Assembly: GCF_009931435.1 (NCBI RefSeq)
Contig: NZ_CP043414.1
Length of the DNA: 64,000 nt
Direction: 5' to 3' (one strand)
Source: Escherichia coli
Lineage (GTDB): Bacteria > Pseudomonadota > Gammaproteobacteria > Enterobacterales > Enterobacteriaceae
In this document: positions 1 to 64,000 of the stretch, piece after piece
Layout: the number at the start of each line of letters is the position of its first letter
Position numbering within the stretch: position 1 is the stretch's first letter
Translations under genes and position numbers: made by a program
Notes under the pieces: model-generated
What the model was told of the DNA's origin: nothing
The model's database searches: none
What the model saw: the letters and a program-made list of their open reading frames with translations, nothing else

Positions 1-17522: not shown

Positions 17523-18707
17523 TTAATTCAATCGTTCAATCACCATCGCAATTCCTTGACCGCCGCCAATGCACAACGTTGCCAGACCCAGCGTTTTATC
17601 GCGTGCCTGCATTGCATGTAATAGTGTGACCAGAATACGCGCACCGCTGGCGCCGATAGGATGCCCCAGCGCGATGGCCCCGCCGTTGACATTCACTTTC
17701 TCAGGATCAAAGCCCAGTGTTTTCCCAACGGCAAGGAACTGCGCGGCAAATGCTTCATTGGCTTCGATAAGATCAATGTCTGCCAGCTGCAGCCCCGCCA
17801 GTTGTAACGCTTTTTGCGTGGCAGGTACTGGCCCCATACCCATCAATGCGGGGGGCACTCCACCGCTGGCATAACTTTTAATGCGAGCCAAGGGGGTAAG
17901 GCCTGCTGCCAGCGCCGTAGATTCTTCCATAATCACCAGAGCGGCAGCACCGTCGTTAATACCTGACGCGTTCCCGGCGGTGACAGTACCTGCTTTATCG
18001 AAGGCCGGACGCAATGCAGCCAGAGCTTCTGTAGTAGAATCTGGTTTCGGGAATTCGTCTTGACTGAAGACGAGGGTTTTCTTCCGGGTGACAACATTTA
18101 CCGGGACGATTTCGGCTGTAAAAGCACCGGACTCAATTGCGGCAGCCGCTTTACGCTGTGAATGTAGCGCCAGTTCATCCTGCATTTCGCGGGTAATCCC
18201 GTACTCCTTAGCCACGTTTTCGGCGGTAATTCCCATATGATAACCATGGGTGGCGCACATCAGGCCATCGCGCAGGATTACGTCATAAACCTGTCCGTCT
18301 CCCAGACGATAACCAGAGCGCGCTTTTGCATCGAGTAAGTAGGGCGCTAAACTCATATTTTCCATACCCCCCGCCACAATGCTCTGCGCCTGACCTGCCT
18401 GAATTGCCTGGGCGGCAAGCGCCACGCTTTTCAGACCCGAACCACACACTTTATTGACCGTGAATCCGCACACCGTTTCGGCCAGTCCGCTTTTTAACAA
18501 TGCCTGACGCGCCGGATTTTGCCCCAGCCCGGCTTGCAACACGTTACCCATAATCACTTCATCGATATGTTGTGAATCGATTTTTGCGCGTTCAATAGCG
18601 GCCTGAATTACTGTTGCTCCCAGATCGATGGCGCTGGTGGAGGCGAGTGAACCATTAAAACTACCGATGGCAGTACGTACCGCACTGACGATGACACAAT
18701 TTTTCAT
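17523..18707 (-). CDS. atoB: Acetyl-CoA acetyltransferase (thiolase II)
   Basis: 394-aa [20 protein letters not shown]...; thiolase catalytic-Cys region NKVCGSG; last gene of atoDAEB. Confidence 0.95.
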
Positions 18708-18737
18708 TTTATATTCCTTCTGTCTGTAAAGTTGCCG

Positions 18738-20060
18738 TCAGAACAGCGTTAAACCAATGACGAAAATGACGCCGGAGAAAAGCAGAGCAGTGATGCAATA
18801 GCCCATGATGTCGCGGACACCGAGTCCGGCGATTGCCAGTGCTGGCAGCGCCCAGAACGGTTGTGCCATGTTCATCCATTGCTCGCCGTAGGCGATCGCC
18901 ATTACCGATTTACCGAGATCGGCTCCCAGCGCCTGGGCTGCAGGTATCACGAAAGGTCCCTGAATAACCCAGTGACCGCCGCCAGACGGAACGGCGAAGT
19001 TAATCAGTGCAGAACTAAAGAAGGTCATTACCGGGAAGGTGTCTTTGTTCGCAACATTGATGAAGAATTCAGTAATGAACCCACCCAGACCGGAGTGCTC
19101 CATCATCAGTTGGATCCCGGCGTAGAAGGGGAATTGCACCAGAATACCGGCGGTACTGCGCGCAGCCGCGCTGATAGCACGCATATAAGCCATTGGCGTT
19201 TTATGTAGCAGCAGACCCGCAATCATAAACATCAGGTTGACGGTATTGATGGTGATGTTGAAGCCATGTTCGCTGAAGTACATCGCCAGGTAAGCGATAC
19301 CGAGTGCGCCGATGATCAACGTCAGGATGCGACTTTCCTCCAGTCGCTCGGATGGTGGGGCATCTTTCGGTAGCTGCTTCTGAAAATCAGCCTCTTCCAT
19401 GAGTAGTTTCGGATCGATACTCACCACGTCAGACGGTTTTGGCATCATCATGCGGGTAATAAATGGCATCACCACAATCAATGCCACAGTGATGAAAATG
19501 TTAAAACCACTGAACAGAGTATCGCCCACCGGGATAAGCCCGGCGATATGCTCAACCGGATTGCCCGGTGTGGCAGCCAACAGAGGCATTGAACCAGAGA
19601 AACCGCCACCCCAGGTAAGAAAACCAATGTAGGCGCAGGCAATGAGCAACGGATAATCAGAACCGGGTACTCGCCGGGCGACTTCACGGGCGAACATTGC
19701 TCCGACAACCAGACCAAATCCCCAGTTGATGACACAAGCGACTGAACCGAAGAAAGTGACCAGCATGACGCCCTGTACGGGCGTCTTTGCGGCGGAAGCG
19801 GCAGTACGCAGCAAGCTTTTCACCGGAGCAGAGCTGGCAAGGGCATGACCGGTAACGATGATAAGCGCCATCTGCATACCGAACGCCAGCAAGTTCCAGA
19901 AACCGTCCCCCCACATTTTCACCATGCTGATCGGCGTTTGTGGTGTTAACCAAAGCGCGATCACGAACGTTAGCAATGTCAGCAACATGGCAAAGATCAG
20001 TGGATCGGGAAGCCACCGGCTGACAAAACGCGTCATAAAACGCGAGATGCGACCAATCAT
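18738..20060 (-). CDS. atoE: Short-chain fatty acid transporter AtoE
   Basis: 440-aa polytopic membrane protein; position between atoA and atoB. Confidence 0.93.
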   Translation of the reverse strand: MIGRISRFMTRFVSRWLPDPLIFAMLLTLLTFVIALWLTPQTPISMVKMWGDGFWNLLAFGMQMALIIVTGHALASSAPVKSLLRTAASAAKTPVQGVMLVTFFGSVACVINWGFGLVVGAMFAREVARRVPGSDYPLLIACAYIGFLTWGGGFSGSMPLLAATPGNPVEHIAGLIPVGDTLFSGFNIFITVALIVVMPFITRMMMPKPSDVVSIDPKLLMEEADFQKQLPKDAPPSERLEESRILTLIIGALGIAYLAMYFSEHGFNITINTVNLMFMIAGLLLHKTPMAYMRAISAAARSTAGILVQFPFYAGIQLMMEHSGLGGFITEFFINVANKDTFPVMTFFSSALINFAVPSGGGHWVIQGPFVIPAAQALGADLGKSVMAIAYGEQWMNMAQPFWALPALAIAGLGVRDIMGYCITALLFSGVIFVIGLTLF

Positions 20061-20707
20061 AAATCACCCCGCTGCGTATTCAGATCGGCGGCGACTTCAA
20101 ACTGAGCTTCGGTTTTGGCACGCACGGTGGCTAAATCACACCCGTCGGCAATTTCGGTGAGCCACATTTTGCCGTCAATGAAACGAAAGACTGCCAGTTC
20201 AGTGACCAGCATATGCACCGCGTGTTGCGCAGTGAGCGGCATGGTGCAGCGGCGCAAAATTTTTGCTGAACCATCTTTGGCGCAATGTTCCATGGCGATG
20301 ATCACTTTGCGCGACCCGGTCACCAGATCCATCGCGCCACCCATACCGGGCACCATTTTTCCAGGCACTACCCAGTTCGCGAGGTTGGCTTCTTCGTCTA
20401 CCTGCAAACCACCGAGTACGCAGGCATCAATATGACCACCACGAATCAGCGCAAACGACATTGCGCTGTCGAACATCGCTGCGCCGGGTAAAATGCCGCA
20501 TGGTTGCCCGCCAGCGTTCACCAGATCTGGATGCGCTGTAGTGACTGGGCCTAAACCGAGGAAGCCATTTTCCGATTGCAGAGTGATATGAATATCCTCC
20601 GGTAAATAATTGGCGACCATTGTGGGTAAACCGATCCCTAAGTTAACGATGTCACCATCACGAAGCTCTTGCGCCACACGGCGCGCAATACGTTGTTTCG
20701 CATCCAT
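20057..20707 (-). CDS. atoA: Acetate CoA-transferase beta subunit
   Basis: 216-aa ORF; stop/start overlap with atoD and atoE. Confidence 0.95.
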   Translation of the reverse strand: MDAKQRIARRVAQELRDGDIVNLGIGLPTMVANYLPEDIHITLQSENGFLGLGPVTTAHPDLVNAGGQPCGILPGAAMFDSAMSFALIRGGHIDACVLGGLQVDEEANLANWVVPGKMVPGMGGAMDLVTGSRKVIIAMEHCAKDGSAKILRRCTMPLTAQHAVHMLVTELAVFRFIDGKMWLTEIADGCDLATVRAKTEAQFEVAADLNTQRGDL

Positions 20708-21369
20708 TATTTGCTCTCCTGTGAAACGATGATGTGGTCGATAACGGCACCAGGGGTGACAATATGGTCAGGTTGCAGTTCGCCGGTTTCGACCAGTTCA
20801 TCTGGCTCCACCAGCGTGATATCAGCCGCAAGGGCAATCAGGGGGTTAAAGTTGCGGGCGCTAAGTTGGTAGGTCAGGTTGCCAAGTGTGTCGCAACGAT
20901 GGGCGCGAATGAGCGCCAGGTCGGCGCGCAGTGGACGTTCAAGCAGCCAGGTTTTACCGTCGAGTGTCAGCGTCTGTTTGCCTTCCTCTACGACGGTGCC
21001 GACACCAGTTGGCGTGAGAAAACCACCAAGTCCAGCTCCACCACAGCGAATTTGCTCAATCAATGTACCTTGCGGTACGAGAACGACCTCCATTTCGCCA
21101 GAAATCATGCGCCGTCCGGTTTCCGGGTTGGTGCCGATATGTGAAGCAATTACTTTGCGGACTCGACCATTGACGATGAGCGGACCGATGCCGGTATCAA
21201 CAAACGCGGTATCATTGGCTATCAATGTCAGGTCGCGAACGCCAGATTCCAGTAATGCTTCCACCAGGCGGGATGGAGTGCCAATTCCCATAAATCCGCC
21301 CACCATGATGGTCATGCCGTCACGAAAGAAGCCGGAGGCGTCTTGTAATGTCATCAATTTTGTTTTCAT
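20707..21369 (-). CDS. atoD: Acetate CoA-transferase alpha subunit
   Basis: 220-aa [14 protein letters not shown]...; first gene of the operon downstream of a sigma54 promoter. Confidence 0.95.
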
Positions 21370-21414
21370 TATTTATCCCTCTTGCATACACCGTTGTGGG
21401 TACAGTCAGGGAAT

Positions 21415-21430
21415 AGCAAGGGGAGTGCCA
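21415..21430 (-). promoter_or_regulatory. Sigma54 (-24/-12) promoter of atoDAEB
   Basis: Minus-strand TGGCAC-tcccc-TTGCT, GG/GC spacing as in the RpoN consensus, about 45 bp upstream of the atoD ATG. Confidence 0.7.
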
Positions 21431-21512
21431 GAATGAAAATGTTTGATATTGTTTTTTAACTTATTGAATAGTAAAGAATAAATAAGGTGGGGATTAAGAG
21501 GTTGAATGAACG

Positions 21513-21553
21513 GCTATGCAGAAATTTGCGCACTGTGCAAATTTCTGCATAGC
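21513..21553. promoter_or_regulatory. AtoC enhancer site: 41-bp inverted repeat (17-bp arms) upstream of the sigma54 promoter
   Basis: gctatgcagaaatttgc-gcactgt-gcaaatttctgcatagc, perfect arms, about 100 bp upstream of the -24 element. Confidence 0.7.
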
Positions 21554-21564
21554 AAGTTTTGGCG

Positions 21565-22950
21565 TTATACATCCGCCGGATCGATACCGTATTCCTGGAG
21601 TTTATACATCAATGCACGGCGACTGATGCCCAGCATTAAAGCAGTGCGGGTTCGGTTTCCTTCTTGTTGTTCCAGCACTTCCATAATGATGCGTTTTTCG
21701 ACGCGTTTAATTTCCTCTTTTAAATTACGCTCACCGACAGGGGCTGTTTTTGCTTCACCAGCACTACAGACTGGCTGACGAATCTGCGGCGGAAGATCCT
21801 CAGAAAAAATGATCGGGCCTGAATTCATCACGACGGCGCGTTCAATAACGTTGGAAAGCTCTCGAATATTTCCCGGCCATGACCATGCGGTAAGCAGTGA
21901 CATTGCCATCGGATCGATGTCGATAATATCGCGCTGATTCTCACTACTGAATTTTTGCAAAAAGTGATTAGCTAACAGGGAAATATCTTCCCGGCGATCG
22001 CGCAGAGGCGGCAGTATTAAATGAATAACGTTAAGGCGATAAAAGAGATCTTCACGGAAGGTGCCTTCTTTCACCATTGCCTGCAAGTCGCGGTTGGTGG
22101 CAGCAATGATGCGGATATCAACTTTTATGGTCTGATGACCGCCAATCCGTTCAAATTCCCGTTCCTGCAGAATGCGTAGTAATTTGGCTTGCAGTACCAG
22201 CGGCATTTCACCAATTTCGTCAAGGAGCAGAGTACCTTCGTTGGCACGTTCAAATAATCCCTGACGCAGGGTTTGTGCACCAGTAAATGCGCCTTTTTCA
22301 TGACCAAACAGTTCACTTTCGAGCAACGATTCCGGCAGCGCCGCGCAGTTGACTTTAATAAACGGCCCCTTGGCCCGCCGCGAATTGTAGTGAATCGCTC
22401 TGGCAATCAACTCTTTCCCGGTGCCGCTTTCACCGCTAATCAAGACGCTGGCCTGAGAAAGGGCAATTTTGGCGGTGTCTTTGCAGATGTCCATCATTGC
22501 CGGGCTGTTAGTGAGAATGTGCCCCCATTGCCAACTGGTGCTTAGTGCCTGGTGCAGATGACGGATCTCTTTTTTCATTGACTGGAGTTGTAAAGCGCGC
22601 TGAACGATTAAATTCAACTCATCGAGATCAAACGGTTTGATGACATAGTCAAAGGCTCCGCAGCGTAGTGCTTCGACGGCGGTTTCCACTTCAGCATAGG
22701 CCGTCATCAGAATAACGGGTGTCCGTGTCTCATGGCTGCGCATCTCCTTGAGTGCCTTGATGCCGTCCATCTCTGGCATGCGGATATCCATCAACACCAC
22801 GTCAGGGTGAATATCGGCAAACAGGTGTAATGCTGTGCGCCCGTTGTTCGCACAATGTGTTTCGAATCCTTGTAGTGCAAAAGCGGTGCTCAGCATACGG
22901 CGAACATTATCTTCATCATCCACAATAAGGATGCGATTAATAGCAGTCAT
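21565..22950 (-). CDS. atoC: Sigma54-dependent response regulator AtoC
   Basis: 461-aa ORF; receiver domain (IVDDEDNVR..D..MPEMDG), AAA+ Walker A GESGTGKE, GAFTGA motif, C-terminal HTH. Confidence 0.95.
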   Translation of the reverse strand: MTAINRILIVDDEDNVRRMLSTAFALQGFETHCANNGRTALHLFADIHPDVVLMDIRMPEMDGIKALKEMRSHETRTPVILMTAYAEVETAVEALRCGAFDYVIKPFDLDELNLIVQRALQLQSMKKEIRHLHQALSTSWQWGHILTNSPAMMDICKDTAKIALSQASVLISGESGTGKELIARAIHYNSRRAKGPFIKVNCAALPESLLESELFGHEKGAFTGAQTLRQGLFERANEGTLLLDEIGEMPLVLQAKLLRILQEREFERIGGHQTIKVDIRIIAATNRDLQAMVKEGTFREDLFYRLNVIHLILPPLRDRREDISLLANHFLQKFSSENQRDIIDIDPMAMSLLTAWSWPGNIRELSNVIERAVVMNSGPIIFSEDLPPQIRQPVCSAGEAKTAPVGERNLKEEIKRVEKRIIMEVLEQQEGNRTRTALMLGISRRALMYKLQEYGIDPADV

Positions 22951-24773
22951 ACAGTCTGATTTCCCTGCGGGTTGATCGGTAAAATAAGCGTGAAGGTTGC
23001 GCCGTAGCCCGGCAAACTGGCGACGCGAATATCACCCTGATGGGCATTAATGATGCGTTGACTTAACGCCAGACCAAGCCCGGTTCCTGAGGCTTTGGTA
23101 GTGAAAAAGGGATCGAAGATCTTTTTTTGCAGCGAGAGATCAATGCCACTGCCGTTGTCCTCTATCGAAATGGCCTGTTGTGAGTCGCTATACTGCCAGG
23201 TTCGAATGCGAATTTTCCCTCGTGCACTGATAGCCTGGACGGCATTGATCAGGATATTCAGTAGTACCTGTTTGAGCAGTTCACGATCGGCGTTAATCGG
23301 GCTTAATTCATTATCCAGTTCGCTTATGAAGTCGACTCGCGCTTGTACGCCGGCGGTTTGTACCAGTACCAGAGTTTCTTCAACCAATGCATTGAGGCTG
23401 ACTTGTTGCCATTGACTGTGGCGTGGGCGTGAAAATTCGAGCAATTGCTGAATAACTTTGTTAATTGAATCGATTTCTTTGAGTACTACGGACAGATATT
23501 CCTGATGTATTGGGTCACTGGTTTGTTGGCGCAAGATCTGTACATAACCACGAATAGCCGTTAACGGATTACGTACTTCATGCGCCACGCCAGCCATCAG
23601 CTCACCCAGTGTGGCGAGGCGTTCAGCTTGCGCCATGCGGCGCTGGGTTTCTTTGCGGGCAGTTAAATCAGAGAAAATCACCAAAGCACCTATCATTTCA
23701 CCATGCGTATTATGAATACGACTGGTAGTGACACTGAGTTCAATGGTGCGCTCACGGCCTGGAAAACTGATCTCCAGCGCCACATGTTCGGTACCATGTT
23801 CCAGCGTATCCAGTACTGGACTGTAGAACGGAGTATTGTCGAACAACATGGAGTAAGGCTGCCCTACCAGTTCATGACGTTGATAGCCAGTGATGACTTC
23901 TGCTGCCGGGTTCATGGTGGTTACATCACCCTGGCGGTCAATGGCAATGACGCCATCGGCAGCGTTTTCAATAATCAGATCGTTAAGTGTTCGCGTTTCA
24001 CGCAGTGCCTGGGCGAGGTTGTTGACACTCTGACTAATTTGCCCCATTTCACCGGGCAATTGTGGTAATCGAGTGGGAATATTTTGCGCCAGAGTCGCGA
24101 GACCATCGGTGATGATATCTATATTGGCGCTCAGGCGACGGGAGAAAAGGACAATCAACAGCAGGCTTATCAGCAAACCGGCGGTGAGCACAATGATAAT
24201 CCTCACATCCATTTTCCAGGCCTGGCGGCGAATATCTTCGGTTAATTCATTGGCCCAGATATAACCGAGGATTTCACCATTACGCTCAATGGGGATCATT
24301 GAATTCAAAATATCGCCGCGCACCTGCCTGCCTGAATAAATCAAAGGAGTATTTGTACGCATGACTTCGCGACCAGGGTGATCTGCGGCAATAGTAACGC
24401 CCACATTATTCTGATACAGCGCTGAAGGCGCGTAAGTGATTATCGCATCCAGTGTTTTGTTGTAATAACCAGCACCTATGCCAGGAAAGGCGTGAGTGAT
24501 ATTTTCAGTAATGGGAGCAAGTTCTGCATTCAGTGCGTGGATTCGCTCCTCACGTGGTAAGTCGTTGTAGAGATCGTAGCGATCGCCTAGCGCCTGATTA
24601 AGCAGGTTGACCACGGCAGAAAGTTTTTTCTCTTTTTCAGATAAGACTGCTGAACGTCCTTCCGTTTCTACGATATAACCAATAGTAAGCGTTGGGACAA
24701 TGACCATCAGGATTGCCATCAGGATCATTTGATTGCGTAAGCGGCGTGGATAAATCCACTTCATATAATGCAT
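22947..24773 (-). CDS. atoS: Sensor histidine kinase AtoS
   Basis: Start MHYMKWIYPRR (608 aa) inside the 612-aa ORF; H-box HEVRNPL; stop overlaps the atoC start. Confidence 0.93.
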   Translation of the reverse strand: MHYMKWIYPRRLRNQMILMAILMVIVPTLTIGYIVETEGRSAVLSEKEKKLSAVVNLLNQALGDRYDLYNDLPREERIHALNAELAPITENITHAFPGIGAGYYNKTLDAIITYAPSALYQNNVGVTIAADHPGREVMRTNTPLIYSGRQVRGDILNSMIPIERNGEILGYIWANELTEDIRRQAWKMDVRIIIVLTAGLLISLLLIVLFSRRLSANIDIITDGLATLAQNIPTRLPQLPGEMGQISQSVNNLAQALRETRTLNDLIIENAADGVIAIDRQGDVTTMNPAAEVITGYQRHELVGQPYSMLFDNTPFYSPVLDTLEHGTEHVALEISFPGRERTIELSVTTSRIHNTHGEMIGALVIFSDLTARKETQRRMAQAERLATLGELMAGVAHEVRNPLTAIRGYVQILRQQTSDPIHQEYLSVVLKEIDSINKVIQQLLEFSRPRHSQWQQVSLNALVEETLVLVQTAGVQARVDFISELDNELSPINADRELLKQVLLNILINAVQAISARGKIRIRTWQYSDSQQAISIEDNGSGIDLSLQKKIFDPFFTTKASGTGLGLALSQRIINAHQGDIRVASLPGYGATFTLILPINPQGNQTV

Positions 24774-24939
24774 GCTGAATCCCACTAGTCTTGTCCGGTA
24801 TATGACGATTATCAGAGGTTAAGGTGATGATTTCTCGGCGGTGTATCATATTCCAGAGAAGAGAGAACATTGCGGTAACACGCTTTTACCGCTACCTTAA
24901 CCACACTCCATCGGTCACCTGAGGCGGAGCTTCGCCCCT

Positions 24940-27777
24940 TTGAAATACCTTGCTTCTTTTCGTACAACCCTGAAAGCCTCGCGCTACATGTTCAGAGCAT
25001 TGGCGTTAGTGCTCTGGCTGTTGATTGCTTTTTCATCCGTTTTTTACATCGTTAATGCGTTGCATCAGCGAGAATCGGAAATTCGTCAGGAATTTAATCT
25101 GAGTTCCGATCAGGCTCAGCGCTTTATTCAACGCACCTCTGATGTGATGAAAGAGCTGAAGTACATAGCTGAAAATCGCTTATCGGCAGAAAACGGTGTG
25201 CTTTCGCCGCGTGGACGAGAAACGCAGGCAGATGTGCCAGTGTTTGAACCACTGTTTGCCGACTCCGATTGTTCCGCAATGAGTAACACCTGGCGAGGTT
25301 CTCTGGAGTCATTGGCGTGGTTTATGCGCTACTGGCGCGATAATTTCTCTGCGGCTTACGATCTCAACCGGGTATTTTTAATCGGCAGCGATAACCTTTG
25401 CATGGCCAATTTCGGTCTGCGTGATATGCCAGTGGAACGCGATACCGCGTTGAAAGCTTTGCATGAACGCATCAATAAATATCGAAATGCACCACAAGAT
25501 GATAGCGGCAGTAACCTCTACTGGATCAGCGAAGGTCCGCGCCCTGGCGTCGGGTATTTTTACGCCTTGACGCCAGTTTATCTGGCGAACCGGTTGCAGG
25601 CGCTTTTAGGTGTTGAGCAGACCATCAGGATGGAGAACTTCTTCTTACCTGGTACGTTGCCGATGGGGGTAACCATTCTTGATGAAAATGGTCATACCCT
25701 GATTTCGCTTACCGGACCGGAAAGCAAGATTAAGAGCGATCCTCGCTGGATGCAGGAACGTTCCTGGTTTGGCTATACGGAAGGGTTCCGGGAACTGGTG
25801 CTGAAGAAAAACCTGCCACCTTCATCGTTAAGCATCGTCTATTCGGTGCCGGTTGATAAGGTGCTGGAGCGCATTCGCATGTTGATCCTTAACGCGATTT
25901 TACTGAATGTGCTTGCCGGAGCCGCGTTGTTTACTCTCGCACGGATGTACGAGCGGCGTATATTCATTCCTGCGGAAAGCGACGCCCTGCGACTGGAAGA
26001 GCACGAGCAGTTTAATCGCAAGATTGTCGCTTCCGCGCCAGTGGGTATCTGCATTTTGCGTACCGCTGATGGCGTTAATATTTTAAGTAACGAACTTGCG
26101 CATACCTATCTCAATATGCTTACGCATGAGGATCGCCAACGACTGACGCAAATTATTTGTGGTCAGCAGGTCAATTTTGTTGATGTCCTGACCAGCAACA
26201 ATACCAATCTGCAAATCAGCTTCGTCCATTCGCGCTATCGTAATGAAAACGTGGCTATTTGTGTGCTGGTGGATGTTTCTTCGCGCGTGAAGATGGAAGA
26301 GTCGTTGCAGGAGATGGCACAAGCAGCGGAACAGGCGAGTCAGTCAAAATCGATGTTCCTTGCCACCGTAAGTCATGAGCTGCGAACGCCGTTGTATGGC
26401 ATTATCGGTAACCTGGATCTGTTGCAAACCAAAGAGCTGCCAAAAGGCGTCGATCGTCTGGTGACGGCAATGAACAACTCTTCCAGCCTGTTGTTGAAAA
26501 TTATCAGCGATATTCTCGATTTCTCGAAAATTGAATCAGAACAGTTGAAGATCGAACCGCGTGAGTTTTCACCGCGTGAAGTGATGAACCACATCACCGC
26601 CAACTATTTACCGCTGGTGGTACGCAAGCAGCTAGGCTTGTACTGCTTTATTGAACCGGATGTGCCAGTGGCCTTAAATGGCGACCCAATGCGTTTACAG
26701 CAGGTCATCTCCAACCTGTTGAGTAACGCCATAAAATTCACCGATACCGGCTGTATAGTTCTGCATGTTCGCGCTGATGGCGATTATCTCTCTATCCGTG
26801 TTCGCGATACCGGCGTGGGGATTCCGGCGAAAGAAGTGGTGCGCTTGTTTGATCCCTTCTTCCAGGTCGGAACGGGCGTACAGCGTAACTTCCAGGGGAC
26901 TGGTCTGGGTCTGGCGATTTGTGAAAAACTGATCAGCATGATGGACGGCGACATCTCGGTAGATTCAGAACCGGGAATGGGCAGCCAGTTTACCGTGCGT
27001 ATTCCGTTGTACGGCGCTCAGTACCCGCAGAAAAAAGGCGTGGAAGGGTTGAGTGGTAAACGCTGCTGGCTGGCGGTCCGCAATGCGTCGCTCTGTCAGT
27101 TCCTGGAAACCAGTTTGCAGCGCAGCGGCATCGTCGTTACAACATACGAAGGGCAGGAACCGACTCCCGAAGATGTGTTAATCACTGACGAGGTAGTGAG
27201 CAAAAAATGGCAGGGTAGAGCGGTAGTGACCTTCTGTCGTCGCCATATTGGTATTCCGCTGGAGAAAGCGCCAGGGGAGTGGGTACACAGTGTGGCTGCA
27301 CCGCATGAGCTACCGGCATTGTTGGCGCGTATTTATTTGATCGAGATGGAGAGCGATGATCCTGCTAACGCTCTGCCGTCGACGGACAAAGCGGTCAGCG
27401 ATAACGACGATATGATGATTCTGGTCGTGGATGATCATCCGATTAACCGGCGTCTGCTTGCAGATCAGTTGGGATCGTTGGGTTATCAATGTAAAACTGC
27501 GAATGATGGCGTCGATGCGCTTAATGTACTTAGCAAGAATCATATCGATATCGTGCTTAGCGACGTCAACATGCCAAATATGGATGGTTACCGCTTGACG
27601 CAACGCATTCGTCAGTTGGGGCTGACGTTGCCGGTAATCGGAGTAACTGCTAATGCGCTGGCTGAAGAGAAGCAGCGGTGTCTGGAGTCCGGTATGGACA
27701 GTTGCCTGTCGAAGCCGGTAACGCTGGATGTTATAAAACAGACACTGACGGTATATGCCGAGAGGGTCCGGAAATCG

Positions 27778-27789
<12 letters not shown>
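24940..27789 (+). CDS. rcsC: Hybrid sensor kinase RcsC
   Basis: 949-aa ORF MKYLASFRTTLK...; H-box HELRTPL, C-terminal receiver domain; the ORF begins with a TTG codon. Confidence 0.93.
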
Positions 27790-27981
<192 letters not shown>

Positions 27982-27987
27982 AGATGA

Positions 27988-28638
27988 TTAGTCTTTATCT
28001 GCCGGACTTAAGGTCACAGAAGAGAGATAATTCAGCAGAGCAATATCGTTCTCGACACCCAGCTTCATCATCGCAGATTTCTTCTGGCTACTGATGGTTT
28101 TGATACTGCGGTTCAGCTTTTTAGCGATCTCGGTCACCAGGAAACCTTCCGCAAACAGGCGCAGAACTTCACTCTCTTTTGGCGAGAGACGCTTGTCACC
28201 GTAACCACCAGCACTGATTTTTTCCAACAGGCGAGAAACGCTTTCCGGGGTAAATTTCTTCCCTTTCTGCAGCGCGGCGAGAGCTTTCGGCAGATCGGTC
28301 GGTGCACCTTGTTTCAGCACGATCCCTTCGATATCCAGATCCAATACCGCACTAAGAATCGCCGGGTTGTTGTTCATGGTCAGAACGATGATCGACAGGC
28401 TTGGGAAATGGCGCTTGATGTACTTGATTAAGGTAATTCCATCGCCGTACTTATCGCCAGGCATGGAGAGATCGGTAATCAACACATGCGCATCCAGTTT
28501 CGGCAGGTTGTTGATCAGTGCTGTAGAGTCTTCAAATTCGCCGACAACATTCACCCACTCAATTTGCTCAAGTGATTTGCGAATACCGAACAAGACTATC
28601 GGATGGTCATCGGCAATAATTACGTTCATATTGTTCAT
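27988..28638 (-). CDS. rcsB: Response regulator RcsB (LuxR/FixJ family)
   Basis: Start MNNMNVIIADDHP (216 aa) inside the 231-aa ORF; receiver plus HTH. Confidence 0.96.
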   Translation of the reverse strand: MNNMNVIIADDHPIVLFGIRKSLEQIEWVNVVGEFEDSTALINNLPKLDAHVLITDLSMPGDKYGDGITLIKYIKRHFPSLSIIVLTMNNNPAILSAVLDLDIEGIVLKQGAPTDLPKALAALQKGKKFTPESVSRLLEKISAGGYGDKRLSPKESEVLRLFAEGFLVTEIAKKLNRSIKTISSQKKSAMMKLGVENDIALLNYLSSVTLSPADKD

Positions 28639-28654
28639 GTAATAGGCTACCTTG

Positions 28655-31327
28655 CTACAGCAAGCTCTTGACATAACTGTCAATGTCGCTGATGTATTTT
28701 TCTATTCCTGGAACATCCTTCTCACGAATCAGATGTTCCAGCGTTTCACATAACTGCTTGCCGGGTACCAGATTTAGCATGGCAAATACGCCTTTAAGAC
28801 GATGAGCCGTTTGGGCTAACGCAGCAAAGTCACTGGTTGCTGCTTCAGTATACAGCCTCTTAACATCATCCGGTACTGTGTCTACAAAGAGCGCATAATA
28901 GCCGCTGGCATGGAGTTGCGCATTTTCATCTCCGCCCAGAGGCGATTCTGTCACCTCTTCCTGCGCCAGTTGCACTTCAATTAATTGTAAGACCGCTTCC
29001 TGCATAGCGTTGCTCATATTGAAGTTGACGCACAATTGACCAGGCCCAATTTCCCGTACGCCAGACTCATCATCGCTTAAAAGCAAGCCAGAGGCAGTAA
29101 GATTAGACGGATTATCCGTTAAAAAGATATCATAATCTTGACTAATTAATCTTTCATCGGGTGTGATACAGGTTGCACCCCAATTTTCTAACTGGCGAGT
29201 GACAATATTCCGAATTTCTGCTGAAGTGACATCCACCATTACGCAGACATCATCCAGTAAACGCTCTTCTTCCTCTTCAACTTCCGGATCAGCTGCGAGC
29301 ATTTTGATATGCACAGAATAGCGTGTACCAAGCCCGTCCCGCGTTTTGATGTTTAAATGACCGCCCAGTTTACGCGCCAGTTGATCGCTCAACCAGAATG
29401 CCAGCGGGTCGGCCTTGCCATAGCGATCGTTTTGGGTCCGGTTGATAAACGGGAAGTGCAAATTATCCATTTCATGAATGCTTACGCCTTCACCGGTGTC
29501 CAGAATGCGGAAAGTCAGGCGGTCTTCGGACGATTCATCCTGATCAACCTCAAGGGTGATTTTTCCCAATTGTGTTGAGGTCACGGCATATTGCATCAAT
29601 AGCAGCAAAATACGGCGTAAGGCATCGCGATCGCCACGGCGCATATCGTGTGCTTTCAGATGATTGTTAATCAGCAGTTGCAGTCCTTTACGCTTGATGG
29701 CAGGCAATACTGAAGGCACAACTTCATCAATCAAATCCTGCACGGAGAACAGCTCCGTCTCACTTTTCCAGCTATCGTCCGCAAGCATATTCGCTAACTG
29801 TATTTCATCGACCAGCCGCACCAGCACATCTGCCTGATTCGCCAGTTGTTTGCCTTCCGGGGCGTTGAGTTTAGCCGCGCTCTCCGCCAGGGACTGTGCG
29901 GGTTCTTTCAGCGCATCGCCAATGTTTTTCATAAAGGTCATCCGCCCCTGCTGGTTTTTCTCATACAGACGCTGCGCCTGCTTGAGTTTCTTGTTTACCA
30001 GCACTTCGCGATCCTGATCGCGAATAATGAAAATTTGTGTGCGCGGCGCAACCTGGCTGCGGAACATGCGGATCTCATACAGCTCGTTATTGATCGTCGC
30101 CTGAATAATCCCCTGATGCTGCTCCGCCATGGTAGTGATGTTTTGCAGATTTAAATGCGGCAGCAAATGATCGGCAATTTTGTTACTTATGACAGTGCGG
30201 TTCGATTCCTGATCGTGAACCAGCAAGCCGAGCGGCAGCAGTGAGACTATCTCTTCATTAATTGCCCGTAAAATGCGCAATTCGTTATTGACCGCCGTGC
30301 TGGGGACGCTTTCTGTACTGCGGCTGGAGAAATGGCGGAATGTGGTATAGCCAAATAACGCCAGCGCCAGCAAACCGATGTTCAGCAGCAGTGGCAGCAG
30401 AATGTTTTGCAACGTATCCAGCAATAAGGTGCCATAAGGAACCTGCCAGACCAGGCGCATATCGGTAGAGTTGAGTGCCGAGGAGATTTCAATCTTCGTA
30501 CTGTTAAAGTGGATACTGACGCTATCCGTCCCTTCTTTCTCATTTTCATTGTTTCCCGTTGCCGTCGCGTCTGGCTCAAGGCGGAAACTGTCCAGCGGCA
30601 TACCCGGTGGGATCAAATCATTAATCGGCAGATCAAAAGCAACGACCGTTGCCAGATGTCCCGGCTGGTTGAACGTGGTACGCAAGGTAAAGTAATGACC
30701 GTTCTGCCAGGCCAGGCGGCGCAGGTTAGAAAAACTTTCGCGTTCATCGAGCGCGTTGGCCTGTTGCAACATCTCTGCGCGACGTGAATCAACAATGTCG
30801 CTGACGGTCGATTCTTTAAATCCGGAGGTGAGATCTTTGAGGGGCAGGGTCGAGATCAGTACCAGACTGTTATCCTGACCATTCAGGTAATACATCGACC
30901 ACGGTATATTTTCTGCGCCCCATAACGTGTCCAGATAGGTGGACATCCGTTGAGTCATCTCAAGCGTTGAGTTGTCGTGAGAGCCAAAGATTAACGCTTC
31001 CGTTTTGCGGCGTGGTTTTTCCAGATAGTAGACATCCTGTTTCAGGCGCGTCTCTTGTAAACCTTCGCCGGAGGAGGGGGAGGTCGTCGCGGCAATGTTG
31101 TCGTAGATCTGCCAGGTCACATAACGCCAGGTATCGACGCGCTTTTGGATAGCGTGGGTAATGTCGACAATCTGGTAACTTTTATCTTTCAGCCAGGCGT
31201 TAACGGCGCTTTGTACCATTACACCCATCGTCACCAGTAACACAATGATCAACAGTAAAAAGAAGCGGGTAATGCTCCCCGGTAGGAGTGAAAAGCGGGT
31301 CGTGGCCGTTGTCTCTTTCTGACGCAT
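28655..31327 (-). CDS. rcsD: Phosphotransfer protein RcsD
   Basis: 890-aa ORF with N-terminal TM segments and a C-terminal HPt region; immediately upstream of rcsB. Confidence 0.93.
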   Translation of the reverse strand: MRQKETTATTRFSLLPGSITRFFLLLIIVLLVTMGVMVQSAVNAWLKDKSYQIVDITHAIQKRVDTWRYVTWQIYDNIAATTSPSSGEGLQETRLKQDVYYLEKPRRKTEALIFGSHDNSTLEMTQRMSTYLDTLWGAENIPWSMYYLNGQDNSLVLISTLPLKDLTSGFKESTVSDIVDSRRAEMLQQANALDERESFSNLRRLAWQNGHYFTLRTTFNQPGHLATVVAFDLPINDLIPPGMPLDSFRLEPDATATGNNENEKEGTDSVSIHFNSTKIEISSALNSTDMRLVWQVPYGTLLLDTLQNILLPLLLNIGLLALALFGYTTFRHFSSRSTESVPSTAVNNELRILRAINEEIVSLLPLGLLVHDQESNRTVISNKIADHLLPHLNLQNITTMAEQHQGIIQATINNELYEIRMFRSQVAPRTQIFIIRDQDREVLVNKKLKQAQRLYEKNQQGRMTFMKNIGDALKEPAQSLAESAAKLNAPEGKQLANQADVLVRLVDEIQLANMLADDSWKSETELFSVQDLIDEVVPSVLPAIKRKGLQLLINNHLKAHDMRRGDRDALRRILLLLMQYAVTSTQLGKITLEVDQDESSEDRLTFRILDTGEGVSIHEMDNLHFPFINRTQNDRYGKADPLAFWLSDQLARKLGGHLNIKTRDGLGTRYSVHIKMLAADPEVEEEEERLLDDVCVMVDVTSAEIRNIVTRQLENWGATCITPDERLISQDYDIFLTDNPSNLTASGLLLSDDESGVREIGPGQLCVNFNMSNAMQEAVLQLIEVQLAQEEVTESPLGGDENAQLHASGYYALFVDTVPDDVKRLYTEAATSDFAALAQTAHRLKGVFAMLNLVPGKQLCETLEHLIREKDVPGIEKYISDIDSYVKSLL

Positions 31328-31638
31328 TCGTGTTTATGACCTGTTAAAACTTCGCGAAGTGATAGGGCAGTATAAAGGGTACAGTGTGAAATTCCAGACT
31401 CTTACCTGATTGATGATTCTCTATTCTCCCGTGATATTTATCATCCTGCATTGGGGGAAATAGATGTACAAGCGCCATTTTGCTGTACAAATAACCTACA
31501 AAAAGCCTAACGAAATTAATTGCAAATAAACGAAGATTGCTGGAAATTATGCTGATGTTAATTATTTGTGAAATAGTTAACAAGCGTTATAGTTTTTCTG
31601 TGGTAGCACAGAATAATGAAAAGTGTGTAAAGAAGGGT

Positions 31639-31731
31639 AAAAAAAACCGGATGCGAGGCATCCGGTTGAAATAGGGGTAAACAGACATTCAGAAATGAAT
31701 GACGGTAATAAATAAAGTTAATGATGATAGC
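31639..31731 (-). ncRNA. micF: micF antisense sRNA, divergent from ompC
   Basis: Minus strand reads gctatcatcattaactttatttattaccgtcattcatttctgaatgtc..., ending in the hairpin ccggatgcctcgcatccgg plus a T8 run. Confidence 0.85.
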
Positions 31732-31884
31732 GGGAGATATTCTAGTTGCGAGTGAAGGTTTTGTTTTGACATTCAGTGCTGTCAAATACTTAAGAATAAG
31801 TTATTGATTTTAACCTTGAATTATTATTGCTTGATGTTAGGTGCTTATTTCGCCATTCCGCAATAATCTTAAAAAGTTCCCTTG

Positions 31885-31980
31885 TATTTACATTCTGAAA
31901 CATCTATAGCGATAAATGAAACATCTTAAAAGTTTTAGTATCATATTCGTGTTGGATTATTCTGCATTTTTGGGGAGAAT
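31885..31980 (+). promoter_or_regulatory. ompC promoter region with OmpR binding boxes and a GAGAAT -10
   Basis: Repeated TTTACAT / GAAACAT OmpR-type half-sites; gagaat at 31975-31980, about 85 nt before the ompC ATG. Confidence 0.6.
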
Positions 31981-32050
31981 GGACTTGCCGACTGATTAAT
32001 GAGGGTTAATCAGTATGCAGTGGCATAAAAAAGCAAATAAAGGCATATAA

Positions 32051-33169
<1,119 letters not shown>

Positions 33170-33187
33170 TCTCGATTGATATCGAAC

Positions 33188-33211
33188 AAAGGGCCTGCGG
33201 GCCCTTTTTTC
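33188..33211 (+). terminator. Rho-independent terminator of ompC
   Basis: aaagggcc-tgcg-ggccc followed by T6. Confidence 0.8.
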
Positions 33212-33280
33212 ATTGTTTTCAGCGTACAAACACAGTTTTTTGGTGTACTCTTGCGACCGTTCGCATGAGGATAATCACGT

Positions 33281-34336
33281 ATGGAAATAAGCTTTACCCG
33301 CGTGGCACTGCTGGCTGCCGCGCTCTTCTTTGTTGGTTGCGATCAAAAACCACAACCCGCCAAAACCCACGCTATTGAAGTTACCGTTCTCGAAGGCAAA
33401 ACCATGGGTACCTTCTGGCGTGCCAGCATTCCGGGCATTGACGCCAAACGCAGTGCCGAACTTAAAGAAAAGATTCAGACCCAGCTGGACGCTGACGATC
33501 AGCTGCTTTCGACCTATAAAAAAGATTCCGCGCTGATGCGATTTAACGACTCGCAAAGTTTATCGCCGTGGCCGGTAAGTGAAGCGATGGCCGATATCGT
33601 CACTACCTCGCTGCGCATTGGCGCAAGGACCGATGGTGCGATGGATATAACCGTCGGGCCGCTGGTGAATCTGTGGGGCTTTGGCCCGGAACAACAGCCG
33701 GTTCAAATTCCGAGCCAGGAACAAATTGATGCGATGAAAGCCAAAACCGGCTTACAGCACCTGACGGTCATTAATCAGTCGCATCAGCAATATCTGCAAA
33801 AAGACCTGCCGGAATTATATGTCGATCTCTCCACCGTCGGCGAAGGCTATGCGGCGGATCATCTGGCACGCTTGATGGAGCAGGAAGGGATTTCCCGCTA
33901 TCTGGTGTCGGTGGGCGGCGCGCTGAACAGCCGTGGTATGAACGGTGAAGGCCAGCCGTGGCGGGTAGCGATTCAAAAACCAACTGATAAAGAAAACGCG
34001 GTTCAGGCCGTGGTGGATATCAACGGTCATGGCATTAGCACCTCTGGCAGCTACCGTAACTATTACGAACTGGACGGCAAACGTCTTTCCCATGTTATCG
34101 ATCCGCAAACCGGGCGTCCCATCGAACACAATCTGGTATCCGTGACGGTGATTGCCCCGACGGCGCTGGAAGCCGACGCCTGGGATACTGGCTTAATGGT
34201 GCTTGGGCCGGAGAAAGCCAAAGAGGTTGTTCGCCGGGAAGGGCTGGCGGTTTATATGATCACCAAAGAGGGCGATAGCTTTAAAACCTGGATGTCGCCA
34301 CAGTTTAAAAGCTTCCTGGTGAGCGAAAAAAATTAA
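33281..34336 (+). CDS. apbE: FAD:protein FMN transferase ApbE (lipoprotein)
   Basis: 351-aa ORF; lipobox-like LFFVGC signal; gene order between ompC and ada. Confidence 0.93.
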   Translation: MEISFTRVALLAAALFFVGCDQKPQPAKTHAIEVTVLEGKTMGTFWRASIPGIDAKRSAELKEKIQTQLDADDQLLSTYKKDSALMRFNDSQSLSPWPVSEAMADIVTTSLRIGARTDGAMDITVGPLVNLWGFGPEQQPVQIPSQEQIDAMKAKTGLQHLTVINQSHQQYLQKDLPELYVDLSTVGEGYAADHLARLMEQEGISRYLVSVGGALNSRGMNGEGQPWRVAIQKPTDKENAVQAVVDINGHGISTSGSYRNYYELDGKRLSHVIDPQTGRPIEHNLVSVTVIAPTALEADAWDTGLMVLGPEKAKEVVRREGLAVYMITKEGDSFKTWMSPQFKSFLVSEKN

Positions 34337-34342
34337 AGCGCA
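34335..34342 (+). promoter_or_regulatory. Ada box (AAAGCGCA) of the ada-alkB promoter
   Basis: aattaaagcgcaag about 70 bp upstream of the ada ATG, overlapping the apbE stop. Confidence 0.55.
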
Positions 34343-34409
34343 AGATTGTTGGTTTTTGCGTGATGGTGACCGGGCAGACTAAAGGCTATCCTTAACCAGG
34401 GAGCTGATT

Positions 34410-35474
34410 ATGAAAAACGCCACATGCTTAACTGACGATCAACGCTGGCAATCTGTCTTAGCCCGCGACCCGAACGCCGACGGCGAATTCGTTTTCGCCG
34501 TGCGCACCACGGGTATTTTTTGCCGTCCGTCTTGCCGAGCCAGACATGCCTTGCGGGAAAATGTCTCCTTCTACGCAAATGCCAGCGAGGCACTCGCCGC
34601 CGGATTTCGCCCCTGCAAACGTTGTCAGCCAGACAAAGCCAATCCCCGGCAACATCGCCTTGATAAAATTACCCACGCCTGCCGACTGCTGGAACAGGAA
34701 ACGCCTGTAACGCTGGAAGCCTTAGCCGACCAGGTGGCGATGAGTCCGTTCCATCTGCATCGGTTGTTTAAAGCGACTACCGGAATGACGCCTAAAGCCT
34801 GGCAACAGGCCTGGCGCGCTCGCCGTTTGCGTGAATCGCTGGCGAAAGGGGAGAGCGTGACGACGTCTATTCTTAACGCCGGATTCCCCGACAGCAGCAG
34901 TTACTACCGCAAAGCTGACGAAACGCTGGGCATGACGGCTAAACAATTCCGTCATGGTGGCGAAAATCTGGCGGTGCGTTACGCGCTGGCTGATTGTGAG
35001 CTGGGCCGTTGCCTGGTGGCAGAAAGCGAGCGGGGGATTTGCGCGATATTGCTGGGCGATGATGACGCGACGCTAATCAGCGAGTTGCAGCAGATGTTTC
35101 CCGCTGCCGACAACGCGCCTGCCGATCTGACGTTTCAGCAACATGTGCGTGAAGTGATCGCCAGTCTCAATCAACGCGATACGCCGCTGACGTTACCGCT
35201 GGACATTCGCGGCACTGCTTTTCAGCAACAAGTCTGGCAGGCACTGCGCACGATACCTTGTGGTGAAACCGTCAGTTATCAGCAACTGGCGAACGCCATC
35301 GGCAAACCGAAAGCGGTACGGGCCGTTGCCAGCGCCTGTGCAGCCAACAAGCTCGCTATCGTAATACCCTGTCATCGGGTAGTCCATGGTGATGGCACAC
35401 TTTCCGGTTACCGCTGGGGCGTGTCGCGCAAAGCGCAACTGCTGCGCCGTGAAGCTGAAAATGAGGAGAGGTAA
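34410..35474 (+). CDS. ada: Bifunctional regulator / O6-methylguanine-DNA methyltransferase Ada
   Basis: 354-aa ORF; N-terminal Zn-Cys cluster (FCRPSCRA...CKRC), C-terminal active site IVIPCHRVV. Confidence 0.95.
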   Translation: MKNATCLTDDQRWQSVLARDPNADGEFVFAVRTTGIFCRPSCRARHALRENVSFYANASEALAAGFRPCKRCQPDKANPRQHRLDKITHACRLLEQETPVTLEALADQVAMSPFHLHRLFKATTGMTPKAWQQAWRARRLRESLAKGESVTTSILNAGFPDSSSYYRKADETLGMTAKQFRHGGENLAVRYALADCELGRCLVAESERGICAILLGDDDATLISELQQMFPAADNAPADLTFQQHVREVIASLNQRDTPLTLPLDIRGTAFQQQVWQALRTIPCGETVSYQQLANAIGKPKAVRAVASACAANKLAIVIPCHRVVHGDGTLSGYRWGVSRKAQLLRREAENEER

Positions 35475-36124
35475 TGTTGGATCTGTTTGCCGATGCTGAA
35501 CCGTGGCAAGAGCCACTGGCGGCTGGTGCGGTGATTTTGCACCGTTTTGCTTTTAACGCTGCGGAGCAACTAATCCGCGATATTAATGACGTTGCCAGCC
35601 AGTCGCCGTTTCGCCAGATGGTCACTCCAGGCGGTTATACCATGTCGGTGGCGATGACCAACTGTGGGCATCTGGGCTGGACGACCAATCGGCAAGGTTA
35701 TCTCTATTCGCCCATTGATCCGCAAACAAATAAACCATGGCCCGCCATGCCGCAGAGTTTTCATGATTTATGTCAACGTGCGGCGACGGCGGCGGGCTAT
35801 CCAGATTTCCAGCCAGATGCTTGTCTTATCAACCGCTACGCTCCTGGCGCGAAACTGTCGCTGCATCAGGATAAAGACGAACCGGATCTGCGTGCGCCAA
35901 TAGTTTCTGTTTCTCTGGGCTTACCCGCGATTTTTCAATTTGGTGGCCTGAAACGAAATGATCCGCTCAAACGTTTATTGCTGGAACATGGCGATGTGGT
36001 GGTATGGGGCGGTGAATCGCGGCTGTTTTATCACGGCATTCAACCGTTGAAAGCGGGCTTTCATCCACTCACCGCCGACTGCCGCTACAACCTGACATTC
36101 CGTCAGGCAGGTAAAAAAGAATAA
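35474..36124 (+). CDS. alkB: Alpha-ketoglutarate-dependent dioxygenase AlkB
   Basis: 216-aa ORF; Fe-binding HQDKDE motif; ATG overlaps the ada TAA. Confidence 0.95.
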   Translation: MLDLFADAEPWQEPLAAGAVILHRFAFNAAEQLIRDINDVASQSPFRQMVTPGGYTMSVAMTNCGHLGWTTNRQGYLYSPIDPQTNKPWPAMPQSFHDLCQRAATAAGYPDFQPDACLINRYAPGAKLSLHQDKDEPDLRAPIVSVSLGLPAIFQFGGLKRNDPLKRLLLEHGDVVVWGGESRLFYHGIQPLKAGFHPLTADCRYNLTFRQAGKKE

Positions 36125-36199
36125 AAATAAGAATTATTATTGCTGTGCGCGCGGAGATGTTTAAACTGCGGGCTGTAATTCATTGTCCGGGTTTTTTGC

Positions 36200-37843
36200 A
36201 TGGAACTTCTTGTACTTGTCTGGCGGCAGTATCGCTGGCCATTTATCAGTGTGATGGCGCTAAGCCTCGCCAGTGCGGCATTAGGCATTGGCTTAATTGC
36301 TTTTATCAATCAGCGCCTTATCGAAACGGCGGATACCAGTCTGCTGGTGTTGCCGGAGTTTCTCGGTTTATTGCTGCTGTTAATGGCGGTGACGCTAGGT
36401 TCGCAACTGGCGCTCACCACTCTGGGGCATCATTTCGTTTACCGACTGCGTAGCGAATTTATCAAGCGGATTCTGGATACTCACGTCGAGCGTATCGAAC
36501 AACTCGGTAGCGCCTCGTTGCTGGCGGGGTTAACCAGCGATGTGCGCAATATCACTATTGCGTTTGTTCGTCTGCCAGAACTGGTGCAGGGGATCATTCT
36601 CACTATCGGTTCGGCGGCGTATCTGTGGATGCTGTCGGGCAAGATGTTGCTGGTAACGGCTATCTGGATGGCGGTCACCATCTGGGGCGGTTTTGTACTG
36701 GTGGCGCGGGTTTACAAACATATGGCGACCCTGCGTGAAACCGAAGACAAGCTGTACACGGATTTTCAAACTGTACTCGAAGGGCGCAAAGAGCTGACTC
36801 TTAACCGTGAACGCGCCGAGTATGTGTTTAACAACCTCTACATTCCTGATGCGCAAGAGTATCGCCATCATATCATCCGCGCAGACACCTTCCATCTTAG
36901 TGCTGTGAACTGGTCAAACATCATGATGCTGGGCGCAATCGGCCTGGTGTTCTGGATGGCGAACAGTCTCGGTTGGGCTGATACCAACGTTGCCGCGACC
37001 TATTCGCTAACGCTGTTATTCCTGCGTACGCCGCTGCTTTCGGCGGTTGGCGCATTACCGACGCTGCTGACGGCGCAGGTGGCGTTTAACAAGCTGAATA
37101 AATTCGCACTCGCGCCTTTCAAAGCAGAGTTTCCGCGTCCGCAGACGTTTCCCAACTGGCAAACGCTGGAGCTGCGCAATGTTACGTTTGCTTATCAGGA
37201 TAACGCGTTTTCCGTTGGGCCGATTAACCTCACCATTAAACGTGGCGAACTGCTGTTTCTGATTGGCGGCAACGGTAGCGGGAAATCGACACTGGCGATG
37301 TTGCTGACGGGCTTGTATCAACCACAAAGTGGCGAAATTTTGCTGGATGGCAAACCTGTCAGCGGCGAACAACCGGAAGATTATCGCAAACTGTTTTCGG
37401 CAGTGTTTACCGATGTCTGGTTGTTTGATCAACTGCTGGGGCCGGAGGGGAAACCTGCTAACCCGCAACTGGTTGAGAAGTGGCTGGCGCAGCTGAAAAT
37501 GGCTCATAAGCTTGAGTTAAGCAACGGGCGTATTGTTAACCTGAAGTTATCAAAAGGGCAGAAAAAACGCGTCGCGCTGTTGCTGGCGCTGGCAGAAGAA
37601 CGCGATATTATCCTGTTGGATGAATGGGCGGCGGATCAGGACCCACACTTCCGTCGTGAGTTTTATCAGGTGCTGCTGCCGCTGATGCAGGAGATGGGTA
37701 AAACGATTTTCGCCATCAGTCATGATGATCATTACTTTATCCACGCTGACCGCCTGCTGGAAATGCGCAACGGGCTACTTAGCGAGCTGACAGGTGAAGA
37801 GCGCGATGCTGCTTCGCGTGATGCCGTTGCCCGGACGGCGTAA
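36200..37843 (+). CDS. yojI: ABC-type efflux transporter YojI (fused permease-ATPase)
   Basis: 547-aa ORF; N-terminal TM domain, Walker [13 protein letters not shown] signature LSKGQKKR. Confidence 0.92.
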
Positions 37844-38048
37844 TATTTCGACGCTGACCTGGCGGACTGCTGCCGCCAGGTCAATATTCTAAAAAACCCT
37901 TCGTTTCTAATAACCCTATAATTAATCAACGAAATTATAATGTTTCTAAAATTGGAATATAATTTATAAACATTATTTAAATGTTGTTACTTAAGTGTTA
38001 CCGTTGATGCCGCGCAAATCTCACCTGCAATAAAGCGACTAAAAGTAA

Positions 38049-39707
<1,659 letters not shown>

Positions 39708-39714
39708 TGATGTG

Positions 39715-39952
39715 CCACATCCGGCATGTTATGCCGGATGTGGCGTATGCTGATAAGACGCGCCAGCGTCGCATCAGTCAACCGGCTTGGGCGTTAGATG
39801 TCGGATGCGGCGTGACCGCCTTATCCGACCTACGGGGTGGAGCACTTCACAGCGGTGTAGGCCTGATAAGACGCGCCAGCGTCGCATCAGTCAACCGGCT
39901 TGGGCGTTAGATGTCGGATGCGGCGTGACCGCCTTATCCGACCTACGGGGTG
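39715..39952. repeat. REP/BIME cluster between mqo and eco: 29-bp perfect hairpin then two tandem ~90-bp copies (113-bp period)
   Basis: ccacatccggcat-gtt-atgccggatgtgg; then tgataagacgcgccagcgtcgcatcagtcaaccggcttgggcgttagatgtcggatgcggcgtgaccgccttatccgacctacggggtg at 39751 and again at 39864. Confidence 0.85.
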
Positions 39953-39969
39953 CCACACTTCACGGCAGT

Positions 39970-40458
39970 TTAGCGGACTACCGCGTTGTCAATTTTCTCT
40001 TCCGCCTTCCAGATGCGGTATTTCACATCTACATTGTCTGGCGTATACACCACGATCGGCAGCTTGCTGTTGTAACGCAGCATTCCAGCATCGCCCAGAT
40101 ACGCGGTGACAAATTTCTTCTCTTTCTTGCCATCCGGGCAGGCCATCATCGTGGAAACCGGCGAGCTAACTTTATCAAAGACGTAATAATCATAGCCCCA
40201 GCCTTCCAGCGTTTTGCTTTCCAGCTTCCCGCCGAGACGATGCAAATTGCAATCGACTTCCAGCGTCTGACCGATTAACAGTTCTACTTTCAGGGTAGAT
40301 TCATCTTCTTGCGGGGTTAACTGAATCACCTGGCGCTTCATGCCTTTTTCAGCTTGTGGATAAGGCGCGATTTTTTCCAGTGGCTGGACGCTCTCTGCCG
40401 CCCAGGCGGAAGTGGTGGCGAAAGCGGCAAACAATACTGCAGGTAGAATGGTCTTCAT
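39970..40458 (-). CDS. eco: Ecotin, periplasmic serine protease inhibitor
   Basis: Start [20 protein letters not shown] (162 aa) inside the 169-aa ORF. Confidence 0.93.
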
Positions 40459-40717
40459 TTTTTTGCTTTCCTTCTTCATTTATAGGTTTTCACCGATGAT
40501 GTCGCTGAAGGTTAACATATTCATCAGATTTATTAATTTGCTTTATGAATAACTTAAAGAACATTCAGACAATTTTACCTGCTCTTTTAGTGTTAAATTC
40601 TGACGAGAGAACAAACCAGTAGAAATATCTCTGGTGAATTAATCGCTATATAAATATTTTTATAACCATTTGAAATGTGAGCAAAAGCCCGTTTTTGCCA
40701 CGCTTCCCGCCACTCTT

Positions 40718-40752
40718 TTGATCCTGCTACAGGTTTTACCTCGATCGGGGTA
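40718..40752 (+). promoter_or_regulatory. napF control region: FNR-like site (TTGAT-N4-CTACA) and NarP/NarL 7-2-7 site (TACCTCG-at-CGGGGTA)
   Basis: Half-site pattern seen in sequence; the two centres are 20 bp apart, as I recall for the -64.5 and -44.5 sites of napF. Confidence 0.55.
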
Positions 40753-40865
40753 TGCATCTTTGACACATCCTTTAATATCTTAGCGGCTATAAAAATGGCT
40801 TATTAATTATGCGGTTTATTTGGTCGCTCTCAATTTTCAGAGCGCGTTAATGATGGAAGGTCAAT

Positions 40866-41360
40866 GTGAAGATTGATGCATCCCGTCGGGGCATACTCAC
40901 TGGTCGCTGGCGCAAAGCCAGTAACGGTATCCGTCCGCCCTGGTCCGGTGATGAATCTCATTTTCTGACCCATTGCACCCGCTGTGACGCCTGTATTAAT
41001 GCTTGTGAAAACAACATTCTGCAACGCGGCGCGGGGGGCTATCCGAGCGTTAATTTCAAAAATAACGAGTGCAGCTTCTGTTATGCCTGCGCGCAAGCTT
41101 GCCCCGAATCGCTATTTTCTCCGCGCCACACCAGGGCCTGGGATTTGCAGTTCACCATTGGGGACGCGTGCCTGGCGTATCAGTCAGTTGAATGCCGTCG
41201 CTGTCAGGATAGCTGTGAGCCAATGGCAATTATCTTTCGCCCGACGCTCTCCGGGATCTACCAGCCGCAACTTAATAGCCAACTTTGCAACGGATGTGGA
41301 GCATGTGCAGCCAGCTGTCCGGTATCAGCCATAACTGCGGAGTATCTCCATGCACACTAA
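40866..41360 (+). CDS. napF: Ferredoxin-type protein NapF
   Basis: 164-aa ORF, GTG start; several CxxCxxCxxxCP 4Fe-4S motifs. Confidence 0.93.
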   Translation: MKIDASRRGILTGRWRKASNGIRPPWSGDESHFLTHCTRCDACINACENNILQRGAGGYPSVNFKNNECSFCYACAQACPESLFSPRHTRAWDLQFTIGDACLAYQSVECRRCQDSCEPMAIIFRPTLSGIYQPQLNSQLCNGCGACAASCPVSAITAEYLHAH

Positions 41361-41613
41361 CTGGCAAGTTTGCAGCCTGGTCGTGCAGGCCAAAAGCGAA
41401 CGAATTTCAGACATCAGCACCCAACTGAACGCCTTTCCCGGCTGTGAAGTCGCTGTCAGCGACGCGCCGAGCGGTCAGTTGATTGTGGTGGTGGAAGCAG
41501 AAGACAGCGAAACGCTGATCCAAACCATTGAGTCAGTACGCAACGTAGAGGGCGTGCTGGCGGTGTCGCTGGTTTATCACCAGCAGGAAGAGCAAGGTGA
41601 GGAAACACCATGA
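41350..41613 (+). CDS. napD: NapA chaperone NapD
   Basis: 87-aa ORF overlapping the napF stop and the napA start. Confidence 0.93.
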
Positions 41614-44096
41614 AACTCAGTCGTCGTAGCTTTATGAAAGCTAACGCCGTTGCGGCCGCTGCGGCGGCTGCCGGTCTCAGCGTGCCGGGCGTTGCCCGCG
41701 CCGTTGTTGGTCAGCAGGAAGCCATTAAATGGGATAAAGCACCATGCCGTTTCTGCGGTACTGGTTGTGGCGTTCTGGTCGGAACGCAGCAGGGGCGTGT
41801 GGTGGCCTGTCAGGGCGACCCGGACGCACCGGTTAACCGTGGCCTGAACTGCATTAAGGGCTATTTCCTGCCCAAAATCATGTACGGTAAAGACCGTTTG
41901 ACGCAGCCGCTTCTGCGTATGAAAAACGGTAAATATGACAAAGAAGGCGAGTTCACCCCAATCACCTGGGATCAAGCCTTCGATGTGATGGAAGAAAAAT
42001 TCAAAACTGCCCTGAAAGAAAAAGGGCCGGAATCGATCGGTATGTTCGGTTCTGGTCAGTGGACTATCTGGGAAGGTTATGCCGCGTCCAAGCTGTTCAA
42101 AGCGGGCTTCCGTTCGAACAACATCGACCCGAACGCGCGTCACTGTATGGCGTCGGCGGTAGTTGGCTTTATGCGTACCTTTGGTATGGATGAGCCGATG
42201 GGCTGCTATGACGACATCGAACAGGCTGACGCGTTTGTGCTGTGGGGCGCTAACATGGCGGAGATGCACCCGATTCTCTGGTCGCGCATCACCAACCGTC
42301 GTCTCTCTAACCAGAACGTCACCGTGGCGGTGCTTTCTACCTACCAGCATCGTAGCTTCGAGCTGGCGGATAACGGCATCATCTTTACGCCACAGTCTGA
42401 CCTGGTGATCCTGAACTACATCGCCAACTATATCATTCAAAACAACGCGATAAATCAGGACTTCTTTAGCAAACACGTTAACCTGCGCAAAGGGGCGACG
42501 GACATCGGCTACGGTTTACGTCCGACCCATCCGCTGGAAAAAGCAGCGAAGAATCCAGGTTCTGACGCTTCCGAGCCGATGAGCTTTGAAGATTACAAAG
42601 CCTTCGTTGCTGAGTATACGCTGGAAAAAACCGCTGAAATGACCGGCGTGCCGAAAGACCAGTTAGAACAACTGGCGCAGCTGTATGCCGATCCGAACAA
42701 GAAAGTCATCTCCTACTGGACGATGGGCTTCAACCAGCATACCCGTGGCGTGTGGGCCAACAACCTGGTCTACAACCTGCACCTGCTGACTGGCAAAATT
42801 TCTCAGCCGGGTTGCGGTCCGTTCTCCCTGACCGGGCAGCCTTCCGCGTGCGGTACTGCGCGAGAAGTGGGCACCTTTGCTCACCGTCTGCCTGCGGACA
42901 TGGTGGTGACCAATGAGAAACACCGTGATATCTGCGAGAAGAAGTGGAATATCCCGAGCGGCACCATTCCGGCGAAAATCGGCCTGCACGCGGTGGCACA
43001 GGACCGTGCGCTGAAAGACGGCAAACTGAATGTTTACTGGACCATGTGTACCAACAACATGCAAGCCGGGCCGAACATTAATGAAGAGCGTATGCCGGGC
43101 TGGCGCGATCCGCGCAACTTTATCATCGTTTCCGATCCGTATCCGACAGTCAGTGCGCTGGCAGCCGACTTGATCCTGCCGACCGCAATGTGGGTAGAAA
43201 AAGAGGGTGCTTACGGTAACGCCGAACGCCGTACTCAATTCTGGCGTCAGCAGGTACAGGCACCGGGCGAAGCGAAATCGGATCTCTGGCAGTTAGTTCA
43301 GTTCTCCCGCCGCTTCAAAACTGAAGAAGTGTGGCCGGAAGAGTTGCTGGCGAAGAAACCGGAACTGCGTGGCAAAACGCTGTATGAGGTTCTGTATGCC
43401 ACCCCGGAAGTGAGCAAATTCCCGGTATCCGAACTGGCAGAAGATCAGTTGAACGATGAATCCCGCGAGTTGGGCTTCTATCTGCAAAAAGGGCTGTTCG
43501 AAGAGTATGCATGGTTTGGTCGCGGTCACGGTCACGATCTCGCGCCGTTCGATGACTACCACAAAGCGCGCGGTCTGCGCTGGCCGGTGGTTAACGGTAA
43601 AGAAACGCAGTGGCGTTATAGCGAAGGTAACGACCCGTACGTGAAAGCGGGTGAAGGCTACAAGTTCTACGGTAAACCGGATGGCAAAGCGGTGATCTTC
43701 GCACTGCCGTTCGAACCGGCGGCGGAAGCACCGGATGAAGAGTACGATCTGTGGCTCTCTACCGGGCGTGTCCTGGAGCACTGGCACACCGGCAGTATGA
43801 CTCGCCGTGTACCGGAACTGCACCGTGCCTTCCCGGAAGCGGTCCTGTTTATTCATCCGCTGGATGCGAAAGCGCGCGATCTGCGTCGTGGCGACAAAGT
43901 GAAAGTGGTTTCTCGCCGTGGCGAAGTCATCTCGATTGTTGAAACGCGCGGTCGTAACCGTCCGCCGCAGGGCCTGGTGTATATGCCGTTCTTCGACGCC
44001 GCACAGCTGGTTAACAAACTGACGCTGGATGCGACCGATCCGCTCTCGAAAGAGACGGACTTCAAGAAGTGTGCGGTCAAACTGGAGAAGGTGTAA
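41610..44096 (+). CDS. napA: Periplasmic nitrate reductase catalytic subunit NapA
   Basis: 828-aa ORF; twin-arginine signal SRRSFMK; N-terminal Cys cluster CRFCGTGCG. Confidence 0.97.
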
Positions 44097-44102
44097 GCCA
44101 TT

Positions 44103-44798
44103 ATGTCCCGGTCAGCGAAACCTCAAAATGGTCGCCGCCGCTTTCTGCGCGATGTCGTTCGCACAGCTGGCGGGTTGGCTGCCGTGGGTGTGGCGCTGGG
44201 GTTACAACAGCAAACCGCACGCGCATCTGGTGTGCGGTTGCGCCCGCCCGGAGCCATAAACGAGAACGCCTTTGCCAGTGCCTGCGTACGTTGCGGTCAG
44301 TGTGTTCAGGCTTGCCCTTACGACACCTTAAAACTGGCGACACTGGCCTCTGGCCTGTCGGCAGGTACGCCGTACTTTGTCGCGCGGGATATTCCTTGCG
44401 AAATGTGTGAGGACATTCCGTGCGCCAAAGTGTGCCCGAGCGGTGCGCTGGATCGAGAGATCGAATCGATCGACGACGCGCGGATGGGGCTGGCGGTGCT
44501 GGTGGATCAGGAGAACTGCCTCAACTTTCAGGGGCTGCGCTGCGATGTTTGCTATCGCGAATGCCCGAAAATTGATGAGGCAATCACCCTGGAGCTGGAG
44601 CGTAACACGCGTACCGGTAAGCACGCCCGTTTTCTGCCGACGGTTCACAGCGACGCCTGTACCGGCTGCGGTAAGTGCGAAAAAGTGTGCGTGCTGGAAC
44701 AACCCGCAATCAAGGTGTTACCGCTGTCACTGGCGAAAGGGGAGTTAGGTCACCATTACCGCTTCGGCTGGCTGGAGGGGAACAATGGCAAATCGTAA
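44103..44798 (+). CDS. napG: Ferredoxin-type protein NapG
   Basis: 231-aa ORF; Tat-like N-terminus RRRFLR; 4Fe-4S Cys motifs. Confidence 0.95.
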
Positions 44799-45648
44799 AC
44801 GTGACGCCGGGCGCGAGGCGCTGGAGAAAAAAGGCTGGTGGCGCAGTCACCGTTGGCTGGTGCTGCGTCGCCTTTGTCAGTTCTTCGTGCTGGGGATGTT
44901 TTTGAGCGGTCCGTGGTTTGGTGTGTGGATCTTGCACGGCAACTACAGCAGTAGCCTGTTATTCGACACCGTTCCACTGACCGATCCGCTGATGACGCTG
45001 CAAAGTCTTGCCAGCGGTCATCTGCCTGCCACGGTAGCGCTGACTGGTGCGGTGATTATCACCGTGCTCTACGCCCTGGCAGGAAAGCGATTATTTTGCA
45101 GCTGGGTCTGCCCGCTGAACCCGATTACCGACTTAGCAAATTGGTTACGCAGACGATTTGACCTCAATCAGTCTGCGACGATCCCTCGCCACATTCGCTA
45201 CGTGCTGTTGGTGATCATTCTGGTGGGATCGGCCTTAACTGGCACGCTCATCTGGGAATGGATCAACCCCGTTTCCCTGATGGGGCGTAGCCTGGTAATG
45301 GGCTTCGGCAGCGGCGCGCTGCTTATTCTCGCGCTGTTTTTATTTGATCTACTGGTCGTTGAACACGGCTGGTGCGGGCACATTTGTCCGGTTGGTGCAC
45401 TGTATGGCGTGCTGGGTAGTAAAGGTGTGATTACCGTTGCGGCCACCGATCGGCAGAAATGTAACCGCTGTATGGATTGTTTTCATGTTTGCCCGGAACC
45501 GCATGTGCTACGTGCCCCGGTGCTGGATGAACAAAGCCCGGTGCAGGTCACCAGCCGCGATTGCATGACGTGCGGTCGCTGCGTGGATGTCTGTTCTGAG
45601 GATGTATTTACAATAACTACACGATGGAGTTCGGGAGCGAAATCATGA
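44785..45648 (+). CDS. napH: Membrane ferredoxin-type protein NapH
   Basis: 287-aa ORF with TM segments and C-terminal CxxCxxC motifs. Confidence 0.95.
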
Positions 45649-46094
45649 AAAGCCATGACCTGAAGAAAGCGCTGTGTCAATGGACGGCGATGCTGGCCCT
45701 GGTGGTAAGCGGCGCGGTTTGGGCGGCTAATGGCGTCGATTTTAGCCAGTCGCCGGAAGTATCCGGGACGCAGGAAGGGGCCATTCGGATGCCAAAAGAG
45801 CAGGATCGGATGCCGCTGAACTATGTGAATCAGCCGCCAATGATCCCGCATAGCGTTGAAGGTTATCAGGTAACGACCAATACCAACCGCTGCTTGCAGT
45901 GCCACGGTGTCGAAAGCTATCGCACCACTGGCGCGCCGCGCATCAGTCCTACTCACTTTATGGACAGCGACGGCAAAGTGGGCGCAGAAGTGGCTCCGCG
46001 TCGTTATTTCTGTCTGCAATGTCACGTACCGCAGGCCGATACCGCGCCAATCGTGGGGAATACCTTTACCCCATCAAAAGGTTACGGGAAATAA
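45645..46094 (+). CDS. napB: Dihaem cytochrome c NapB
   Basis: Start MKSHDLKK (149 aa); two CxxCH motifs (CLQCH twice); ATG overlaps the napH stop. Confidence 0.95.
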   Translation: MKSHDLKKALCQWTAMLALVVSGAVWAANGVDFSQSPEVSGTQEGAIRMPKEQDRMPLNYVNQPPMIPHSVEGYQVTTNTNRCLQCHGVESYRTTGAPRISPTHFMDSDGKVGAEVAPRRYFCLQCHVPQADTAPIVGNTFTPSKGYGK

Positions 46095-46103
46095 GAGGTT
46101 ATT

Positions 46104-46706
46104 ATGGGAAATTCTGACCGTAAGCCTGGTCTGATTAAGCGCCTGTGGAAATGGTGGCGTACCCCCAGCCGTCTGGCACTGGGGACGCTGCTGTTGATCG
46201 GCTTTGTTGGCGGTATCGTTTTCTGGGGCGGCTTTAACACCGGGATGGAAAAAGCTAACACTGAAGAGTTTTGCATTAGCTGCCACGAAATGCGTAACAC
46301 GGTGTATCAGGAATACATGGATTCCGTGCACTACAACAACCGTAGCGGCGTCCGTGCGACCTGTCCGGATTGTCACGTTCCGCACGAGTTTGTGCCGAAG
46401 ATGATACGCAAGCTCAAAGCAAGTAAAGAGCTGTATGGTAAAATTTTTGGCGTTATTGACACGCCGCAGAAATTTGAAGCTCATCGCCTGACGATGGCAC
46501 AGAATGAGTGGCGGCGCATGAAGGACAATAACTCGCAGGAGTGTCGTAACTGTCACAACTTCGAGTATATGGATACAACCGCCCAGAAATCAGTTGCCGC
46601 TAAGATGCACGACCAGGCGGTGAAAGATGGGCAAACCTGTATTGATTGCCATAAAGGGATAGCGCACAAGCTGCCCGATATGCGCGAAGTCGAGCCAGGT
46701 TTTTAA
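46104..46706 (+). CDS. napC: Tetrahaem cytochrome c NapC
   Basis: 200-aa ORF; four CxxCH motifs (CISCH, CPDCH, CRNCH, CIDCH). Confidence 0.95.
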   Translation: MGNSDRKPGLIKRLWKWWRTPSRLALGTLLLIGFVGGIVFWGGFNTGMEKANTEEFCISCHEMRNTVYQEYMDSVHYNNRSGVRATCPDCHVPHEFVPKMIRKLKASKELYGKIFGVIDTPQKFEAHRLTMAQNEWRRMKDNNSQECRNCHNFEYMDTTAQKSVAAKMHDQAVKDGQTCIDCHKGIAHKLPDMREVEPGF

Positions 46707-46718
46707 CAGGGTTATTGC

Positions 46719-47342
46719 GTGGGTATGCTTGAAGCCAGAGAGTTACTTTGCGAGCGGGATGAACGAACCTTATTTAGTGGTTTGTCATTTACGCTGAACG
46801 CAGGCGAGTGGGTACAAATCACCGGCAGCAACGGCGCGGGGAAGACAACGCTTCTCCGCTTGCTGACGGGGTTGTCTCGCCCTGACGCGGGTGACGTTCT
46901 CTGGCAAGGGCAGCCCTTGCATCAGGTACGCGACAGCTACCATCAAAACCTGTTATGGATAGGCCATCAGCCGGGGATCAAAACCCGGCTGACGGCGTTA
47001 GAAAATCTGCACTTTTATCATCGCGATGGCGATACCGCACAATGTCTGGAAGCCCTGGCGCAGGCCGGGCTTGCCGGATTCGAAGATATTCCGGTAAATC
47101 AACTTTCTGCCGGGCAACAACGCCGCGTCGCTTTAGCGCGTCTGTGGCTGACCCGTGCCACGTTATGGATCCTCGACGAGCCTTTTACCGCGATTGACGT
47201 CAACGGCGTCGATCGTCTGACCCAGCGTATGGCGCAGCATACGGAGCAGGGGGGGATTGTGATTCTGACTACCCACCAGCCGCTCAACGTTGCTGAAAGT
47301 AAAATTCGCCGCATTTCTCTGACGCATACTAGGGGCGCATGA
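46719..47342 (+). CDS. ccmA: Haem exporter ATPase CcmA
   Basis: 207-aa ORF (GTG start); Walker [13 protein letters not shown] signature LSAGQQRR. Confidence 0.93.
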
Positions 47343-48001
47343 TGTTCTGGCGCATTTTCCGTCTTGAGCTGCGCGTGGCGTTTCGCCATAGCGCCGAAAT
47401 CGCTAACCCGCTGTGGTTCTTCCTGATTGTTATTACCCTTTTTCCGCTCAGTATCGGTCCGGAGCCGCAACTGCTGGCGCGTATTGCGCCGGGCATTATC
47501 TGGGTTGCCGCGCTGCTTTCATCCTTGCTGGCACTCGAGCGACTGTTCCGTGACGATTTGCAGGACGGCAGTCTTGAACAATTGATGTTGTTGCCGTTAC
47601 CCTTGCCCGCCGTTGTGCTGGCGAAGGTGATGGCGCACTGGATGGTAACCGGTCTGCCGTTACTCATCCTTTCGCCTCTGGTAGCAATGCTACTGGGAAT
47701 GGATGTTTATGGCTGGCAAGTGATGGCGCTGACGCTGCTGCTGGGAACCCCAACGCTTGGTTTTCTCGGTGCGCCGGGCGTGGCGCTGACAGTGGGACTT
47801 AAGCGCGGTGGTGTGCTGCTCAGCATACTAGTGTTACCGCTGACTATCCCATTACTCATCTTTGCCACCGCCGCGATGGACGCGGCTTCTATGCATTTGC
47901 CCGTTGATGGGTATCTGGCAATTTTAGGCGCGTTGCTGGCAGGCACCGCGACATTAAGTCCTTTTGCGACGGCGGCAGCGTTACGAATCAGCATTCAATA
48001 A
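47339..48001 (+). CDS. ccmB: Haem exporter permease CcmB
   Basis: 220-aa membrane protein; start overlaps the ccmA stop. Confidence 0.95.
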
Positions 48002-48042
48002 CGCTGGATTACTGATTTTTGTTCGAGTCTGGTATCGAAACT

Positions 48043-48780
48043 ATGTGGAAAACACTGCATCAACTGGCGATCCCACCACGGCTGTATCAAATCTGTGGCT
48101 GGTTTATACCGTGGCTGGCAATTGCCAGTGTGGTCGTGCTTACCGTCGGCTGGATCTGGGGATTCGGCTTTGCTCCGGCTGATTATCAGCAGGGAAATAG
48201 CTACCGCATTATCTACCTGCATGTGCCTGCGGCGATCTGGTCTATGGGCATTTATGCATCAATGGCGGTGGCGGCGTTTATTGGCCTGGTCTGGCAGATG
48301 AAAATGGCCAACCTGGCGGTGGCGGCGATGGCCCCCATTGGTGCCGTGTTTACCTTTATTGCCCTGGTTACCGGCTCTGCATGGGGAAAACCGATGTGGG
48401 GCACCTGGTGGGTATGGGATGCACGCCTGACTTCTGAACTGGTGCTGCTGTTTTTGTATGTGGGTGTGATTGCCCTGTGGCACGCCTTCGACGATCGCCG
48501 TCTGGCAGGCCGTGCGGCAGGTATTCTGGTGCTGATTGGCGTGGTGAACCTGCCGATTATTCATTACTCCGTGGAGTGGTGGAACACCCTGCATCAAGGA
48601 TCAACGCGGATGCAGCAAAGTATTGATCCGGCAATGCGTTCGCCGCTGCGCTGGTCGATTTTTGGTTTCCTGCTGCTGTCTGCCACGCTGACGCTGATGC
48701 GGATGCGTAATTTGATTTTGCTGATGGAAAAACGCCGTCCGTGGGTGAGTGAACTGATACTGAAAAGAGGCCGTAAATGA
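48043..48780 (+). CDS. ccmC: Haem exporter / haem lyase component CcmC
   Basis: Start MWKTLHQL (245 aa); WWD motif WGTWWVWDARL. Confidence 0.93.
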   Translation: MWKTLHQLAIPPRLYQICGWFIPWLAIASVVVLTVGWIWGFGFAPADYQQGNSYRIIYLHVPAAIWSMGIYASMAVAAFIGLVWQMKMANLAVAAMAPIGAVFTFIALVTGSAWGKPMWGTWWVWDARLTSELVLLFLYVGVIALWHAFDDRRLAGRAAGILVLIGVVNLPIIHYSVEWWNTLHQGSTRMQQSIDPAMRSPLRWSIFGFLLLSATLTLMRMRNLILLMEKRRPWVSELILKRGRK

Positions 48781-48986
48781 CCCCTGCATTTGCTTCCTGG
48801 AATGAATTTTTCGCAATGGGCGGTTACGCCTTTTTTGTCTGGCTGGCGGTGGTGATGACCGTTATTCCGCTGGTGGCTTTGGTCGTGCATTCGGTGATGC
48901 AGCATCGCGCAATTCTGCGTGGCGTGGCGCAACAGCGGGCGCGTGAGGCGCGTTTACGTGCTGCGCAACAGCAGGAGGCTGCATGA
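48777..48986 (+). CDS. ccmD: CcmD
   Basis: 69-aa single-TM protein; overlaps the ccmC stop and the ccmE start. Confidence 0.9.
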
Positions 48987-49462
48987 ATATTCGCCGTAAA
49001 AACCGCTTGTGGATTGCCTGTGCCGTGCTGGCGGGGCTGGCACTGACTATCGGCCTGGTGTTGTATGCGCTGCGCTCGAATATCGATCTTTTTTATACGC
49101 CGGGGGAAATTCTCTACGGCAAGCGTGAAACTCAACAGATGCCGGAAGTCGGTCAGCGTCTGCGCGTTGGCGGGATGGTGATGCCGGGTAGTGTGCAGCG
49201 CGATCCCAATTCGCTGAAAGTAACGTTCACCATTTACGACGCTGAAGGTTCAGTAGATGTCTCTTACGAAGGCATTTTGCCGGATCTGTTCCGTGAAGGG
49301 CAGGGCGTAGTGGTGCAGGGCGAACTGGAAAAAGGTAATCATATCCTCGCGAAAGAAGTACTGGCGAAACACGATGAAAACTACACGCCGCCAGAAGTCG
49401 AGAAAGCGATGGAAGCTAATCACCGTCGCCCGGCGAGTGTTTATAAGGACCCAGCATCATGA
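48983..49462 (+). CDS. ccmE: Haem chaperone CcmE
   Basis: 159-aa ORF; N-terminal membrane anchor. Confidence 0.95.
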
Positions 49463-51402
49463 TGCCAGAAATTGGTAACGGACTGCTGTGCCTGGCGCTA
49501 GGAATTGCGCTGTTGCTGTCCGTGTATCCGCTATGGGGCGTGGCGCGCGGGGATGCGCGCATGATGGCTTCTTCGCGCTTGTTTGCATGGCTGCTATTTA
49601 TGTCTGTGGCTGGCGCATTTCTGGTGCTGGTCAATGCTTTCGTGGTGAATGACTTTACTGTCACCTATGTTGCCAGCAACTCCAATACCCAGCTTCCGGT
49701 GTGGTATCGCGTAGCGGCAACCTGGGGTGCGCATGAAGGCTCGCTACTGCTGTGGGTGCTGCTGATGAGCGGCTGGACATTTGCGGTGGCGATTTTTAGT
49801 CAGCGTATTCCGCTGGATATTGTGGCCCGTGTACTGGCGATAATGGGGATGGTCAGTGTCGGCTTTTTGCTGTTCATTCTCTTTACCTCTAACCCGTTCT
49901 CACGCACGTTGCCGAACTTCCCGATTGAAGGGCGCGATCTTAACCCGCTGTTGCAGGATCCAGGGCTGATCTTCCATCCGCCTCTGCTCTATATGGGGTA
50001 CGTTGGTTTCTCGGTGGCGTTTGCTTTTGCCATTGCTTCTTTGCTGAGTGGGCGTCTGGACAGCACTTACGCACGCTTTACCCGTCCGTGGACGCTGGCG
50101 GCGTGGATCTTCCTGACGCTCGGCATTGTGCTCGGTTCCGCATGGGCCTATTACGAACTCGGCTGGGGCGGCTGGTGGTTCTGGGATCCGGTAGAAAACG
50201 CCTCATTTATGCCGTGGTTGGTGGGTACTGCGCTGATGCACTCGCTGGCGGTCACTGAACAGCGTGCCAGCTTCAAAGCGTGGACATTACTGCTGGCAAT
50301 CAGTGCCTTCTCGCTGTGTCTGCTGGGGACTTTCCTTGTGCGTTCCGGCGTGCTGGTATCAGTACACGCGTTTGCGTCTGATCCGGCGCGCGGTATGTTT
50401 ATCCTCGCTTTTATGGTGCTGGTGATTGGCGGTTCGCTGCTGCTGTTTGCCGCGCGTGGACACAAAGTTCGCTCACGCGTAAACAATGCGCTGTGGTCGC
50501 GGGAATCTCTGCTGTTAGCGAACAACGTTTTGCTGGTCGCCGCAATGCTGGTGGTATTGCTGGGGACGCTGCTGCCGCTGGTGCATAAGCAACTTGGGCT
50601 GGGCAGTATTTCGATAGGTGAACCGTTCTTCAACACTATGTTTACCTGGCTGATGGTGCCGTTTGCGCTACTGCTTGGTGTCGGTCCACTGGTGCGCTGG
50701 GGGCGCGATCGCCCACGTAAAATCCGCAATTTATTGATTATCGCCTTCATCTCTACGCTGGTGCTGTCTCTGCTGTTGCCGTGGCTGTTCGAAAGTAAAG
50801 TTGTGGCGATGACGGTGCTCGGCCTGGCTATGGCCTGCTGGATTGCAGTGCTGGCGATTGCGGAAGCTGCGCTGCGTATTTCACGCGGCACGAAAACCAC
50901 CTTTAGTTATTGGGGCATGGTGGCGGCTCACCTGGGGCTGGCGGTAACAATTGTTGGTATTGCCTTTAGCCAGAACTATAGCGTTGAGCGTGATGTGCGC
51001 ATGAAGTCCGGTGATAGCGTCGATATTCATGAATATCGCTTCACCTTCCGTGATGTCAAAGAAGTGACTGGTCCGAACTGGCGTGGTGGTGTGGCGACTA
51101 TCGGCGTAACGCGAGAGGGCAAGCCGGAAACGGTGCTGTATGCGGAAAAACGTTATTACAACACTGCCGGGTCGATGATGACCGAAGCGGCGATTGACGG
51201 CGGCATCACGCGTGACCTGTACGCAGCTCTCGGTGAAGAGTTGGAAAACGGCGCGTGGGCTGTGCGTCTTTACTACAAACCGTTTGTTCGCTGGATTTGG
51301 GCGGGCGGGCTGATGATGGCGTTGGGCGGGCTGCTGTGCCTGTTTGATCCTCGCTATCGTAAGCGCGTAAGCCCGCAAAAAACTGCGCCGGAGGCTGTAT
51401 GA
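49459..51402 (+). CDS. ccmF: Cytochrome c haem lyase subunit CcmF
   Basis: 647-aa polytopic protein; WWD domain [12 protein letters not shown]. Confidence 0.96.
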
Positions 51403-51956
51403 AGCGCAAAGTATTGTTAATTCCTTTGATTATCTTCCTGGCGATTGCCGCGGCGTTGCTGTGGCAGCTGGCACGTAATGCCGAAGGGGATGATCCGACC
51501 AATCTGGAATCGGCGCTCATTGGCAAGCCGGTGCCAAAGTTTCGCCTCGAATCACTGGACAACCCGGGGCAGTTTTATCAGGCGGATGTGCTGACTCAGG
51601 GCAAACCAGTGCTGCTTAACGTCTGGGCGACCTGGTGTCCGACCTGCCGTGCGGAACATCAATATCTGAATCAGCTTTCTGCGCAGGGCATCCGCGTAGT
51701 TGGCATGAACTATAAAGACGATCGCCAGAAAGCGATCAGCTGGCTGAAAGAGCTGGGCAATCCTTACGCGTTAAGCCTGTTTGATGGCGACGGCATGTTA
51801 GGGCTGGATCTCGGTGTCTATGGCGCGCCAGAAACGTTCCTCATCGACGGCAACGGCATCATTCGCTATCGCCATGCGGGCGATCTCAATCCTCGCGTCT
51901 GGGAAGAAGAGATCAAGCCGCTGTGGGAGAAATACAGTAAGGAGGCCGCACAATGA
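51399..51956 (+). CDS. ccmG: Thiol:disulfide interchange protein CcmG/DsbE
   Basis: 185-aa ORF; thioredoxin motif WCPTC. Confidence 0.95.
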   Translation: MKRKVLLIPLIIFLAIAAALLWQLARNAEGDDPTNLESALIGKPVPKFRLESLDNPGQFYQADVLTQGKPVLLNVWATWCPTCRAEHQYLNQLSAQGIRVVGMNYKDDRQKAISWLKELGNPYALSLFDGDGMLGLDLGVYGAPETFLIDGNGIIRYRHAGDLNPRVWEEEIKPLWEKYSKEAAQ

Positions 51957-53005
51957 GGTTTTTATTGGGCGTGCTGATGCTGATGATCTCCGGCTCAGCG
52001 CTGGCGACCATCGACGTGTTGCAGTTTAAAGATGAAGCACAGGAACAACAGTTTCGTCAGCTTACTGAAGAACTGCGCTGCCCGAAATGCCAGAACAACA
52101 GCATTGCCGATTCCAACTCGATGATTGCCACCGACCTGCGCCAGAAAGTGTATGAACTGATGCAGGAAGGTAAAAGTAAGAAAGAGATTGTCGATTATAT
52201 GGTGGCGCGTTACGGCAACTTCGTCACTTACGACCCGCCGTTAACGCCGCTGACCGTTCTGCTGTGGGTGCTACCGGTGGTGGCTATTGGCATTGGCGGT
52301 TGGGTCATTTACGCCCGCTCGCGGCGTCGGGTACGCGTGGTGCCGGAAGCGTTTCCTGAACAAAGCGTGCCGGAAGGTAAGCGTGCCGGATATGTTGTTT
52401 ATCTGCCGGGTATTGTGGTGGCGTTAATTGTGGCTGGCGTCAGCTACTACCAGACCGGCAATTATCAGCAGGTGAAAATTTGGCAGCAGGCCACGGCACA
52501 GGCGCCGGCGTTATTGGACAGGGCGCTGGATCCGAAAGCTGAGCCGCTCAACGAAGAAGAGATGTCCCGCCTTGCGCTGGGGATGCGTACTCAACTGCAA
52601 AAAAATCCGGGAGATATAGAAGGCTGGATTATGTTGGGCCGCGTTGGCATGGCGCTGGGTAACGCCAGTATTGCCACCGATGCATACGCCACTGCGTATC
52701 GCCTCGATCCGAAGAACAGCGATGCTGCACTCGGATACGCTGAAGCGTTGACACGTTCATCTGATCCCAACGACAACCGCCTGGGTGGTGAACTGCTACG
52801 CCAGTTAGTAAGAAGCGACCACAGCAATATCCGTGTGTTAAGCATGTATGCGTTCAATGCCTTTGAGCAGCAGCGATTTGGCGAAGCCGTTGCCGCGTGG
52901 GAGATGATGTTGAAACTCTTACCTGCCAACGATACTCGCCGTGCGGTGATTGAACGCAGTATCGCGCAGGCGATGCAACACTTATCACCACAGGAGAGTA
53001 AATAA
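51953..53005 (+). CDS. ccmH: Cytochrome c maturation protein CcmH
   Basis: 350-aa ORF; LRCPKC motif; C-terminal TPR-like region. Confidence 0.95.
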   Translation: MRFLLGVLMLMISGSALATIDVLQFKDEAQEQQFRQLTEELRCPKCQNNSIADSNSMIATDLRQKVYELMQEGKSKKEIVDYMVARYGNFVTYDPPLTPLTVLLWVLPVVAIGIGGWVIYARSRRRVRVVPEAFPEQSVPEGKRAGYVVYLPGIVVALIVAGVSYYQTGNYQQVKIWQQATAQAPALLDRALDPKAEPLNEEEMSRLALGMRTQLQKNPGDIEGWIMLGRVGMALGNASIATDAYATAYRLDPKNSDAALGYAEALTRSSDPNDNRLGGELLRQLVRSDHSNIRVLSMYAFNAFEQQRFGEAVAAWEMMLKLLPANDTRRAVIERSIAQAMQHLSPQESK

Positions 53006-53064
53006 GAACAAGCCCGATGGTGATGCCATCGGGCCAGACTGATGGCAAAGTGCGCTTTGTTTAT

Positions 53065-53163
53065 GCCAGATGCGGCGTAAACGCCTTATTCAGCCTACAA
53101 AATCGTGCGAACTCAATACATTGCTCGATCCGCGTAGGCCTGATAAGCGTAGCGCATCAGGCA
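53065..53163. repeat. REP pair (BIME) downstream of ccmH
   Basis: gccagatgcggcgtaaacgccttattcagcctac and inverted gtaggcctgataagcgtagcgcatcaggc. Confidence 0.8.
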
Positions 53164-53186
53164 GTTTTGCGTTTGTCATCAATATC

Positions 53187-53219
53187 AGCCCGAGGGTAAA
53201 TCCATCGGGCTATTTTTTT
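53187..53219 (+). terminator. Probable rho-independent terminator closing the nap-ccm operon
   Basis: Stem agcccga/tcgggct followed by a T-run; overlaps the narP stop codon. Confidence 0.55.
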
Positions 53220-53865
53220 ATTGTGCCCCACGTTGTTGCAGGAACAGAATGGTGGCCGCCACGCGTGAGCGGACATTGAGTTTACGCAGCAGATTGCGAA
53301 TGTGTACTTTTACTGTCTGCTCGGAAATATTCAACACCGAGGCAATCTGTTTATTTGACAGTCCCTGTGCCAGCTCGTGCAGAACATCCAGCTCGCGCTC
53401 CGTCAGCACGCTGAAGGGATCTTCTTCCGCGCCAAACATTTCACGTTCACGTAAGTACTGATTGACGCGTTCGCTAAAGACTTTGCTGCCTTTCGCTCCG
53501 GCACGAATCGCTTCCAACAACACTTCCGGATCGCTGTCTTTCAACAGATAACCGTCTGCGCCTGCGTCTATCAGCGCAAACACATCGCTGGAGGCATCTG
53601 ATACGGTCAGGATAATAATTTGCGCGGTAACGCCATCCCTGCGCAAGGCATTGAGGGTATCCAGGCCACTCATACCTTTCATATTGAGATCCAGCAAGAT
53701 CACGTCGATATCCAGTCTATTCGCCAGATCGATAGCACTCGCGCCGTCGCCCGCTTCGGCGACCACTTCAAAGCCAGGATCAAGCTCCAGTAACTGACGA
53801 ACACCGCGTCGCATAAGTGGATGATCATCCACAATCATCACCTGAAAAGGCGTTGCTTCAGGCAT
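53218..53865 (-). CDS. narP: Nitrate/nitrite response regulator NarP
   Basis: Start MPEATPFQVMIVDDHP (215 aa) inside the 225-aa ORF; receiver plus LuxR-type HTH. Confidence 0.95.
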   Translation of the reverse strand: MPEATPFQVMIVDDHPLMRRGVRQLLELDPGFEVVAEAGDGASAIDLANRLDIDVILLDLNMKGMSGLDTLNALRRDGVTAQIIILTVSDASSDVFALIDAGADGYLLKDSDPEVLLEAIRAGAKGSKVFSERVNQYLREREMFGAEEDPFSVLTERELDVLHELAQGLSNKQIASVLNISEQTVKVHIRNLLRKLNVRSRVAATILFLQQRGAQ

Positions 53866-54184
53866 AGTAGTCTCCTGAGGTTTTATTAGAATCATTATGT
53901 TTGAGCGTAGCGTTGGAAACGCTACCAGGCGCGTGAATGTTACCCCATTTTATGTATGGACATGTAGTGAAAAGTACAGCTCAGTAGTTCACCCTCGCAT
54001 CATTTTCATTATAAATATGGAATTTTGCATCAACTTCCCATCAAGAAAAACAACTAAAAAATCAATCACAATACATGTGCATTTCTTTAAACAGTTTTTA
54101 AAAACTGACTCCGGGTATGGAGCTATGGGTATTTTCAGTACCCAATGCTTTTGACAGCAATTAATTTCATAGGATGAAAGCTCA

Positions 54185-56779
54185 ATGCATCAATCTGGTT
54201 CTGTTTCTCTTTGTCGTTCCGCAATATCTGTTCTGGTGGCTACAGCGTTATATTCACCCATAGCATTGGCATCAACTGTTGAGTATGGTGAGACAGTTGA
54301 TGGTGTTGTCCTGGAAAAAGATATCCAGCTGGTTTATGGGACCGCCAATAATACGAAAATCAATCCTGGCGGAGAACAGCATATAAAAGAATTTGGTGTA
54401 AGTAATAATACTGAAATTAACGGAGGGTATCAGTACATTGAAATGAATGGCACCGCAGAATACTCAGTATTAAATGACGGTTATCAAATTGTTCAAATGG
54501 GTGGCGCGGCAAACCAGACTACCCTCAATAATGGTGTGCTACAGGTTTATGGCGCAGCGAATGATACTACCATTAAAGGCGGGCGCTTAATTATTGAAAA
54601 AGATGGCATTGCCATCTTCGCCGTTATCGAAAAGGGAGGACTACTGGAGGTTAAAGATGGCGGATTGGCATTTGCGGTAGATCAAAAAGCAGGCGGTGCG
54701 ATTAAAACAACCACGCGGGCCATGGAGGTATTCGGAACAAACCGTCTCGGTCAGTTTGATATCAAAGATGGGGTTGCTAACAATATGCTGTTGGAAAACG
54801 GCGGAAGTTTGCGGGTTGAAGAGAATGACTTCGCTTATAATACCACTGTGGATAGTGGTGGTTTACTGGAGGTTATGGATGGCGGGACTGCAACTGGCGT
54901 TGACAAAAAAGCAGGCGGAAAATTAATTGTTTCAACGAATGCGCTGGAAGTGAGTGGTACAAACAGTAAAGGCCAATTTAGCATAAAAGATGGCGTGTCT
55001 AAAAATTATGAACTGGATGATGGTTCCGGGCTAATTGTTATGGAGGGCACTCAGGCAATTGACACTATCCTTGATGAGCATGCAACCATGCAATCGTTGG
55101 GAAGAGATACTGGTACGAGAGTGCAGGCACATGCAGTTTATGATCTTGGTCGGTCAGTGCAGAATGGAAGCATAAAATATTCCTCAAATGCCATATCTGA
55201 AAATATGGTTATCGATAATGGTCGCGCTAATGTCTGGACTGGCACAATGGTTAACGTAACAGTCAGAGGAAATGAGGGCATTATTGATGCAATGGCGCTA
55301 GAATTAAATTTTTATACACCGGCTACATTTTTAGGTGACTTGGTGGTTTCTGATGGTGCATCTTTAAGAACGCATGGCGCAGTGGATACCAGTAAAGCAG
55401 ATGTTTCTATCGAAGAGAGTTTTTGGACTATTATTGCCGATATCAATAATATAAACCAAAACACCCGTCTCAATTTAGCAAACCTGGTGATGTCAGACGG
55501 AACTGTCGTTATGATGGCTGAGCCAGTGACTCGTTCATCTGTGACGGCAAGTGCGGAAAATTTCACTACGTTGACCACCAATACCCTATCGGGAAACGGC
55601 AATTTTTATATGCGTACCGATATGGCTAATCATCAGAGCGATCAGCTCAACGTGACCGGTCAGGCAACAGGTGATTTCAAAATATTTGTGACGGACACGG
55701 GGGCCAGCCCGGCAGCAGGTGATAGCCTTACACTGGTAACAACGGGCGGCGGTGATGCTGCATTTACCTTGGGCAATGCCGGAGGCGTTGTTGATATCGG
55801 TACGTATGAATATACCTTGCTGGATAATGGCAACCATAGCTGGAGTCTGGCAGAGAATCGCGCGCAAATTACCCCTTCAACCACTGATGTGCTGAATATG
55901 GCGGCAGCGCAACCGCTGGTATTTGATGCAGAACTGGACACCGTGCGTGAGCGTCTTGGTAGCGTAAAAGGCGTTAATTACGATACGGCGATGTGGAGTT
56001 CGGCAATTAACACCCGCAACAACGTAACCACTGATGCGGGAGCTGGCTTTGAGCAAACATTGACGGGGCTGACGCTCGGTATCGATAGCCGTTTCTCCCG
56101 TGAAGAAAGCAGCACAATTCGTGGCTTATTCTTTGGTTACTCTCATTCTGATATTGGTTTTGATCGCGGCGGTAAAGGTAATATCGATAGCTATACTCTG
56201 GGTGCTTATGCCGGTTGGGAGCATCAAAACGGTGCCTATGTTGACGGGGTGGTGAAAGTTGACCGTTTTGCCAACACCATCCATGGCAAGATGAGTAATG
56301 GGGCAACAGCGTTTGGCGATTACAATAGTAACGGCGCGGGTGCTCATGTCGAGAGCGGGTTCCGTTGGGGGGAGGGGCTGTGGAATGTAAGGCCTTATCT
56401 GTCCTTTACCGGCTTTACCACTGATGGTCAGGACTATACGTTATCAAACGGCATGCACGCGGATGTGGGAAATACCCGCATATTACGCGCTGAAGCGGGA
56501 ACGGCGGTAAGCTATCACATGGACCTGCAAAACGGTACGACGCTGGAACCCTGGCTGAAAGCCGCCGTGCGTCAGGAATACGCCGATTCTAACCAAGTGA
56601 AAGTTAATGACGACGGCAAATTTAATAATGACGTGGCTGGAACCCGTGGCGTTTATCAGGCTGGGATAAGGTCATCGTTTACCCCGACGTTAAGCGGTCA
56701 TTTGTCTGTCAGCTATGGCAATGGCGCGGGGGTAGAATCACCGTGGAATACCCAGGCGGGTGTGGTCTGGACGTTCTGA
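54185..56779 (+). CDS. yejO: Autotransporter YejO (passenger with repeated beta-helix motifs, C-terminal beta-barrel ending in F); intact here
   Basis: 864-aa uninterrupted ORF; signal-like N-terminus; C-terminus ...GVVWTF. Confidence 0.88.
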   Translation: MHQSGSVSLCRSAISVLVATALYSPIALASTVEYGETVDGVVLEKDIQLVYGTANNTKINPGGEQHIKEFGVSNNTEINGGYQYIEMNGTAEYSVLNDGYQIVQMGGAANQTTLNNGVLQVYGAANDTTIKGGRLIIEKDGIAIFAVIEKGGLLEVKDGGLAFAVDQKAGGAIKTTTRAMEVFGTNRLGQFDIKDGVANNMLLENGGSLRVEENDFAYNTTVDSGGLLEVMDGGTATGVDKKAGGKLIVSTNALEVSGTNSKGQFSIKDGVSKNYELDDGSGLIVMEGTQAIDTILDEHATMQSLGRDTGTRVQAHAVYDLGRSVQNGSIKYSSNAISENMVIDNGRANVWTGTMVNVTVRGNEGIIDAMALELNFYTPATFLGDLVVSDGASLRTHGAVDTSKADVSIEESFWTIIADINNINQNTRLNLANLVMSDGTVVMMAEPVTRSSVTASAENFTTLTTNTLSGNGNFYMRTDMANHQSDQLNVTGQATGDFKIFVTDTGASPAAGDSLTLVTTGGGDAAFTLGNAGGVVDIGTYEYTLLDNGNHSWSLAENRAQITPSTTDVLNMAAAQPLVFDAELDTVRERLGSVKGVNYDTAMWSSAINTRNNVTTDAGAGFEQTLTGLTLGIDSRFSREESSTIRGLFFGYSHSDIGFDRGGKGNIDSYTLGAYAGWEHQNGAYVDGVVKVDRFANTIHGKMSNGATAFGDYNSNGAGAHVESGFRWGEGLWNVRPYLSFTGFTTDGQDYTLSNGMHADVGNTRILRAEAGTAVSYHMDLQNGTTLEPWLKAAVRQEYADSNQVKVNDDGKFNNDVAGTRGVYQAGIRSSFTPTLSGHLSVSYGNGAGVESPWNTQAGVVWTF

Positions 56780-56840
56780 TAACAGAAAATAAACAGGCCG
56801 TAATGTGTCGCGGTCTGTTTATCAAATTAATCGCAGATAT

Positions 56841-56872
56841 AAAAAAACCAACCACAATAGGTTGGTTTTCTT
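56841..56872. terminator. Bidirectional terminator between yejO and proL
   Basis: A7 run, stem ccaacc/ggttgg, T-run. Confidence 0.65.
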
Positions 56873-56880
56873 GGGATTTT

Positions 56881-56957
56881 TGGTCGGCACGAGAGGATTT
56901 GAACCTCCGACCCCCGACACCCCATGACGGTGCGCTACCAGGCTGCGCTACGTGCCG
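56881..56957 (-). tRNA. proL: tRNA-Pro (anticodon GGG)
   Basis: Minus strand reads CGGCACGTAGCGCAGCCTGGTAGCGCACCGTCATGGGGTGTCGGGGGTCGGAGGTTCAAATCCTCTCGTGCCGACCA: 7-bp acceptor stem, T-loop TTCAAAT, anticodon loop with GGG, encoded CCA. Confidence 0.92.
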
Positions 56958-57031
56958 ACTCGTGGCTGCTAATACTACCGTTTTCCACAACGAATGCAAG
57001 TAAGATATTTCGCTAACTGATTTATAATTAA

Positions 57032-58792
57032 TCAGTTAGCGATAAAACGCTTCTCGTCTGTCAGCACCTGCAATAACAAACTTAACTGTGGTTTTTCATC
57101 TTTCACTCTTTCACCACGTAAGTTGTACGTGCGGTATTTACCGTTATTGTTCAGCACTAACGTCATTTTCGGGGTGGTAATTGCCAGCGTATCGTTATCC
57201 GCAGCCGTAACCCAGTAATGACGGCGTTGGGGGTTGAACAAATCCTGACCTTGTGAATATTCGCTGGCAGGTGTGCTGACATGTAGCAGGCGTTGCATCA
57301 GTGTCGTCATCAGATCGGTATGATCGGTCAGGGCATTAATACGCTGCGCCGGTGTGCCGGGCCAGTGAATCACTAATGGCACCTGAAGATGACCGTGGGA
57401 CCAGTCAAAGGTTTCTTCCCCTTCGTTCAGCGGAATACCCCGACCGGCAGTGATAATCACTACCGTATTGACCAGTTTGCCGGAATCACGCAGCGCATTT
57501 AGCACGCGGTTGATCTGGTCATCAACATTGCCTGCCGCCCGGCTATATTTCCGTGCAAATGCCAGCTGATTGCTGTCGTCAATGTTAGTGCCATTGAAAG
57601 ACACCCACGAGAACCAGCGGTTATCTTCTTGTGCGTAGCGGCCCAGCCAGTTGATCCACTGCGTGGCGGTCTGCTCGTCGGATTGGGTACGTACGCTCGG
57701 CATCGAGAAATCTGACAACAATGCCTGGCGATACAGCGGGCTGGTAAAGCCATCTGATGAGAATAACCCCAGCTGATAGCCTTGCTGATTAAGCGCAGTA
57801 ATTAACGCCGCAGGCGTACGGGTCGACAGAATGCCGTCCATATAGCTTGGCGAGATGCCATAGAACAGGCCAAAGATGCCGTTGTCTGTAGTGTTGCCGG
57901 AGCTCATATGGCGCGTGAACGAAATATTTTGCTCAGCAAAACCTGCCAGCGCAGGCATCTGCTTCTCGAAGCGTGAGTAGTTCAGGCCATCGACAGTAAT
58001 CAACAGCACATTCTGCCCGGTGCCCATATCGCGATAGCGCAGTTCGCTTAACGGATACTGAACGGAAACAGCGTCTGGGTTACCTTGCTCAATGAGACGG
58101 CGTTGATACTCTTGTGCATCAAGCAAACCATGCTTCTCAAGAAAACGTCGTGCCGTCATCGGGTACGAAAGCGGCAGGTTAGCGCGCTGCATGGTGATCG
58201 GGCGATAGAAGTTGGCATCGGCCCAGATATACACCACATGCGAGGCAATAAAAGCGATAAATAAGAATGCGGCCAGCGGGCGCACGAAGCGCCGACGACG
58301 CGTCAGGCTGCGTAGCTTTTGCCAGCTCCACGTCGCAAACACCAGTTCAAGCAATAAAATAACCGGCACGCTAATGAACATCAGCTGCCAGTCGCGCGCC
58401 ATCTCATTTTCGTCTGGGTTGATAACCAACTGCCAGACGATGGGATTAAGATGGAGATGGAAACGAGTAAAGACTTCGCTATCGATCAGTAATAGCGTCA
58501 TTCCCGCCGTTGCTAAAATGACGGACAAAAACCTCATCAGCCTCTGGGAGCCGACGATAAAAGTCAGCGGGAAGAGGATCAGCAAGTAGGTGGCGAACAC
58601 CAGGAAGCTGAAATGGCCGATAATGCTTACGTAGGAATAAATGCGACCAGCAAGCGTTGTCGGCCAGTCGGCGATAAACAGGTAACGGCTGCCAATGACG
58701 AGCGAAAGCAGAATATTGAACAGTGCAAACCAGTGCCCCCAACTGACCATCTGAGAGACTTTTTCACGGTAGCGCTGACGATGAGTTACCAT
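57032..58792 (-). CDS. yejM: Inner-membrane protein YejM (LapC), sulfatase-like periplasmic domain
   Basis: 586-aa ORF MVTHRQRYREK...; five N-terminal TM helices. Confidence 0.95.
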   Translation of the reverse strand: MVTHRQRYREKVSQMVSWGHWFALFNILLSLVIGSRYLFIADWPTTLAGRIYSYVSIIGHFSFLVFATYLLILFPLTFIVGSQRLMRFLSVILATAGMTLLLIDSEVFTRFHLHLNPIVWQLVINPDENEMARDWQLMFISVPVILLLELVFATWSWQKLRSLTRRRRFVRPLAAFLFIAFIASHVVYIWADANFYRPITMQRANLPLSYPMTARRFLEKHGLLDAQEYQRRLIEQGNPDAVSVQYPLSELRYRDMGTGQNVLLITVDGLNYSRFEKQMPALAGFAEQNISFTRHMSSGNTTDNGIFGLFYGISPSYMDGILSTRTPAALITALNQQGYQLGLFSSDGFTSPLYRQALLSDFSMPSVRTQSDEQTATQWINWLGRYAQEDNRWFSWVSFNGTNIDDSNQLAFARKYSRAAGNVDDQINRVLNALRDSGKLVNTVVIITAGRGIPLNEGEETFDWSHGHLQVPLVIHWPGTPAQRINALTDHTDLMTTLMQRLLHVSTPASEYSQGQDLFNPQRRHYWVTAADNDTLAITTPKMTLVLNNNGKYRTYNLRGERVKDEKPQLSLLLQVLTDEKRFIAN

Positions 58793-58811
58793 AACCTGTT
58801 ATCTGTTTCCC

Positions 58812-59039
58812 TTAGTGCGCTTTGTCTTCGTTGATAGAGGACTGTAAGGCGCGGGCAAAAGAGTTGGCAATTGCCTGGCGTTGGGCCGGGGCAATGCTGG
58901 TGTTGATAAGGTTAGTGACCATGTTGCCTAACACCATCAGGGAAAGGTCGGTCGGAGCCTTATGTTTTTCCAGTACGTTGAGCAGCTCTGCGAGCAATTG
59001 TTCAACCTGTTCATCACTGTAGCGGGAAATTTGTGGCAT
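58812..59039 (-). CDS. yejL: UPF0352-family small protein YejL
   Basis: 75-aa [19 protein letters not shown]... immediately upstream of yejM. Confidence 0.9.
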
Positions 59040-59220
59040 AAATCGAAATCAGTTAGTTGATGAAAGGGCAACATATTACCGTAGCAACGGTTTTTTTTCT
59101 GCTTTTTTATGCGTTAAATCATTCTCGTTACGCCGCCTTCTGTAAAATGACCGCCATCTTTTATTGCGTCGCTTTACCGGCGGTGGTTGAATACCGGCCG
59201 GTCTTAAAGGAGAGTTTATC

Positions 59221-60228
59221 ATGAGTCTGGATATCAACCAGATTGCTCTGCACCAGCTTATCAAGCGTGATGAGCAGAACCTTGAGCTGGTGTTGCGCGA
59301 TTCATTGCTGGAACCGACAGAAACCGTCGTAGAGATGGTGGCAGAACTGCATCGGGTCTATAGCGCCAAAAATAAAGCATACGGCTTGTTCAGCGAAGAG
59401 AGTGAACTGGCGCAGACGCTGCGCTTACAGCGTCAGGGCGAAGAGGACTTTCTGGCATTTAGCCGCGCGGCAACCGGTCGCCTGCGTGACGAATTAGCGA
59501 AATATCCTTTTGCTGACGGTGGATTCGTGCTGTTTTGCCACTATCGCTATCTGGCGGTGGAGTATCTGCTGGTGGCAGTTCTGAGCAACCTGAGCAGTAT
59601 GCGTGTTAACGAAAATCTCGACATCAACCCAACCCATTATCTTGATATCAATCATGCGGATATTGTTGCGCGTATCGATTTAACCGAGTGGGAAACCAAT
59701 CCAGAGTCGACCCGCTATCTCACTTTCCTGAAAGGGCGAGTAGGGCGCAAAGTGGCCGATTTCTTCATGGACTTCCTCGGTGCCAGCGAAGGGTTGAACG
59801 CGAAAGCGCAAAACCGCGGATTATTGCAGGCGGTTGATGATTTCACTGCCGAAGCACAACTGGATAAAGCAGAACGGCAGAACGTGCGTCAGCAGGTCTA
59901 CAGCTACTGTAATGAGCAATTGCAGGCGGGTGAAGAGATCGAGCTTGAATCGCTGTCGAAAGAGCTGGCGGGCGTCAGCGAAGTGAGCTTCACGGAATTT
60001 GCGGCTGAAAAAGGCTACGAACTTGAAGAGAGCTTCCCGGCAGACCGTAGCACGTTGCGTCAGTTGACGAAGTTTGCCGGTAGCGGCGGTGGCTTGACTA
60101 TTAACTTTGATGCGATGCTGTTGGGCGAACGGATTTTCTGGGATCCGGCGACCGATACCCTGACCATTAAAGGCACGCCGCCGAACCTGCGCGATCAATT
60201 GCAGCGCCGGACGTCTGGCGGCAATTAA
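59221..60228 (+). CDS. yejK: Nucleoid-associated protein YejK (NdpA)
   Basis: 335-aa [22 protein letters not shown]... Confidence 0.95.
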
Positions 60229-60247
60229 TCGGTTTGGTGTTATGAAT

Positions 60248-60281
60248 GCCAGATGCGGCGTGAACGCCTTATCTGGCCTAC
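60248..60281. repeat. Single REP element downstream of yejK
   Basis: gccagatgcggcgtgaacgccttatctggcctac. Confidence 0.75.
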
Positions 60282-60321
60282 AAAAAATAGCAATACCGTA
60301 ATCAGGCATAATTTGCAGATA

Positions 60322-60352
60322 CAAAAAACCCCGCCGGAGCGGGGTTTTTTTT
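60322..60352. terminator. Bidirectional rho-independent terminator shared by yejK and rplY
   Basis: A6, stem ccccgc-cggagc-gggg, T8. Confidence 0.8.
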
Positions 60353-60368
60353 ACAACTTATTCAGCGA

Positions 60369-60761
<393 letters not shown>

Positions 60762-60777
60762 TCAATTAAAACTACCA

Positions 60778-62538
60778 TTAACCGCGTAATTCGTGTGCCC
60801 GACGAAAACGACCTTCGTAATCAAACACTTTTTCGCGCACTTGCCAGTACTGGCCTTTCATTCGTGCGACGACGAAATCCGGATGGCGCAGCAACGCTTG
60901 TTGGGCGAGGATATCAGCAGCGGTGATCCAGCGCAGAGGGATGCCCGGTGTACGCGTATGCGGGCGGATAAAAAGCTGCTCGAAGGCGGTACGCTGGGCG
61001 GGCGTTTGCAGACGGAAACGCTCACTCACATCCGCGCCGTCTTCATCGTAATAGGTGATTTTCAGCCATTCGCCTTTCTCGTCGTGCCCATGCTGTAAAG
61101 ACATGCCGCTACAGCGTAATACCAGCGCGTCTTTCAGTCGTAGCGCCGCTTTTAACATATCGTCCGGATCAACCAGAATGGTGTCACATTCGCGGCAGCG
61201 GCGGGCGGCTATATCATTTTCTGCGTTACATTGTGGGCAATTCTTAAAACGGAAGCGGAAGTCACACTGTTCGCGATGACCGTCGTCATCTTCAAACCAT
61301 CCCTGACAACGACGACCAAAGTGTTCAATCAATGTCCCGTCAGCGGTCGTTTTCCCCCAAAAGGTGTTGGCAAAACCGCAGGCAGGGCAGAAAACCTGTA
61401 CCGGAACGTTGTCACTTTTTCCTTTCGGTGTACCGACCTCCGGCGCGTAGAGATCGTGAGGATTACCCGCATAATCAAGAATTAAGCAATCAGTCTTGCC
61501 TGGAGCCAGACGCAGACCGCGCCCGACAATTTGTTGGTAAAGACTCACCGATTCGGTAGGGCGCAGAATAGCGATAAGATCGACGTGCGGGGCGTCAAAT
61601 CCGGTGGTCAGTACCGCGACGTTGACCAGATAGCGAAAACGCTGGGCTTTAAAATCTTCAATTAATACATCGCGTTCAGCGCCGGGCGTGTCGCCGGTAA
61701 TAAGTGCTGCATCCTCAGCGGGCAGCAAGCCGACAATCTCTTTTGCGTGTTCGACTGTCGCAGCGAAAATCATCACCCCTTTGCGCGTTGCGGCGAACTC
61801 CATAATCTGGCTGATGATGTGCGGGGTAATACGTTGCTGTTTTTTCAGCTCACGGTTGAGATCGGCTTCGCTGAACAGCCCGTTACTCTGTGCCTGCAAT
61901 CGGCTGAAATCGTATTGCACTACTGGCATATCCAGTCGTTCTGGCGGCGTCAGATAGCCGTGTTTAATCATATAACGCAGCGGCAGCTCATAAATACAGT
62001 CGCGGAAAAGGGCTTTCTCATCGCCGCGTACCATGCCGTGATAATGAAACTGATAAATCCAGCCTTTGCCCAACCGAAAAGGCGTGGCAGTCAGCCCTAA
62101 CAGGCGTAATCGGGGATTCACTTTTGTCAGGTGAGTGAGGATTTGCTGATACTGGCTCTCTTCATCGTCACCAATACGATGGCATTCATCGACAATCAAC
62201 AGTGAAAATTCACCCTGAAAGGCATCAAGGTTACGGGCGACCGATTGCACGCTGCCAAATACTACTTTACCGTGGCTCTCTTTACGCTTTAGCCCAGCGG
62301 CAAAGATATCGGCTTCCAGTCCCAGCGCCTGATATTTTGCATGGTTTTGCGCCACCAGCTCTTTAACGTGTGCCAGCACCAGCACACGACCACGCGCCAG
62401 CCGCGCCAGTTCCGCTATCACCAGGCTTTTACCGGCACCGGTGGGCAGCACGATAACGGCAGGGGTTTTATGACGACGAAAATGGTTGAGCGTGGCATCC
62501 ACGGCTTCTTGCTGATATGGACGGAGTGTAAAAATCAT
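60778..62538 (-). CDS. radD: Superfamily-2 DNA repair helicase RadD (YejH)
   Basis: 586-aa ORF; Walker [13 protein letters not shown] box, C-terminal Zn-finger-like Cys cluster. Confidence 0.95.
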
Positions 62539-62686
62539 GGTCTCGCGTAGGTAGATTATTCTGCTAATAGTATGCCACGGATCTTTTTCCCTTGAGGGAA
62601 GTTATTAGACCGCTATACTGGGCAGACAACAGTTCAGATTTTCGGGTCAATGCCCGACCTCCGTTTTTACAGGCAAAATCACACAC

Positions 62687-63382
62687 ATGCGACTTGATAA
62701 ATTTATCGCACAGCAACTCGGCGTAAGCCGTGCTATTGCCGGGCGTGAAATCCGCGGCAATCGTGTCACCGTCGATGGCGAAATCGTCCGTAACGCAGCG
62801 TTCAAACTGCTACCTGAACATGAAGTCGCTTACGATGGCAATCCGCTGGCGCAGCAACACGGTCCACGTTACTTCATGCTCAATAAGCCTCAGGGCTATG
62901 TTTGCTCAACTGATGACCCGGATCACCCAACGGTGCTCTATTTTCTTGATGAACCGGTAGCGTGGAAACTGCACGCCGCAGGGCGTCTGGATATCGATAC
63001 CACCGGTCTGGTGCTGATGACTGATGATGGTCAGTGGTCGCACCGCATTACTTCTCCGCGCCATCATTGCGAGAAGACCTATCTGGTGACGCTGGAATCA
63101 CCCGTAGCTGACGATACGGCAGAGCAATTTGCTAAAGGCGTGCAGCTGCATAACGAAAAAGATCTCACTAAGCCGGCGAGGCTGGAAGTGATTACCCCAA
63201 CGCAGGTTCGTCTGACCATCAGCGAAGGGCGTTATCATCAGGTGAAACGCATGTTCGCCGCCGTGGGTAACCACGTGGTTGAGCTGCATCGTGAACGTAT
63301 TGGCGGCATTACGCTGGATGCTGATTTAGCCCCCGGTGAATATCGTCCGTTAACTGAAGAAGAAATTGCCAGCGTCGTCTAA
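62687..63382 (+). CDS. rsuA: 16S rRNA pseudouridine(516) synthase RsuA
   Basis: 231-aa [18 protein letters not shown]... (S4 domain) plus pseudouridine synthase core. Confidence 0.95.
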
Positions 63383-63409
63383 CTTTTTAATGACTTTCAG
63401 GAGCCCGTT

Positions 63410-64000
63410 GTGACCACCCGACAGCATTCGTCGTTTGCTATTGTTTTTATCCTTGGCCTGCTGGCCATGTTGATGCCGCTGTCGATTGATATGTATCTGC
63501 CCGCGCTACCGGTAATTTCAGCGCAATTTGGCGTACCTGCGGGCAGTACGCAGATGACCCTCAGTACTTATATTCTGGGCTTTGCGTTGGGGCAGTTAAT
63601 CTACGGGCCAATGGCAGACAGTTTCGGGCGTAAGCCGGTGGTTCTTGGCGGTACGCTGGTGTTTGCCGCCGCCGCGGTGGCGTGTGCGTTGGCACAAACC
63701 ATCGATCAGCTGATTGTGATGCGTTTCTTCCACGGTCTGGCTGCGGCTGCGGCCAGCGTGGTTATCAACGCTTTAATGCGTGATATCTACCCGAAGGAAG
63801 AGTTCTCACGGATGATGTCGTTTGTCATGCTGGTGACGACCATTGCACCGCTGATGGCACCGATAGTTGGCGGCTGGGTGCTGGTGTGGCTGAGCTGGCA
63901 TTACATCTTCTGGATCCTCGCCGTAGCGGCGATTCTGGCTTCGGCAATGATCTTCTTTCTGATCAAAGAAACCTTACCACCGGAGCGTCGCCAGCCTTTT
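63410..64000 (+). CDS. bcr: MFS bicyclomycin/multidrug efflux transporter Bcr (5-prime part; runs off the window end)
   Basis: GTG start after a caggag RBS; translation (V)[33 protein letters not shown]..., open to the window end; not in the ORF track because it has no stop. Confidence 0.85.

Follow-up and report, generated by a model that had tools for sequence, protein, structure and literature searches.

The DNA analyzed here, referred to as the window, is a 64-kb stretch with the gene order of the Escherichia coli chromosome, running from gyrA through yfaA, yfaT, an alpha-2-macroglobulin gene (named yfaS in K-12), yfaQ, yfaP, atoBEAD, atoCS, rcsCBD and ompC to the nap and ccm genes. The ato genes are all read from the minus strand. 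The interval between the atoC stop codon (TAA, 21567-21565) and the atoD start codon (ATG at 21369) holds a set of regulatory elements (Table 1). The open frame of atoS reaches a GTG at 24785; the start given in Table 1 follows the annotation of a genome whose atoC-atoD intergenic region is identical. AtoC contains the Pfam domains Response_reg, Sigma54_activat, AAA_lid_14 and HTH_8, has the GAFTGA motif in its translation, and is identical to a K-12-type AtoC at 459 of 461 positions (99.6%). All six ORFs (AtoS, AtoC, AtoD, AtoA, AtoE and AtoB) are full length, and the domains of AtoS, AtoD, AtoA, AtoE and AtoB are complete, such that the ato locus in this strain looks functional from its sequence. 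The original prediction, which was made from the letters of the window, held that the ato regulon is intact. This is borne out for the six ato genes, on which alone the judgment is made; rpoN, ihfA and ihfB lie outside the window.

Table 1. Features of the ato locus, with window coordinates and, for segments of the intergenic region, sequence identity to relatives
Feature	Position	Strand	Mean identity, E. coli vs Citrobacter	Identity to K-12	Description
atoS	22947..24773	-			Sensor histidine kinase (HAMP-PAS-HisKA-HATPase_c); ORF and Pfam domains
atoC	21565..22950	-			461-aa bacterial enhancer-binding protein: REC, AAA+ sigma-54 interaction domain (GAFTGA), Fis-type HTH
AtoC enhancer (UAS)	21513..21553	minus-strand reading, 21553-21513	89%		41-bp palindrome; two 20-bp AtoC sites, inverted about a central G
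Promoter-distal AtoC half-site	21534..21553	-			GCTATGCAGAAATTTGCACA; -184..-165 from atoD ATG; same as the tested K-12 site
Promoter-proximal AtoC half-site	21513..21532	+			GCTATGCAGAAATTTGCGCA; -163..-144 from atoD ATG; one base from K-12 GCTATGCAGAAAATTGCGCA
Spacer A	21470..21512	-	38%	70%	Fast-evolving; C-rich and G-poor on the transcribed strand; sequence diverged, composition conserved
IHF-like box	21457..21469	-	77% (13-bp box ATTCAAnnnnTTA)		ATTCAATAAGTTA; 8/9 match to IHF consensus WATCAANNNNTTR; between enhancer and promoter
Spacer B			49%	72%	
Sigma-54 -24/-12 promoter	21415..21431	-	79% (17-mer)		CTGGCACTCCCCTTGCT; GG 21429-21428, GC 21417-21416; specified core TGGCAY-N5-TTGCW invariant
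Predicted transcription start	21404..21407	-			21404 by motif-centre rule; 21407 by reported footprint coordinates
-12-to-ATG stretch	21370..21414	-	78%		Includes 5' UTR and Shine-Dalgarno GAGGG (21381-21377)
atoD-atoA-atoE-atoB operon	17523..21369	-			CoA-transferase alpha and beta subunits, SCFA transporter, thiolase

Some features of the window and of its closest relatives at this locus are recorded here in their own right. Three genomes are 100% identical to the window over the atoC-atoD intergenic region. One of these, E. coli RMDEC465, has a group II intron (with the ltrA reverse transcriptase/maturase) inside atoC, which is uninterrupted in the window. A 1254-aa ORF occupies window positions 625-4389; the corresponding place in MFDS1022581, a genome also identical in the ato intergenic region, is taken up by nrdA, ypaB and a truncated hypothetical gene, so that the two differ in structure at the left end of the window. 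At 57010-57042, a 33-bp near-perfect palindrome, TCGCTAACTGATTTAT-A-ATTAATCAGTTAGCGA (16-nt arms, 94% complementary, 1 nt apart), sits at the 3' end of a minus-strand ORF (57032-58792) and looks like an operator.

The core of the promoter, TGGCAC-N5-TTGCT (TGGCACTCCCCTTGCT, 21430-21415 on the minus strand), has its GG and GC doublets exactly 10 bp apart. There are 45 nt between the final T of TTGCT and the atoD start codon, in agreement with the distance of about 45 bp originally predicted. The 17-mer in the window is letter-identical to OS21, the K-12 atoD site from sigma-54 ChIP-seq, which has a FAT score of 5 for its peak, atoD as its downstream gene, and the EcoCyc flag “experimentally confirmed” (PMC4591121). 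ChIP occupancy at OS21 in K-12 is modest. The RpoN holoenzyme selects the atoC/atoD spacer in genomic SELEX (PMC8743547). Binding of RNA polymerase-sigma-54 is known for the identical 17-mer of K-12 and would be expected at the promoter in the window. For OS21, the predicted start lies 35 nt before atoD, following a rule that places the start 19 nt downstream of the motif centre (PMC4591121). Applied to the window, the same rule points to 21404. We take 21407 as the other candidate for +1, from the footprint coordinates reported for K-12, and transcription is predicted to start within 21404-21407, ~35-38 nt upstream of atoD. A promoter scan of the spacer found no sigma-70-like promoter on the atoD strand, and one site at chance level on the opposite strand.

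How well does the promoter stand out by its letters? Exact matches to TGGCACNNNNNTTGCW number one in the window, at the atoD promoter, with 0.21 expected by chance; 3.5 matches per window are expected if one mismatch is allowed. A formal scan used a position weight matrix (PWM) built from 134 ChIP-seq sites (PMC4591121 Tables 1 and 2), with the atoD site left out. The atoD promoter matched at 12.9 bits, inside the range of the true sites (6.9-20.4 bits) and at their 25th percentile. Two intragenic sites score higher, which puts it third among the ~128,000 positions of the window, and ~4.8 sites scoring 12.9 bits are expected in random 64 kb. Thus, the scan recovers the promoter, though it does not single it out. 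The modest score reflects the C-rich TCCCC spacer between the -24 and -12 boxes, meaning that the original description of the element as near-consensus is apt for the core and too generous for the spacer. The promoter motif by itself is not statistically compelling; what is compelling is its combination with position, orientation and conservation, and support for the promoter therefore comes from context and conservation rather than from the PWM score. The two intragenic sites are TTGGCGTGGTTTATGCG (25312-25328, plus strand; 14.4 bits), in the sense direction inside rcsC, and CTGGCTCGGAATTTGAA (33702-33718, minus strand; 13.7 bits), antisense inside apbE. Neither rcsC nor apbE appears among the 135 high-stringency K-12 sigma-54 ChIP-seq sites in the tables of PMC4591121.

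Upstream of the promoter lies the enhancer palindrome, which reads GCTATGCAGAAATTTGC-ACAGTGC-GCAAATTTCTGCATAGC on the minus strand and begins 11 nt past the atoC stop codon. A 41-bp inverted repeat with perfect 17-bp arms had been predicted here, and the arms do align on re-reading, with perfect complementarity over 17 nt; a repeat finder reports arms of 20 nt, 95% complementary (19/20) and separated by 1 nt. The palindrome is the top-ranked local inverted repeat of the entire 64-kb window and occurs in one copy per genome in E. coli. A search for the AtoC half-site motif elsewhere in the window found none, even allowing three mismatches. The palindrome is clearly more than chance. It is separated from TGGCAC by a gap of 82 bp, and its centre lies 104 bp from the first G of GG, consistent with the predicted placement about 100 bp further upstream. 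The interval originally given, 21415-21553, coincides with the outer limits of promoter and palindrome. Measured from the predicted start (+1 = 21407 or 21404), the centre is ~126-129 bp upstream.

The palindrome corresponds closely to the sites characterized in K-12, where AtoC binds a 40-bp inverted palindrome, made up of two 20-bp sites, upstream of atoDAEB (PMC3118216). Counted from the atoD start, the K-12 sites verified in vivo span -184..-165 (GCTATGCAGAAATTTGCACA) and -163..-144 (GCTATGCAGAAAATTGCGCA) (PMC3118216 Table 5). Comparison with the window finds the same offsets for both, an identical distal site, and a proximal site that is one base off, giving 39/40 matching bases. In K-12, the palindrome elements control acetoacetate inducibility, and atoDAEB expression is sigma-54-dependent (PMC3118216). 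The symmetry of the palindrome is also a property of related sequences: across 11 aligned sequences, 96.7% of arm cells are complementary. Two pairs have changed on both arms, from G/C to A/T in a divergent Escherichia locus and from A/T to T/A in Citrobacter, and dyad symmetry is maintained through both substitutions. Four pairs are broken in some sequences, including the T-T opposition of the K-12-type sequences examined. An A/C asymmetry beside the palindrome centre never varies. All of the Escherichia and Citrobacter sequences compared share one AtoC HTH sequence, and since the A/T step of the palindrome varies between these genera nonetheless, this step is probably not a base-specific AtoC contact.

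What parts of the intergenic region are conserved beyond E. coli? Relatives were collected by an AtoC scan of species-representative genomes, which yielded a divergent Escherichia locus, five Citrobacter loci, and two distant loci from metagenome-assembled genomes (MAGs). The stop-to-start interval was aligned for 13 sequences, and segment scores were taken from 12 of these, with the deletion strain CUVM53 left out. Four conserved islands sit at fixed geometry with fast-evolving spacers between them: the palindrome, the ATTCAAnnnnTTA box, the -24/-12 element, and the stretch from -12 to ATG (Table 1). In every enterobacterial sequence aligned, 11 nt separate the atoC stop from the palindrome, the palindrome centre is 103-107 bp from GG across the aligned sequences, and TTGCW is exactly 45 nt from ATG in all 12 sequences that keep the -12 element. 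Conservation from -12 to ATG matches that of the promoter, and 35 of the 45 columns show no variation among the Escherichia and Citrobacter sequences. The mRNA 5' end is predicted to form a small hairpin (GUACCC...GG.GUAU, -6 kcal/mol); its pairs never vary, and it thus has no support from covariation.

In E. coli CUVM53, a natural deletion fuses the promoter TGGCACTCC to an identical TGGCACTCC inside atoD (window 21283-21275). The deletion (equivalent to window 21422-21275) takes away the -12 element together with the 5' UTR and the first atoD codons, and atoD is annotated as a pseudogene; it looks like a microhomology-mediated event. In a Nitrospiraceae MAG (locus L009, cis region at 5383-5520), atoS-atoC is followed by a TGCGCA-type inverted repeat directly after the stop, TGGCATGTCTGTTGCT, and atoD-atoA-atoE; the promoter has the form TGGCATG-N4-TTGCT, and AtoC is 56% identical. 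A Deltaproteobacteria MAG (5374-5540 of locus L010) has the same cis layout, with a TGCGCA-type repeat and then TGGCATG-N4-TTGCT. The AtoC identity of these two distant loci is 56-57%. The cis layout thus goes along with the gene module.

Between the enhancer and the promoter, the IHF-like box matches the IHF consensus with one mismatch, a kind of match that is common: there are 64 one-mismatch matches in the window and 50.5 expected. The box lies ~59 bp upstream of the predicted start, which is the usual position of IHF at sigma-54 promoters. Escherichia and Citrobacter keep it as ATTCAAnnnnTTA, changed by one base in two of the Citrobacter loci, at 38-40 bp upstream of GG, while its flanks diverge. 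In 2007, Matta and colleagues reportedly found IHF to be required for AtoC-activated transcription. A literature search for a link between IHF and atoDAEB found nothing usable. A bend at this box would most likely be made by IHF. The spacers around the box have diverged in sequence while keeping a skewed composition. In all 13 Escherichia and Citrobacter sequences, the first 45 nt behind the palindrome contain 13-18 C and 0-4 G, and the whole spacer of 81-85 nt contains 19-24 C versus 1-7 G. The spacer of the window has 20 C and 2 G in 82 nt, an excess of C over G that is in the top 0.45% of 82-nt windows here, with windows of comparable skew at about fifty other places. A sub-threshold Rfam match in the spacer, to a miRNA hairpin, was taken as chance.

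The sequence variant found in the window is rare. A perfect-arm palindrome is present in 16 of 3563 complete E. coli genomes (44-bp query), and most of the other 3547 have one or two mismatches; the usual E. coli palindrome, including the K-12-type sequence checked, has one. The perfectly symmetric AtoC site is thus a rare E. coli allele. The intergenic haplotype as a whole (195-bp region) is similarly infrequent: of 3923 ato-positive complete genomes, 16 reach an identity of 95% or more. Identity of this region is 90-95% in 471 genomes and 80-90% in 3436, which indicates that there are several deep allele classes. With a 351-bp query, most E. coli are just 92-94% identical. No match to the atoC-atoD intergenic region was found in 1503 of 5426 complete E. 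coli genomes, meaning that the ato locus, or at least this part of it, is absent from ~28% of strains. The divergence is local. When identity to a K-12-like genome is followed in 100-bp bins over 13 kb, most bins are at 94-100%, a few gene-internal bins are at 85-90%, and the lowest, at 82%, holds the spacer (window 21432-21512). Relative to K-12, the spacer has ~20 substitutions in 82 bp, no indels, and identical distances. The possibility of a divergent Escherichia species was rejected, since AtoC shares 99.6% identity with K-12 and the differences cluster in the spacer.

Taken together with published work, the feature is very likely the enhancer-dependent sigma-54 promoter of atoDAEB, the acetoacetate and short-chain-fatty-acid operon of E. 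coli, looped via a probable IHF bend. The elements are present, they are identical or nearly identical to the characterized K-12 sites, they keep the same geometry from genus to genus, and the proteins are intact. Expression would proceed as follows. AtoS would sense acetoacetate and phosphorylate AtoC, which would bind both of the inverted 20-bp sites (21553-21513) and assemble into an active AAA+ oligomer. Bending at ATTCAATAAGTTA (21469-21457), by IHF or an equivalent, would loop AtoC onto the closed complex of RNA polymerase-sigma-54 on CTGGCACTCCCCTTGCT. ATP hydrolysis, acting via the GAFTGA loop, would open the complex, and transcription would begin ~35-38 nt upstream of atoD and continue through atoDAEB. 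It is by analogy with published K-12 work that AtoC and sigma-54 would be expected to bind in this strain, that acetoacetate would induce the operon, that IHF would be needed, and that the start site is placed where it is.

The closest known system is the K-12 atoDAEB promoter itself (Matta et al. 2007 as cited in PMC3118216; OS21 in PMC4591121), at the same locus and with the same gene order. The 17-mer and the distal AtoC site are identical to K-12, the enhancer occupies the same positions (-184..-144) at the same distances, and AtoC matches at 459/461 residues. In contrast to K-12, the window has one changed base in the proximal site, which makes the 17-nt arms perfect, and ~20 substitutions in the spacer. 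The loci of Citrobacter (C. youngae, C. werkmanii and three Citrobacter sp.) resemble the window in having the palindrome 11 nt after the stop, a ATTCAAnnnnTTA-type box 38-40 bp from GG, TGGCAY-N5-TTGCW at 45 nt to ATG, and an identical AtoC HTH. They differ in that their spacers are unalignable, the -24/-12 spacer is CCGGC, TCCGC or TCTGC, and the central A/T step is AATTTT/AAAATT rather than the AAATTT/AAATTT of E. coli, a symmetric change. At a greater distance, NtrC at glnAp2 and PrpR at prpBCDE represent the textbook class of IHF-assisted, enhancer-dependent sigma-54 promoters. Both pair a bacterial enhancer-binding protein of the REC/AAA+ (GAFTGA)/Fis-type HTH kind and dyad sites >100 bp upstream with an A/T-rich bend site in between and a GG-N10-GC promoter; the same pieces are seen here, the bend site as a probable one. 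A reference title quoted in PMC2965739 names prpR, ntrA and ihf as needed for prpBCDE. The ato system differs from both in its regulator, its acetoacetate signal and its site sequence, and in having an enhancer that lies right against the 3' end of the gene for its regulator. The domains of AtoC, the identity to OS21 and the K-12 AtoC sites all agree with the original reading of a textbook enhancer-dependent promoter served by a GAFTGA regulator, and the feature had indeed been described for E. coli, as was claimed (PMC3118216, PMC4591121, PMC8743547).

Could the -24/-12 match have arisen by chance, with atoDAEB transcribed from another promoter? The PWM gives this some room, with ~4.8 hits of equal score expected in 64 kb and two intragenic positions scoring higher. 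Yet this is the sole exact core match in the window, the atoD strand of the spacer has no sigma-70-like promoter, and the genera compared all keep TGGCAY-N5-TTGCW, always 45 nt from ATG. Together with identity to a ChIP-verified K-12 site, this conservation effectively excludes a chance motif. Much less remote, though still improbable, is the idea that the rare allele behaves unlike that of K-12, with the symmetrized palindrome and the diverged spacer altering AtoC affinity or IHF looping and, through these, the basal expression or inducibility of atoDAEB. Its appeal lies in the rarity of the palindrome (16/3563) and of the spacer allele (16/3923), and in the low identity of spacers A and B to K-12 (70% and 72%) next to flanking genes that are mostly at ~95-100% in 100-bp bins. 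However, every position conserved across genera is unchanged in the window, the distances equal those of K-12 with no indels, and the differing A/T step is itself variable between genera with an identical AtoC HTH.

A further proposal is an addition to the main explanation, not an alternative to it: the enhancer palindrome may also be the 3' stem-loop of the atoSC mRNA, with the C-rich, G-poor spacer behind it serving to load Rho, in the manner of a rut site. Any transcript running on from atoSC would in that case be terminated and its 3' end cut back to the hairpin, insulating atoDAEB from uninduced transcription. We regard this as unlikely, if less so than altered behavior of the allele. The hairpin follows the atoC stop by 11 nt in every enterobacterial sequence, and the palindrome folds as RNA at -30.2 kcal/mol (z = -7.1), with pairing kept where two pairs have changed on both arms. 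But a site bound by a dimer would show dyad symmetry anyway, changes on one arm break pairing rather than giving G-U wobble (U-U in K-12-type sequences, A-C in two Citrobacter loci), and the invariant A/C asymmetry near the centre is easier to reconcile with protein contacts than with a stem. The spacer keeps C far above G in all 13 sequences despite 38% identity, and its excess of C over G is in the top 0.45% for the window, although about fifty other places in the window have 82-nt windows that are similarly skewed. In one terminator study, the 3' ends of Rho-dependent transcripts are reportedly commonly trimmed back to a stem-loop. At the ato palindrome, the predicted hairpin is strong but has no U-tract or T-run behind it, which is not the make-up of an intrinsic (Rho-independent) terminator, and a terminator scan found no terminator-like site. 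Intrinsic terminators are contrasted with Rho-dependent transcripts in the abstract of PMC6061677. A search of Term-seq papers for atoC 3'-end data found none. If true, the double role would give a functional reason for the position of the enhancer exactly 11 nt after the regulator stop codon; placement after the stop is kept in the Escherichia and Citrobacter loci examined, and approximately in the distant MAG loci.

What does the enhancer-dependent atoDAEB promoter of this strain mean more broadly? First, it serves as a positive control: a reading of the raw sequence placed a published enhancer-dependent promoter to the base. Second, a sigma-54 PWM alone would not single out the atoD promoter, which calls for caution with regulon scans that rely on a PWM only. 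Third, the analysis adds a cross-genus footprint with a conserved IHF-like box and fixed geometry, and a rare symmetric AtoC allele. These additions leave the understanding of the ato system unchanged: this is an already known, ordinary and expected feature of E. coli, present and intact here in a rare sequence variant.

Follow-up and report, generated by a model that had tools for sequence, protein, structure and literature searches.

UUG is the start codon of about 3% of E. coli genes and, in reporters, AUG, GUG and UUG initiate at 10–100% of the AUG level (10.1101/063800); start codons in general tend to evolve towards AUG (PMC5622118). Among the UUG-initiated genes, rpsT resembles rcsC in that the initiator tRNA provides an N-terminal Met and a Shine-Dalgarno (SD) sequence is present upstream, and differs from it in coding for a ribosomal protein instead of a membrane sensor kinase and in an SD spacing of 8 nt versus 11 nt, both taken from the same table (PMC13245402, Table S1). 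This table belongs to TRAINSPOTTER, published in 2026, in which deformylation-assisted N-terminomics was applied to E. coli K-12. Another two-component gene with a TTG start is uvrY/sirA of Salmonella (PMC7241856), which encodes a response regulator whereas rcsC encodes a kinase.

The amount of RcsC matters for the balance between kinase and phosphatase activities and is post-transcriptionally adjusted in Salmonella; in particular, a csrB csrC mutant of this organism shows a 1.3- to 1.9-fold increase in RcsC with an effect on RcsB activity, and a putative CsrA site, as yet unconfirmed, has been proposed in the rcsC leader (PMC7241856). The TTG start of E. coli rcsC is already known from the reference annotation and from a published N-terminal peptide. 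The gene is considered here in the window, a stretch of 64,000 nt of the E. coli chromosome, in which a sequence-only reading had recognised rcsC and placed its start at a TTG codon; the analysis confirms the annotation, and its sole new increment, a modest one, is the order-wide invariance of TTG-AAA.

Identity and genomic context of rcsC

The reading frame opened by the TTG contains 949 codons plus a stop and its product, as translated in the list of open reading frames, begins (M/L)KYLASFRTTLK; the + strand reads ...gaggcggagcttcgcccct TTG AAA TAC CTT GCT TCT TTT CGT... around the start (Table 1). The product aligns from residue 1 to 948 with positions 1–948 of the 949 positions of the RcsC equivalog NCBIfam NF008099, with a score of 1841.2 bits that passes the curated cut-off of 920 bits, and since the alignment begins at residue 1 the N-terminal 16 residues are included in the profile. 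The Pfam domains are HisKA (PF00512, residues 470–534) and HATPase_c (PF02518, 581–690), followed by RcsC-ABL (PF09456, 709–799) and Response_reg (PF00072, 827–936); the order HisKA, HATPase_c, RcsC-ABL and receiver is the hybrid-kinase order of RcsC. On the 5' side lies the divergent atoS, whose ATG is at 24773 on the - strand, while rcsB and rcsD are located directly 3' on the opposite strand, in convergent orientation. The gene is rcsC, coding for the hybrid sensor kinase of the Rcs envelope-stress phosphorelay, and the name given to it in the sequence-only reading is borne out by the full-length profile match, the Pfam domains and the atoS/rcsB/rcsD context.

The rcsC gene of K-12 MG1655 (b2218) has the same length of 949 codons, the same TTG start and the same order atoS / rcsC / rcsB / rcsD; the two sequences agree at every position from -120 to +60, counted from the TTG, and the two proteins differ by four substitutions (A101V, G266S, L938V and D948E). 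A 701-nt query around the TTG found matches in 5422 of 5426 complete E. coli genomes, 3876 of which cover at least 80% of the query, and the best match, at 99.9% over the query, is that of strain 2013C-4282, the closest to the window. About 29% of the complete E. coli genomes match only from window position ~24861–24864 onward, namely from 76–79 nt 5' of the TTG, and an O157:H7 strain lacks the ato cluster and has yfaP/yfaQ upstream of rcsC instead; the ato operon is thus polymorphic in its presence, with a junction immediately 5' of the conserved rcsC promoter block.

Table 1. Features at and around the rcsC start, in window coordinates
Feature	Position	Strand	Details and basis
Inferred rcsC promoter	24870..24905	+	TTGCGG 24870-24875, 17-nt spacer, TACCTT 24893-24898; cross-genus conservation
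In-frame TAA limiting N-terminal extension	24898..24900	+	Translation from 24898; 14 codons upstream of TTG
Shine-Dalgarno region GAGGCGGAG	24921..24929	+	GAGG 24921-24924, GGAG 24926-24929; 10 nt from GGAG to TTG
Predicted hairpin GGCGG-AGCU-UCGCC overlapping the SD	24923..24936	+	-6.5 kcal/mol in a 28-nt context
TTG initiation codon of rcsC	24940..24942	+	First ATG/GTG/TTG after the TAA; annotation; peptide; conservation
rcsC coding sequence, 949 codons plus stop	24940..27789	+	ORF list, NCBIfam, Pfam
Second codon AAA (Lys), nucleotide-invariant	24943..24945	+	Single codon in 75 distinct ungapped sequences
Codons 2-19, conserved basic tail, putatively cytoplasmic (K2, R8, K12, R15, R19)	24943..24996	+	Entropy, alignment, charges
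ATG codon 17 (Met17), alternative start for a 933-aa protein	24988..24990	+	First in-frame ATG
First hydrophobic (transmembrane) segment, residues 20-38, ALALVLWLLIAFSSVFYIV	24997..25053	+	Best Kyte-Doolittle 19-mer, mean 2.52

Evidence for the TTG start and its conservation

Between the in-frame TAA and the TTG the frame contains no ATG, GTG or TTG and a single CTG, at 24919, and the first in-frame ATG is found, as the sequence-only reading had stated, 16 codons downstream of the TTG as codon 17. No canonical start other than the TTG opens the full rcsC frame, so that chance is not at issue and the question is one of usage. The RefSeq annotation made by PGAP starts rcsC at this codon in both records consulted, that of strain 2013C-4282 and that of an O157:H7 strain; the curated K-12 MG1655 record (b2218, NP_416722.2, 2317027..2319876) places the start there too, and the K-12 sequence reads TTG at this codon.

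The start is demonstrated by published proteomic data, which, together with initiation-site profiling, had been proposed as a check on the sequence-only reading. In Table S1 of PMC13245402, row 477 (b2218/rcsC) reports the peptide MKYLASFR, residues 1–8 of 949, which maps to the TTG, and classifies the site as dbTIS at a near-cognate TTG (NC_000913 2319876-2319874; UniProt P0DMC5); the support listed for it is "Ribo-RET (BL21)" and, from elongation-based data, "REPARATION", the Ribo-RET entry being for BL21 only and not for K-12, and two SD cores are given with a best spacing of 11. TTG database starts number 10 among the 688 confirmed in the same study. Since nothing but the initiator tRNA places a Met at a TTG codon, the peptide reveals initiation at the TTG and excludes read-through from the upstream CTG. 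For rcsB the table lists an alternative internal start at the non-cognate AAG of codon 149 (window 28194-28192, - strand) with the peptide MRLSPKESEVLR; the row, which shows no Ribo-seq support, would correspond to a 68-residue C-terminal proteoform made up of the DNA-binding domain only.

The conservation of the TTG, also suggested as a check, was followed in a scan of one genome per species that recovered 80 Enterobacteriaceae loci, 73–99% identical over the N-terminal 340 residues. With the window included, all 81 sequences have TTG as their homologous first codon, while just 9 (Escherichia and Superficieibacter) have ATG as codon 17, which elsewhere is CTG, CTT, TTA, CTC, CTA or TTT. Protein searches found 11 more distant orthologs, most of which adjoin gyrA and, downstream of rcsC, an rcsB-like gene (Response_reg + GerE); their first codon is TTG in 9 cases, GTG in 2 and ATG in none, and for one of the 9 the gene caller had placed the start at a downstream ATG. 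Altogether, the 92 Enterobacterales orthologs comprise 90 TTG and 2 GTG starts, with no ATG and no codon unable to act as a start, a count that is descriptive and sets phylogenetic non-independence aside. The TTG start claimed at the outset is thus upheld by annotation, by conservation and by the published peptide.

Synonymous positions within the gene serve as a comparison. Six other columns with invariant Leu use 4–6 synonymous codons each, whereas the first codon is solely TTG; in the 75 distinct ungapped sequences, none of the 24 four-fold sites in amino-acid-invariant columns is invariant, none of the 41 invariant Leu, Arg or Ser columns has a single codon and only 1 of the 116 amino-acid-invariant degenerate columns of codons 2–340 does, namely the AAA of codon 2, all these figures being likewise descriptive and taken regardless of shared ancestry. 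The stretch TTGAAATA is invariant in alignment A2 and the bases just 5' of it vary between genera, a pattern that argues for nucleotide-level constraint on this initiation core.

The codons that follow the TTG evolve as coding sequence: for codons 2–16 the column entropy is 0.15, 0.18 and 1.10 bits at codon positions 1, 2 and 3, a coding periodicity like that of codons 18–90, while the 81 nt upstream of the TTG give 1.43, 1.43 and 1.40, with no such periodicity. Alignment A1, with members 41–89% identical to the window protein, shows no variation at K2, Y3, L4, S6, T10, S14, R15, Y16, F18 and R19. The tail KYLxSFRTTLKxSRYLFR (residues 2–19) is among the best-conserved parts of the N-terminal third of RcsC, and to our knowledge no function has been assigned to it. 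On the Kyte-Doolittle profile M17, F18 and R19 are located at the cytoplasmic edge, ahead of the hydrophobic core of residues 20–38; the ATG of codon 17 had been placed inside the first transmembrane helix, which does not hold, as M17 lies three residues before that core. By their charges and invariant positions, residues 1–19 fit a functional cytoplasmic tail obeying the positive-inside rule.

Proposed alternative initiation sites

ATG is generally the preferred start codon (PMC5622118), and if the ATG of codon 17 were the start, RcsC would have 933 residues and the extension to the TTG would be an artefact of choosing the longest frame. A length of 933 amino acids is in fact still quoted for MG1655 RcsC (PMC10652928), and this figure, being 949 minus 16, implies a Met17 start. 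The longest-frame rule does over-extend some genes: the mechanical list gives rcsB as 231 aa from a TTG (27988-28683, - strand), whereas the annotated and conserved RcsB has 216 aa from an ATG (27988..28638), so that taking the first start after a stop is wrong for rcsB and right for rcsC. The original 1990 paper on the rcsC sequence reportedly used the Met17 start, and the residue numbers H463/D859 and H479/D875 are presumably the old and the new numbering of the same protein. With Met17 as the sole start, codon 17 would have to initiate although 72 of the 81 Enterobacteriaceae sequences have no start codon there, codons 2–16 would show coding-type evolution and invariant residues outside the protein, and the peptide MKYLASFR (PMC13245402) would have no source; in addition, the 20 nt before ATG17 contain no SD, with an anti-SD duplex of -0.1 kcal/mol, the codon falls in a predicted local stem, and removal of the tail would leave only M-F-R before the helix, with the loss of four of the five positive charges. 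The peptide, the conservation and the missing SD refute Met17 as the sole start, the probability of which is minute. The numbering of RcsC over 949 residues, and not 933, is therefore the correct one and the conserved basic tail of 19 residues belongs to the protein.

A less drastic proposal keeps the TTG as the main start in Escherichia and adds a minority of initiation at ATG17, with a proteoform shorter by 16 residues. Both Escherichia and Superficieibacter have the ATG, alternative starts a short distance apart are frequent in E. coli (PMC13245402), and the Arg-cleaved N-terminal peptide of the Met17 form would be M-F-R, too short for proteomic reach, so that proteomics alone is blind to a minor second start of this kind. 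The examined part of the TRAINSPOTTER table contains a single rcsC row, for the TTG, and no Met17 row, and the main text of the Ribo-RET paper (10.1101/520783) makes no mention of rcsC; moreover, the lack of an SD and the predicted stem weigh against ATG17 here as well, and Met17 is a conservative Leu/Met difference that does not require a start function. Such dual initiation is improbable. The CTG at 24919 could instead extend the protein at its N-terminus by seven residues (LRRSFAP), given that it is in frame after the TAA and that CTG is a rare near-cognate start with 1–2% of the activity of AUG (10.1101/063800). The observed peptide has Met at the TTG position, where read-through would give Leu (PMC13245402), and the upstream region, devoid of coding periodicity, is not alignable as protein across genera; the SD would be just 2 nt away from the CTG, with a weak duplex of -2.4 kcal/mol, and the inferred leader is merely ~35 nt long. 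The Met-first peptide and the missing upstream coding signal exclude this start, whose likelihood is practically nil. We hold with high confidence that the TTG is the real and sole significant start of rcsC, at which a modest rate of initiation would keep RcsC low relative to RcsB.

Initiation strength and upstream elements

At the TTG start, the UUG is read by the initiator fMet-tRNA to give Met-Lys-Tyr-Leu... and a protein of 949 residues; the GAGG/GGAG SD about 10 nt upstream would position the 30S subunit, and the first 19 residues would make up a basic cytoplasmic tail that precedes transmembrane helix 1. The near-cognate codon, the long SD spacing and possibly the small hairpin at the SD would combine into a deliberately modest initiation site, and this may in turn hold the amount of RcsC below that of RcsB. 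The idea of the sequence-only reading that a weak start keeps RcsC expression low is plausible and fits the conservation, and the start codon may tune expression in this way.

The 20 nt before the TTG form a duplex of -7.5 kcal/mol with the 3' end of the 16S rRNA, a strength matched by the best 2.6% of 20-mers drawn at random from the window, and GGCGGAG is kept in most genera; the spacing of ~10–11 nt is long, yet inside the 3–15 nt range of PMC13245402. The strength of this SD and the AAA second codon both favour initiation, which suggests that the site may be tuned and not simply weak.

Compensatory changes are absent from the predicted 5-bp hairpin that overlaps the SD, and Klebsiella, Kosakonia, Phytobacter and Pluralibacter have it disrupted or lost; a region of 121 nt folds no better than its shuffled versions (z = 0.74); a stable or conserved structure of the rcsC leader is rejected on both counts, and the role of the modelled hairpin is uncertain. 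A search of positions 24600-25200 against Rfam returned no family at E <= 1. The predicted hairpin places GGA at the stem-loop junction, in a manner that resembles a CsrA-type site.

The general trend favours AUG, yet UUG has been retained in at least 80 species, which suggests gene-specific selection. The nucleotide invariance of TTG-AAA across Enterobacteriaceae and the lack of an ATG start among the 92 orthologs could be explained by active selection for a capped and tuned rate of RcsC synthesis, a reading that draws on ATG being one mutation away, on the saturation of silent sites and on the trend towards AUG, and that is advanced tentatively, as somewhat less than an even prospect. If it is true, the likely purpose would be a fixed RcsC:RcsD:RcsB ratio and thereby the balance of kinase and phosphatase, possibly with room for regulated initiation, for example by CsrA at the GGA-containing hairpin of the SD. 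A weak start unchanged in at least 80 species and followed by an invariant AAA would then be a clear-cut case of initiation strength under selection in a low-copy signalling protein.

Further upstream, a promoter-like block consists of TTGCG(G/A), a spacer ending in TTTACCGC, TACCTT and then an invariant CA 6–7 nt downstream; its TTG, TAC, TTA and CA are invariant across 26 enterobacterial genera while the flanks diverge. A scan with the sigma-70 consensus gave 0 sites at threshold, each hexamer of the block matching 3 of 6 positions. Judging from this conservation, the CA at 24904-24905 is likely the transcription start, from which a leader of ~35 nt would result. In genera without an adjoining ato cluster, a strong GC hairpin followed by a T-run (AAAGGGCCGG-TTTC-CCGGCCCTTTTT) is found directly 5' of the promoter block, about 60–110 nt upstream of rcsC (for example at loci L027, L033, L036, L046 and L073); since gyrA precedes rcsC in the same orientation in the more distant orthologs, the hairpin may serve as its terminator.

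Follow-up and report, generated by a model that had tools for sequence, protein, structure and literature searches.

The region between mqo and eco was analysed within a window of 64,000 nt, the whole stretch of Escherichia coli DNA under study (contig NZ_CP043414.1). The two genes converge on a spacer of 262 bp, which holds a perfect hairpin followed by two tandem units of 113 bp at 39750–39862 and 39863–39975 (Table 1). These units are identical at 105 of 113 positions, including all of the first 90 nt. TRF returned a period of 113 over 39750–39963 (1.9 copies, 97% matches, score 407), and a repeat search paired 39750–39860 with 39863–39973. The first-pass annotation had described two near-identical units of about 90 bp with a 113-bp period, and these results bear it out. 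It had bounded the feature at 39715–39952; hairpin and repeat do lie there, but the array continues for about 20 bp, as far as the eco stop codon (39970–39972).

Table 1. Features of the mqo-eco region and their coordinates in the window
Feature	Coordinates	Strand	Remarks
mqo (malate:quinone oxidoreductase) CDS	38061..39707	+	ORF list; NCBIfam NF003603, 1261.7 bits; final codons run into the degenerate tail half of a Y REP in reverse orientation
REP-derived hairpin	39710..39748	.	perfect 14-bp arms; 18-bp stem as mqo-sense RNA
Z2 REP, unit 1	39744..39777	-	33/37 to Z2 consensus; degenerate tail GTATGC instead of GTAGGCC
Head-to-head linker, unit 1, 21 nt	39778..39798	.	
Y REP, unit 1	39799..39833	+	31/35 to Y consensus; compensated stem variant GTCGGAT...ATCCGAC; exact repeat of 39910-39946
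Tail-to-tail linker between units, 23 nt	39834..39856	.	
Z2 REP, unit 2, intact	39857..39890	-	34/34 aligned positions; holds IS621 target ATCAGGCCTAC (39857-39867, - strand)
Head-to-head linker, unit 2, 21 nt	39891..39911	.	
Y REP, unit 2	39912..39946	+	31/35 to Y consensus
Terminal linker-like flank, 23 nt	39947..39969	.	homologous to the linker between the units; extends to the eco stop codon
Rfam naRNA4 (RF02564) match, unit 1	39748..39830	- (eco-sense)	60.2 bits; gathering score 59.5
Rfam naRNA4 (RF02564) match, unit 2	39860..39943	- (eco-sense)	67.1 bits; gathering score 59.5
eco (ecotin) CDS, convergent with mqo	39970..40458	-	NCBIfam NF002987, 262.3 bits; RefSeq annotation of orthologous loci

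Anatomy of the tandem units

Each unit was resolved into a Z2 REP of 34 nt, a head-to-head linker of 21 nt, a Y REP of 35 nt, and a tail-to-tail linker of 23 nt, which together make up the 113 bp. The Y and Z2 consensus sequences used were those printed in Durrant et al. 2024 (PMC11208160), and the agreement listed in Table 1 upholds the REP identity that had been claimed from the letters alone. Two of the four differences in each Y REP constitute a compensated stem change. The Z1 consensus fit worse (26/30 with three gaps).

As defined by Ton-Hoang et al. 2012 (PMC3333891), BIME-2 elements combine z2 and y REPs in inverse orientation, are arranged in tandem, are conserved within a locus, and vary in number between strains, while their linkers vary in length and sequence. 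Both units described here contain a z2-type and a y-type REP, and the orientation alternates, with Z2 on the minus strand and Y on the plus strand in each. The REP feet read CTAC at 39830–39833 and 39943–39946, GTAG at 39857–39860, and a degenerate GTAT in the first Z2. The array is extragenic, bounded by the stop codons of mqo (39707) and eco (39970), and the mqo 3′ end is entered only by a degenerate outer REP half. Its conserved tandem copies number from 1 to 7 in different strains. A short S head-to-head linker with s/l/r flanking motifs is a further BIME-2 trait; at 21 nt the head-to-head linker here is longer than those of REP325 (11 nt) and rcsC-rcsB (10 nt), and the array may be an "atypical BIME" in this respect. 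The K-12 orthologue was itself classed as BIME-2 by Sutormin et al. 2019 (PMC6379681).

Both strands were predicted to fold into individual REP hairpins (z = −4.2 and −5.3). Covariation within the REP stems was assessed on 26 distinct units drawn from 14 loci (the window and 13 retrieved loci, with locus L005 left out of the unit alignment). Stem positions were paired in 94.6% of cases, yet at this shallow depth the signal was not above shuffled controls (79/500). Structure conservation in the REP stems is therefore statistically inseparable from plain sequence conservation.

The naRNA4 matches listed in Table 1 cover the full model (1–77) with about 6–7 inserted bases and exceed its threshold. 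Because RF02564 models one Z2-linker-Y unit of REP325, these matches identify BIME-2 units and fall short of establishing a dedicated gene for an HU-binding RNA. Elsewhere in the window, Rfam matches above threshold included the MicF sRNA (31639–31732), a tRNA (56884–56957), and the L25 ribosomal-protein leader (60675–60700), all on the minus strand.

The hairpin at the 3′ end of mqo

The hairpin has perfect arms of 14 bp (39714–39727 and 39731–39744) around a GTT loop (39728–39730). An inverted repeat with 13-bp arms had been pointed out after the mqo stop; that string, ccacatccggcat-gtt-atgccggatgtgg, is present at 39715–39743, inside a hairpin whose arms are in fact 14 bp long. In mqo-sense RNA the stem grows to 18 bp (39710–39748) via two G-U pairs, while in eco-sense RNA or DNA only the inner 14 bp are paired. 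The mqo stop codon (39705–39707) lies 2 nt from the 18-bp stem and 6 nt from the perfect stem. The window contains perfect hairpins with arms of 12 bp or more at 5 places, compared with approximately none in 30 shuffles. Elsewhere in the window, a palindrome with perfect 17-bp arms (GCTATGCAGAAATTTGCGCA-CTG-TGCGCAAATTTCTGCATAGC, 21513–21553) lies between the minus-strand ORFs 20707..21369 and 21565..22950; we take it to resemble the AtoC binding site upstream of atoDAEB.

Both arms of the mqo hairpin can be traced to REPs. Its right arm matches a Y REP over the head half (15 of 16 bases), and its left arm together with the last mqo codons aligns with a reverse-oriented Y REP bearing a 7-nt insertion; in each case, none of 500 shuffles scored as well. 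Read from these alignments, the hairpin is the head-to-head junction of two REP halves and, being REP-derived, belongs to the same element as the array, REP161, with no standing as a separate feature. The first-pass annotation correctly reported both hairpin and repeat, but its division of them into two features does not hold.

At the end of mqo (…ADIAL and stop, with the left arm at 39690–39727), the stop codon occupies the REP-loop position of the reverse Y REP. In the rcsC-rcsB BIME of the same window, the first Y REP is degenerate and extends over the stop codon of rcsC (gene end, 27789). The C-terminus of mqo may be REP-derived, to judge from its alignment, and that of rcsC seemingly likewise. 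Liang, Rudd and Deutscher reportedly found in 2015 that REPs near stop codons cause ribosome stalling and trans-translation.

No U-tract was found beside the hairpin on either strand, and scanning 39500–40200 returned 0 terminator-like or promoter-like consensus sites. Compared with a Rho-independent terminator, the hairpin supplies the GC-rich stem-loop and lacks the T-run on both strands.

In 5414 of the 5426 complete E. coli genomes, the hairpin is present as a single copy. It is a conserved locus-specific structure rather than a dispersed repeat. Its outer four pairs (39710–39713 with 39745–39748) differ among strains, as seen at loci L001, L005, L006, and L009. Variants included A-U (K-12), G-U (most strains), and G-C (L006), as well as a change from C-G to U-G; pairing was always retained in mqo-sense RNA and broken on the opposite strand. 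This pattern, with few events behind it, hints at selection acting at the RNA level. A scan for the exact hairpin with a loop of 3–5 nt gave 0 matches in contigs of species representatives, which probably carry arm or loop variants.

Copy number and an IS621 insertion across strains

To compare the locus between strains, 5426 complete E. coli genomes were searched using the mqo and eco flanks only, and the locus was found in 5421. Spacer lengths among the 60 genomes listed corresponded to one copy of the unit in about 40, two copies in 1, three in 2, four in 2, five in 2, six in 11, and seven in 1. One further assembly was garbled and one carried an insertion. One copy was thus the commonest state among these genomes (about two thirds). 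Sequences of 14 E. coli loci, representing every copy number from 1 to 7, differed by whole units, in agreement with the published behaviour of BIME-2 elements; the first-pass annotation had proposed such a cross-strain comparison as a check. The K-12 MG1655 eco-mqo spacer measures 714 bp and contains the same hairpin with six copies of the 113-bp unit (5.9 to 6).

Locus L005 (NZ_CP062883.1, strain Res13-Lact-PEA06-10) had truncated, indel-ridden units in a spacer of 775 bp, which is no whole number of units; this garbled array is probably an assembly error in a long repeat. As a whole, the window reached a best identity of 98.7% over 7.7 kb, and of 99.6% over the mqo/eco flanks, against the 5426 complete genomes. 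Its source lineage (E. coli group) is poorly represented among them.

The nearest relatives, strains 2020CK-00188 (flanks 99.6% identical) and 2013C-4282, hold one unit. A lineage-specific T in CAGTCAACC is common to both units of the window, and the single unit of the relatives resembles a fusion of unit 1 with the tail of unit 2. Given that lineage-specific bases occur in both copies and that the closest relatives carry a single one, the second copy is, by these comparisons, recent. It would have arisen through unit-register recombination, replication slippage, or RAYT-mediated amplification. The shared base and the composite single unit of the relatives suggest that one recent event of unit-register recombination or slippage separates the one- and two-copy states.

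Beyond E. coli, Escherichia sp. E1V33 has this locus with the hairpin and three units, and it was the only match when contigs of species representatives were scanned with the linker pattern. Contig scans with the exact hairpin or the linker pattern gave no trace of the element outside the genus Escherichia that would indicate its age. A search of the literature for MLVA typing schemes that use this VNTR returned nothing naming mqo.

IS621 belongs to the IS110 family and encodes a bridge-RNA recombinase. Its natural target is an 11-bp sequence, ATCAGGCCTAC (or ATCGGGCCTAC), with a CT core and located inside a REP (PMC11208160). The window holds an exact, intact copy once in the eco-mqo element, within the Z2 REP of unit 2 (Table 1), and others at 4456–4466 and 53134–53144. 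In strain 2017-02-2CC (NZ_AP027764.1; L006, 3885–5165), the eco-mqo BIME is interrupted by an IS621 that sits precisely at the CT core of ATCAGGCCTAC, within the tail of the fourth Z2 REP. The junctions of the insertion read GTGTAG/ATACTGT... and ...ATACAAG/GCCTGAT.

Proposed function, rival readings, and comparison with known systems

Taken together, these features make it very probable that the region is this strain's allele of the known E. coli REP161 element, consisting of a REP-derived hairpin and a two-unit BIME-2 array between the convergent genes mqo and eco. Published data on the K-12 orthologue indicate what such an element does. Table DS3 of Sutormin et al. 2019 (PMC6379681) lists it as 'BIMEs2 ... 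654 bp eco>-<mqo' in K-12/W3110, with gyrase cleavage sites found under several treatments (11 with Cfx, 7 with Rif+Cfx, 2 with microcin B17, and 5 with oxolinic acid) and the remark 'Espeli, Boccard 1997: 6 cuts'. In the same study, y REPs were cleaved by gyrase far more than z2 REPs, and BIME-2 signals rose when transcription was blocked.

The preprint of Harris et al. 2026 (Table 16, row 365) places an overlap of eco and mqo transcript 3′ ends in log phase at MG1655 2305063–2305108 (46 nt), in REP161. The K-12 hairpin there has an 18-bp stem and a 3-nt loop (dG −33.4 kcal/mol). Transcripts of mqo stop just beyond it, while those of eco cross the array and stop on its far side. More broadly, REP325, which is built on the same plan, terminates transcription in a partly Rho-dependent manner and stabilises mRNA, and both genes are expressed at higher levels where REPs separate convergent genes. 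REP effects nevertheless vary widely, with no general effect on half-life.

If function carries over from the six-copy K-12 orthologue to the two-copy allele, as the analogy suggests, mqo transcripts would end at the hairpin, at least 2 nt after the stop codon. Transcripts of eco would pass through both BIME units, which would give them a 3′UTR of roughly 260 nt, before ending at this hairpin too; it would form their stable 3′ end. The REP stem-loops would serve as leaky terminators and as barriers to 3′-to-5′ exonucleases. The Y REPs would be preferred gyrase sites, absorbing positive supercoiling from convergent transcription. Since the hairpin has no U-tract, the mapped 3′ ends could instead be products of exonuclease trimming rather than true termination.

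Extra units may be neutral, since about two thirds of the sampled E. coli have one. It is unlikely that unit number acts as a heritable, strain-specific dial, such that 1-, 2-, and 6-copy alleles differ in eco/mqo mRNA stability, read-through, or local supercoiling, together with selection on the outer hairpin pairs (a series A-U, G-U, G-C confined to the mqo-sense strand). Were there such a dial, each extra unit would bring two more REP hairpins to the eco 3′UTR and one preferred gyrase site. Selection on the outer pairs would imply that RNA structure ends mqo transcripts without a U-tract. The series from 1 to 7 copies, combined with the known gyrase and 3′-end data, offers a natural test bed for "REPs as 3′UTR dials", as a modest extension of existing work.

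A rather unlikely reading, compatible with assignment to REP161, would see in the array selfish or selectively neutral repeat DNA. The copy-number range with its mode of one, the single copy in the closest relatives, and the lack of a covariation signal all agree with it, and TnpA-REP, a proposed BIME amplifier, cleaves and recombines BIMEs in vitro (PMC3333891). Pulling the other way are the element's presence between mqo and eco in 5414 of 5426 E. coli genomes as well as in a second Escherichia species, the strong gyrase site and mapped transcript end of the K-12 orthologue, and the raised expression associated with REPs between convergent genes. We consider it very improbable that the units are genes for naRNA4-type small RNAs which, by analogy with REP325, would bind HU, bridge DNA cruciforms, and condense the nucleoid. 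Qian et al. 2015 proposed this nucleoid role for REP325 RNAs, an eco-sense transcript crosses the array in K-12, and both units score above the RF02564 threshold on that strand. However, the model represents no more than a Z2-linker-Y unit of REP325, and the two units clear its threshold by a small margin. Harris et al. 2026, from the same laboratory lineage as Qian et al. 2015, reported no measurable nucleoid compaction by REP325/naRNA4, no stable ternary complex, and no REP-REP contacts in Hi-C.

Palindromic repeats at regular spacing might recall a small CRISPR array, for which there is next to no chance. Palindromes at this locus alternate in type and orientation, and the segments between them are themselves repeated; because the whole 113-bp unit recurs, linkers included, the array lacks unique spacers. 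Its neighbourhood consists of mqo, eco, yojI, and nap genes (napF), and the sequence refutes this candidate. In calling the region a BIME and not a CRISPR array, with no cas genes nearby, the first-pass annotation was right, as the Y and Z2 consensus matches, the mqo and eco flanks, and the BIME-2 class of the K-12 orthologue attest. It had likewise dismissed the ORFs on the repeat as spurious, and a protein encoded there is vanishingly improbable. Three overlapping ORFs of 67, 37, and 163 codons do cross it (39707..39910 on the plus strand, 39774..39887 on the minus strand, and 39787..40278 on the plus strand), but no RefSeq gene lies in the interval in the 15 E. coli records examined, and a Pfam scan of the three ORFs gave no matches. 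Because 113 is not divisible by 3 and strains differ in copy number, the frame changes from one strain to another and cannot be held, and this candidate too was rejected. For annotation, the ORFs over the repeat are best treated as spurious and the naRNA4 matches as "BIME-2 unit", with neither a dedicated sRNA gene nor a CRISPR flag.

The REP161 allele can be compared with several named systems. The K-12 hairpin orthologue is included in a screen of bidirectional terminators between convergent genes that was re-tabulated by Harris et al. 2026. The hairpin lacks the A-tract and U-tract flanks of canonical bidirectional intrinsic terminators (the K-12 orthologue has 2 A and 2 U). REP325, the source of naRNA1-6 (yjdM-yjdN, K-12; RF02564), is also a tandem Z2 + Y array, and its linkers are partly alignable with those of the window (84/115 aligned positions overall). 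However, its period is 100 rather than 113 bp, its head-to-head linker is 11 rather than 21 nt, its tail-to-tail linker is shorter, and it lies between tandem genes of one operon instead of convergent genes.

Within the window itself, REP162 (rcsC-rcsB, 27771–27981; 27771–27867 paired with 27884–27981) resembles the eco-mqo array in having a Z2-like + Y unit about 1.8 times between convergent genes, with an overlapped stop codon. The first-pass annotation had noted the common period of the two arrays. Spacing in REP162 is indeed 113/114 bp, but its linkers (10 and 31 nt) differ in length from, and are unrelated in sequence to, those of 21 and 23 nt at eco-mqo, so the shared period is a chance agreement in length between members of one repeat family. 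REP162 also has a Z2 variant, CCAGAT/ATCTGG, and a degenerate first Y REP. The strongest naRNA4 match in the window falls in this repeat (27902–27978; 84.3 bits on the plus strand and 62.9 on the minus strand).

The closest counterpart is K-12 REP161 (NC_000913.3, 2304394–2305107), which has the same locus, 113-bp unit, and linkers, with units about 94% identical on average. It contains six units, compared with two in the window. Two stem positions and one loop base distinguish the hairpins, and the 18-bp stem, all Watson-Crick in K-12, has two G-U pairs in the window that are mismatches on the other strand. The window Y REPs differ from those of K-12 units 2 and 4 at 1 of 35 bases. At the head of both Z2 REPs, a lineage-specific change from GGC in K-12 to GTC in the window weakens the lowest stem pairs. 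The eco-mqo BIME-2 has already been described as REP161; what is specific to this strain amounts to its two-copy allele and a handful of base variants.

Follow-up and report, generated by a model that had tools for sequence, protein, structure and literature searches.

The genes at 40866-53005 on the + strand of the window (the whole 64,000-nucleotide stretch of DNA analysed) are almost certainly the chromosomal aeg-46.5 nap-ccm operon of an Escherichia coli-like strain, controlled by FNR and NarP. The feature is already known: it is the textbook operon for periplasmic nitrate reductase and cytochrome c assembly, with the promoter known to respond to oxygen, nitrate and molybdate, and nap and ccm are described in the literature as one anaerobically induced operon. 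Fifteen intact ORFs follow one another as napFDAGHBC-ccmABCDEFGH, collinear in gene order and coordinates with the RefSeq annotation of two close strains and of K-12, whose aeg-46.5 locus (b2208-b2194) holds the same 15 genes with the same order, lengths, starts, stops and junction geometry. A sequence-only reading of this DNA had proposed exact alignment to reference Nap and Ccm products as a search for frameshifts; none was found, and all 15 ORFs equal their K-12 counterparts in length, start codon and stop codon. Divergence from K-12 amounts to 368 of 12,131 coding positions (3.0% at the nucleotide level) and, across 4,027 residues, 11 amino-acid changes, all of them conservative; the 15 products are 98.6-100% identical in amino-acid sequence to the K-12 proteins. 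Pseudogenes, frameshifts and insertion sequences were sought inside the operon and none was present. The locus lies between the same neighbours as in K-12 (mqo, eco and yojO upstream; convergent narP, yejO and proL downstream); of 5426 complete E. coli genomes, 5416 carry at least 80% of the locus. Other differences from K-12 include a C-to-T change in the 7-2-7 site, one spacer base of the ModE site, and seven rather than five T after a hairpin beyond ccmH. The genes are as follows:

40866..41360, + strand: napF, ferredoxin-type protein, 164 aa, GTG start, protein identical to K-12
41350..41613, + strand: napD, NapA signal-peptide chaperone, 87 aa, 11-nt overlap with napF
41610..44096, + strand: napA, molybdoenzyme catalytic subunit, 828 aa, ATGA overlap with napD
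44103..44798, + strand: napG, ferredoxin-type protein, 231 aa, 6-nt gap after napA
44785..45648, + strand: napH, membrane quinol dehydrogenase ferredoxin subunit, 287 aa, 14-nt overlap with napG
45645..46094, + strand: napB, dihaem cytochrome c, 149 aa, two CXXCH, ATGA overlap with napH
46104..46706, + strand: napC, tetrahaem quinol dehydrogenase, 200 aa, four CXXCH, 9-nt gap after napB
46719..47342, + strand: ccmA, ABC ATPase, 207 aa, GTG start, weak Shine-Dalgarno, 12-nt gap after napC
47339..48001, + strand: ccmB, ABC permease, 220 aa, ATGA overlap with ccmA
48043..48780, + strand: ccmC, haem-handling WWD protein, 245 aa, weak Shine-Dalgarno, 41-nt gap after ccmB
48777..48986, + strand: ccmD, 69 aa, ATGA overlap with ccmC
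48983..49462, + strand: ccmE, haem chaperone, 159 aa, HDENY motif, ATGA overlap with ccmD
49459..51402, + strand: ccmF, haem lyase subunit, 647 aa, WWD motif, ATGA overlap with ccmE
51399..51956, + strand: ccmG (dsbE), thioredoxin-like CPTC protein, 185 aa, ATGA overlap with ccmF
51953..53005, + strand: ccmH, 350 aa, CcmH domain fused to a CcmI-like TPR domain, ATGA overlap with ccmG

Fourteen of the 15 products pass the cut-off of their own NCBIfam family (an equivalog model for most, a subfamily model for CcmC and CcmF), while CcmH passes Pfam cut-offs. The nap genes are of the enterobacterial napFDAGHBC type, and periplasmic nitrate reductase activity is predicted from them. NapA, which differs from K-12 by one amino acid, scores 1655 bits against TIGR01706 (cut-off 930); its Tat signal, SRRSFMK, spans residues 4-10, and a 4Fe-4S motif CX2CX3C (CRFCGTGC) is at residue 46. 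NapB and NapC are above the cut-offs of the equivalog models NF008609 and NF007906. The accessory genes napF, napD, napG and napH are present in F-D-A-G-H-B-C order, each passing an equivalog model (NapF with 248 bits against a TIGR00402 cut-off of 102, NapD with an NF007840 alignment over 1-87 of 87 positions), and the iron-sulfur cysteine motifs are present in the accessory Nap proteins. A longer napB ORF from 45624 was considered and rejected, as K-12 and RefSeq starts and the full-length NapB NCBIfam alignment favour 45645.

The System I set is likewise complete (8/8 genes), with CcmA to CcmG above their NCBIfam cut-offs and the signature motifs in place: Walker A and ABC signature in CcmA, WWD in CcmC and CcmF, the HDENY histidine in CcmE, and CXXC in CcmG and CcmH. 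Since the sole NCBIfam match of CcmH was the NrfF model, below its cut-off, its membership rests on Pfam, where PF03918 and PF23914 are both above cut-offs, and on 348/350 identity to K-12 CcmH. For ccmC, a start at TTG 48019 was rejected in favour of 48043, the position favoured by the annotated K-12 and RefSeq starts and the NCBIfam alignment.

The 15 cistrons meet at eight ATGA (-4) overlaps (napD/A, napH/B, ccmA/B, C/D, D/E, E/F, F/G and G/H), two longer overlaps (11 nt at napF/napD, with ATG at 41350 and TAA at 41358-41360, and 14 nt at napG/napH) and four short gaps (napA/G 6 nt, napB/C 9 nt, napC/ccmA 12 nt, ccmB/C 41 nt), so that 10 of the 14 junctions overlap in some way. Nearly every junction had been described beforehand as an ATGA or 4-bp overlap, which overstates the case, as 4/14 are gaps; eight of the junctions so listed are truly ATGA, whereas napF/napD is not, and the napG/napH overlap had been omitted. 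The -4 class is nonetheless enriched over neighbouring K-12 genes (8/14 versus 3/24; Fisher p = 0.0055), where the 24 comparison junctions were read by eye from annotation tables. The eight ATGA junctions have the overlap geometry of pairs coupled by termination and reinitiation, -4 being the commonest coupling geometry in the literature, and the tight translational coupling proposed beforehand is plausible for the nap-ccm junctions. Because the cistrons are packed so closely, a ribosome ending one of them could reinitiate on the next, which would help to hold subunit ratios constant within functional modules.

Perhaps the overlaps are instead neutral by-products of genome compaction and of the ease with which ATGA evolves, the cistrons being translated independently and any coupling being without function. 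This is the strongest of the alternatives, though we regard it as doubtful. Strong Shine-Dalgarno sequences precede most overlapped starts: anti-Shine-Dalgarno pairing is -5.8 kcal/mol or lower at 11/15 starts, 9/15 reach the 5th percentile of the internal background (-6.2 kcal/mol), and the values for ccmH, ccmE, napH and ccmG are -12.1, -10.3, -9.8 and -9.5 kcal/mol. Independent initiation is thus conceivable at most downstream starts, and the ATGA pair bioBF was found to be uncoupled (PMC6728339). The same tests, however, found coupling in four of the five native E. coli pairs with an ATGA overlap, with Shine-Dalgarno motifs aiding reinitiation rather than replacing it (PMC6728339). A neutral origin also sits poorly with overlaps that are position-specific and recur in distant bacteria: ccmB/ccmC overlapped in only 3/58 cases among the loci listed (p from 1e-5 to 2e-10 against other junctions).

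Overlap with a preserved break at ccmB/ccmC is the pattern seen more widely. Among the first 120 listed of at least 120 ccm loci of other bacteria, mostly Proteobacteria and counted irrespective of kinship with starts set by a heuristic, -4 overlaps occurred at roughly 35-60% of most junctions, with rates of 40% of ccmA/B, 46% of C/D, 59% of D/E, 51% of E/F, 47% of F/G and 42% of G/H junctions and of 5% at ccmB/C, these rates being nearest-start calls pooled with inferred-ccmD counts. System I clusters of other Proteobacteria thus resemble the present one in the order ccmABC(D)EFGH(I), in -4 overlaps at A/B and from C/D to G/H, and in the gap at B/C. On a reading that we consider improbable, the ccm junction pattern is a translational design conserved at the level of modules and fixing subunit stoichiometry. 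It would divide the cluster into ccmAB and ccmCDEFGH: ccmB/C lacks an overlap, and the module heads ccmA and ccmC have the only weak Shine-Dalgarno sequences.

A second alternative is that nap and ccm are effectively separate operons, with ccmABCDEFGH transcribed mainly from a promoter inside napC and the designation of a fifteen-gene operon misleading. An internal ccmA promoter is established in K-12, and Tanapongpipat et al. are said to have placed a ccmA promoter within napC in 1998. One candidate was found here:

46436..46444, + strand: TGGTAAAAT, extended -10-like, candidate internal ccmA promoter inside napC

It is the sole + strand match to TGnTAnnnT in the operon upstream of ccmA, the only other match in the operon being at 51012 in ccmF. 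A split into two operons would also agree with the head of ccmA (a 12-nt gap, a GTG start and a weak Shine-Dalgarno) and with the arrangement elsewhere: in most of the species among the loci listed, ccm is neither beside nap nor fused to it, and CcmH and CcmI are encoded separately, unlike the one 350-aa CcmH with both domains seen here. Yet TGnTAnnnT is not enriched in the window overall, the promoter/terminator scan gave no terminator-like hairpin with a T-run between napC and ccmA, and published accounts take nap and ccm to form a single operon activated under anaerobic conditions. An internal promoter would add to read-through from napF without excluding it. We consider separate operons improbable and retain the single operon.

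Transcription of this operon would be directed from the region upstream of napF, which aligns base for base with K-12 save for a few polymorphisms and contains:

40644..40666, + strand: ModE site (molybdate-responsive activator), CGCTATATA-N8-TATAAC
40718-40731, + strand: FNR site TTGATcctgCTACA (TTGAT-cctg-CTACA), centre 40724.5, at -64.5
40737-40752, + strand: NarP/NarL 7-2-7 site TACCTCGATCGGGGTA (TACCTCG-AT-CGGGGTA), centre 40744.5, at -44.5
40789, + strand: inferred napF P1 transcription start, with the 7-2-7 centre set at -44.5

Three sites thus stand upstream of napF, collinear with K-12, with centre-to-centre spacings of 20 bp from FNR to 7-2-7 and 89 bp from ModE to 7-2-7. The pair of sites 20 bp apart had been recognised from the raw sequence, and comparison with the known napF promoter upholds it: the FNR site is identical in K-12, the 7-2-7 site differs by one base, and the spacing is as published. 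The FNR site, which presumably corresponds to the napF promoter site at -64.5, has a perfect left and a poor right half-site (2/5 positions), and in K-12 an FNR peak from ChIP-seq, attributed to napF, falls ~13 bp away from the orthologous position by our own coordinate conversion. Scans run as consensus patterns matched both sites, as proposed, without exceeding chance in the window: the FNR pattern at three mismatches gave 341 matches against 241 expected, and the 7-2-7 pattern three against 2.5. The FNR, NarL/NarP and extended -10 scans were accordingly rejected as stand-alone evidence, their counts equalling or barely exceeding shuffled expectation, and since consensus scans alone are not significant the sites were identified by their match to the characterised K-12 promoter. 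The napF 7-2-7 site has been placed at -40 to -49 (PMC4549865). A generic sigma-70 scan of the region returned no + strand promoter, as expected for an activator-dependent one, and so lends the napF promoter no independent support. The ModE site, which the sequence-only reading did not mention, is the single match to its pattern in the window (0.08 expected) and is kept in K-12 and two other strains save for one spacer base. Its centre at 40655.5, taken on the wider span 40642-40669, lies at -133.5 from the inferred P1 start, and we take it to be the ModE site reportedly at -133.5 of napF (McNicholas & Gunsalus 2002).

Transcription would begin at a class I-type promoter ~77 nt ahead of napF, the inferred P1 start leaving a leader of 77 nt before the napF GTG. 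Anaerobic activation would come from FNR at -64.5 together with phospho-NarP on the 7-2-7 site at -44.5, phospho-NarL would antagonise by competing for the same 7-2-7 site, and ModE bound far upstream at -133.5 would boost the promoter. Activation by FNR and NarP, antagonism by NarL, and input from ModE and IscR are stated for nap in the literature, activation of nap by ModE has been described (PMC8139620), and K-12 reporter data bear on FNR/NarP-dependent napF transcription. The regulators would occupy the napF sites in this strain as well. With T in place of C at 40741, the 7-2-7 site is no longer the perfect 16-bp palindrome of K-12, and T is a minority allele (444 of 5420 E. coli genomes, 8%), but the change is very unlikely to alter regulation in this lineage, for instance through NarP versus NarL preference or weaker nitrate induction, as the position is a Y in the TACYYMT consensus to which C and T both conform and the T allele is present in successful lineages such as O157:H7 and O145. 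Operon identity and FNR with NarP/NarL control, as first proposed, are supported by protein identity, by NCBIfam and Pfam and by a control region that follows K-12 base for base, and the remark that nothing looked anomalous holds for a locus that matches K-12.

The 3' end of the operon was absent from that first account. The ccmH-narP spacer is 212 nt long and holds a REP pair with a terminator-like hairpin on either side; IS621, which occupies the spacer in some other strains, is not found here. Folding revealed a distal hairpin:

53187..53219, + strand: candidate intrinsic terminator of the operon, hairpin of -15.2 kcal/mol followed by seven U

It abuts the stop codon of convergent narP and is conserved in K-12, with five T. 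The generic terminator scan flagged the ccmH-proximal hairpin only, on the - strand, and missed the distal one because of one stem mismatch. In Escherichia, the putative terminators of nap-ccm and of convergent narP may be crossed. Citrobacter werkmanii also has napGHBC-ccmABCDEFGH followed by convergent narP (proteins 80-94% identical), whereas its spacer of ~100 nt holds two hairpins, REP-like and without U-tracts. Citrobacter thus shares the convergent genes but not the details of hairpins and U-tracts, and the idea that the crossed hairpins are conserved there was rejected.

As a discovery the locus has little value, having been studied since the 1990s, and the present copy is a strain-level variant only. 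It serves rather as a control, in which the operon and promoter were recognised from raw sequence and the slips of such a reading were exposed: two junctions were miscalled, and matches to consensus sites are statistically weak. The comparison across bacteria gave one by-product, the ccmB/ccmC junction as a conserved exception, and the crossed hairpins beside narP are a second small lead. There is a small chance that one or the other, a conserved module-level design of the ccm junctions or crossed nap-ccm/narP hairpins giving antisense feedback, goes beyond the textbook description, and either would be a modest addition. If the hairpins are indeed crossed, the operon transcript would end at the narP stop codon and the narP transcript at the ccmH stop codon, so that the 3' ends of a regulator's transcript and of the transcript of the operon which this regulator activates would be complementary over ~200 nt. 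Such ends could allow feedback by antisense pairing or transcriptional interference.

The operon spans 15 uninterrupted reading frames on the plus strand (40866-53005, from the ORF listing of the window), in the order napF, D, A, G, H, B, C, ccmA, B, C, D, E, F, G (dsbE) and H, which is shared with two close strains and with E. coli K-12 MG1655. Its neighbours are also those of K-12, with mqo, eco and yojO upstream and a convergent narP downstream, followed farther on by yejO and the tRNA gene proL. In the gene-by-gene comparison all lengths, start codons and stop codons were those of K-12, including GTG starts at napF and ccmA in both, and there were 0 internal stops. Thus the check for frameshifts against references, proposed with the sequence-only reading, found none and leaves the identification unrefuted. 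The operon carries 368 nucleotide differences from K-12 and just 11 amino-acid substitutions, all of them conservative. By megablast, the stretch 40500-53300 is found at a coverage of at least 80% in 5,416 of 5,426 complete E. coli genomes, and the annotation under the matches is napF through ccmH.

NapF, D, A, G, H, B and C and CcmA-G exceed the curated cut-offs of NCBIfam models (mostly equivalog models; subfamily models for CcmC and CcmF). CcmH is of the fused CcmH-CcmI type usual in E. coli, combining a CcmH domain with a CcmH/CycH TPR domain. All the cofactor motifs expected of these proteins were found: NapA has a twin-arginine signal and a 4Fe-4S motif, CXXCH occurs twice in NapB and four times in NapC, NapF, NapG and NapH carry ferredoxin cysteine clusters, CcmA has a Walker A motif, CcmC and CcmF have WWD motifs, CcmE has HDENY, and CcmG and CcmH have CXXC. 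This long-known operon is correctly recognised from the sequence, with minor errors of detail, and the judgement that nothing in it looks anomalous holds, as no anomaly was found.

Three sites lie upstream of napF, the first of them absent from the sequence-only reading:

40644-40666, ModE-type site CGCTATATA-N8-TATAAC (centre 40655.5, taken over the wider span 40642-40669)
40718-40731, FNR-like site TTGATcctgCTACA (centre 40724.5)
40737-40752, NarP/NarL 7-2-7 site TACCTCGATCGGGGTA, a heptamer pair with a 2-bp spacer (centre 40744.5)

The 20-bp distance reported between the FNR-like and 7-2-7 sites is confirmed by their centres. Pattern scans of the 64 kb for both were suggested as a check and gave matches no better than chance; in the FNR site the left half-site is good and the right one is not. 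The control region is, polymorphisms apart, collinear base for base with the characterised K-12 napF control region, and it is by this collinearity, not by pattern score, that the two sites are identified. The identity of the FNR site is further supported by a ChIP-seq peak for FNR in K-12 that is assigned to napF and, by our own conversion between genome versions, lies some 13 bp from the orthologous position. It is documented that FNR and NarP activate napF, that NarL antagonises it and that ModE (PMC8139620) and IscR also feed into its control, and its 7-2-7 site has been placed at -40 to -49 (PMC4549865). Setting the 7-2-7 centre at -44.5 would put the napF transcription start, P1, at about 40789. 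With P1 there, the centre of the FNR site is at -64.5 and that of the ModE site at -133.5, the positions reportedly given in the primary papers.

The window differs from K-12 at 40741 by a C-to-T change in the left NarP/NarL heptamer, which breaks the perfect K-12 palindrome TACCCCGATCGGGGTA and still conforms to the TACYYMT consensus. The T allele is in the minority, with 444 of 5,420 genomes (8%) giving 100% matches to a 60-nt query that carries it, O157:H7 and O145 among them. At the central base of the ModE spacer (40657) the window has T, K-12 has A and two other strains have G. Antisense across the control region runs yojO (40593-40757, minus strand, 54 aa), uncharacterised in K-12 and in the RefSeq annotation, the product of which has no Pfam match. 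Its first codons overlie the NarP/NarL and FNR sites and the frame continues through the ModE site.

The gene junctions are as follows:

napD/A, napH/B, ccmA/B, ccmC/D, ccmD/E, ccmE/F, ccmF/G and ccmG/H, ATGA with a -4 overlap (8 junctions)
napF/D, 11-nt overlap, ccATGcacacTAA
napG/H, 14-nt overlap
napA/G, 6-nt gap
napB/C, 9-nt gap
napC/ccmA, 12-nt gap
ccmB/C, 41-nt gap

The eight ATGA junctions had all been listed in the sequence-only reading, which erred in counting napF/D among the ATGA or 4-bp overlaps and in omitting napG/H. Profile alignments back the starts of napD (NapD aligned over its full length) and napH (NapH from residue 2). The -4 geometry, in prokaryotes generally the commonest spacing motif, is over-represented in the operon, at 8 of 14 junctions against 3 of 24 same-strand pairs in about 80 kb of neighbouring K-12 genes, read by eye from annotation tables (Fisher's exact p = 0.0055). 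In the only systematic test, four of five native E. coli ATGA pairs were translationally coupled (PMC6728339). Alternatively, each cistron could initiate independently, without coupling. Anti-Shine-Dalgarno pairing reaches -5.8 kcal/mol or lower at 11 of the 15 starts, nine of them reaching the 5th percentile of the internal background (-6.2), and pairing is weak at just ccmA (-3.3) and ccmC (-3.0) and, to a lesser degree, at ccmB (-5.2 kcal/mol). Translational coupling in the operon is plausible.

In the literature nap and ccm are treated as one anaerobically activated operon, and a promoter and terminator scan found no hairpin with a T-run between napC and ccmA. Two extended -10-like matches lie on the plus strand within the operon, one at 51012 in ccmF and one, the sole match upstream of ccmA, inside napC (46436-46444, TGGTAAAAT, about 275 nt before the ccmA GTG); the pattern is not enriched in the window. 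K-12 reportedly has an internal ccmA promoter of the extended -10 type, which TGGTAAAAT fits, and this element is possibly its counterpart.

At the 3' end, the 212-nt spacer between ccmH and narP holds two hairpins that flank a REP pair:

53012-53034, proximal hairpin, -18.9 kcal/mol, with a U-rich tail on the minus strand alone
53187-53211, with tail to 53219, distal hairpin, -15.2 kcal/mol, followed by U7 on the plus strand and adjoining the narP stop codon

Because of its plus-strand U7, the distal hairpin is likely the intrinsic terminator of the operon, while the proximal one, with its tail on the minus strand alone, would serve narP. The terminator-like hairpins are thus crossed, the U-tail beside ccmH lying on the narP strand and the U7 beside narP on the ccm strand, so that the nap-ccm and narP transcripts would share complementary 3' ends of about 200 nt. 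Citrobacter werkmanii keeps the convergent narP, but its spacer is 100 nt long, holds two REP-like hairpins and lacks U-tracts. The REP pair of the window is inverted (a BIME, 53053-53170) and contains an unoccupied copy of ATCAGGCCTAC (53144-53134, minus strand), the target sequence of IS621. IS621 is inserted exactly there in strain RMDEC465 and apparently in three other listed strains (junction 53136/53137).

The window as a whole is collinear with K-12 from the nrdA side to radD at about 95.3-96.9% identity. Over two 12-kb stretches tested, the best complete genome in the collection reaches at most 98.7-99.1%, and the lineage seems to be without a representative among the 5,426 complete E. 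coli genomes. The mqo-eco spacer holds two tandem naRNA4 (CssrE / REP325-type) units (39748-39943, minus strand), and that of K-12 holds more copies, as seen from staggered BLAST matches with a 113-bp offset; a further unit lies at 27902-27978. Two genes are whole here that are disrupted in K-12, namely yejO (54185-56779, plus strand, an autotransporter of 864 aa with a low G+C of 0.36-0.47), which is split by IS5 in K-12, and yfaS (10399-15018, plus strand, alpha-2-macroglobulin family, 1539 aa), a pseudogene in K-12. Rfam and ARAGORN place three RNA features at their expected K-12 positions:

31639-31732, minus strand, MicF sRNA beside ompC
56881-56957, minus strand, tRNA-Pro(GGG), proL
60675-60700, minus strand, L25 ribosomal-protein leader upstream of rplY

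Other bacteria were surveyed with the CcmE motif AKHDENY, one genome per species, giving at least 120 loci, mostly from Proteobacteria and many from metagenome-assembled genomes. Ccm homologues were found by BLASTP of stop-to-stop ORFs, with starts called heuristically by nearness to the aligned N-terminus. Junctions were counted in the first 120 loci listed (L006-L125), by species and without phylogenetic correction.

Junctions with a -4 overlap among the loci listed
ccmA/B, 19-24 of 48
ccmB/C, 3 of 58
ccmC/D, 5-6 of 15, and 31 of 66 with inferred ccmD
ccmD/E, 10 of 18, and 39 of 65 with inferred ccmD
ccmE/F, 53-54 of 105
ccmF/G, 27-29 of 58
ccmG/H, 20-25 of 48
ccmH/I, 10 of 17

Among these loci, ccmB/C differs from A/B, E/F, F/G and G/H with p from 1e-5 to 2e-10, kinship ignored, and has gaps of more than 15 nt in 45 of 58 cases, whereas at every other ccm junction some 35-60% of the species have the -4 overlap. 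Since -4 overlaps recur among the loci listed at all junctions except ccmB/C, the window, with its one long gap, shows the ccm junction pattern that is usual in system I clusters.

Follow-up and report, generated by a model that had tools for sequence, protein, structure and literature searches.

The narP–yejO spacer at positions 53866–54184 of the window, by which we mean the whole 64,000-nucleotide stretch of DNA that we analysed, is in our judgement (at a probability of roughly 85%) a normal divergent regulatory region from a lineage well outside K-12, most likely Escherichia cryptic clade I, with the lesions borne by K-12 alone. Two lineage-specific lesions that are missing here set K-12 apart: an IS5K insertion in yejO, flanked by a TTAT duplication, and a TGG-to-TGA change at codon 1368 of yfaS. 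An earlier note on this DNA had placed the IS5 copy of K-12 strain MG1655 between narP and yejO, and had read the short, uninterrupted spacer as the mark of a different background. However, the spacer of MG1655 (2290181–2290499, with narP starting at 2290500) is likewise 319 bp long and free of insertion, and it is in one piece in 5,353 of 5,426 complete E. coli genomes, so its continuity does not tell K-12 from other strains. MG1655 is equally uninterrupted in the spacer, but not in yejO.

The insertion lies inside the gene. In MG1655, IS5K occupies 2288919–2290113 and splits yejO 67 nt past its ATG, in the apparent signal-peptide region (CDS nt 64–67); yejO (b2190) is annotated there as a pseudogene, as the earlier note had stated, in two pieces around IS5K, the first of which is a 67-nt fragment (2290114–2290180). 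A BLAST comparison of the K-12-type locus with the window yielded two segments that overlap by 4 bp at 54248–54251 and stand 1,195 bp apart. The 1,195-bp insert is bounded by GGAAGGTGCG...CGCACCTTCC, which are IS5 ends, and by the duplicated TTAT, with one copy on each side of IS5K (2547–2550 and 3746–3749 of the K-12-type locus). Both the IS5 ends and the target-site duplication are present in K-12, within yejO and not within the spacer. The usual IS5 target is YTAR, from which TTAT departs. By contrast, the window aligns gap-free across the K-12 insertion point, and the terminal inverted repeats of the 1,195-bp element (GGAAGGTGCGAACAAG) have no match near the locus with up to three mismatches; over the whole window, the same search returned a single three-mismatch chance match, at 44670. 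No IS-like terminal inverted repeats were found in 53000–54400. The description of the spacer itself as AT-rich and free of IS sequence was thus accurate (GC content of 36.4%, against 51.7% for the whole window). Published work agrees that IS5K is inside yejO in K-12, not between genes (PMC11005336), and places yejO among the targets that carry IS5 within the gene (PMC11677980).

The second lesion is of a different kind. K-12 yfaS (b4500) is indeed a pseudogene, but its disruption is a single internal stop, a TGA at codon 1368, rather than a structural interruption; in the window, this codon is TGG and yfaS runs through 1,534 residues with no internal stop. Across the 5,426 complete E. coli genomes, the exact yejO::IS5 junction occurs in 357, and two full-length examples among the matches listed are the laboratory strains ER1709 and DH10B, consistent with a marker of the K-12 lineage. 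The intact state seen here predominates and is, we infer, ancestral. That K-12 has yejO::IS5K and a nonsense yfaS, both intact in most other E. coli, can already be read in the MG1655 annotation and in the literature. Three points are usefully corrected: IS5 lies inside yejO, the spacer is equally long in K-12, and a hairpin in the transcribed narP leader is genus-wide. The features of the window are collected in Table 1.

Table 1. Features of the window, numbered from its first nucleotide; positions with a sign are relative to the narP start codon or, for the hypervariable patch, to the start of the long leader.
Feature	Position	Strand	Description	Remarks
yfaS	10414..15018	+	Intact, 1,534 aa, alpha-2-macroglobulin family	Codon 1368 (14515–14517) is TGG
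narP CDS	53218..53865	-	215 aa; CAT at 53863–53865	From ORF list and homologous-locus annotation
Region homologous to RprA pairing site / translation initiation region	53862..53900	-	-35 to +4	A-rich AAN motifs, Shine-Dalgarno
Putative narP 5' UTR	53866..54015	-	150 nt from distal K-12 start site	Projected through gap-free alignment
narP–yejO divergent intergenic region	53866..54184		319 bp, 36.4% GC	No mobile element
Perfect 8-bp stem, 3-nt loop	53907..53925	-	GUAGCGUU-UCC-AACGCUAC in narP sense	-60 to -42; nt 91–109 of 150-nt leader
Hypervariable patch	53974..53996	-	10 of the 18 spacer differences from K-12, in 23 nt	+20 to +42 of long leader
Second hairpin, TGGGTATT-TTC-AGTACCCA	54126..54144	+	8 pairs including one G-T	41–59 nt upstream of yejO ATG
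yejO	54185..56779	+	Intact, 864 aa, type Va autotransporter	
TTAT, target site duplicated around IS5K in K-12	54248..54251	+	yejO CDS nt 64–67	Single, unoccupied here
proL tRNA-Pro(GGG)	56881..56957	-		Bounds yejO module on far side

Both genes that are broken in K-12 encode complete proteins here. As had been reported, yejO is continuous, with a single terminal stop, and its product combines a beta-helical passenger (AIDA repeats, PF16168, E = 7e-53; pertactin, PF03212, E = 5.3e-45) with a C-terminal autotransporter beta-barrel (PF03797, residues 603–842, E = 5.8e-45), behind an N-terminus, MHQSGSVSLCRSAISVLVATALYSPIALA/STVE, that looks by eye like a Sec signal peptide. Its amino-acid sequence shares 92.9% identity with that of the K-12 product after removal of IS5, and the two differ in length by one codon. 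YfaS has its MG2, bait-region, A2M and bMG10 domains (PF01835, PF07703, PF00207 and PF17973, all above cut-offs) in one continuous ORF, and a C.EQ search found no CxEQ thioester motif in its 1,534 residues, which would fit the YfaS type and not the ECAM/YfhM type. Proteins of the YfaS type typically have no CxEQ. The yfaS ORF has its first ATG at 10399, and this precedes the start that corresponds by homology to the K-12 annotation by 15 nt.

The intactness of the two genes and their full domain sets uphold part of the earlier claim that this strain has two potentially functional envelope proteins; judged from their open reading frames, YejO and YfaS are both potentially functional, although an uninterrupted frame does not by itself imply expression. 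They may instead be silent or cryptic genes on the way to decay, whose intactness has no phenotypic meaning. We rate this as possible, at appreciably less than even odds, in view of how often yejO has decayed independently. Besides the IS5 insertion in K-12, UTI89-like strains have a yejO remnant with an internal deletion and a stop (UTI89 locus 3482–4279), and in AH21C082 the gene is truncated by IS26, with narP removed as well (locus 4000–4745). Strain 1002W03 has a yejO remnant beside an integrated element that encodes PerC, ProQ/FinO and SSB near proL (locus 3482–4405), and the gene is entirely absent from two other Escherichia species representatives. The yejO promoter region is, moreover, AT-rich, and a sigma-70 consensus scan called no promoter in 53000–54400. 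Against decay, most E. coli genomes retain full-length yejO DNA (at least 80% of the narP–yejO query is present in 4,278 of the 5,426 complete genomes), and every domain of a working autotransporter has been kept despite 7% protein divergence from K-12, which suggests purifying selection. Because a yejO homologue is still present at this locus in E. albertii, loss is the more economical account of the yejO-less lineages.

The background does differ from MG1655, as the earlier note proposed, although 'non-K-12' understates the distance. Over its whole length the window runs collinear with MG1655 2344799–2279170, at an overall identity of 95.8%, and structurally the two differ only in IS5K and in how many copies they have of a 113-bp tandem repeat. 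This repeat, at eco–mqo (39750–39963), has 1.9 copies here and about six in the MG1655 alignment (2304390–2305065). Among the 5,426 complete E. coli genomes, the closest over narP–yejO is RMDEC465 (99.0%); over yfaS it is WCHEC050613 (98.8%) among the matches listed, with eight further genomes counted at ≥99%. Over 20000–44000, four genomes reach 98.6–98.8% and the next 97.3%. The supplement of Okuno et al. 2023 (PMC10100065) lists one of the four, 2020CK-00188, under clade I; according to that paper, members of the clade share an average nucleotide identity of >98.3%, and their identity to E. coli sensu stricto is >95.9%. Strain 2020CK-00188 is 98.0–98.6% identical to our sequence, a figure for the window only. 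These identities indicate that the source is probably a cryptic-clade-I-like Escherichia, and this likely origin is the most informative by-product of the analysis.

An ordinary E. coli sensu stricto, in which locally recombined or fast-evolving genes lower the identity to K-12, would be an unlikely source, even though few genes here diverge more than yejO and yfaS (92.9–95%) and the closest genome shifts along the window. Over 44001–64000, in particular, the best identity is 98.6%, many genomes stand at 98.3% and the ranking has no clean gap, which could reflect recombination. Yet the divergence from MG1655 is spread over the window (95.6%, 96.9% and 95.3% in the three long aligned segments), and, those eight unlisted yfaS matches aside, none of the matches listed from the 5,426 genomes exceeds about 99%. 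The 24 kb over which the four genomes (including the documented clade I member) are clearly separated from all others consists mostly of housekeeping genes.

Within this background, NarP itself is hardly changed, with one residue different from K-12 in a protein comparison (F32 here, S32 in K-12). Among the GTDB species representatives scanned with NarP, strain E69 has a 100% identical protein, although its DNA is only 93.4% identical. The spacer differs from that of MG1655 at 18 positions and is matched at ≥95% in only 63 genomes, with 5,360 at 90–95%. The differences are unevenly placed, and -108 to -1 of narP contains just one, at -52, a base of the hairpin loop.

The two yejO-less Escherichia species (locus 1–140 in the first, 3440–3680 in the second) lose homology to the window at 53973 and regain it at 56832, immediately beyond the proL terminator; in the second, proL and its terminator adjoin the narP leader at a distance of about 108 bp from the start codon. 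The spacer is therefore composite: its narP-proximal ~108 bp are a core that is also found in yejO-less Escherichia and that carries the proximal narP promoter and leader, whereas the distal ~211 AT-rich bp belong to a 2.86-kb present/absent yejO module (53974–56831) beside proL. The module has a GC content of 47%, and the distal narP start site would fall within it. A small inversion beside the junction was considered on account of a 7-mer, CACCCTC, shared with the first of the two yejO-less species, and was dismissed as coincidence. An 85-aa ORF at 53897–54154, for which a Pfam search gave no match, was treated as spurious. A search of Rfam 15 over 52900–57100 at E ≤ 1 had no match in the spacer and returned only the tRNA-Pro and two sub-threshold matches to REP-related sRNAs outside it. 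These two (naRNA4 and ES036) lie in the 212-bp ccmH–narP gap (53006–53217), on a REP-like element at about 53130–53170 that is flanked by two near-identical hairpins (53011–53034 and 53187–53210). The gap is only 34 bp in UTI89, and RMDEC465 has IS621 there. On the yejO side of the spacer, the second hairpin of Table 1 mirrors the position of the narP-side hairpin; it is variable among strains, and one of its pairs is broken in UTI89.

For K-12 narP, a leader of 150 nt from a distal start site has been described, with a 78-nt leader also mentioned, and pairing with the small RNA RprA has been validated at nt 116–154, that is, -35 to +4 (Brosse et al. 2022, PMC9262595). The narP start sites given here for this strain are putative, placed from that K-12 literature. 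Across -35 to -1, the spacer part of the RprA site to which the comparison is limited, the window does not differ from MG1655. Variation is concentrated instead in a patch at 53974–53996 that abuts the yejO-module junction and truncates an upstream ORF predicted for K-12 (PMC9262595) from MPKRTTRL to MRG. Pairing of SdsN137 with narP is reportedly the subject of a study by Hao et al. in 2016. The first 50 nt of the long leader are described in PMC9262595 as sufficient for a second, unexplained control by RprA; the patch is a natural variant of these 50 nt and could serve to probe that control. In the passages of PMC12266141 that mention narP, NarP figures as a regulator of isrB, and the narP–yejO locus is not their subject.

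The earlier note also drew attention to a hairpin at 53907–53925 'just upstream of narP'. The perfect 8-bp stem is as described but the location needs amending: lying at -60 to -42, the palindrome would be inside either transcribed leader, of 150 or of 78 nt. Nor is it a feature of this particular background. K-12, UTI89, RMDEC465 and the two other Escherichia species representatives have the same stem, base for base, as the window, whereas the loop varies (TCC, ACC or AAC); in E. albertii the outermost pair is lost. The main text of PMC9262595 contains neither the word hairpin nor stem-loop, and the stem at nt 91–109 appears undiscussed there. The palindrome, GTAGCGTT-GGA-AACGCTAC, has its sole match in the 64-kb window at this position when up to two mismatches are allowed. 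The hairpin is present in both the minimum-free-energy and the centroid folds of the narP leader, and the 39-nt context around it has a folding energy of -10.3 kcal/mol. Taken over its full length, the leader is folded no more stably than shuffled sequences (z = 0.16). No intrinsic terminator was called at 53907–53925 on either strand, and no T-run follows the palindrome on either strand; the same scan did call the hairpin at 54126–54144.

Statistically, such a hairpin is in itself no more than mildly improbable; what speaks for it is its conservation. When the spacer was shuffled by mononucleotides, 3.9% of the shuffles had at least one equal hairpin, and about 20 different perfect stems of ≥8 bp with loops of 3–8 nt occur in the window. 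A functionless chance inverted repeat, carried along within the conserved narP-proximal leader, is an explanation to which we give a little less than an even chance. Conservation is not specific evidence for the stem because the whole narP-proximal 108 bp are nearly invariant in E. coli, and the loss of the outermost pair in E. albertii, the lack of a palindrome-matching Rfam family and the lack of significant covariation in sister genera also speak for a chance repeat. What this explanation accommodates less readily is that three divergent Escherichia lineages keep the stem exactly but have three different loop sequences.

The sister genera offer a second point against chance. The leaders of Citrobacter and Salmonella contain a longer, unrelated two-tier stem-loop at about -65 to -33 from the narP ATG, with a conserved apical GAAUCUGGACGA, whose end lies as far from the A-rich initiation region as that of the Escherichia hairpin. 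RNAalifold found no structure common to the leaders of Escherichia, Citrobacter and Salmonella, since their hairpins lack homology in register. Within Citrobacter and Salmonella, several variants of the lower stem look compensatory (for example CAGCGCG/UGCGCUG, CAGCACAU/AUGUGCUG and UCGAU/AUCGA), and pair counting gave 78% pairing in register, compared with no more than 39% after sliding. This value was not above the shuffle control and three rows were one base out of register, so the counting is suggestive only.

The palindrome could also act as DNA, as an operator for a dimeric transcription factor at the proximal narP promoter, for example in autoregulation by NarP or NarL. A perfect dyad about 20–40 bp downstream of the proximal start-site position (that of the 78-nt leader) would occupy a typical place for a repressor roadblock. 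Its half-sites are, however, unlike the NarL/NarP heptamer, and a site of the 7-2-7 form (TACYYMT-N2-AKRRGTA) was rejected at the palindrome, which has no match to this consensus. The 7-2-7 scan of the window stood at chance level (30 matches found, 29 expected), and in the spacer it returned only three-mismatch matches, neither on the palindrome. That the palindrome occurs once only in 64 kb also weighs against an operator, and we know of no factor with such a site; we consider this explanation very improbable. One of the three-mismatch matches in the spacer, TACCCCATTTTATGTA at 53941–53956, is at chance frequency for the window and overlaps the likely proximal narP -10 region.

If the palindrome does have a role, we favour one in RNA. 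Transcribed in the narP 5' UTR, it would most likely form a stem-loop directly 5' of the single-stranded A-rich stretch where Hfq (through its distal face) and RprA act, and might serve as a structural boundary or stabiliser of their docking site. A stem-loop that delimits the Hfq/sRNA docking region is a reading that we offer tentatively, from position and predicted folding. A broader proposal would have the stem-loop function post-transcriptionally, either as a docking boundary for Hfq, RprA and SdsN137 or as a barrier to 5' decay, with an analogous but non-homologous counterpart in Citrobacter and Salmonella, and would have the rewriting of +20 to +42 alter the second RprA control in clade-I-like strains; taken as a whole, this is unlikely.

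Set against known systems, the source resembles Escherichia cryptic clade I in its identities, at about 95.8% to K-12 and 98.0–98.8% to the nearest genomes, including 2020CK-00188, with the difference that the comparison spans 64 kb only, part of which (44001–64000) lacks clean separation. YejO has the order of (apparent) signal peptide, AIDA repeats, pertactin domain and beta-barrel of AIDA-I-type (type Va) autotransporter adhesins, but is a putative adhesin known here from its sequence. YfaS shares its MG2, bait-region, A2M and bMG10 domains, and its cluster yfaA-yfaT-yfaS-yfaQ-yfaP, with bacterial alpha-2-macroglobulins, and differs from YfhM/ECAM in lacking the CxEQ thioester. The leader matches the K-12 narP 5' UTR that is under RprA, SdsN137 and Hfq (PMC9262595) in having an identical -35 to -1 with its AAN motifs, and departs from it in 11 substitutions within the first 50 nt of the long leader and in the cut of the predicted upstream ORF from 8 to 3 aa. 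The closest counterpart overall is the MG1655 locus (b2193, b2190 and IS5K/insH8 b2192), which has the same gene order (ccmH, narP, yejO, proL, yejM/lapC), the same spacer length, an identical hairpin stem and a -108 to -1 segment alike but for one loop base. It differs in yejO, where the DNA is 92.9% identical and the window, having no IS5K at 54248–54251, keeps the gene continuous.

Follow-up and report, generated by a model that had tools for sequence, protein, structure and literature searches.

Chromosomal proL between yejO and yejM in Escherichia coli, with no sign of an integrated element

tRNA genes are common integration sites, and the proline tRNA gene proL is placed beside yejO, a gene whose integrity had been described as variable among strains. 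This setting raises the question of whether proL carries an integrated element in the 64-kb stretch of E. coli DNA analyzed here (64,000 nt; the window). ARAGORN found exactly one tRNA in the window, a tRNA-Pro with the anticodon GGG at position 35. The same 77 nt (positions 56881-56957, minus strand, CCA end encoded) scored 54.9 bits against Rfam RF00005, above the gathering score of 29. No RNA family besides tRNA was significant in Rfam between 56700 and 57120, and weak matches to HPnc0260, rnk_pseudo, and SpF41 in the gap around the tRNA fell far under their gathering scores and were rejected.

The gap in question (56780-57031, 252 bp) is the exact space between the open reading frames of yejO and yejM. 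On one side lies yejM (pbgA/lapC; 57032-58792, minus strand), which encodes a 586-aa protein with the Pfam domains DUF3413 and Sulfatase, and on the other lies yejO (54185-56779, plus strand), an intact gene for an 864-aa autotransporter with AIDA, Pertactin, and Autotransporter beta-domain matches. The PGAP annotation of NZ_AP027764.1, the closest complete genome, has yejO, tRNA-Pro, and yejM at matching positions, offset by 50,000 bases. The first-pass annotation had named this gene proL (tRNA-Pro) between yejO and yejM, and ARAGORN, Rfam, the open reading frames, Pfam, and the PGAP annotation of the relative all agree with that assignment. The 5' end of proL is 74 bp past the yejM stop codon, and both genes are on the minus strand. 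The 77 nt of proL show no difference from the annotated tRNA-Pro of five E. coli loci and are identical in the representatives of 118 Enterobacterales species, in 117 of which yejM precedes the tRNA. Gene order, orientation, and the tRNA itself are also as in E. coli K-12, and the terminator region of K-12 MG1655 is 93.8% identical to the window over 175 bp. In contrast to K-12-type strains, which have IS5 within yejO, the window has an intact yejO (864 aa). The described variability of yejO is real: strains differ by IS5 or IS621 insertions, internal stops, or deletions in the gene.

A sigma-70 promoter for proL can be predicted from the sequence on the minus strand (56972-56999), with a -35 box TTGCAT (56999-56994), a 16-nt spacer, and a -10 box TAGTAT (56977-56972). 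The columns of both boxes are invariant or nearly so in an alignment of 111 Enterobacterales species. A constitutive yejM>proL promoter, TTGCAA-16-TAGTAT, has been listed by genomic SELEX (PMC3946193), and this K-12 promoter and that of the window have the architecture TTGCA(A/T)-16-TAGTAT in common. Downstream of the tRNA, RNA folding predicts an intrinsic terminator for proL at 56841-56872 (minus strand), a hairpin of the form A-tract/CCAACC-loop-GGTTGG/T-tract with a folding energy of -16.5 kcal/mol (z = -4.6) and a U7 run. As folded, this predicted hairpin is symmetric enough for both directions and thus of the bidirectional type, in line with the earlier description of the tRNA as flanked by a bidirectional terminator and the yejM stop. 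A second predicted hairpin, with a 13-bp stem (56789-56822, plus strand; -18.6 kcal/mol, z = -4.4), begins 9 nt past the yejO stop codon and would terminate yejO; the 101 bp from the tRNA to yejO hold these two hairpins only. The proL promoter and the two hairpins all escaped a simple consensus scan of 56600-57200, the promoter because only 8 of 12 positions match; the predictions are based instead on folding, conservation, and the literature, from which we infer the activity of the proL promoter and terminator.

An integrated element at a tRNA gene can be recognized by a second copy of the tRNA 3' end, and the first-pass annotation, which had reported no such duplication, proposed a search for a direct repeat of the last 15-20 nt of proL. 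Run over the 64-kb window with both mismatches and indels, this search found a single copy. The last 23 nt of proL at up to 3 mismatches matched the tRNA itself alone, the last 15 nt at up to 2 mismatches had no match besides the tRNA, and 3'-end 20-, 25-, and 30-mers allowing 4-7 edits, indels included, again matched the tRNA alone. When the 15-mer was searched at up to 3 edits, the window gave 10 matches versus 8-14 in shuffled sequences, which is the chance level, and the nine near-matches outside the tRNA, located in nap, ada, and other housekeeping DNA, were rejected as chance. The window accordingly has no direct repeat of the tRNA 3' end that brackets foreign DNA.

The earlier statement that no integrase is present was upheld as well. 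Searches of the 64-kb window by tblastn with three proL-associated integrases gave only E values of at least 0.58, and no tyrosine integrase gene is present in the window within a few hundred bp of the proL 3' end. Comparison with the collinear annotated relative, supplemented by Pfam analysis of the two non-collinear stretches, accounts for the gene content of the window as housekeeping throughout and revealed no transposase or unaccounted integrase in it.

The flank of the tRNA was compared with other strains, as had been proposed, by using as an empty-site probe the 175 bp that comprise both terminators and the tRNA. This probe is unbroken in 4,940 of 5,426 complete E. coli genomes (91%), and therefore the flank seen in the window is the majority, native one; its segment 56786-56880 joins the tRNA in all of these 4,940 genomes, so that no strain-specific DNA abuts the proL 3' end in the window. 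Other strains do carry elements here. With an occupied-site probe of 1.7 kb from ATCC 25922 (integrase, tRNA, and the start of yejM), matched over at least 80% of its length, we found 439 genomes (8.1%), including Nissle 1917 and ATCC 25922, in which a P4-type integrase gene lies ∼200 bp from proL. Altogether proL is occupied in ∼9% of complete E. coli genomes, which makes it a genuine hot spot and a case of the general rule about tRNA genes from which the first-pass annotation had started.

The integrases associated with proL have the domains Arm-DNA-bind_3, Phage_int_M, and Phage_integrase and are P4-type tyrosine recombinases. The elements that they head measure ∼8.4-11.5 kb, are flanked by a repeat of TGGTCGGCACGAGAG, and encode an AlpA-type excisionase, Icd-like and DUF4222 proteins, a primase or RepA helicase, and SSB, as well as major head and head-decoration proteins and a small terminase. 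The elements with a P4-type integrase are phage satellites of the PICI kind. When the empty site was aligned (BLAST, MAFFT) with the proximal and the distal junctions of four loci that carry elements (L001-L004), the shared core was (T)TTGGTCGGCACGAGAG. The corresponding unoccupied attB core in the window, TGGTCGGCACGAGAG on the plus strand, is the last 15 nt of the tRNA (56881-56895, minus strand), and identity runs 3-4 nt further, to ∼56878. Distal att copies often have 2-4-nt deletions, because of which a fuzzy regular expression missed them in these four loci. The junction alignment further shows that the native proL terminator hairpin remains at the distal junction once an element has integrated.

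A longer attB of 46 nt (56881-56926, minus strand) is defined by a lambdoid prophage in one strain, E. coli 167, whose distal junction repeats these 46 nt. Decayed elements occur too, as strain E3 has a 1.4-kb remnant of a proL element with an integrase fragment. In the window, the 15-nt and 46-nt cores each occur once, inside the intact tRNA. The core used by the satellites of Nissle 1917, ATCC 25922, UTAK-12, and F637 is thus intact (56881-56895), and the window is their empty counterpart, without the integrase, AlpA, primase, capsid module, and repeated att that those satellites have. Because the site is used elsewhere and a single intact core is present here, the window holds an unoccupied attB, which would presumably be competent for integration. 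Literature searches combining proL with yejO, or proL with PICI, returned nothing specific.

Two further observations concern mobile DNA related to this site. In satellites of the F637/E3 type (L001, 32200-32292; L002, 8190-8281), a terminator-like hairpin of their own, AAAAAGCCCGCTA...TAGCGGGCTTTTTT, stands directly downstream of the rebuilt tRNA in place of the native proL terminator. Separately, the 44.6-kb plasmid NZ_CP148393.1 (L126) is a circular, lambdoid-phage-like replicon with tail fibre, Lom, ParA, and integrase genes; its positions 6001-6092 hold 92 bp that are 85% identical to the proL 3' half and terminator region and are probably an attP for proL. The integrase of this plasmid is only ∼22% identical to that of the strain 167 prophage.

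Use of the site extends beyond E. coli. Homologues of the P4-type integrase lie 178-287 bp after an identical proL in ∼20 other Enterobacterales species, among them E. albertii and members of Citrobacter, Enterobacter, Kluyvera, Pectobacterium, Brenneria, and Erwinia. The island SPI-12 of Salmonella carries phage-remnant and effector genes. It is 6-15 kb in size and sits next to proL (PMC7143636, a review). Based on these ∼20 species and on SPI-12, proL is an established and widely used integration site.

One of the earlier claims did not hold. No abrupt composition change had been seen on either side of the tRNA, but the GC content falls from ∼0.52 to 0.36-0.44 between 53850 and ∼55500, over the yejO upstream region and the passenger domain. 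This fall coincides with a polymorphism in which a segment is present or absent depending on the lineage. Two divergent Escherichia lineages, whose flanks are ∼92% identical to the window, have ∼26 bp in place of window positions 53974-56831, which delimits a cassette of 2,858 bp (plus strand) consisting of an upstream region, yejO, and the predicted yejO terminator; the latter hairpin therefore has no counterpart in these two lineages. Four Citrobacter species also lack yejO, with boundaries at about 53903-56828, and yejO is absent from the five Citrobacter representatives in which narP is complete or nearly so downstream of proL. In yejO-less loci narP, which in the window lies at 53218-53865 (minus strand; Pfam Response_reg and GerE), follows proL directly, by 184-212 bp according to tblastn positions. 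Because the cassette is absent from these genomes and its flanks are conserved, proL-narP is the ancestral order, and yejO was inserted into this junction. The low GC content and the polymorphism give this flank a history of acquisition, and with a low-GC, lineage-specific insertion so near the tRNA the neighborhood is not compositionally featureless.

SPI-12, as horizontally acquired DNA immediately downstream of proL, can be compared with the yejO cassette, which fills the proL-narP slot in E. coli. The cassette differs from SPI-12 in that it contains a single 2.9-kb autotransporter gene without mobility genes and has its boundary outside the tRNA. It is conceivable that yejO was delivered by a tRNA-targeting element at proL that has since lost its integrase and att repeat, leaving a fixed islet. 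In favor of such an origin are the absence of the cassette from two Escherichia lineages and from Citrobacter, where narP comes 184-212 bp after proL; the GC content of 0.36-0.44 in its first ∼1.5 kb versus ∼0.52-0.55 in the flanks; the occupation of the same slot by SPI-12 in Salmonella (PMC7143636); and the existence of decayed proL elements such as the E3 remnant. The structure of the cassette argues against it. On its tRNA side the cassette stops at 56831/56832, with 49 bp between it and the tRNA end, and neither the proL terminator nor the att core is part of it; no degenerate att copy was found near the narP-side boundary; and neither an integrase, whole or as a fragment, nor a transposase was found within the cassette. 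Terminal repeats at the cassette boundaries were absent from the sequences read and from the 20 largest of at least 60 repeat families. Moreover, autotransporter passenger domains commonly have a low GC content however they were acquired. We therefore regard delivery by a proL element as unlikely and read the cassette as an old acquisition that was either not att-mediated or is fully eroded. Were yejO such a relic after all, the "empty" proL site would not be pristine and would have a parallel in the SPI-12 of the Salmonella slot.

A very different possibility, that a large element occupies proL with its far end and integrase beyond the window, has nothing positive in its favor except that the 56.9 kb downstream of the tRNA 3' end are finite, and we consider it extremely improbable since integrase-mediated insertion would put element DNA against the att core, the abutting 95 bp through yejO-narP-ccm-nap follow the standard chromosomal order, and the integrase lies ∼200 bp from the tRNA in occupied genomes. 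Equally negligible is the idea that the tRNA is not the native proL but came with a mobile element, either as a carried copy or by reconstruction: after an insertion, the 3' part of the tRNA does come from the integrating element, but all 77 nt match proL in all compared genomes, the upstream promoter, yejM linkage, and downstream terminator are native, and occupied strains have a different, element-derived sequence next to the tRNA.

We conclude, with very little doubt, that the feature in the window is the chromosomal proL in its native, unoccupied state. The first-pass annotation saw no sign of an integrated element, and the single att copy, the lack of an integrase in the window, and the native flank support that statement with high confidence. 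As the conserved chromosomal flank abuts the tRNA 3' end, occupation of proL by an element can be excluded irrespective of the sequence outside the window, and an integrase elsewhere in the source genome would not change the state of the proL site.

These data are consistent with the following working of the site. A sigma-70 promoter belonging to proL, TTGCAT-16-TAGTAT, which closely follows the yejM stop, would drive transcription of the gene on the minus strand, and the transcripts would end at the A/T-flanked hairpin located 9-40 bp beyond CCA. For tyrosine integrases, the gene offers an attB in its last 15 nt, or in 46 nt for the second class of elements, and in other strains these enzymes insert phage satellites or lambdoid prophages at proL. 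Each integration rebuilds the tRNA, and a partial copy is left where the element ends on its far side. No such integration has taken place in the window, given one att copy, no integrase, and a native flank.

The biology of an empty proL site is already known, and an ordinary tRNA gene in its usual flank is of little importance in itself. The window does provide a clean unoccupied attB reference for the satellites and prophages found at proL in ∼9% of complete E. coli genomes, and this sequence helps define element boundaries and could serve in integration assays. The comparison also documents yejO as an insertion into the ancestral proL-narP junction.

A perfect palindrome with 13-bp arms (TCGCTAACTGATT / AATCAGTTAGCGA) spans the yejM TGA stop (57032-57034) at 57010-57042, just upstream of the proL -35 box, and folds at -20.9 kcal/mol (z = -5.0). 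By a per-sequence arm search, perfect arms of at least 7 bp occur at the yejM stop in 57 of 111 Enterobacterales species versus 2 of 111 shuffled sequences. The arms vary by clade, with GCTAACTGATT in Escherichia, Citrobacter, and Salmonella, CTGATTGATT in Klebsiella, and ACTGC in Pectobacterium. RNAalifold found no consensus structure for this palindrome in the upstream alignment of 111 species because a 4-nt indel shifts the register. The palindrome is not followed by a canonical U-run. Its center, GATTAATTATAAATC, resembles the Fis consensus and precedes the likely start of proL by ∼61 bp. The palindrome could be a yejLM terminator, a processing site, or an upstream activator site.

By sequence identity, the window comes from an E. 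coli lineage that is somewhat divergent. None of the complete RefSeq E. coli genomes matches the window exactly, and the closest, NZ_AP027764.1 (strain 2017-02-2CC), is 98.1-99.1% identical. Ordinary E. coli genomes are ∼98.3% identical to the window on yejM-radD and only ∼95-96% around yejO. The window is collinear with NZ_AP027764.1 at 98.1-98.6% identity, with 91.7% over positions 1-1562, and the exceptions to collinearity are the rest of the yfaL autotransporter gene (1563-4520), the ato operon, and an IS621 in the relative alone. The window retains an intact gene for a 1,254-aa yfaL-type autotransporter (1563-4520) and a full ato operon (atoSC-atoDAEB, 17450-24860), both lost or truncated in the closest genome, and it is without the IS621 that the latter has near eco. 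REP/BIME-type repeat clusters (Rfam naRNA4) occur at 27794-27981, 39750-39973, 53063-53102, and 60246-60285; the one at 39750-39973 is a tandem pair of 111-113 bp, and single units follow ccmH and yejK.
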